From an uncultured Muribaculaceae bacterium (GTDB lineage Bacteria > Bacillota_I > Bacilli_A > RF39 > UBA660), in contig CAZFQF010000001.1 in assembly GCA_964520725.1 (NCBI GenBank), forward strand, positions 1-32,158: a stretch of 32,158 nt of DNA, read 5' to 3'. Below, piece after piece: positions 1 through 32,158 of this stretch; position 1 is the first letter of the stretch; the number at the start of each line of letters is the position of its first letter. The notes below the pieces were generated by a model. The model saw only the letters and a program-made list of their open reading frames with translations, had not been told where the DNA came from and made no database searches. A program made the position numbers and the translations under genes.

Positions 1-9400: not shown

Positions 9401-10085
9401 TAACATTACCATCAAATATAATGTTATTTAAAGTAGCATTATTAGTAGAAGAGGCAATTCCTCCTGTTGTAATTCCCCCATTAATTAATGAGTTTCTAAT
9501 AAATAAATTACTTACTTTTCCGTTTAAATTAGTAAATAAGCCTAATTCTTCTGTTTCCTCATCCGTTATATATAGACCATAAATACTATATAACCCCGCA
9601 TCAATATCACCTTTAAAATTTTGTAGTGACGGAAATAGATTTATTTGCCCGATTGCATCCCCATTTTTATCGGCAGTTTCATAATAATCATTTGTGAATT
9701 CTTTAACATAATAAGTATTACCATCTAAAATATACTCAATGCCATTTTCAGAAGAGTAATTTAAAATCCCTTTATTTAAAACTATATTTTTATTAATTAT
9801 AAAATAATTATTTAAATAATCTGTATTTTGAAGCTCAGCACTTAAATAAGCAAGTTCTGCACCGTTAGAAATAACATATGGATTTTCAATAGTTCCTTCT
9901 CCGCTAGCATAGCTACTAGCGATAGTACCATCCCAGATATCAGTAATTATTGTCCCATCACTATTTTTAAAACTAGCTAAAGTGGGAATTAAAACTGAGA
10001 TTATCAAAGCAAAAGAAGTTATTAAGAAGAGAAATATTAATTTTTGGGTTTTAGATAATCTGTTAATAAATCTTAATACTTTCAT
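6432..10085 (-). CDS. Large (1217-aa) secreted GLUG-motif, probably beta-helical surface protein; candidate adhesin
   Basis: Strong SD GAAGGAGGAG. The signal peptide ends ...LIPTLASFKNSDG (TasA-like, compare GTWAAFND). GEGTIENPYVISNGAELAYLS is followed by repeated GLUG-like motifs (GGIASS, AGGIIANAG, GGGIVGVAT, TGGLVGAIE, MGGITGTIN). The C-terminal half is Asn/Thr-rich and beta-rich with a DELSGIASIKYY Ig-like motif. There is no LPXTG. Confidence 0.6.
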   Translation of the reverse strand: MKVLRFINRLSKTQKLIFLFLITSFALIISVLIPTLASFKNSDGTIITDIWDGTIASSYASGEGTIENPYVISNGAELAYLSAELQNTDYLNNYFIINKNIVLNKGILNYSSENGIEYILDGNTYYVKEFTNDYYETADKNGDAIGQINLFPSLQNFKGDIDAGLYSIYGLYITDEETEELGLFTNLNGKVSNLFIRNSLINGGITTGGIASSTNNATLNNIIFDGNVINNKNDKLKSATGNVTVNPIDIYSYQTTKYLDLSNYIYLNSDIQTIKVTGNYTLSGVAENTTIKINNQEINGGTFSIDINPSDINNISITTSTNSLENPILTFNNFSYQITYNYQIAGGIIANAGNTIITNTINKANIYANHVGGGIVGVATQKLDIISSYSTGNITSNVVTGGLVGAIESATEEFNIGASYSTSSLTSLVMGGITGTINNSLETVNYNGIVDVTNSNNPFGIIKSDKVDVTNSYYITFGNAASNGNINGSFIRTTIENLKNENYLMTNLALGKYLDEEDLSVNPNNIWIFEPEEFPKLYLDIQYSKIGNINVANYTFNKYNLDLEINKLTTNITFNIEYLTDLNPVKEIKYYLNLSETPLTKSELNLIETWEEYDGIKIIYAKFINYKDEITYLNTNILMLDSTKPNIIINNGNYTWTDLKEDRELLNVNKPQSITLETNDELSGIASIKYYVSSSVLSKESLENLDDNLWQEYDSEINITEIGKTVVNIQVIDNFGNTTYANTDIIDYEGYTINYLKLGLNNNYENLLANITSKSALKLNASFTSSDDYGENITHYLKTNILLPKGTQITLIDNINNKKYSYQIKTSADNYNFESSCEGKENCSKTASYTFTLFKEVSVATNKLFKEESYYKDNKITENFTVIIDFAKTNISVNYNEVKIYLEIQDESGKVIKSTLEETMQSFNIYSKVNNELASGTLSLQTNYSGNEILYNTSSSTDINLTNLLNYKNLGELQILDTTFENKKTGLEIKLFDANGVVVNKKYLKNMIFKVGNKEYYPDNYNNIKIPLNNILLNNNVTLTILTTEENTGLTEGNYYFKVSSYASLDGYNNGIYSTNEITIPVKVANNNYNSNYGYSVNINPDNQIINKTSEHEEATFNIYYSGYILNPNIRVSLYEKKENGAITQEYIQKDLQQYVTNSLILKETDIYQFVINNYQNNEIKLKFQTNKLKNTSYKLIFELYNGDKRIDTIKKYFIAK

Positions 10086-10136
10086 GATCTTAACTCCTCC
10101 TTCTAAATATAACTATAGCTGCCTATACTATAGATA

Positions 10137-10165
10137 ATTATAACATAATTCTACATTTTTAGCAT
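10137..10165 (-). promoter_or_regulatory. Candidate extended -10 promoter for the 1217-aa gene operon
   Basis: Minus-strand TGTTATAAT, with TATAAT at 10142..10137 preceded by TGT. The -35 is weak (ATGCTA, 17-nt spacer). It lies between the tandem hairpins at 10172..10238 and the SD/ATG at 10085. Confidence 0.35.
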
Positions 10166-10171
10166 TAAAAT

Positions 10172-10197
10172 ATTAAAAAAATCCCTCTTGGGATTAT
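10172..10197 (-). terminator. Rho-independent terminator after the UbiA-family gene
   Basis: Minus-strand AATCCC (10195..10190), loop AAGA, then GGGATT (10185..10180), followed by TTTTTTTAATATTTT. Confidence 0.55.
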
Positions 10198-10210
10198 TAT
10201 TTGTTTTCTT

Positions 10211-10238
10211 TTTTCAGTAGTTATATAACTACTGAAAA
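10211..10238. repeat. Perfect 28-bp palindrome abutting the UbiA-family stop codon
   Basis: TTTTCAGTAGTTAT|ATAACTACTGAAAA is a perfect self-complement. It begins 1 nt after the stop codon at 10239..10241. Confidence 0.85.
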
Positions 10239-11138
10239 TCAGATTATATATATTATAAAAAAAATGATTAAGCTGTATAGCGCTATTAAAGATAATAAGA
10301 TTTTATCATCTGATATTACTTCTACAGGATCTCCATCTCCTTTAGTTTCAATTTGTAAACTATATCTTAAAAGGATTATTAAAACAAATGGTACTGTCCA
10401 TATTAATCTATTACCCGTTTTTAAAACTAGAAATGGATCAGTACACCAAAGAGCATAAAAGACAATTGTTGCTCCTAAACACATATACATATTTTTATCT
10501 AAAAATTCTTTATTATAATATTTTAATACTTCTCTTGTTTCTCCTTTAGTTTTTTTGATTTCATTTCTTCTCTTTCCAAGACCTAAATAAAATGATATAA
10601 AAGTTATTGTTAAATATAACCAATTAGATACCTCAACATTAGCAAGAGAACCTCCATACAGAACTCTAATTAAAAAACCTGTCGCAATTATTGTGATATC
10701 TAAAATCGGAATATTTTTTAGTTTAAAACTATATAAAAAATTTATTGAAAAATATATTAAAATAAATATAAAGCTAGATGATTTTAGATAAGAAAGTAAA
10801 ACAATAGTTACTATTAAAAGAATTATACTGAAAATAATTGCATTAAATTCTGAAATCGCCTTTGAAGCTATTGGACGATTTTTCTTTTTTTCATGTAATC
10901 TATCTTTAGGAGCATCTATTAAATCGTTGATTATATAAATTATTGAAGAGGTAAAAGAAAAAGCAGTAAATCCAAAAAAAACGTTTAAAATTACGGTTGA
11001 ATCGGAAAATAGTTGCTCACTAAAAATTAATGGTAAAAAAATCAAGAAATTTTTAATATAATGTTTGGGTCTCATTAGTTTAAGATAATTAAAAACTAAA
11101 AAAGATATTTGATTTTGTTTGTTTTTAGATGTTTTCAT
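10239..11138 (-). CDS. UbiA-family prenyltransferase, decaprenyl-phosphate phosphoribosyltransferase-like (polyprenyl-phosphate pentose donor synthesis)
   Basis: The track start (11153) is a TTG inside the upstream gene. ATG 11138 (MKTSKNKQ...) has GGAGGA 8 nt upstream. The protein is polytopic and carries the motif NDLIDAPKDRLHEKKKNRPIASKAIS. This matches the NDxxDxxxDRxHxxKxxRPIAsG signature of DPPR synthases (Rv3806c type). Confidence 0.7.
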   Translation of the reverse strand: MKTSKNKQNQISFLVFNYLKLMRPKHYIKNFLIFLPLIFSEQLFSDSTVILNVFFGFTAFSFTSSIIYIINDLIDAPKDRLHEKKKNRPIASKAISEFNAIIFSIILLIVTIVLLSYLKSSSFIFILIYFSINFLYSFKLKNIPILDITIIATGFLIRVLYGGSLANVEVSNWLYLTITFISFYLGLGKRRNEIKKTKGETREVLKYYNKEFLDKNMYMCLGATIVFYALWCTDPFLVLKTGNRLIWTVPFVLIILLRYSLQIETKGDGDPVEVISDDKILLSLIALYSLIIFFIIYII

Positions 11139-11142
11139 TAGA

Positions 11143-12405
11143 CTATCCTCCAATTATTCTTATAATATCACTTACGCTTCGGAAATTAAACAATAATTCG
11201 CAAAATAAAATTAAAAATATTACACTATAAATTAAATAACTAGACTTTTTAGCATGTTTTAAAGATAATCCTAATAATAAAATTATTGCAAATAAGAAGT
11301 GCGGTGTATATAAAAATGATTCGTACAAACCAAACTTTAATCCGAAGTGTAAAATTATATTGAAATTTAGAATTAAAAAGCACGCTATAACATTTCTATC
11401 TATTTTTTTTAATGTTGATAAAATAGGAATATATACTGCCGTTGTTAAAAAAGTTATTATTAAATTTGCTGATGGAATAAAAGAGATTGCCGCACTAAAA
11501 TTGTTACCTAGTTGATCTGTATCTACTGTATCAATATAAAATAACCCCGATGATAACAAATAATAATATAACATTTTTAATTTAACAGTCAATGTATTAT
11601 TATAAGCAAAATTCGTACTATTTTCTGCTACTATTTGAAAAAAGTTTTCATAAACAATTGAAGTATAAATTGGATCTTGAAAATATACTAACCCTAAAAC
11701 CACTAAAAAGCTAATTATAAAGCTTGCAATTAATTTTAACCACGCCTTAATATCTTTAAAACTGATTAAAGCTAAACAGTTTATTCCCCACGCACAAATA
11801 TTTGTAATAGTTGTTCCGAATATAATAACTCCTAGAAATCCTGATAGAATATACTTTTTTTTTGATAGACAATAATAATTGATGATTAATAAAGTTGAAC
11901 TGTAAATAAAACTTTCAGCTAAAACTGTCGAAATAATTATTGAATTAGCAAAAAGAAAAGTCAAACTTAATAAAAAAGCTGCTGTTAATTTCAAGTTAAA
12001 AATATCGTATAAAATTAAAAAGAGAAAAATTATTCCAGTTAGAGAAGTAATTATTTGAAGTATAATTACAAAATTGTAATGTTCGTTAAAAGTTATGGGA
12101 TTTTTAATTCCTTCTTCAAACTGGGCTATCTTATTAGCATTAAAAACTAATAAGGGATGTTTAATAGAAGAATATATTAATTTATGTTTTGTGGTTTCAT
12201 CAGCATCAAAAACTTTATTAATATAATATAAATCATCATAGGAATAAAATCTATCACCAATAAAATGTTTTTTATCATAAACTTGATATTTATTAAATTT
12301 ATTAGTAATAACTAAAAACATAGTTAAAGAAATTATTAATAAACAAATAATTCCAATTAATTTTTTATTGTTAAGTTTTAATTTATTTATAATTGTATTT
12401 TTCAT
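11143..12405 (-). CDS. Polytopic integral membrane protein (about 11 TM segments), candidate GT-C-type glycosyltransferase
   Basis: A 420-aa ORF that is almost entirely hydrophobic helices with short loops. Its stop lies 4 nt before the start of the UbiA-family gene. The function is assigned from architecture and gene pairing only. Confidence 0.4.
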   Translation of the reverse strand: MKNTIINKLKLNNKKLIGIICLLIISLTMFLVITNKFNKYQVYDKKHFIGDRFYSYDDLYYINKVFDADETTKHKLIYSSIKHPLLVFNANKIAQFEEGIKNPITFNEHYNFVIILQIITSLTGIIFLFLILYDIFNLKLTAAFLLSLTFLFANSIIISTVLAESFIYSSTLLIINYYCLSKKKYILSGFLGVIIFGTTITNICAWGINCLALISFKDIKAWLKLIASFIISFLVVLGLVYFQDPIYTSIVYENFFQIVAENSTNFAYNNTLTVKLKMLYYYLLSSGLFYIDTVDTDQLGNNFSAAISFIPSANLIITFLTTAVYIPILSTLKKIDRNVIACFLILNFNIILHFGLKFGLYESFLYTPHFLFAIILLLGLSLKHAKKSSYLIYSVIFLILFCELLFNFRSVSDIIRIIGG

Positions 12406-12470
12406 ATGTCACCTAAATATCTATATTGACTTTTTATTATTTTATCATAATTAGAAAAGGGAATTAAATT

Positions 12471-14102
12471 TTATTCCCCATTTTTCTTATTTTCTTTTTC
12501 AATTAATTTTGCCACTTCAGCAATAAACCAGAGTTTTTCAATATTAATTGAACTACTCTCTATTTCTCTTATTCTTGAAACTAAATATAATTTTTCTAGA
12601 AATATTGGTAAATTTTCTATAGTTAAATCTTCTTCAATTAAATTAATGTTTAAAAGTCGATATTTATTAACAATAACTTTAGATACAATATTTTCTTCAT
12701 AAGTAAATGCCGAGCAAACAATAACATTTGTTGGATTCATTGCAAACAGATCGAAGATATCACTATATTCTAATAAGTCTTCGTAACTATTTAATTCATA
12801 AATTTTTTTAATAGCAGTTTTTTTATAAAAATCAAAACTATAATATAAATGCAATAAATCATTTACGGTAAATGAAGTATTTAACGTTGATAAAACTTTA
12901 ATTCGAAAATACTCTTCAATATATTTTTGATATAATTCTTTTAAGCCATTTGCTAGCTTAATAGATTCAAATTTTAATTCTTTTAAATTTTTTTCTTTAA
13001 TTCCCAAGAAAGGGCGATCAGAATTAAATATTTTTTTATTTAGTTTATATAGTTTATTCTCATTTTGAGTTATTTTTTCTTCTAGTTCTTTTAAAGGTTT
13101 ATTAATATCTACTTTACTATTAGATTCTCCATCAAAGCTTTTTAAATATTCTTTTTTAAATTCTAAAATTAAAGGTGTGAATTTTAAATAGTTTGAGTAC
13201 TCTTCAAGATTATTTTTTAATTTTTCTAAACTATCATAAAATTTATTCATTAAATTAAGATCACTCAAATTCAAAGAATCTATCATTAAACTATTAAATG
13301 TTGTAGTTCTTATTTTAGACCCTTCAAAAAAATTATTAACGTCAATTTCTCTAGTTTTTGCTAGTTCAATAATATCACTAATATTTTCTTTACTAATAGC
13401 ATTCAATTCTCGATAAGTAGAAGCTAATTTTTCCAAACAAGTTTGATAATTCAAATTACTTTTTCTTGACACTTCTTCTTGAAGTAGGTTTATATAATTA
13501 ATAAATTTCTTTTCATTAATACGAATTAGTCTTCTAAAGTTAAGTTCAATATGGGAAATAATATCCGGATTATCCCAATATATTTTCTCAAATATTTCTG
13601 TTAAGCTATCAAAACTAGAATTTGGAGAAGTTTTAACATCTAAGAAAGCCGACATAAACTGATTTACATAATAAGTATAATTAAAATCCTTTTTTGTTAA
13701 TTTAATTCCAGCTGTTTCAAATTTATTAATAAACTCATTAATAATATTATTCAGAGTTCCAAAATTAACATCTTGATAATTAGTCAATTGATAAAATAAT
13801 GAATCAAAACCAATTTTTTCAAAATAAGTATTAATTGGATTTAAAATAAATCTAATATTAGCAAGATCAGCTATTTTTTCTGCAAACTCAGTTGTATTTC
13901 TTGTATCGGCAATATGAAATGATTTACTTTTTAATTCAATATATTTTTTTATCGATTTTTTATAATCTAAATAAGTATCTTTAACTGAATCTATTTTAGC
14001 ATTAAACTTTCTTTTATTAGCTTTTGTATTAGTGGGCATAGTTGAAAACAAAGTTTTCTTAGATTGCATATCTTCGTCTATATACTCTAAAAAATTAGTC
14101 AT
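12471..14102 (-). CDS. Cytoplasmic, predicted all-helical or coiled-coil protein of unknown function (543 aa)
   Basis: A long ORF with SD AAGGAGAAGAG 7 nt upstream. It has no signal peptide, no TM segment and no motif I recognise. It is rich in Lys, Glu, Asn, Leu and Ile. Confidence 0.6.
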   Translation of the reverse strand: MTNFLEYIDEDMQSKKTLFSTMPTNTKANKRKFNAKIDSVKDTYLDYKKSIKKYIELKSKSFHIADTRNTTEFAEKIADLANIRFILNPINTYFEKIGFDSLFYQLTNYQDVNFGTLNNIINEFINKFETAGIKLTKKDFNYTYYVNQFMSAFLDVKTSPNSSFDSLTEIFEKIYWDNPDIISHIELNFRRLIRINEKKFINYINLLQEEVSRKSNLNYQTCLEKLASTYRELNAISKENISDIIELAKTREIDVNNFFEGSKIRTTTFNSLMIDSLNLSDLNLMNKFYDSLEKLKNNLEEYSNYLKFTPLILEFKKEYLKSFDGESNSKVDINKPLKELEEKITQNENKLYKLNKKIFNSDRPFLGIKEKNLKELKFESIKLANGLKELYQKYIEEYFRIKVLSTLNTSFTVNDLLHLYYSFDFYKKTAIKKIYELNSYEDLLEYSDIFDLFAMNPTNVIVCSAFTYEENIVSKVIVNKYRLLNINLIEEDLTIENLPIFLEKLYLVSRIREIESSSINIEKLWFIAEVAKLIEKENKKNGE

Positions 14103-14103
14103 T

Positions 14104-14250
14104 TTACTCTTCTCCTTTGTTTTCTGGCTCTGCTAGTCTTGTTTCATCTAAATAATCTAAAAAGCTTGTTGCCTTTTCATAAAGATTAATTAATTCGCTT
14201 AGTGAAAGTACTGATAAATCAAAGTCAACTTTTTTTTCTTCTTTTTTCAT
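14104..14250 (-). CDS. Unlisted small acidic protein (48 aa) translationally coupled to the 543-aa gene
   Basis: My translation is MKKEEKKVDFDLSVLSLSELINLYEKATSFLDYLDETRLAEPENKGEE. SD AAGGGTGA lies 7 nt upstream. It starts 19 nt after the stop of the upstream gene. Its TAA is separated by 1 nt from the next ATG (TAAAATG). Confidence 0.55.
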   Translation of the reverse strand: MKKEEKKVDFDLSVLSLSELINLYEKATSFLDYLDETRLAEPENKGEE

Positions 14251-14269
14251 AATTATTCACCCTTTTTCT

Positions 14270-15334
14270 CTATTCATAACCAGCTAAATCTTTAGTTAAG
14301 CTAACTGATACGGCTAAATCCGCCCCTCTTGAATAAGTTTCTAAACTATCTATATCTTGCCCCTCAAGCCAAATATAAACTCTTGCTTTTGTAATCGCAT
14401 TTGGAACTTGAAATATTACTGATTTAAAATCTTTAATCGTATCTTGAAATTTAAAGTTCTTACTATCTAATGGTATTCCAGTTCCATCATGACCATTAGT
14501 ATGTTCTAAACGTGTCCCTTCATTTATAATTCCATAGGTCGGATTAAAAATCCCGTCTTTTAATTTTATTCCATAATTTTCTGCTGTTTCAATTGATTTT
14601 TCCGAATGTTTAAGATAGTTCGGTTCATAAATTATTGCCTCACAAGCATTATTACATTTAATATTTTGAATTGTATTTATATCACTTTTAAGGGGAACAC
14701 TCCCTATTTTAATAATTCCTAATCTCAAAGAATTTATAATTCCATCCATTTCATATTTTACTTCGTCATCGGTTTCTTCTTCATAATCAATAAATGTATC
14801 ATCAGCAATATATAAATTATCAGGAAAAGGAGAGCCACTGACGTTTTTTAAAAAAATATCAAATGCAACAAAATTTGTGGCAGAACGAGAAACTTTTTCA
14901 TCAAAATTAATTGTATTTAATAATCTTTTCACAGTACCATTTGCATTTTTTTCTTTAGTTCTAACTAATTCTCCAGTAAAGATATCAAATTTGTCATTAT
15001 CAACTGTTCTTGGTCCATTAGATGATACTGGCCATAGCCCATAAGACCACTGGTTAGTGTGACTTGGATATGTAGACTTTAAGTCCATGATAATGCTATC
15101 CATTGAGATAGTTACAGAATCAGAAAACTCTACTCCGTCTAAAGAAATAAATATTCCTGTATTACTAGAAACTGACATTTCAAAAAAATGGATTTTTACA
15201 TTTAAAGCTGAAGAAAGCCAAGCATATGTCGAAACTGTTAATAAAACTGTAGTAAAAAAAGTTATTAAAAATAAGACTTTTTTCTTTTTAGTTGAATGTT
15301 CTTTAGTTTGATTCTTTACTTTATCTTTAAACAT
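14270..15334 (-). CDS. Divergent member (354 aa) of the secreted paralogue family; SipW/TasA-type signal junction
   Basis: SD AAAAGAGGA. The N-terminus reads ...VLLTVSTYAWLSSALNVKIHFFEMSV. Family motifs are shared: NFVAFDIFLKNVSG, SLRLGIIKIG, C-x2-C then IIYEPN, and ARVYIWLEGQDIDSLE...LAVSVSLTKD. Confidence 0.7.
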   Translation of the reverse strand: MFKDKVKNQTKEHSTKKKKVLFLITFFTTVLLTVSTYAWLSSALNVKIHFFEMSVSSNTGIFISLDGVEFSDSVTISMDSIIMDLKSTYPSHTNQWSYGLWPVSSNGPRTVDNDKFDIFTGELVRTKEKNANGTVKRLLNTINFDEKVSRSATNFVAFDIFLKNVSGSPFPDNLYIADDTFIDYEEETDDEVKYEMDGIINSLRLGIIKIGSVPLKSDINTIQNIKCNNACEAIIYEPNYLKHSEKSIETAENYGIKLKDGIFNPTYGIINEGTRLEHTNGHDGTGIPLDSKNFKFQDTIKDFKSVIFQVPNAITKARVYIWLEGQDIDSLETYSRGADLAVSVSLTKDLAGYE

Positions 15335-15354
15335 CTAAATCCTCTTTTCTAAAT

Positions 15355-15390
15355 AGAAGTAAAAGAGTAACCAACTCTGATTACTCTTCA
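15355..15390 (-). terminator. Hairpin between the 450-aa paralogue and downstream accessory genes (terminator or attenuating stem)
   Basis: Minus-strand AAGAGTAA (15388..15381), a 10-nt loop, then TTACTCTT (15370..15363), followed by TTACTTCTATTT. The U-tract is imperfect. Confidence 0.45.
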
Positions 15391-15454
15391 TTATTCTAAC
15401 AATATTAAATAATCGTCAGTTTACTTATTTAACATTAATTGTTACTAATTAAAA

Positions 15455-16807
15455 TTATGGTTCTGGTGTTGGTTCAGTAGTTGTTGTAGTAGTTGATGAT
15501 GTTGTTACAGGTCTAGTTGGTCCACTATAATTAAAATCAGTTTCAATAAATCTTTGTTTAGTAAATCCAAATTTAACAGAAATACTTTTTCCAATTGATG
15601 CAAAATCATAGTTATCTACGTCTTGTCCTTCAATATAGATATATACTCTTATTTTAGTAATACTATTTGGAGCTAATTTCATAAATGTTGGACGATCAGT
15701 TCCTGTTTGAATTTTATGTGAATCACTAAAATAAGGATATGCTTCTAATAATTGATCTCCAGTTCCTATTAAAGCGGTTCCATCTCCTGGATCTGGTTCT
15801 TCCGCATCTTTTTCTAATACATTTGTTGTATAACCATTATAAGTTAGACCATCATATACATCAACATTATCACCTGATTCAATTTTTTTAGCAACTGCAT
15901 AAGTTGGATAAGCTGTTCCATTAGCTATAAGTGGGCAATCAAACGCCTTACTATATGAATCTTTCTCTGTTACATCAGAACCAGTTCTTTTTTGACAAGA
16001 TTTTTGATACCAATCAATAGCTCCAGCTACGTGAGCTGTATCATTTGGTTCCCAAATTTGAGCTCTACGAGTACAAATTCCAGTTACGTCAGACCCACCA
16101 GTACAATCAATTCCTGTAATAGTTGCTTGAGTTGTCGTATCGCCACTTACTCGTCCGATTTGAGCGAACGCTACTCTAACTGAGTTTTCAATTCCTGTCC
16201 CAGATACACCAGGTGTAGTTGCCCCACTATCAGAAACTCCGACAGCAGAATCTACTGATAGATAAATTGCTTCTTCATCTAGCTCATCTAATTCTTCAAT
16301 ATATTGAGCTCCAGTAGAGTTTTTGATGAATAAATCAAACGCAACATACCCATCAACTTCTGTTTCAGTATAATCTCCTTCATCATCTTTAACTGTATTT
16401 TCAACTTGACTAGCTATTAATCTATATCCTCCTGGTGTTGCTGTTAAACTAGCTTTTTCATACATAATTAATCTAGATGAACCTGAATCAATATCACCAA
16501 CACTTGACATTGGAATTAGACCTTTTCCAGCCCACCAGTTAGTATTACCATCATATGGATTTTCATCACCTGTTTTTGCGTTGTAGTTAGCCTCAGAAAT
16601 ACTTACGGTATCAAACCATTTAGCACCATTTAATGATAATTGTAAGTCTTCAGTAGCAGCAATTTCAACATCAAAACTAGAAACATTTACAGTTCGCATA
16701 CCAACAAACCATGCATAGGTTGAAACTGATAAGATTATCGCTGTTAAAGATAAAGCAATAACCAAATTTCTAATACGCATTTTATGTGTTTTATTTTCTT
16801 TTTTCAT
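15455..16807 (-). CDS. Secreted fibre-subunit candidate, paralogue A (450 aa), with a Thr/Pro-rich C-terminal tail
   Basis: SD AGAGGT. The N-terminus reads IRNLVIALSLTAIILSVSTYAWFVGMRTVNVSSFDVEIAA. Core motifs are GYVAFDLFIKN, GIENSVRVAFAQIGRV, C..GIC..AQIWEPND, TKIRVYIYIEGQDVDNYDF and GKSISVKFGFTKQRF. The tail reads RPVTTSSTTTTTTEPTPEP. Confidence 0.75.
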   Translation of the reverse strand: MKKENKTHKMRIRNLVIALSLTAIILSVSTYAWFVGMRTVNVSSFDVEIAATEDLQLSLNGAKWFDTVSISEANYNAKTGDENPYDGNTNWWAGKGLIPMSSVGDIDSGSSRLIMYEKASLTATPGGYRLIASQVENTVKDDEGDYTETEVDGYVAFDLFIKNSTGAQYIEELDELDEEAIYLSVDSAVGVSDSGATTPGVSGTGIENSVRVAFAQIGRVSGDTTTQATITGIDCTGGSDVTGICTRRAQIWEPNDTAHVAGAIDWYQKSCQKRTGSDVTEKDSYSKAFDCPLIANGTAYPTYAVAKKIESGDNVDVYDGLTYNGYTTNVLEKDAEEPDPGDGTALIGTGDQLLEAYPYFSDSHKIQTGTDRPTFMKLAPNSITKIRVYIYIEGQDVDNYDFASIGKSISVKFGFTKQRFIETDFNYSGPTRPVTTSSTTTTTTEPTPEP

Positions 16808-16832
16808 AATTACCTCTTTCCTCTTTCTTTTT

Positions 16833-17525
16833 CTATTTAATTATTTCGGATTTAAAGTCCAGGTGAACCTTAAATTCCCCTCCCAAAATGTTGTCTGTAC
16901 ATTCGGGATCGGTTCCTTCTAGCCATAAGACTATTGTATACTTGTCAAGCGCATTTGGAGCAAAATTTTCCACATGATCGCTAGCAACAATGGTATCTGA
17001 AGTAAATGCAACAGTATCTTTTTCTGGAGTTCCATTTCTTGATATTTTTGCATAAGTTGTTTCCTCTCCATTCTTATAAACTCTTATTCGAATGGCTTCA
17101 TCAACATTTTTTATAACATCGTCAATGATTATCTCGGACCAATAATCAGCAATTTCTTGCCCAAGGTTTTCAATATAAAAGGTGTATGCAATAAAGTTCT
17201 CGCCATTATGTGACCCATTACTTCGATCATTTAGATTATTAGGCAACCACTTAGATGATATATTATCTATAAAATCCATCGTTTCAGCTCTTAATTCCGA
17301 TCTAAATACTTTATAATCAGGATCATCATAAATGATAATTCCGTTTTTTGTATATAAATCTCGATCTAAATTTACACAAAAGGTCCCATTGCTATATATA
17401 ATATTAAATATTATATAGATAATTAGTAAGAGTAGTAAAATTATTAAAAGTAGAAACTTTAATGACTTTACTATTTTCTTCTTGCGCCTAATCTGATTAG
17501 CACTAGTTACAATTTCCTTTTTCAT
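16833..17525 (-). CDS. Membrane-anchored short member (230 aa) of the same family; candidate anchor or nucleator
   Basis: A single N-terminal TM segment (LKFLLLIILLLLLIIYIIFNIIY) without the STYAWF junction. It retains the family edge motifs NFIAYTFYIENLG and KYTIVLWLEGTDPECTDN...EFKVHLDFKSE but lacks the Cys-containing central insert. It lies 25 nt upstream of paralogue A, so the two are probably co-transcribed. Confidence 0.6.
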   Translation of the reverse strand: MKKEIVTSANQIRRKKKIVKSLKFLLLIILLLLLIIYIIFNIIYSNGTFCVNLDRDLYTKNGIIIYDDPDYKVFRSELRAETMDFIDNISSKWLPNNLNDRSNGSHNGENFIAYTFYIENLGQEIADYWSEIIIDDVIKNVDEAIRIRVYKNGEETTYAKISRNGTPEKDTVAFTSDTIVASDHVENFAPNALDKYTIVLWLEGTDPECTDNILGGEFKVHLDFKSEIIK

Positions 17526-17586
17526 TCTTTACCTTTTTCTTTTTTCGATGTTATACTCTGATACACCTACCTTAATATACAATTTG

Positions 17587-17640
17587 ATTTTACCAATTAA
17601 ATAATTTTTTGTCAATTCAATTTGTCGAAAAAAGTCGAAA
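17587..17640 (-). promoter_or_regulatory. Sigma-A-type promoter with phased upstream CGAC repeats (230-aa gene plus paralogue A operon)
   Basis: Gene-sense sequence: TTTCGACTTTTTTCGACAAATTGAATTGACAAAAAATTATTTAATTGGTAAAAT. The -35 is TTGACA (17615..17610), the spacer is 17 nt, and the extended -10 is TGGTAAAAT (17595..17587). CGAC cores lie 13 and 23 nt upstream of the -35 TGAC. Confidence 0.6.
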
Positions 17641-17707
17641 AACAAGAATTTAAATTTTTGGTTTTTAACTTATTTAAAATATTTATTTTTTCTTTTTTAT
17701 AGCCACT

Positions 17708-17739
17708 AAAAAAAGAACTGAATTTTGACTCAAGTTCCT
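17708..17739 (-). terminator. Candidate rho-independent terminator after paralogue B
   Basis: Minus-strand GGAACTTGA, a loop, then TTCAGTTC forms an imperfect stem with a GAACT/AGTTC core. A run of seven T follows (17714..17708). Confidence 0.45.
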
Positions 17740-17766
17740 TTTAATTTTATTTGATAAATCTATTTT

Positions 17767-19230
17767 TTATCCTGCAGCTTTAACGGTAACTGTTCTTGTT
17801 TTAGTCGCTACATTTCCTGCTGTATCTGAGACTGTATAAGTGATTTTATATTCTCCTATAACGTTAATATTAACAGTTCCTGTTGCTTTTATTTTATCAG
17901 CAGCTATTGTTCCATCTTTATTATCTTTAGCTGTTGCTCCCGGATCAACAAAAGTACTACCTTTAGTAATTTCCATTGGTGAATCACCTAATAATGTAAT
18001 AATTGGAGCTGTTTTATCATCAGCATCTGGACCGTCACCTTGGTTAACATCTGGTCCTGTGTAATCAATATCATCTTCATTAAATCTTTCTTTAGTAAAT
18101 CCGAATTTAATCGAAATACTTTTACCAATTGAAGAGAAATCATAGTTATCGATATCTTGTCCTTCAATATAAATGTATATTCTTACTTTAGTTATACTAC
18201 TTGGAGCTAATTTCATAAATGTTGGACGATTAGTTCCAGTTTTTAATTTATCAGTATCAGTAAAATATGGGAATGCTGTTAATTGACTTGAAGTTTCATA
18301 ACCGTTGTAAGCTTCACCATCATAAATATCTACTCCCATTGCTGAAGTAATAGCTTTATTAATTGCATATGTAGGATATGCAAGCCCATCAATAACTTCT
18401 CCACATTCTCCAGCATAAGAGTCTGCTTTAGTTATATCAGTGCCAGTGGTTTTTCTTGCTAAACATGATTCTTCATACCAGTTAATCGCGTTTTTCTCAT
18501 GATCTGTATCATTGGGTTCCCAAATTTGAGCTGTGCGAGTACAAATACCAGTTACATTCGTATCAGTATTACAACCGATTCCTGTAATTGTTTCTTGATC
18601 AGTTGTATCACCTTTTACACGTCCTATTTGTGCAAATGCTACTCTAATTGAGTTTTCAATTCCTGTTTTGTCAACTCCTCCAGCTTCACTTAATGAAACG
18701 GTTGCCTCTGAGTCAACTGTTAAATAAATTGCCTCTTCATCTTTTTCGTCATAAGTATCAATATATTGAGTTCCAGTTAAATTTCGGATAAATAAATCAA
18801 ATGCTACATACCCTCTTTGCTCGGTTGCACCGTTGTTTTTTACTTGACTAGCCATTAATCTATAGCCACCTGCGGTAGCTGTGTAACTTGCCTTCTCAAA
18901 TAATTTTAATCTGCCTACGGTTGAATCTATATCTCCAACTGTTGATATTGGGATTAGTCCTTTAGCTGTTCCACCCCAAATATTAGTATTGTTAGTATAA
19001 GTAGTACTAAAATTACTTGCATTGATTGTAACTGAATCTCCAAAATTAGTTCCAGTTAATGATAGTGATAACTGATCAACAGCCGCAATTTTAACATCAA
19101 AGCTAGATACGTTTACCGTACGCAAGCCTACAAACCATGCATAAGTTGAAACCGAGATAACTACTGCTGTTAAAGCAAAAATTATTACTAAGTTTCTAAT
19201 TTTTCTGTTTGTTTTAGTTTCTTTTTTCAT
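17767..19230 (-). CDS. Secreted fibre-subunit candidate, paralogue B (487 aa), with a C-terminal DUF5011-type Ig-like domain
   Basis: SD GAGAGAGGGA. The N-terminus reads IRNLVIIFALTAVVISVSTYAWFVGLRTVNVSSFDVKIAA, and the core motifs match paralogue A. The C-terminus reads DKTAPIITLLGDSPMEITKGSTFVDPGATAKDNKDGTI...GEYKITYTVSDTAGNVATKTRTVTVK, which matches the DUF5011 (Cry22Aa-type Ig-like) pattern. Confidence 0.75.
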   Translation of the reverse strand: MKKETKTNRKIRNLVIIFALTAVVISVSTYAWFVGLRTVNVSSFDVKIAAVDQLSLSLTGTNFGDSVTINASNFSTTYTNNTNIWGGTAKGLIPISTVGDIDSTVGRLKLFEKASYTATAGGYRLMASQVKNNGATEQRGYVAFDLFIRNLTGTQYIDTYDEKDEEAIYLTVDSEATVSLSEAGGVDKTGIENSIRVAFAQIGRVKGDTTDQETITGIGCNTDTNVTGICTRTAQIWEPNDTDHEKNAINWYEESCLARKTTGTDITKADSYAGECGEVIDGLAYPTYAINKAITSAMGVDIYDGEAYNGYETSSQLTAFPYFTDTDKLKTGTNRPTFMKLAPSSITKVRIYIYIEGQDIDNYDFSSIGKSISIKFGFTKERFNEDDIDYTGPDVNQGDGPDADDKTAPIITLLGDSPMEITKGSTFVDPGATAKDNKDGTIAADKIKATGTVNINVIGEYKITYTVSDTAGNVATKTRTVTVKAAG

Positions 19231-19318
19231 AATTCCCTCTCTCTATTTTTCTTGTATATTTTTTCCTACAACATAATATACATCTATAATCCGATACCCT
19301 CTATCGTAATATACTATT

Positions 19319-19370
19319 ATCTTACCATAATCAAAATCTTTGTCAATATTTTTGTCGTTTTTTGTCAACT
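19319..19370 (-). promoter_or_regulatory. Sigma-A-type promoter with phased upstream GAC repeats (paralogue B)
   Basis: Gene-sense sequence: AGTTGACAAAAAACGACAAAAATATTGACAAAGATTTTGATTATGGTAAGAT. The -35 is TTGACA (19346..19341), the spacer is 16 nt, and the extended -10 is TGGTAAGAT (19327..19319). Confidence 0.6.
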
Positions 19371-19385
19371 TTTTTTTAATTTTTA

Positions 19386-19417
19386 TAAAAAAAGCAAAAT
19401 CGCTAATCGACTGGCTT
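19386..19417 (-). terminator. Candidate rho-independent terminator after paralogue C
   Basis: Minus-strand AGCCAGTCG, ATTAG, then CGATTTTGCT forms an imperfect stem, followed by a T run (19393..19387). Confidence 0.35.
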
Positions 19418-19422
19418 AATTT

Positions 19423-20895
19423 TTAAATAACGTTTACTTTTAATATTATTTGCTCAGCATAATTTCCTGCCCAATCGCTAACATCATATGTTACATAATA
19501 AGTTCCTGGGATATTAGTATTAACAGGATTAGTAACTACAATTCTTCTGGTTAAGTCTTCAGTTAAATCTCCACTTTCATCTTCTCCATATTTATCAATT
19601 GCTGTTGCAGTTGGTAAGACTAATTTTTCTCCCTGATTGATATTAATTTCTGTATCACTTGGATCAATACTAATAATTGGTGCCCAAACATCACTTCCAT
19701 AATCTGGCCCTTTTTCATGATCGATATCTTCTTCATTAAATCTTTGTTTAGTAAATCCAAACTCTATAGAAATTCTTTTACCAAGAGCTGCAAAATCATA
19801 GTTATCTATATCTTGTCCTTCAATATAAATGTATATTCTTACTTTAGTTATACTATTAGCTCCTAAAGTAAAAATTTCTGTTCTATTTGTCCCTTCATTT
19901 TCCTTAAGTGTATCAGTAAAAAATGGAAAGTTAGTTAATTTAGTAGTATTATTGTAGCTATTATATATTCCATCATAAATATCAACGTTATCTGCTGAAG
20001 ATATCGGACTATTTATAACATACGTCGGATAAGCAACGCCATCTTTTAGCGTTTTACAACTTCCTCCATAAGATGAGTCTTTAGTTAAGTCACTACCGGT
20101 TCTTTTTAAACACGATTTATTATACCAAGAAATAGCATTAATATTATGTAATGTATCGTTCGGTTCCCAAATTGCAGCATTACGACATATTCCTGTTACT
20201 CCTTCAGATATTGTTGGCTTTCCCTCAGAATTGCCATTACATTTAATTCCAGTGATTATATTAGGATCCGTTGTATTTCCAGCTACTCTTCCAACTTGGG
20301 CAAAAGCAACTCTTACTGAATTTTCAATTCCTGTTCCTAAATTCCCTGTAGCTCCAATAGTTACTAATGAGTCAGCTGTCAAATAAATAGCCTCTTCATC
20401 TAAGGCATTTAATTCACTTATATATTTTCTACCTGATAAATTTTTAATAAATAAATCAAAAGCAATATAGCCACCAGGATTAGTTGTTTTATTATTAACT
20501 AAGCTAGCCATTATCCTATATCCTCCTGGCGTAGCCGTAAAACTAGATTTTTCATACAATTTCATTCTTGAAGATAAAACATCCATTTCTCCTACAGACG
20601 ATAAAGGAATTAATCCTTTACCTCCCCAGGTGTTAGTATTTCCTGAATAAACAGTATTAGTATCATTATAATTATCTTCAGAAATAAAAACTGTTGTATC
20701 CCATCTGCGGCCATTTAATGATAGTAATAAACTATCGGTTACCGCAATTCCAATATCGAAACTAGACATATTAACAGTTCTAAGACCGACAAACCATGCA
20801 TAAGTCGAAGCCGAAATTATAATAGCTGTTAGCGCAAAGATTATTATTAGATTTTTAGCTTTACTCTTGGGTTGATTTTCATTTTTTTTCATCAT
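19423..20895 (-). CDS. Secreted fibre-subunit candidate, paralogue C (490 aa), with a C-terminal DUF5011-type Ig-like domain
   Basis: SD AGAGGT. The start may be the second ATG (20892). The N-terminus reads AKNLIIIFALTAIIISASTYAWFVGLRTVNMSSFDIGIAV, and the core motifs are conserved. The C-terminus reads DVWAPIISIDPSDTEININQGEKLVLPTATAIDKYGED...GTYYVTYDVSDWAGNYAEQIILKVNV. Confidence 0.75.
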   Translation of the reverse strand: MMKKNENQPKSKAKNLIIIFALTAIIISASTYAWFVGLRTVNMSSFDIGIAVTDSLLLSLNGRRWDTTVFISEDNYNDTNTVYSGNTNTWGGKGLIPLSSVGEMDVLSSRMKLYEKSSFTATPGGYRIMASLVNNKTTNPGGYIAFDLFIKNLSGRKYISELNALDEEAIYLTADSLVTIGATGNLGTGIENSVRVAFAQVGRVAGNTTDPNIITGIKCNGNSEGKPTISEGVTGICRNAAIWEPNDTLHNINAISWYNKSCLKRTGSDLTKDSSYGGSCKTLKDGVAYPTYVINSPISSADNVDIYDGIYNSYNNTTKLTNFPFFTDTLKENEGTNRTEIFTLGANSITKVRIYIYIEGQDIDNYDFAALGKRISIEFGFTKQRFNEEDIDHEKGPDYGSDVWAPIISIDPSDTEININQGEKLVLPTATAIDKYGEDESGDLTEDLTRRIVVTNPVNTNIPGTYYVTYDVSDWAGNYAEQIILKVNVI

Positions 20896-20943
20896 TTACC
20901 TCTTTCTTTTGCTTAATATAAAACATCGCTTTATCATAGCTTT

Positions 20944-20993
20944 ATCTTAACATATTCTTATTTTATGTCAATGTTTTTTGTCGATTTTTGTTC
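20944..20993 (-). promoter_or_regulatory. Sigma-A-type promoter with phased upstream GAC repeats (paralogue C)
   Basis: Gene-sense sequence: GAACAAAAATCGACAAAAAACATTGACATAAAATAAGAATATGTTAAGAT. The -35 is TTGACA (20971..20966), the spacer is 16 nt, and the extended -10 is TGTTAAGAT (20952..20944). Confidence 0.6.
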
Positions 20994-20995
20994 AT

Positions 20996-21021
20996 AAAAA
21001 AAGTCTCAGTTTTATCTGAAA
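20996..21021 (-). terminator. Candidate terminator of the DUF2207 gene, overlapping its last codons
   Basis: Minus-strand TTTCAG (21021..21016), loop ATAAAA, then CTGAGA (21009..21004) with one G-U pair. CTTTTTTT follows. Confidence 0.4.
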
Positions 21022-22691
21022 CCTCCTCCGCCTCCGCCGCCACCGAAGGACCCACCGCCTCCTCCGCCAGAAGAAAATCCGCCTCCGCCAGAAGAATAGC
21101 TTTGAGCTCTTGACCTAGCACTTGAAGCGCTATTTACTCCTCTATATGACATGGCATTAATAAATATTATATCCTCATACGTGTATGATAAATCGGTAAT
21201 CATATCTGGATATAGTTTTTTAAATTCAGATGCCACTTTATCTCCTATTCCAAATATTTGTGCATACACTAAATAATATTCCCATAGTTGAACTTCAATT
21301 GCCGATTTTTCATCAATACTCGAAAATTCGTTTAAGAATTTTTTTAATCCCACTAATTTTTTAGCCTCTTCATAAATTTCGGGAGTTTCTACATAGTTTG
21401 AAAAAAGCTTTTGGGGTTTTATTAATAGATTTTTATTAACGCAATTATTTTTTTGCTCCACTTTAACGTCTTTAAACCAATCTAAGACTTTACTATAGTT
21501 GGTTTTACAATATTTTTCAAATTCTTTTGATTCTAAAACGCCATCTTTACTAGCCTCATGCATGTAACGAAACATTTTAGACTCTAAATTATCTGCATCA
21601 ACATTTTCATTAAATTTAGAAATATCCATTACTAGAGACGTTTCTTCATTAGTTTTAATAATCCCTTTTTTTTCTTTTAATTCGATTTTCACATAACCTT
21701 TTCTTATCCAAGTTAGAATTAAAGCTCCTAAAAAATCATTATCTTTCTTTGCTAAATTATAACTATTAGCTAGAAAGAAAGCATAGAAAATATTTTTATC
21801 ACAAGGAATATCTCGAAAATAATTCAAATCTTTATGGAATTTACCTTTAGAAATAGTTTTTTTAAAATTATTATTTTGATAGCTTGATTTAACTATTGAA
21901 ACACAAACACCAATAATAAAAATAAAACTAAATAACCGAGATAAAGTGCTAAAAAGGTTAGATCCATTATTTTCTTCGTAATGTACGGCTCCTTCTTCAG
22001 CCATATTATGATATTCATTAAAATTCCCAGAAATAATATTATTAGTTGCAAACATTCCTTTTGGAAGCTCGACTAAAATAGTCATATATTCATCAGAACC
22101 AAGAGTTCCATCACTATTCATTTCAATTTTTCGATCATAAACGTATGCAGTTCCGCCATAATTCCCATAACCCCAGACTGCGATATTATCATCAAATCCT
22201 GCATCACTTCTAATCACAATTTTAATATCTTTAGGTTTAAGTGATAATTCATACGGAATGAGCGTCCAATAAATCATCTGCTTATCGGCTAAATCCGCAA
22301 CAAATCCACTGATATCATATTTTAAAGTATATAAATTTTTTCCATATTTACTTATTCCCCAGCAAAGCTCTACTCCATCGCTTAGATAGTTTATTCCGTT
22401 TTGATAAGCCTTATCATTAAAAGATCCATTAACATTCCAATTAGAATTATAATTAAATTTTGTTCCTTCTTGATTATAAACTTCGAAATTGCTTATTACA
22501 GAATTACCTAAATTATAATATGGCTTATAACCTTCGGTTCCTTTTTTAATATTTACATCCCAATTTTCCGTAATATGGGCAGTTCCTTCTTTATCTAAAT
22601 AAATATCCATGGTTATTTGATTAATTGAATCAGCCTTAACAGGTAATATAAATCCAAACATTAAAATAAAAATTAATAAAATTTTTTTCAT
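21012..22691 (-). CDS. DUF2207-family membrane protein with a Gly-rich C-terminal tail
   Basis: A signal peptide is followed by DSINQITMDIYLDKEGTAHITENWDVN, a typical DUF2207 N-terminal domain. There are central TM segments and a terminal SSGGGGFSSGGGGGGSFGGGGGGGGFR. It sits next to a LemA gene, which is the usual pairing. Confidence 0.75.
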   Translation of the reverse strand: MKKILLIFILMFGFILPVKADSINQITMDIYLDKEGTAHITENWDVNIKKGTEGYKPYYNLGNSVISNFEVYNQEGTKFNYNSNWNVNGSFNDKAYQNGINYLSDGVELCWGISKYGKNLYTLKYDISGFVADLADKQMIYWTLIPYELSLKPKDIKIVIRSDAGFDDNIAVWGYGNYGGTAYVYDRKIEMNSDGTLGSDEYMTILVELPKGMFATNNIISGNFNEYHNMAEEGAVHYEENNGSNLFSTLSRLFSFIFIIGVCVSIVKSSYQNNNFKKTISKGKFHKDLNYFRDIPCDKNIFYAFFLANSYNLAKKDNDFLGALILTWIRKGYVKIELKEKKGIIKTNEETSLVMDISKFNENVDADNLESKMFRYMHEASKDGVLESKEFEKYCKTNYSKVLDWFKDVKVEQKNNCVNKNLLIKPQKLFSNYVETPEIYEEAKKLVGLKKFLNEFSSIDEKSAIEVQLWEYYLVYAQIFGIGDKVASEFKKLYPDMITDLSYTYEDIIFINAMSYRGVNSASSARSRAQSYSSGGGGFSSGGGGGGSFGGGGGGGGFR

Positions 22692-22751
22692 TTAAAATCA
22701 TCTCTATAATAATATTAACACAAATCAAAAAAAAAAGAACCTAAAAGATTC

Positions 22752-23303
22752 TTAAAATTTAACTTTGACGTTCTCTTTTTCTGCTTCAGTTGCAGCAAAG
22801 AATGTTTCTTCTTTAAATCCAAACATTGATGCAACAAAGTTAGTTGGGAAAGTTTGTAGTTTAACATTATATTTCATTACAATATCATTATAAAATTGTC
22901 TTGCAAAAGATATTTTATCTTCGGTGTCTCTTAAATCATTTTGCATATTCAAGAAATTAGTATCAGCTTTTAATTCTGGATAGCTTTCGCTTAAAGCAAA
23001 TAATTTGTTCATAACTGAGGACAACTCTCCGTTAGCTTTTAATTGTTCTTCAGGAGTTCCGGCTGATAAATAAGTATTTCTTGCTTCAACAACTTTTGTT
23101 AGAGTGTCTGCCTCGTGCTTAGTATAACCTTTAATAGTTTCTATCAAGTTGGGAATTAAATCAAATCTTCTTTTTAATTGAACATCAATTTGCGCCCATT
23201 GATTTTTAACTTTATTACGTAAACCTACTAAGCTGTTATAAACAGATATTACATATAAAATTAAGATAACTACTATTACAAGTATAATATATGGCCATGT
23301 CAT
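22752..23303 (-). CDS. lemA: LemA family protein
   Basis: 183 aa. An N-terminal TM segment is followed by YNSLVGLRNKVKNQWAQIDVQLKRRFDLIPNLIETIKGYTKHE...ARQFYND, the characteristic LemA pattern. Confidence 0.85.
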   Translation of the reverse strand: MTWPYIILVIVVILILYVISVYNSLVGLRNKVKNQWAQIDVQLKRRFDLIPNLIETIKGYTKHEADTLTKVVEARNTYLSAGTPEEQLKANGELSSVMNKLFALSESYPELKADTNFLNMQNDLRDTEDKISFARQFYNDIVMKYNVKLQTFPTNFVASMFGFKEETFFAATEAEKENVKVKF

Positions 23304-23390
23304 AACATCTTTATCCTTTCTTTATAATTTATTTTAGCATAAAAATTTATGTAAAACAATTATTTATTATATTTAATTATATTAATAAGT

Positions 23391-24116
23391 TTATCTAAAT
23401 ATATAATTAATAATATCTTTATTTTTAAATTCTAATTTTACTGAGTAAATACCTGATCCAGTACTCGAAAAAATTATTGTGTTTTTATCATAATTATTTT
23501 CATATGTGTAATTAAGTATTTTGCTGTTTTCCTCTAAAATATTTTCAACGTTCAAAACATTAAAGCTTTCAGTTCCGACTAGTTTTATTTTTTCACCTTC
23601 GGGAATTACATTAGCACTTAAATTTTTTGTGTTGTAGTAGTCTTCTGAACTTAAAAGAACAAATTCTTGGGAATTAATCTTATAAGGCAAAGCTAAAATT
23701 GGCGAAAATATGAATTCTTCATTACTAGTACTTCCAGATATTTTTTCTAAGTATCTAATCATTATCGGGTCTTTTTCAATTCTCTGAATTAGTTTGGTTT
23801 TATCATTATTATTTCCTATAATGGCTTCTACCTTATTAACAATTACTTTATATTTGTCTTGAAAATATTCAACTTTGATTTTATCATTTACCCCGAAAAT
23901 ATTAGTCTGGATTTCTAAGCTTTCTTCTACTTTTGCCTCAGCATCATCATTTAGTTTTGCACTCATCATTTTTGCAGAACGTCTTTCGATTATTGTTGCC
24001 GTAGCATTATAAGTAATTAAAGAAGCTGTGGTAGATTCCAAAGTAAACATAATAATGCCAAAAACAACGCCAATAAAAATCGTTAAAATATAAAAGTATT
24101 TTCTTTTCTTTCTCAT
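23391..24116 (-). CDS. Hypothetical N-terminally anchored or secreted protein (241 aa)
   Basis: An intact ORF with one N-terminal hydrophobic segment (YFYILTIFIGVVFGIIMF). I recognise no motif in it. Confidence 0.5.
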   Translation of the reverse strand: MRKKRKYFYILTIFIGVVFGIIMFTLESTTASLITYNATATIIERRSAKMMSAKLNDDAEAKVEESLEIQTNIFGVNDKIKVEYFQDKYKVIVNKVEAIIGNNNDKTKLIQRIEKDPIMIRYLEKISGSTSNEEFIFSPILALPYKINSQEFVLLSSEDYYNTKNLSANVIPEGEKIKLVGTESFNVLNVENILEENSKILNYTYENNYDKNTIIFSSTGSGIYSVKLEFKNKDIINYIFR

Positions 24117-24147
24117 TATACTACTCTCTTTTCTTAAATAGAAAAAT

Positions 24148-25770
24148 TTAAATCTTTTCTATTACTTCTAAAATTAAAGGTACCATTTGTTTTTTTCTTG
24201 AAACAACACCTTCTAGGAGATATCCTTCATATAAATCCATTATATTATAAGCATCTTCTAAATACTTTTGAGCTTTTTCATTATAGATAAGATAAGAATT
24301 TTTATTTATAATATCTGTCACAAAAAGACAGACAACTTTATAATTATTATTTTCACTAATTTCATTTAATTCTTTAATATAATTCGCAATATTTTGTTTA
24401 TATTCTTCAAAAGAAACCGTAAATACTTGAGCCACTCCAATTTTGTGTTCCCCAGCTATATAGCTTTTAAAATCTCGGTAGATTACTTCTTCTTCACTCA
24501 TTCCTTCAATACTAACCCCACTTCTTAAAAGTTCTAAACCATAATTTTTAATATCGATTTTAGATATTTTAGCAAGCTCTTTAGCAACTTCTTTGTCTAA
24601 AGCTGTCGTAGTTGGGCTGGCAAATAATAAAGTATCAGAAATAATTCCACTTAACATAATTCCCGCAATATTTTTAGGGATTTTTAAACTCTGTTCCATA
24701 AACAAATGATAAATTATAGTATTTACTGAACCCACAGACATATTTCGAAAATTAATTGGCGCAGATGTAGAAATATTTCCAATATTATGATGATCAACTA
24801 TTTCTAAAACTTCTGCTTCACTTAAACCATCAACACTTTGCGATGGTTCATTATGATCGACTAAAATTACTTTCTTGCGATCAATTTCATGAGTATCAAT
24901 AACTCTAAGCATTCCTTCACAGATCCCTTTCCCATTAACTATAGGATAATTAGTATGCTTTAATTTATTACTTACTTCTAAGAAATCAGTTAAATAATCA
25001 ATTGGCTCAAAACAAACTGCAGTTGAGACTCTTTGAATAGTTTTAATTGGGTTAGACAAACAGACTATTCTAGTTACTTTAAAAGTATCATATGGCGTTA
25101 TTATGACATTAACTTTATTTTTTTTAGCTAACTCTACTTCTTCGGGTTTTAAATCAATATTATTAACTAAAATAATTAACTTTACTTTTTGTTTTAAAGC
25201 ATGATTAAGAATTTGCTCTCTATTACATCCAACTAAAATTGAAGAGGAATCAATTTCAACTGTATCAATAAACATTCGATAAGGAATGCTAACAGTTAAA
25301 GCATTTCCTTCAATCTGATCATCAAACTTATAAGTATAAGTTGCACTTAAAGTATCAGCAATATTTTCGAAGCTAGTATTTATCTCATTTGAAGAACTGA
25401 TAATTAATTCTCTAGCTATTTCTTTTAAGGAAACATACCCTAAAAATTTTTTATTATTATCTACAATAGGAATTCCGGTAATTCCTTTTTTACTCATGTA
25501 ATTATATGTTTTGAAAATCGACTCATTTTCATTAATAAAATAATTTTTTTTATATTTAATATCTTTTAACTGAACTTTTACATCATTTAAATATTTTGGC
25601 ACCGGGACATTAAATTTATTTAAGACAAAACTAGTCTCTTTACTTATCTCACTTAAAATTCCGGGCTCAGTATTTAAACCCATTTGATTTTTTAAATAAC
25701 TTAAAGAAATTGATCCACATACGGCATCAGTATCTGGTTTTTTATGACCAAATATATAAATCTTATCCAT
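24148..25770 (-). CDS. ppaC: Manganese-dependent inorganic pyrophosphatase, family II with a CBS-domain insert (DHH-CBS-DHHA2)
   Basis: IYIFGHKKPDTDAVCGS (DHH motif I), a CBS-pair region, ILVDHNEPSQSVDG...IVDHHNIGN and GIISDTLLF, then a DHHA2 tail. The track start at 25797 is a TTG. ATG 25770 (MDKIYIFGH) fits the usual N-terminus of the family. Confidence 0.85.
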   Translation of the reverse strand: MDKIYIFGHKKPDTDAVCGSISLSYLKNQMGLNTEPGILSEISKETSFVLNKFNVPVPKYLNDVKVQLKDIKYKKNYFINENESIFKTYNYMSKKGITGIPIVDNNKKFLGYVSLKEIARELIISSSNEINTSFENIADTLSATYTYKFDDQIEGNALTVSIPYRMFIDTVEIDSSSILVGCNREQILNHALKQKVKLIILVNNIDLKPEEVELAKKNKVNVIITPYDTFKVTRIVCLSNPIKTIQRVSTAVCFEPIDYLTDFLEVSNKLKHTNYPIVNGKGICEGMLRVIDTHEIDRKKVILVDHNEPSQSVDGLSEAEVLEIVDHHNIGNISTSAPINFRNMSVGSVNTIIYHLFMEQSLKIPKNIAGIMLSGIISDTLLFASPTTTALDKEVAKELAKISKIDIKNYGLELLRSGVSIEGMSEEEVIYRDFKSYIAGEHKIGVAQVFTVSFEEYKQNIANYIKELNEISENNNYKVVCLFVTDIINKNSYLIYNEKAQKYLEDAYNIMDLYEGYLLEGVVSRKKQMVPLILEVIEKI

Positions 25771-25877
25771 AATTTCACTTATCCTATCGTTATACAATTA
25801 TACACTATTTAAATAAATAGTTAAAGTCTTTTGAGTTAATTATGATATAATATTTATAAATAAAAGGAGTAATAAAG

Positions 25878-26837
25878 ATGGCAAAGAAGAGAAAGTTAAA
25901 AAAGAAAGTTAAGCTAAGATTATTCTTGTTTTTAATCTTAGTAGGTTTATCTATAGCAGGGATAAAATTATATGAAGATTATCAATATAAACAAACTTAC
26001 GAGTATAAATTATTACAAATTAATTATAGTTTAGAAGATACTAAGATATTAATTAAAAATTTAAAAAATAAAGAACTTGATAATATTTTATTAAAAGAAT
26101 CAAACGAAAATATTGTAAAATTAGTATCAGAAAAATATTTTATTTCTTCTAATTTAGATCGATATTTAACATATTATGAAAAAAACAATGATTATGAAAT
26201 AACAAAAGTTGTTTCTTTAGTTAATGTTAACCGAGATCGAGATTATTATGATAATCCCGTTCAAACTAGACCAGAACAAAAAGAATTTATGATTGTTAAT
26301 AAGTATCATTTTCTAGACAAAGACTATGCTCCCGAGGATATTATTAAAACTTCTCTTACTTATTCTTATGAAAATAATTCTTTAAATGAAACTACATGTC
26401 TTGCTTATCAAGAAATGGCTGAAGCTGCTAAATTAGATGGCTATACTATTTTAATAATTTCTTCTTATCGAAATTATCAATCGCAAGAAGATTTATGGAA
26501 CGGAAGAAAAGCGTTGTACGGAACAAGGAAAGCTGATGAATACGCAGCTAGAGCTGGGCACTCAGAACATCAAACTGGATATGCCGTTGATGTTGGTGAT
26601 TTTTATGATGGTGATGATAAATTTGGAGAAACCGAAAGCTATAAATGGATGATTAATAATTCTTATAAATACGGATTTATCCTAAGATATCCTAAAGAAA
26701 AAGAGAATATTACAGGATATTCATATGAACCTTGGCATTACCGATATGTTGGAAAAGAAATCGCTAAAATTATTTATGACGAACAAATTACTTTTGATGA
26801 ATATTATGCTTATTATATTGAAAATGTTTCTCTTTAA
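25878..26837 (+). CDS. Peptidase M15B (VanY/LdcB-type) D-alanyl-D-alanine or LD-carboxypeptidase, membrane-anchored
   Basis: SD AAAAGGAG. An N-terminal TM segment is followed by SSYRNYQSQEDLW, SEHQTGYAVD and EPWHYRYVG, the zinc-ligand and catalytic motifs of the VanY family. Confidence 0.85.
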   Translation: MAKKRKLKKKVKLRLFLFLILVGLSIAGIKLYEDYQYKQTYEYKLLQINYSLEDTKILIKNLKNKELDNILLKESNENIVKLVSEKYFISSNLDRYLTYYEKNNDYEITKVVSLVNVNRDRDYYDNPVQTRPEQKEFMIVNKYHFLDKDYAPEDIIKTSLTYSYENNSLNETTCLAYQEMAEAAKLDGYTILIISSYRNYQSQEDLWNGRKALYGTRKADEYAARAGHSEHQTGYAVDVGDFYDGDDKFGETESYKWMINNSYKYGFILRYPKEKENITGYSYEPWHYRYVGKEIAKIIYDEQITFDEYYAYYIENVSL

Positions 26838-26857
26838 AAAGAAAGAAGGAAAAAATC

Positions 26858-27613
26858 ATGAAAATAATTTCTTGGAATGTTGCAGGATTTAGAGCAGCAT
26901 TAAAAAAAGGATTTAAAGATTTTTTTGAAAATGAAAATGCTGATATTTTCTGTTTACAGGAAGTAAAAGCTTTTCGAAATCAAATTGAGTTTGATGCTCA
27001 AGATTATTATGAGTATTTAAATCCTGCTGAAAAACCAGGTTATTCTGGAACTTTAATTTATTCAAAGATTAAACCTATTTCTATAACTTACGGAATGGAT
27101 GAATTTATTTTAGATAATGAAGGAAGAATTATTACAATGGAATATGATTATTTTTATTTAATTAATATTTATGTTCCAAATGTCAAAAGAGATTTATCTA
27201 GATTAAATTATCGCATGGATTGGGAAAACAATTTTCTTAAATATTTAAAAAAATTAGAACTTAATAAACCTGTTATAGTTTGTGGAGATTTAAATGTTGC
27301 TCATACTGAGCAAGATATTAAAAATGCTAAAGCCAATATTGGAAACGCCGGTTTCACTTATGAAGAACGCGAAAAACTTAGTATTTTATTAGAGAACGGA
27401 TTCACTGATACTTTCAGATATTTAAATCCTAATACTACTGATAAATATACTTGGTGGAGTTATATAGGAAATGTTAGAGCAAGAAATATTGGTTGGAGAA
27501 TTGATTATTTCTTAATTTCTAACATTTTAAAAAATAAGCTAAATGATTCTATTATTTATAGTAATATTATGGGGAGCGATCACTGCCCTATTGGTTTAAA
27601 AATAGATTTATAA
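26858..27613 (+). CDS. xth: Exodeoxyribonuclease III (AP endonuclease, ExoIII/Xth family)
   Basis: MKIISWNVAGFRA, FCLQEVK, GDLNVAH, and WRIDYFLIS...GSDHCPI. Confidence 0.9.
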   Translation: MKIISWNVAGFRAALKKGFKDFFENENADIFCLQEVKAFRNQIEFDAQDYYEYLNPAEKPGYSGTLIYSKIKPISITYGMDEFILDNEGRIITMEYDYFYLINIYVPNVKRDLSRLNYRMDWENNFLKYLKKLELNKPVIVCGDLNVAHTEQDIKNAKANIGNAGFTYEEREKLSILLENGFTDTFRYLNPNTTDKYTWWSYIGNVRARNIGWRIDYFLISNILKNKLNDSIIYSNIMGSDHCPIGLKIDL

Positions 27614-27628
27614 AGGAGTAGTAATATT

Positions 27629-27911
27629 ATGATACAAAATGAAAAATAAATAACGATTAATGGGGTTAAATATAATTTTGAATATCTAATCGGAGCATAT
27701 GGAGTCCTTAGCCGAGTTAGAAAATTTTTAACTTATGTTAAACAAAAAGCAAATAGAGGTTAATATCAATAATAAAAAAAGTGCTTTTCTCACAAACGGA
27801 AATGATATTTTATTAGAAAATATTCATAAAGTTTAATAGTGATGCTGGAGGGCTTATTTCTCTATAACTGGAGAAGGAATTTATTATTCAATTGTTTCTG
27901 CAAAATTTTAA
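27629..27911 (+). pseudogene. Decayed geranylgeranyl-reductase-family or FAD-dependent oxidoreductase remnant
   Basis: An intact SD (AAAGGAG) and ATG 27629 give only MIQNEK-stop. Three downstream fragments sit in different frames. They read INGVKYNFEYLIGAYGVLSRVRKFL (compare lIGADGxxSxVRk), VNINNKKSAFLTNGNDILLENIHKV, and ...YFSITGEGIYYSIVSAKF (compare the C-terminal P.TGEGIYYAm.SG motif). Confidence 0.5.
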
Positions 27912-27985
27912 GTAAAGATTTTGATAGCTAAAAAAATAATATGAATAAAATTGGTAAACATATAAAAAGAAAGTGAGAATAAATA

Positions 27986-29104
27986 ATGATAAAACCAACA
28001 AAATTAGAACCAGGAGATAAAGTAGCAATCATCAGTTTATCAAGTGGAATTTTGGGCGAACCTTTTATGGAACGCCAAAGAAAATTAATAGAAAAAAGAT
28101 TAAATGATTTCGAATTAGAAGTTGTCTATACACCTAATGCCTTAAAAGGTATTGATTTTATTAAAAATAATCCTGATGCTAGAGCTGAAGATTTAAAGTG
28201 GGCATTTAAAGACAAGACTGTAAAAGGTATTATCTGTGCAATAGGTGGAGATGATACTTATAAAACTATTCCTTACCTATTAAGTGATGAAGAGTTTATA
28301 ACTAGCGTAAAAAATAACCCCAAAATTTTCATTGGATATTCAGATACAACTATTAATCATTTAATGTTTTATAAAATAGGATTAACTACTTACTATGGAC
28401 ATGTCGCTATTGTAGATTTCGGAGAATTTGCTGAGGAAATGTTACCGTATTCAAAAATGTGGTTTGAAAAGTTATTTAGATCTGAAGATAATTTAGAAAT
28501 AACTTCTAGTCCCATATGGTATTTGGAAAGAACAAATTTTGATGAAACAGAGTTTGGTAAAGATAGAGTTAATAAATTTGAAGAAAGAGGTTATGAAATA
28601 TTACAAGGAGATGGTTTAGTTACAGGAAAGTTATTTGGAGGCTGTTTAGAAAGCCTAAGTGAATTAATTTCCGGAAGTAGATATGAGGATGAATCTGAAG
28701 TTAATGAGAAATTTTCATTATTTCCTTCTTTACAAGAACTTGAAGGCAAAATATTATTTTTAGAAACTAGCGATGAAAAACCTAAACCTGAAAAAATCAC
28801 TAGTTTATTATTAACTTTAGAACAATATGGGATATTTAAAGTTATTAGCGGAGTCGTTATTGGAAAACCTCAAGATGAGACTTACTATGATGAATACAAA
28901 AAAGTTTTTAAAGATATTATTGGAAAATATAATAAGCCAATAATGTTTAATGTTAATTTCGGACATGCTCATCCTAAATGTATACTACCTTATGGAGCAG
29001 AAATACTAATGGATTGTGATAATAAACGCTTAACAATAAATGACCCTTTAGTTTTAGAAAAAGCAGCGATAAAAACAAAAAAGGTTATGAAAGCTCGTTC
29101 TTAA
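27986..29104 (+). CDS. Peptidase S66 family LD-carboxypeptidase (MccF/LdcA-like)
   Basis: GDKVAIISLSSG, ICAIGGDD, IGYSDTT (nucleophile Ser), and NFGHAHP (His). Confidence 0.8.
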   Translation: MIKPTKLEPGDKVAIISLSSGILGEPFMERQRKLIEKRLNDFELEVVYTPNALKGIDFIKNNPDARAEDLKWAFKDKTVKGIICAIGGDDTYKTIPYLLSDEEFITSVKNNPKIFIGYSDTTINHLMFYKIGLTTYYGHVAIVDFGEFAEEMLPYSKMWFEKLFRSEDNLEITSSPIWYLERTNFDETEFGKDRVNKFEERGYEILQGDGLVTGKLFGGCLESLSELISGSRYEDESEVNEKFSLFPSLQELEGKILFLETSDEKPKPEKITSLLLTLEQYGIFKVISGVVIGKPQDETYYDEYKKVFKDIIGKYNKPIMFNVNFGHAHPKCILPYGAEILMDCDNKRLTINDPLVLEKAAIKTKKVMKARS

Positions 29105-29649
29105 ATTAAAATCTAATGAGAAAACAATTAATAAATATATAGGCAAATTATTAACGATCTATATTGAGTGGTTTTTTCCCCACCAATTTAATTTGAGTTA
29201 AGATTTTTACCTATTTTTTTGTGTTTCTACTAATAAAATTTTTTCACCAATATTTTTATTTCATTAACTAAAAGAATTTAATCTAAAATTATAGTTTAGG
29301 AAAATACTAACACCTTATCCCAAATCTAGGCATATTTTGATAAGCTTTTTTTCAAATAGTAATTGTTTGTTCAAAAATATGATATAATTGAAAAGAACAT
29401 TACAAATCTTTTAAATACTTATATTCTAAGGATTTATTCAAATTATAAGGTCTAATAAGTGTGATAAAAAATAGCTAAAAATTTAAAAATTGGTGAAAAT
29501 TTCTATAAAAATAAGTAAAAAATTTAAAATAAACAATACTAATGATATGAGTCAATACAAATTTTCTGAATTTTTGCAAAGAAATTTCTGAATTTAATGA
29601 TTTGTACGAAAATGAGAGGTTATAATAATCATAATAAGGAGGAAATAAT

Positions 29650-31593
29650 ATGTTTAAATTACATTCGAATTATAGTCCAAACGGGGATCAACCAAAAGCG
29701 ATTGAAGAATTAATATTTGGTTTAAAGAATGGCGAAAAACACCAAGTTCTACTAGGAGCAACTGGGACTGGTAAAACTTTTACTGTTGCTAATGTTATCG
29801 AAAAAGTTAATAAGCCTACTTTAGTACTTGCACACAATAAAACTTTAGCCGGACAGCTTTACTCTGAGTTTAAAGAATTATTCCCGGAAAACAGAGTTGA
29901 ATACTTTGTTTCTTACTACGATTATTATCAACCAGAAGCATATGTTCCTTCCTCAGATACTTATATTGAAAAAGATTCCAGCATTAATGATGAAATCGAT
30001 GAACTTAGACATGGGGCAACGAGTGCTCTTATTAATAATCGAGATGTAATCGTTGTTGCATCAGTTTCCTGTATTTATGGAATTGGAGAGCCTGAAGAAT
30101 ATCAGAAAAATATGTTAATATTATCAGTTGGAGATAATATTAAAAGAAATGAAATTATTGATAAACTAGTTACTATGACATATGAAAGAAGTCAGTTAGA
30201 TTTTCATCGAGGAACTTTTAGAGTAAATGGTGATATAATTGACATCGTTCCAGCAAGTGGCAGAAAAAACGGAATTAGAGTCGAATTATTTGGAAACGAA
30301 GTAGAAAAAATTATGGAGTTTGATGTCCTAACAGGAACTATCATCCAAAATATTAAACATATTAGTATTTATCCAGCCAGTCATTTCGTTACTAGTAATG
30401 ATAAACTGCAAGAAGCGATTAAAAGAATTGAATTAGAAGCCGAAGAGCAAATTGAGTATTTTAAGAATAACGGTAAATTAATTGAAGAACAAAGATTAAG
30501 AGAAAGAGTCAAATATGATCTTGAAATGCTCAGAGAAACTGGATTTTGTCATGGTATCGAAAACTATTCAAGACATTTAGCTTTAAGAGGAGCTGGAGAA
30601 ACTCCCAGCACTTTAATGGATTTCTTTGATAAAGATTATTTATTAGTTATCGACGAATCACATGTCACACTTCCACAAGTAAGAGGAATGTATAATGGCG
30701 ATCGAATGAGAAAACAAACTCTTGTTGATTACGGATTTAGATTACCTAGTGCCCTAGATAATCGTCCGCTTAAATTTGAAGAATTTAATGAAAAAATTAA
30801 CCAAGTTATCTATGTTTCAGCTACTCCAGGCGATTATGAATTAGAGCTTGCTAAAAATAAGTTTGTTGAAAGTATTATCCGTCCGACTGGCCTACTTGAT
30901 CCAACTATTGAAGTTCGTAAAACTGAAGGCCAAATTGATGATTTAATTCATGAAATAAATATTCGTAAAGATTTAAATGAAAGAGTTTTAATTACAACTT
31001 TAACTATTCGTATGGCCGAAGAATTAACTAATTATTTAAAAGGCTTAAACATGAAAGTTGCTTATCTTCATAGTGAAGTTAAGACTTTTGAAAGATTAAG
31101 AATAATTAGAGATTTAAGACTTGGTAAATATGATGTTTTAGTAGGAATAAACCTTCTAAGAGAAGGTTTAGATATTCCTGAGGTAAGTTTAATTGCGATT
31201 ATGGATGCTGATAAACAAGGTTTCTTAAGAAGTAAAAGAAGTTTAATTCAAACAATCGGAAGAGCTGCTCGTAATGAACGTGGACATGTTATTATGTATG
31301 CTAATATAATTAGTGAAGCAATGGATTTAGCTATTAAAGAAACCGAAAGAAGAAGAGCAACTCAAATTAAATATAATGAAGAACATAATATTGTTCCAAA
31401 AACTATTGTTAAAGAAGTAAGAGATTTAATCTCTAATGAAATTAAAGAAGATTCTATTGAAAAAATTTCTAAAAAAGATGAGAAAGACTTAATTCTTAAA
31501 ATTGAAAGAGAAATGAAAGCTGCTGCTAAGGATTTAGATTTTGAGAAAGCTATGCAATTAAGAGATATTTTATTTGAATTAAAAAGTAAATAA
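29650..31593 (+). CDS. uvrB: Excinuclease ABC subunit B
   Basis: SD AAGGAGG. The N-terminus is F.L.S.Y.P.GDQP.AI. Walker A is GATGTGKTF. Also present are [10 protein letters not shown], the helicase motifs DESH and [10 protein letters not shown], and the C-terminal UVR motif [10 protein letters not shown]. Confidence 0.97.
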
Positions 31594-31603
31594 CATTATA
31601 TTA

Positions 31604-31660
31604 AAAAAAGACTTTATATAAGTTAGATATTCTCTACTTAATTAAAGTCTTTTTTATTTT
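31604..31660 (+). terminator. Rho-independent terminator after uvrB
   Basis: AAAGACTTTA (31607..31616) pairs with TAAAGTCTTT (31643..31652). An inner imperfect stem is AAGTTAGA/TCTACTT. TTTTTATTTT follows. Confidence 0.6.
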
Positions 31661-31780
31661 TAATGATTTTAGTACTTCAATCATTTTTTCATCATTCTTT
31701 GGACTAGATGCCGCTTCTTTATGGCCTCCACCGCCAAAAAATCCTCTTAAAAATATCTTTCTTATATTGTTTTTTATATT

Positions 31781-32158
31781 TTAATCTATATTTTCAATTC
31801 TTGTAAATAATAATTCTTGATGATTAATTTTAATATTTCCAGAGATATTTTGAATTTTCCATTTATATTCTGGTAAATTAAGCATCTCTTTAATTTTAAG
31901 GGAAGTATTTGGCATAATTGGTTTTATTAAGTTAGAAATATTAGCCATCATATAAATACAAGTATAAGTAGTATCGTTAAAATCAGAAATATTTTCTTTA
32001 ACTTGAATCCAAGGTTGTTTTTCATCATAATACTTATTTCCTAAGCTAATGTATTCAATGATACTATTCATTGCATTTCTAAATTCACCTTTTTCAATAT
32101 AAGAACCCACTAATTCAAAAGTTTTTTCAGTACTTTCAATTATTGTTTGATCAATATT
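31781..32158 (-). CDS. metG: Methionine--tRNA ligase, C-terminal anticodon-binding part (the gene continues beyond the window end)
   Basis: The frame is open from 32158 (NIDQTIIESTEKTFELVGSYIEKGEFRNAMNSIIEYISLGNKYYDEKQPWIQVKEN...). This is the typical MetRS helical anticodon-binding region. The track start at 32110 is an internal GTG. Confidence 0.8.
   Translation of the reverse strand, partial: NIDQTIIESTEKTFELVGSYIEKGEFRNAMNSIIEYISLGNKYYDEKQPWIQVKENISDFNDTTYTCIYMMANISNLIKPIMPNTSLKIKEMLNLPEYKWKIQNISGNIKINHQELLFTRIENID

Follow-up and report, generated by a model that had tools for sequence, protein, structure and literature searches.

The five tandem genes A to E of the window, i.e. the whole 32,158-nucleotide stretch of DNA analysed here, appear to belong to one conserved operon for peptidase-processed cell-surface assembly, a reading to which we assign a probability of roughly 45%. 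They would be the main, modular subunits of an operon that probably builds a surface fibre or coat. All five open reading frames of the initial annotation were confirmed, on the minus strand (Table 1). What that annotation had observed stands in part: the paralogy of A to D and the swapping of C-terminal modules hold, whereas that of E is not demonstrable and the claim of unrelated Ig modules is wrong. Likewise, its dedicated peptidase element is supported and the core matches no characterised enzyme family, whereas the likeness to TasA does not reach beyond position.

Table 1. Features of the window, with positions, strand and remarks
Feature	Position	Strand	Remarks
Promoter-like element upstream of C	20944..20983	-	CGACAAA box, TTGACA, 16 nt, TGnTAAGAT
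Paralogue C, 490 aa	19423..20895	-	ABC-type major modular subunit (putative); signal, STYAWF junction, core ~360 aa
PF16403 Ig module of C	aa 414-481, 19453-19656	-	Pfam match
Weaker hairpin with U-run, 3' of C	~19387-19417	-	
Promoter-like element upstream of B	19319..19357	-	design as at C
Paralogue B, 487 aa	17767..19230	-	ABC-type; core reaches aa 383
Junction and first strand of B	aa 28-50, 19081-19149	-	
PF16403 module of B	aa 411-483, 17782-18000	-	Pfam match
Weaker hairpin with U-run, 3' of B	~17707-17742	-	
Promoter-like element upstream of E	17587..17627	-	design as at C; 11/12 consensus positions + TG
E, 230 aa	16833..17525	-	N-terminal hydrophobic stretch and 'mini-core' domain; single copy
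Paralogue A, 450 aa	15455..16807	-	ABC-type; T/P-rich C-terminal tail replaces Ig module
T/P-rich tail of A	15458-15547	-	
Terminator-like hairpin with U-run	15362..15389	-	between A and D
D, 354 aa	14270..15334	-	distant core paralogue without C-terminal module; candidate minor subunit
p543, 543 aa	12471..14102	-	conserved; no hydrophobic segment
UbiA-family prenyltransferase (DPPR-synthase-like) and DUF6080 polytopic membrane protein	10239..12405	-	inserted between p543 and p1217
p1217	6432..10085	-	conserved giant secreted protein; PTLA-[RS]-[FY] junction
p193	5861..6442	-	small secreted beta-rich protein; GITYS-x-F junction
p495, 495 aa	4384..5871	-	secreted; [ST][FY]A-K-Y junction
p179, 179 aa	3806..4345	-	membrane protein; TM / beta-rich domain / TM
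pep723	1074..3245	-	SipW/archaeal-type (S26B) signal peptidase I domain and cytoplasmic extension; TIGR02228

The system comprises about nine gene families in a conserved operon, which occurs exclusively in uncultured low-GC bacteria of the gut and of digesters. Its order, i.e. E, one to four ABC-type genes, D, p543, p1217, p193, p495, p179 and a SipW/archaeal-type signal peptidase I, is kept across dozens of uncultured genomes labelled as low-GC Bacilli or 'Mollicutes'. When 69 loci were compared, the neighbours recurred in this order in 54 (E), 52 (p543), 48 (p1217), 43 (p193), 40 (p495) and 34 (p179) of them; the peptidase is present in 23, typically those that reach far enough downstream. 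The UbiA-family prenyltransferase and the DUF6080 protein were rejected as components, since their absence from all 69 related loci places the pair outside the conserved system. The 17 minus-strand proteins checked (1074-25797) contain no LPXTG, P-loop, Tat or type IV pilin motif, and Pfam and NCBIfam scans gave no match to a sortase family.

A, B and C align as paralogues with 55-65% identity across a core of ~390 aa, and the four Cys positions noted before are conserved in all three; D keeps one of them and E none. In their C-termini, B and C each carry a PF16403 module (E=1e-22 and 3e-9, respectively). These Ig modules are not unrelated, because both belong to PF16403 and are 40% identical. 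Module swapping extends over the whole family: among 143 ABC-type reading frames from the 69 loci, 84 end in a PF16403-like module, 29 in another tail of 25-99 aa, 22 in a short tail, 6 in a T/P/S-rich tail and 2 in a large other module. In distant members, DUF6273, ALK_LTK_GRD and Flg_new_2 modules occur.

D represents a separate, single-copy orthologue group found in every locus, and its distant relationship with the ABC core is clear (27% identity, BLASTP E=6e-29; hhalign probability 100%, E=7e-53). For E, whose gene is conserved more strongly than any other in the operon (59-79% identity), comparison with the core remained below significance (BLASTP E=0.022 over 41 aa; profile-profile probability 18-28%, E ~1e-3). 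The alignment of D and E is nonetheless colinear along the entire E domain, with all common motifs matched. E looks like the core minus its Cys-rich insert; judging from the sequence, it is at best a remote, stripped-down relative. Its N-terminus has a hydrophobic stretch of 21 aa or more, lacks the junction motif (see below) and is therefore likely an uncleaved membrane anchor.

The ABC core gave no match in Pfam, NCBIfam, PDB sequences or PDB folds. The initial annotation had named a match to a well-characterised non-fibre family, such as an enzyme, as grounds against its proposal; as the core belongs to no characterised enzyme family, these grounds do not apply. The AlphaFold model is beta-rich and confident (pLDDT 85, pTM 0.88), and the fold so predicted matches nothing solved (Foldseek against the PDB, best E=0.25). 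A relation to known pilins was not detected by sequence or fold, and the analogy with TasA drawn earlier holds for position, but neither for sequence (hhalign probability 0.1%) nor for fold, TasA being absent from the Foldseek matches. Among 56 diverse members, ten polar core residues are invariant or nearly so (S57, S96, D145, R196, E238, H244, E356, Q358, D359 and D361), and an acidic motif, E-G-Q-D-x-D, is conserved. Such invariant D, E, H, R and S residues would also be compatible with an enzyme or a metal-binding site.

These residues could indicate that the proteins are secreted enzymes of an undescribed family, whose substrates might be, for example, glycans of the host or its diet or the cell wall, with a catalytic core, substrate-binding Ig, lectin and repeat modules at the C-terminus, and a tandem expansion as in polysaccharide-utilisation genes. 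Secreted CAZymes often combine a conserved core with variable, binding-type modules at the C-terminus, and with no fold match to suggest another function, catalysis by the core is conceivable. Yet not a single enzyme family was hit in the searches above, the conserved operon contains no transporter, regulator or sugar-metabolism gene, and with its peptidase, minor paralogue, anchor-like protein and giant protein it is laid out like filament loci. Moreover, E retains the strand motifs yet is missing the WEPN..H segment. We regard an enzymatic role as distinctly unlikely.

Evidence for processing comes from the N-termini. A, B, C and D, as well as p193, p495 and p1217, i.e. seven proteins of five families, share a Sec-type n-h-c organisation, in which a basic n-region is followed by a hydrophobic region and a T-[YFLW]-[AS]-x-[FYL] junction. 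Within aa 11-60 the junction motif was found in 77/80 ABC, 50/52 D, 39/42 p193, 30/36 p495 and 29/38 p1217 sequences, compared with 0/53 for E, 2/28 for p179 and 1/54 for p543 as controls, and with a background rate of 0.0014 per residue. Positions -3/-1 fit signal peptidase I in every family carrying the motif, and the register is that of the T-W-A|A-F site at which SipW cuts TasA. The strong conservation previously ascribed to the signal and h-region proved to reside in the junction and first strand (aa 28-50), the best-conserved stretch of A, B and C (78-91% versus 61-65% for the core; at least 90% in most columns among 74 orthologues), whereas the h-region is variable across the family (20-50%). 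As identity at third codon positions of this stretch is at background level, the conservation is attributable to purifying selection at the protein level rather than to recent gene conversion.

The occurrence of the junction in five secreted families with no other relationship to one another, in the SipW register of TasA, together with a SipW-type peptidase closing the same operon, supports the dedicated peptidase element suggested earlier. Recognition by the operon's own peptidase is the best explanation of the conserved junction, as far as sequence comparison can tell. On the other hand, A, B and C could retain their hydrophobic stretch as an anchor, since it spans ~20 residues and is modelled as a single long helix (residues 4-35). 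In that case A to D would be uncleaved type II membrane proteins, displaying their Ig or other modules as a tethered surface coat or as adhesins, and the peptidase would process only some other proteins, or none of A to D. E appears to be anchored in this way already, variable C-terminal modules are typical of adhesins, and these N-termini are not detected by the SipW-signal model TIGR04088 (1/42 at E=0.013; TasA as positive control, 38 bits). We nevertheless consider such a coat unlikely: the junction is near-invariant while the helix is poorly conserved, the motif marks five families beside a dedicated peptidase but is missing from the clearly anchored E, the -3/-1 positions suit signal peptidase I throughout, and the model loses confidence (pLDDT below 50) exactly at residues 31-36.

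The peptidase itself, pep723, scores 66.1 bits against TIGR02228 (cut-off 51.85). Its peptidase domain (aa 20-160) lies between two TM segments and is fused to a conserved cytoplasmic extension of ~560 aa; Ser63, His99 and Asp114 are invariant in 14/14 orthologues. p179 has the topology of the peptidase domain but no His box, and aligns with it weakly, below significance, albeit colinearly (hhalign probability 15%, E=1.7e-3), making it a candidate non-catalytic, peptidase-like accessory protein. p543 matched no known family; it lacks a hydrophobic segment and is predicted to be cytoplasmic. p1217 is a candidate adhesin or tip component. In p495, the window's protein has a C-terminal Laminin_G_3 lectin-like module (aa 338-487), and tblastn matches elsewhere span only the N-terminal ~240-290 aa. 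The homologues of p193 are mostly 176-183 aa long, which suggests M11, at 6412, as its true start. It is the only operon protein with detectable, weak similarity to TasA (hhalign 75%, E=2.5e-5, signal included), falling to 9.5% probability without the signal peptides.

From these data we propose a tentative model, to which we would give slightly less than even odds. Sec would export A, B, C, D, p193, p495 and p1217, and the operon's peptidase would cut after [AS], so that mature A, B and C would begin with the near-invariant sequence W-F-[IV]-G-[ML]-[RK]-T-V-N-V-S-S-F-D-V. The ABC-type proteins may be the abundant major subunits, given their variable copy number, their own strong promoter-like elements (three, unique, before C, B and E; 0 expected by chance), the terminator-like hairpins and the differing C-terminal modules. 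Their extracellular self-assembly would need neither ATP nor sortase and would most likely yield a linear fibre, its subunits linked through the conserved N-terminal strand and its surface presenting the Ig or other modules. D would be a single-copy minor subunit, i.e. an adaptor, initiator or terminator, and E a membrane-proximal anchor with a retained helix and a stripped-down core. p193, p495 and p1217 could serve as accessory or tip/adhesin components and p179 as a non-catalytic peptidase-like helper, while p543 and the peptidase's cytoplasmic extension might couple or regulate the process from the cell interior. The missing TasA or pilin relation of the core, the silence of TIGR04088, the invariant polar residues and the possible retained anchor count against this model, as do the loss of the p193-TasA signal without the signal peptides, the sub-significant relationships of E and p179, and the cytoplasmic components foreign to the TasA system.

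Cleaved and secreted proteins could also assemble through lateral, possibly Ca2+-mediated contacts into an S-layer-like 2D lattice or an amorphous matrix. This would accommodate E-G-Q-D-x-D and the further invariant acidic residues; several co-expressed major paralogues are common in S-layers, and AbpX, a relative within the TasA superfamily, forms Ca2+-dependent para-crystalline networks. As no SLH or other wall-binding module was found, and a single-copy minor paralogue with tip-like proteins is more typical of fibres, we judge a lattice distinctly unlikely.

Among the known systems closest to the proposed fibre operon is tapA-sipW-tasA of Bacillus subtilis (also B. cereus CalY/TasA and C. 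perfringens BsaA). In both, an S26B/SipW-type peptidase is encoded with its actual or predicted substrates, the T-x-A|x-F junction has the same register, and ATPase and sortase are absent; p193 adds its weak N-terminal similarity to TasA. The TasA donor strand comprises residues 28-38, directly after the SipW cut (PMC9674648), and the most conserved ABC segment, the candidate donor strand of the initial annotation, likewise adjoins the predicted cut, a likeness of position only. Unlike TasA, the major subunits here have a ~360-aa core with a Cys-rich insert and no TasA sequence or fold similarity, swappable C-terminal modules and one to four genes. p543, p1217, p179 and E are extra conserved genes, the TasA system lacks equivalents of the cytoplasmic components (p543 and the ~560-aa peptidase extension), and neither TIGR04088 nor Peptidase_M73 matches.

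The haloarchaeal locus for tat-fimbriae, or tafi (TafA, TafC, TafE, TafF and the peptidase TafD), has a comparable layout (PMC11821415): besides the major subunit it encodes a minor/adaptor paralogue, a tip protein bearing a laminin-G-like lectin domain, and a signal peptidase I of its own. Correspondingly, p495 matches Laminin_G_3 and, weakly, the TafC model (28 bits, cut-off 410), and E may be compared with TafF as a membrane-anchored, putatively paralogous domain, although its predicted anchor is N-terminal instead of C-terminal. No homology links the subunits of the two systems, the host is bacterial, and export would be by Sec rather than Tat, as a twin-arginine motif is absent. TasA-superfamily loci encode, besides a TIGR02228-type SPase I and its accessory membrane protein, minor subunits together with tip and anchor proteins, and some SPases of AbpX/AbpA loci are fused to extra membrane or cytoplasmic modules (bioRxiv 10.64898/2026.01.04.697558). 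The archaeal and bacterial AbpX/AbpA bundling-pilus loci share with our operon this peptidase type together with accessory, minor, tip and anchor proteins, the latter being candidates in our case. They differ in that no AbpX/TasA-superfamily subunit was detected among A to E, p179 has no DUF5305 match, and the peptidase extension is a soluble cytoplasmic domain instead of added TM helices.

In streptococcal pilus islands, SipA/LepA is a non-catalytic signal-peptidase-like pilus chaperone of a sortase-dependent system. p179 parallels it in its peptidase-domain TM/beta/TM topology, colinear alignment and lack of a catalytic His box, albeit with similarity below significance and in an operon without sortase or LPXTG. 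In our best reading, the operon belongs with the SPase-I-linked, TasA-like class of self-assembling surface systems.

The proteins A, B and C (450, 487 and 490 aa, respectively) are close paralogues with identities of 55–65% (E=1e-151 to 1e-171), a range in which synonymous sites are saturated between the paralogues. In a region-by-region comparison, their core, a domain of about 360 aa, proved 61–65% identical, and residues 28–50 reach 78–91%. The latter comprise the first strand and the junction, i.e. the T-[YFLW]-[AS]-x-[FYL] motif after the hydrophobic segment. D (354 aa) is a clear, distant paralogue of the three (27% identity, BLASTP E=6e-29; hhalign probability 100%, E=7e-53). For E (230 aa), the BLASTP match is confined to the C-terminal hairpin motif (E=0.022), and profile-profile comparison gave a probability of 18–28% (E about 1e-3). 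An alignment of D and E is colinear across the entire E domain, skips the Cys-rich insert of the core, and pairs FiAFDiFLKN with YvAYTFYIEN, PTYa with TYAK, and ITKxRVYvWiEGQDiD with KYTIViWlEGsDpE. In view of the weak scores and this colinearity without the insert, E would at best be a stripped-down remote relative. The initial annotation had described five tandem paralogues with four conserved Cys positions. All five open reading frames are present, and the paralogy stands for A–D but is at best remote for E; conservation of the four cysteines is limited to A, B and C. The observation is partly confirmed, and its interpretation partly supported.

Positions of the operon genes, neighbouring genes and sequence elements in the window
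Feature	Positions	Strand	Remarks
pep723	1074-3245	-	SipW/archaeal-type signal peptidase I (S26B)
pep723 extension	1074-2735	-	~560 aa, conserved; variable linker aa 200-300, conserved domain aa 300-723
p179	3806-4345	-	TM, beta domain, TM topology, like the peptidase domain
p495	4384-5871	-	C-terminal Laminin_G_3 lectin-like module, aa 338-487
p1217	6432-10085	-	near-invariant W-D-G-[ST]-x-A...G-x-G-T-x-x-[DN]-P-Y-x-I-S-N-G after the junction
UbiA-family prenyltransferase and DUF6080 polytopic membrane protein	10239-12405	-	between p543 and p1217
p543	12471-14102	-	conserved 543-aa protein, predicted cytoplasmic, without hydrophobic segment
D	14270-15334	-	ORF of the initial annotation present
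A	15455-16807	-	ORF of the initial annotation present
Tract in A	~15680-15860	-	raised third-position identity, codons ~316-375
E	16833-17525	-	ORF of the initial annotation present
Promoter-like element upstream of E	17587-17627	-	CGACAAA, TTGACA, 16-17 nt, TGnTAARAT
B	17767-19230	-	ORF of the initial annotation present
Tract in B	~18105-18285	-	raised third-position identity, codons ~316-375
Promoter-like element upstream of B	19319-19357	-	CGACAAA, TTGACA, 16-17 nt, TGnTAARAT
C	19423-20895	-	ORF of the initial annotation present
Tract in C	~19770-19950	-	raised third-position identity, codons ~316-375
Promoter-like element upstream of C	20944-20983	-	CGACAAA, TTGACA, 16-17 nt, TGnTAARAT
LemA and DUF2207 membrane-protein pair with a 241-aa protein (weak FadA-like match)	21012-24116	-	directly upstream of C

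The junction directly follows the hydrophobic segment in A, B and C (STYAWF), in D (STYAW[LF]), and in three further operon proteins that are named by their lengths, p193 (GITYSxF), p495 ([ST][FY]AKY) and p1217 (PTLA[RS][FY]). Within residues 11–60, the pattern [TS][YFLW][AS].[FYL] occurs in 77/80 ABC-type, 50/52 D, 39/42 p193, 30/36 p495 and 29/38 p1217 sequences, compared with 0/53 for E, 2/28 for p179 and 1/54 for p543 as controls and a background rate of 0.0014 per residue; since the pattern was defined after the data had been seen, these counts are a description and not a test. The residues at -3 (T/S) and -1 (A/S) fit signal peptidase I, and the register equals that of the T-W-A|A-F site of TasA, the point at which mature TasA and its donor strand (residues 28–38) start (PMC9674648). 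Family-wide, most columns of the junction and of the adjoining W-F-[IV]-G-M-[RK]-T-V-N-V-S-S-F-D-V show a conservation of at least 90%, and the h-region is variable. Because third-codon positions in the conserved N-terminal stretch are at background, gene conversion is ruled out as the cause of this conservation, which thus reflects selection on the protein. The SipW-signal model TIGR04088 matched none of the window proteins at E<=1 and 1 of 42 operon N-termini (E=0.013), versus 38 bits for the TasA control. Judged by these scores, the operon N-termini fall outside the TIGR04088 signal class, and the resemblance to TasA appears limited to motif and register.

A dedicated peptidase recognition element, as the initial annotation had proposed, gains support from the occurrence of the junction in five secreted families together with a signal peptidase I in the same operon. 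This enzyme, pep723, scores 66.1 bits against TIGR02228 (cut-off 51.85), and its residues S63 (SM), H99 (THR) and D114 (GDAN) are invariant in 14/14 orthologues. Its catalytic domain is flanked by transmembrane segments 15–33 and 145–163. With a score of 43.5 against the Bacillus SipW equivalog (cut-off 190), it does not strictly qualify as a SipW orthologue. In related loci, this co-located S26B signal peptidase closes the operon. The long extension of pep723 is cytoplasmic by topology. Neither the extension nor p543 has a match in Pfam, NCBIfam or PDB sequences. An EAL-like domain at the end of the extension was unsupported by Pfam at E<=10 and by a PDB sequence search, and a comparison of p543 with the extension revealed no relationship.

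The full-length model of B (pLDDT 85, pTM 0.83) consists of an N-terminal helix (residues 4–35), a beta-rich core and an Ig module, and pLDDT drops below 50 exactly at residues 31–36. With their helix retained, A–D could be uncleaved, membrane-tethered adhesins; next to a junction that fits signal peptidase I, we regard this as unlikely. When the full-length model was compared with the PDB by Foldseek, the Ig module alone was matched, a result that is uninformative about the core. The checks named in the initial annotation, an HMM search with the core and a prediction of its structure, yielded no described family and a confident model (pLDDT 84.9, pTM 0.88) lacking a PDB fold match. The best Foldseek hit of the core-only model in the PDB had E=0.25, a probability <=0.06 and TM <0.2, and no TasA-superfamily entry was listed; BFVD gave no match. 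PDB sequences likewise yielded 0 matches to HMM profiles, whether built from the core, from the E family or from the p193 family. Homology of the core to TasA was not borne out, as hhalign assigned it a probability of 0.1–0.15%, the TasA/camelysin models (Peptidase_M73, NF046066, TIGR04089, TIGR04090) left the A–E core unmatched, and Foldseek against the PDB revealed no jelly-roll superimposable on TasA, AbpA or CanA. Going by these sequence and model comparisons, the core does not belong to a known enzyme and has no fold recognisable as that of TasA or a pilin. Secreted enzymes of an undescribed kind would be in keeping with the same null results; we consider them quite improbable. In the monomer prediction, the N-terminal strand of the core is modelled inside the fold (pLDDT 90–96), and in monomeric TasA this strand likewise lies within the monomer fold. 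An S-layer-like or matrix lattice appears improbable to us.

The 17 minus-strand proteins checked contain no LP.[TSA]G motif of sortase-dependent pilins, no class III signal of type IV pilins (G|F/M-T-L-x-E), no Tat motif ([ST]RRx[FLIV]) and no P-loop; Pfam and NCBIfam scans of the window ORFs gave no sortase-family match. Furthermore, cleavage of type IV pilins precedes the hydrophobic helix, whereas here the conserved motif comes after the hydrophobic segment. The sole match to the Taf family models is partial (TafC on the p495 lectin module, 28 bits versus a cut-off of 410). A weak similarity to TasA emerged for p193, whose family aligns with TasA at 75% probability (E=2.5e-5) with signal peptides and at 9.5% (E=3.4e-3) over 33 columns (L.dL.PGD..F.v.N.G) without them; the latter score lies above all 20 shuffled controls.

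The C-termini of B and C had been taken for Ig-like domains of unrelated sequence. Both are, however, PF16403 (DUF5011) domains (80.5 and 37.1 bits; Pfam gathering cut-off 27) with 40% identity, and therefore homologous; Foldseek and PDB sequence matches are confined to this domain. Among 56 diverse members, the C-terminal modules include PF16403, DUF6273, ALK_LTK_GRD and Flg_new_2. The 143 ABC-type ORFs carry a PF16403-like module (84), another tail of 25–99 aa (29), a short tail (22), a T/P/S-rich tail (6) or a large other module (2), and there are 1–4 such genes per locus, a number that is a lower bound at contig ends. At codons ~316–375 of A, B and C, which encode the final two strands of the core and end shortly before the module junction, third-position identity rises to 0.7–0.83 versus ~0.5 elsewhere. 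This pattern suggests a gene-conversion or recombination tract that could serve the exchange of modules. Variable copy number and cassette-like C-terminal modules also suggest that the displayed surface is still diversifying.

Upstream of C, B and E we noticed three near-identical promoter-like elements (0 expected by chance), each with one or two CGACA(A) boxes followed by TTGACA and an extended -10 (TGnTAARAT). The CGACAAA-TTGACA arrangement recurs in nine related loci (L002, L003, L008, L010, L011, L024, L042, L045 and L046), always on the operon strand; in the seven loci for which gene positions were consulted, it is located upstream of E or ABC-type genes. The repeated CGACA(A) box may be a regulator-binding site. 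A U-run hairpin is present after A (z=-2.9), and weaker ones come after B and C. Such signals would fit major-subunit genes that are separately and strongly transcribed.

Searching 69 loci recovered from one-genome-per-species data with every window protein (tblastn, BLASTP), we delineated a conserved, co-directional operon comprising E, 1–4 ABC-type genes, D, p543, p1217, p193, p495, p179 and pep723. Searches of every operon protein with Pfam and NCBIfam, relaxed thresholds included, retrieved only PF16403, Laminin_G_3, Peptidase_S24/TIGR02228, UbiA and DUF6080. The alignment of p179 with the peptidase domain is colinear and sub-significant (15%, E=1.7e-3); there is no His box, and a conserved ISSENYKKGD stretch takes the place of the Ser box. 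By analogy with streptococcal SipA/LepA, a non-catalytic peptidase-like protein, p179 may be a paralogue of the peptidase that lacks catalytic activity. Matches of p495 in related loci (tblastn) cover only about the N-terminal 240–290 aa. Its Laminin_G_3 module seems particular to this genome, and C-terminal swapping may therefore extend beyond the ABC-type genes. p1217 is without a Pfam match; further on it contains repeated G-G-[IL]-x-G motifs that by eye look like beta-helical adhesin repeats. None of the 69 related loci contains the UbiA or the DUF6080 gene, and the best NCBIfam matches of the UbiA-family protein are decaprenyl-phosphate phosphoribosyltransferase models, below cut-off. One may speculate that the two represent an acquired pair for lipid-linked-sugar glycosylation, perhaps of the T/P-rich tail of A. 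The LemA/DUF2207 neighbourhood occurs in only 4–5 of the closest loci and thus probably has no connection with the operon.

Pfam and NCBIfam left the core unmatched, both in the window proteins and in the 56 diverse members. Its more than 2,300 close homologues are named 'DUF5011 domain-containing protein' at best and otherwise 'hypothetical protein'. In an exhaustive profile search, 1,080 clusters (50% identity) reached E<=1e-3 and 653 of them E<=1e-10, and ten divergent members inspected for names or cultured hosts were all nameless metagenome proteins. Literature searches found no published description of the operon or the family. All 69 loci stem from metagenome-assembled or uncultured records, with sources including human gut (Hadza/UMGS), rumen, rabbit, and anaerobic digesters or biogas reactors. 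Most are labelled Bacilli, Mollicutes, Tenericutes, Erysipelotrichia or Bacillota. Many others bear the title 'uncultured Muribaculaceae bacterium' (L001, L002, L005, L006, L008, L010 and others), and L003 is titled 'Ignavibacteriales bacterium' though it carries a low-GC Bacilli-type operon. The Muribaculaceae and Ignavibacteriales labels look wrong because of the gene content and the close similarity to Bacilli/Mollicutes MAGs. The window itself harbours UvrB, a MetRS fragment, LD-carboxypeptidase and VanY, and so is chromosomal and derives from a walled bacterium.

Taken together, we propose with a probability of roughly 0.45 that the operon encodes a surface assembly processed by its dedicated signal peptidase, with cleavage, polymerisation and donor-strand exchange all being inferred. 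The role of major modular subunits would fall to the ABC-type proteins, with D as a minor subunit, E as the membrane anchor, p193, p495 and p1217 as accessory or tip parts, and p179 as a peptidase-like helper. It is a more doubtful proposition that new fold, shuffled modules and cytoplasmic coupling jointly define a previously unrecognised class of surface filaments in uncultured reduced-genome Bacilli of guts and digesters. In such filaments, the new-fold major subunit would polymerise via an N-terminus made by the S26B peptidase of the operon, and cassette-like C-terminal modules would decorate the fibre. Recombination at the homogenised tract just upstream of the module junction would shuffle these modules, and the 560-aa intracellular domain of pep723 and its 543-aa cytoplasmic partner would couple assembly to the cytoplasm in an inside-out control. 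If a fibre or coat is formed, it would probably dominate the cell surface of these little-known gut Bacilli, and would bear on adhesion, aggregation, and recognition by phages and the immune system.

TasA-superfamily loci typically encode a TIGR02228-type signal peptidase I, a signal peptidase accessory protein, minor subunits, a tip protein and an anchor, as described for tafi (PMC11821415), AbpX (bioRxiv 10.64898/2026.01.04.697558) and cannulae (preprint). The present operon shares this layout. The descriptions of TasA, Abp and tafi consulted for this comparison do not mention a soluble cytoplasmic partner like p543 or the pep723 extension, and the loci they cover offer no counterpart to the proposed inside-out control. 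A fibre or coat would thus extend the principle of a dedicated signal peptidase I plus self-assembling subunits (TasA, Abp, tafi) to subunits whose fold has no relative among solved structures and to a peptidase that carries a large domain in the cytoplasm.
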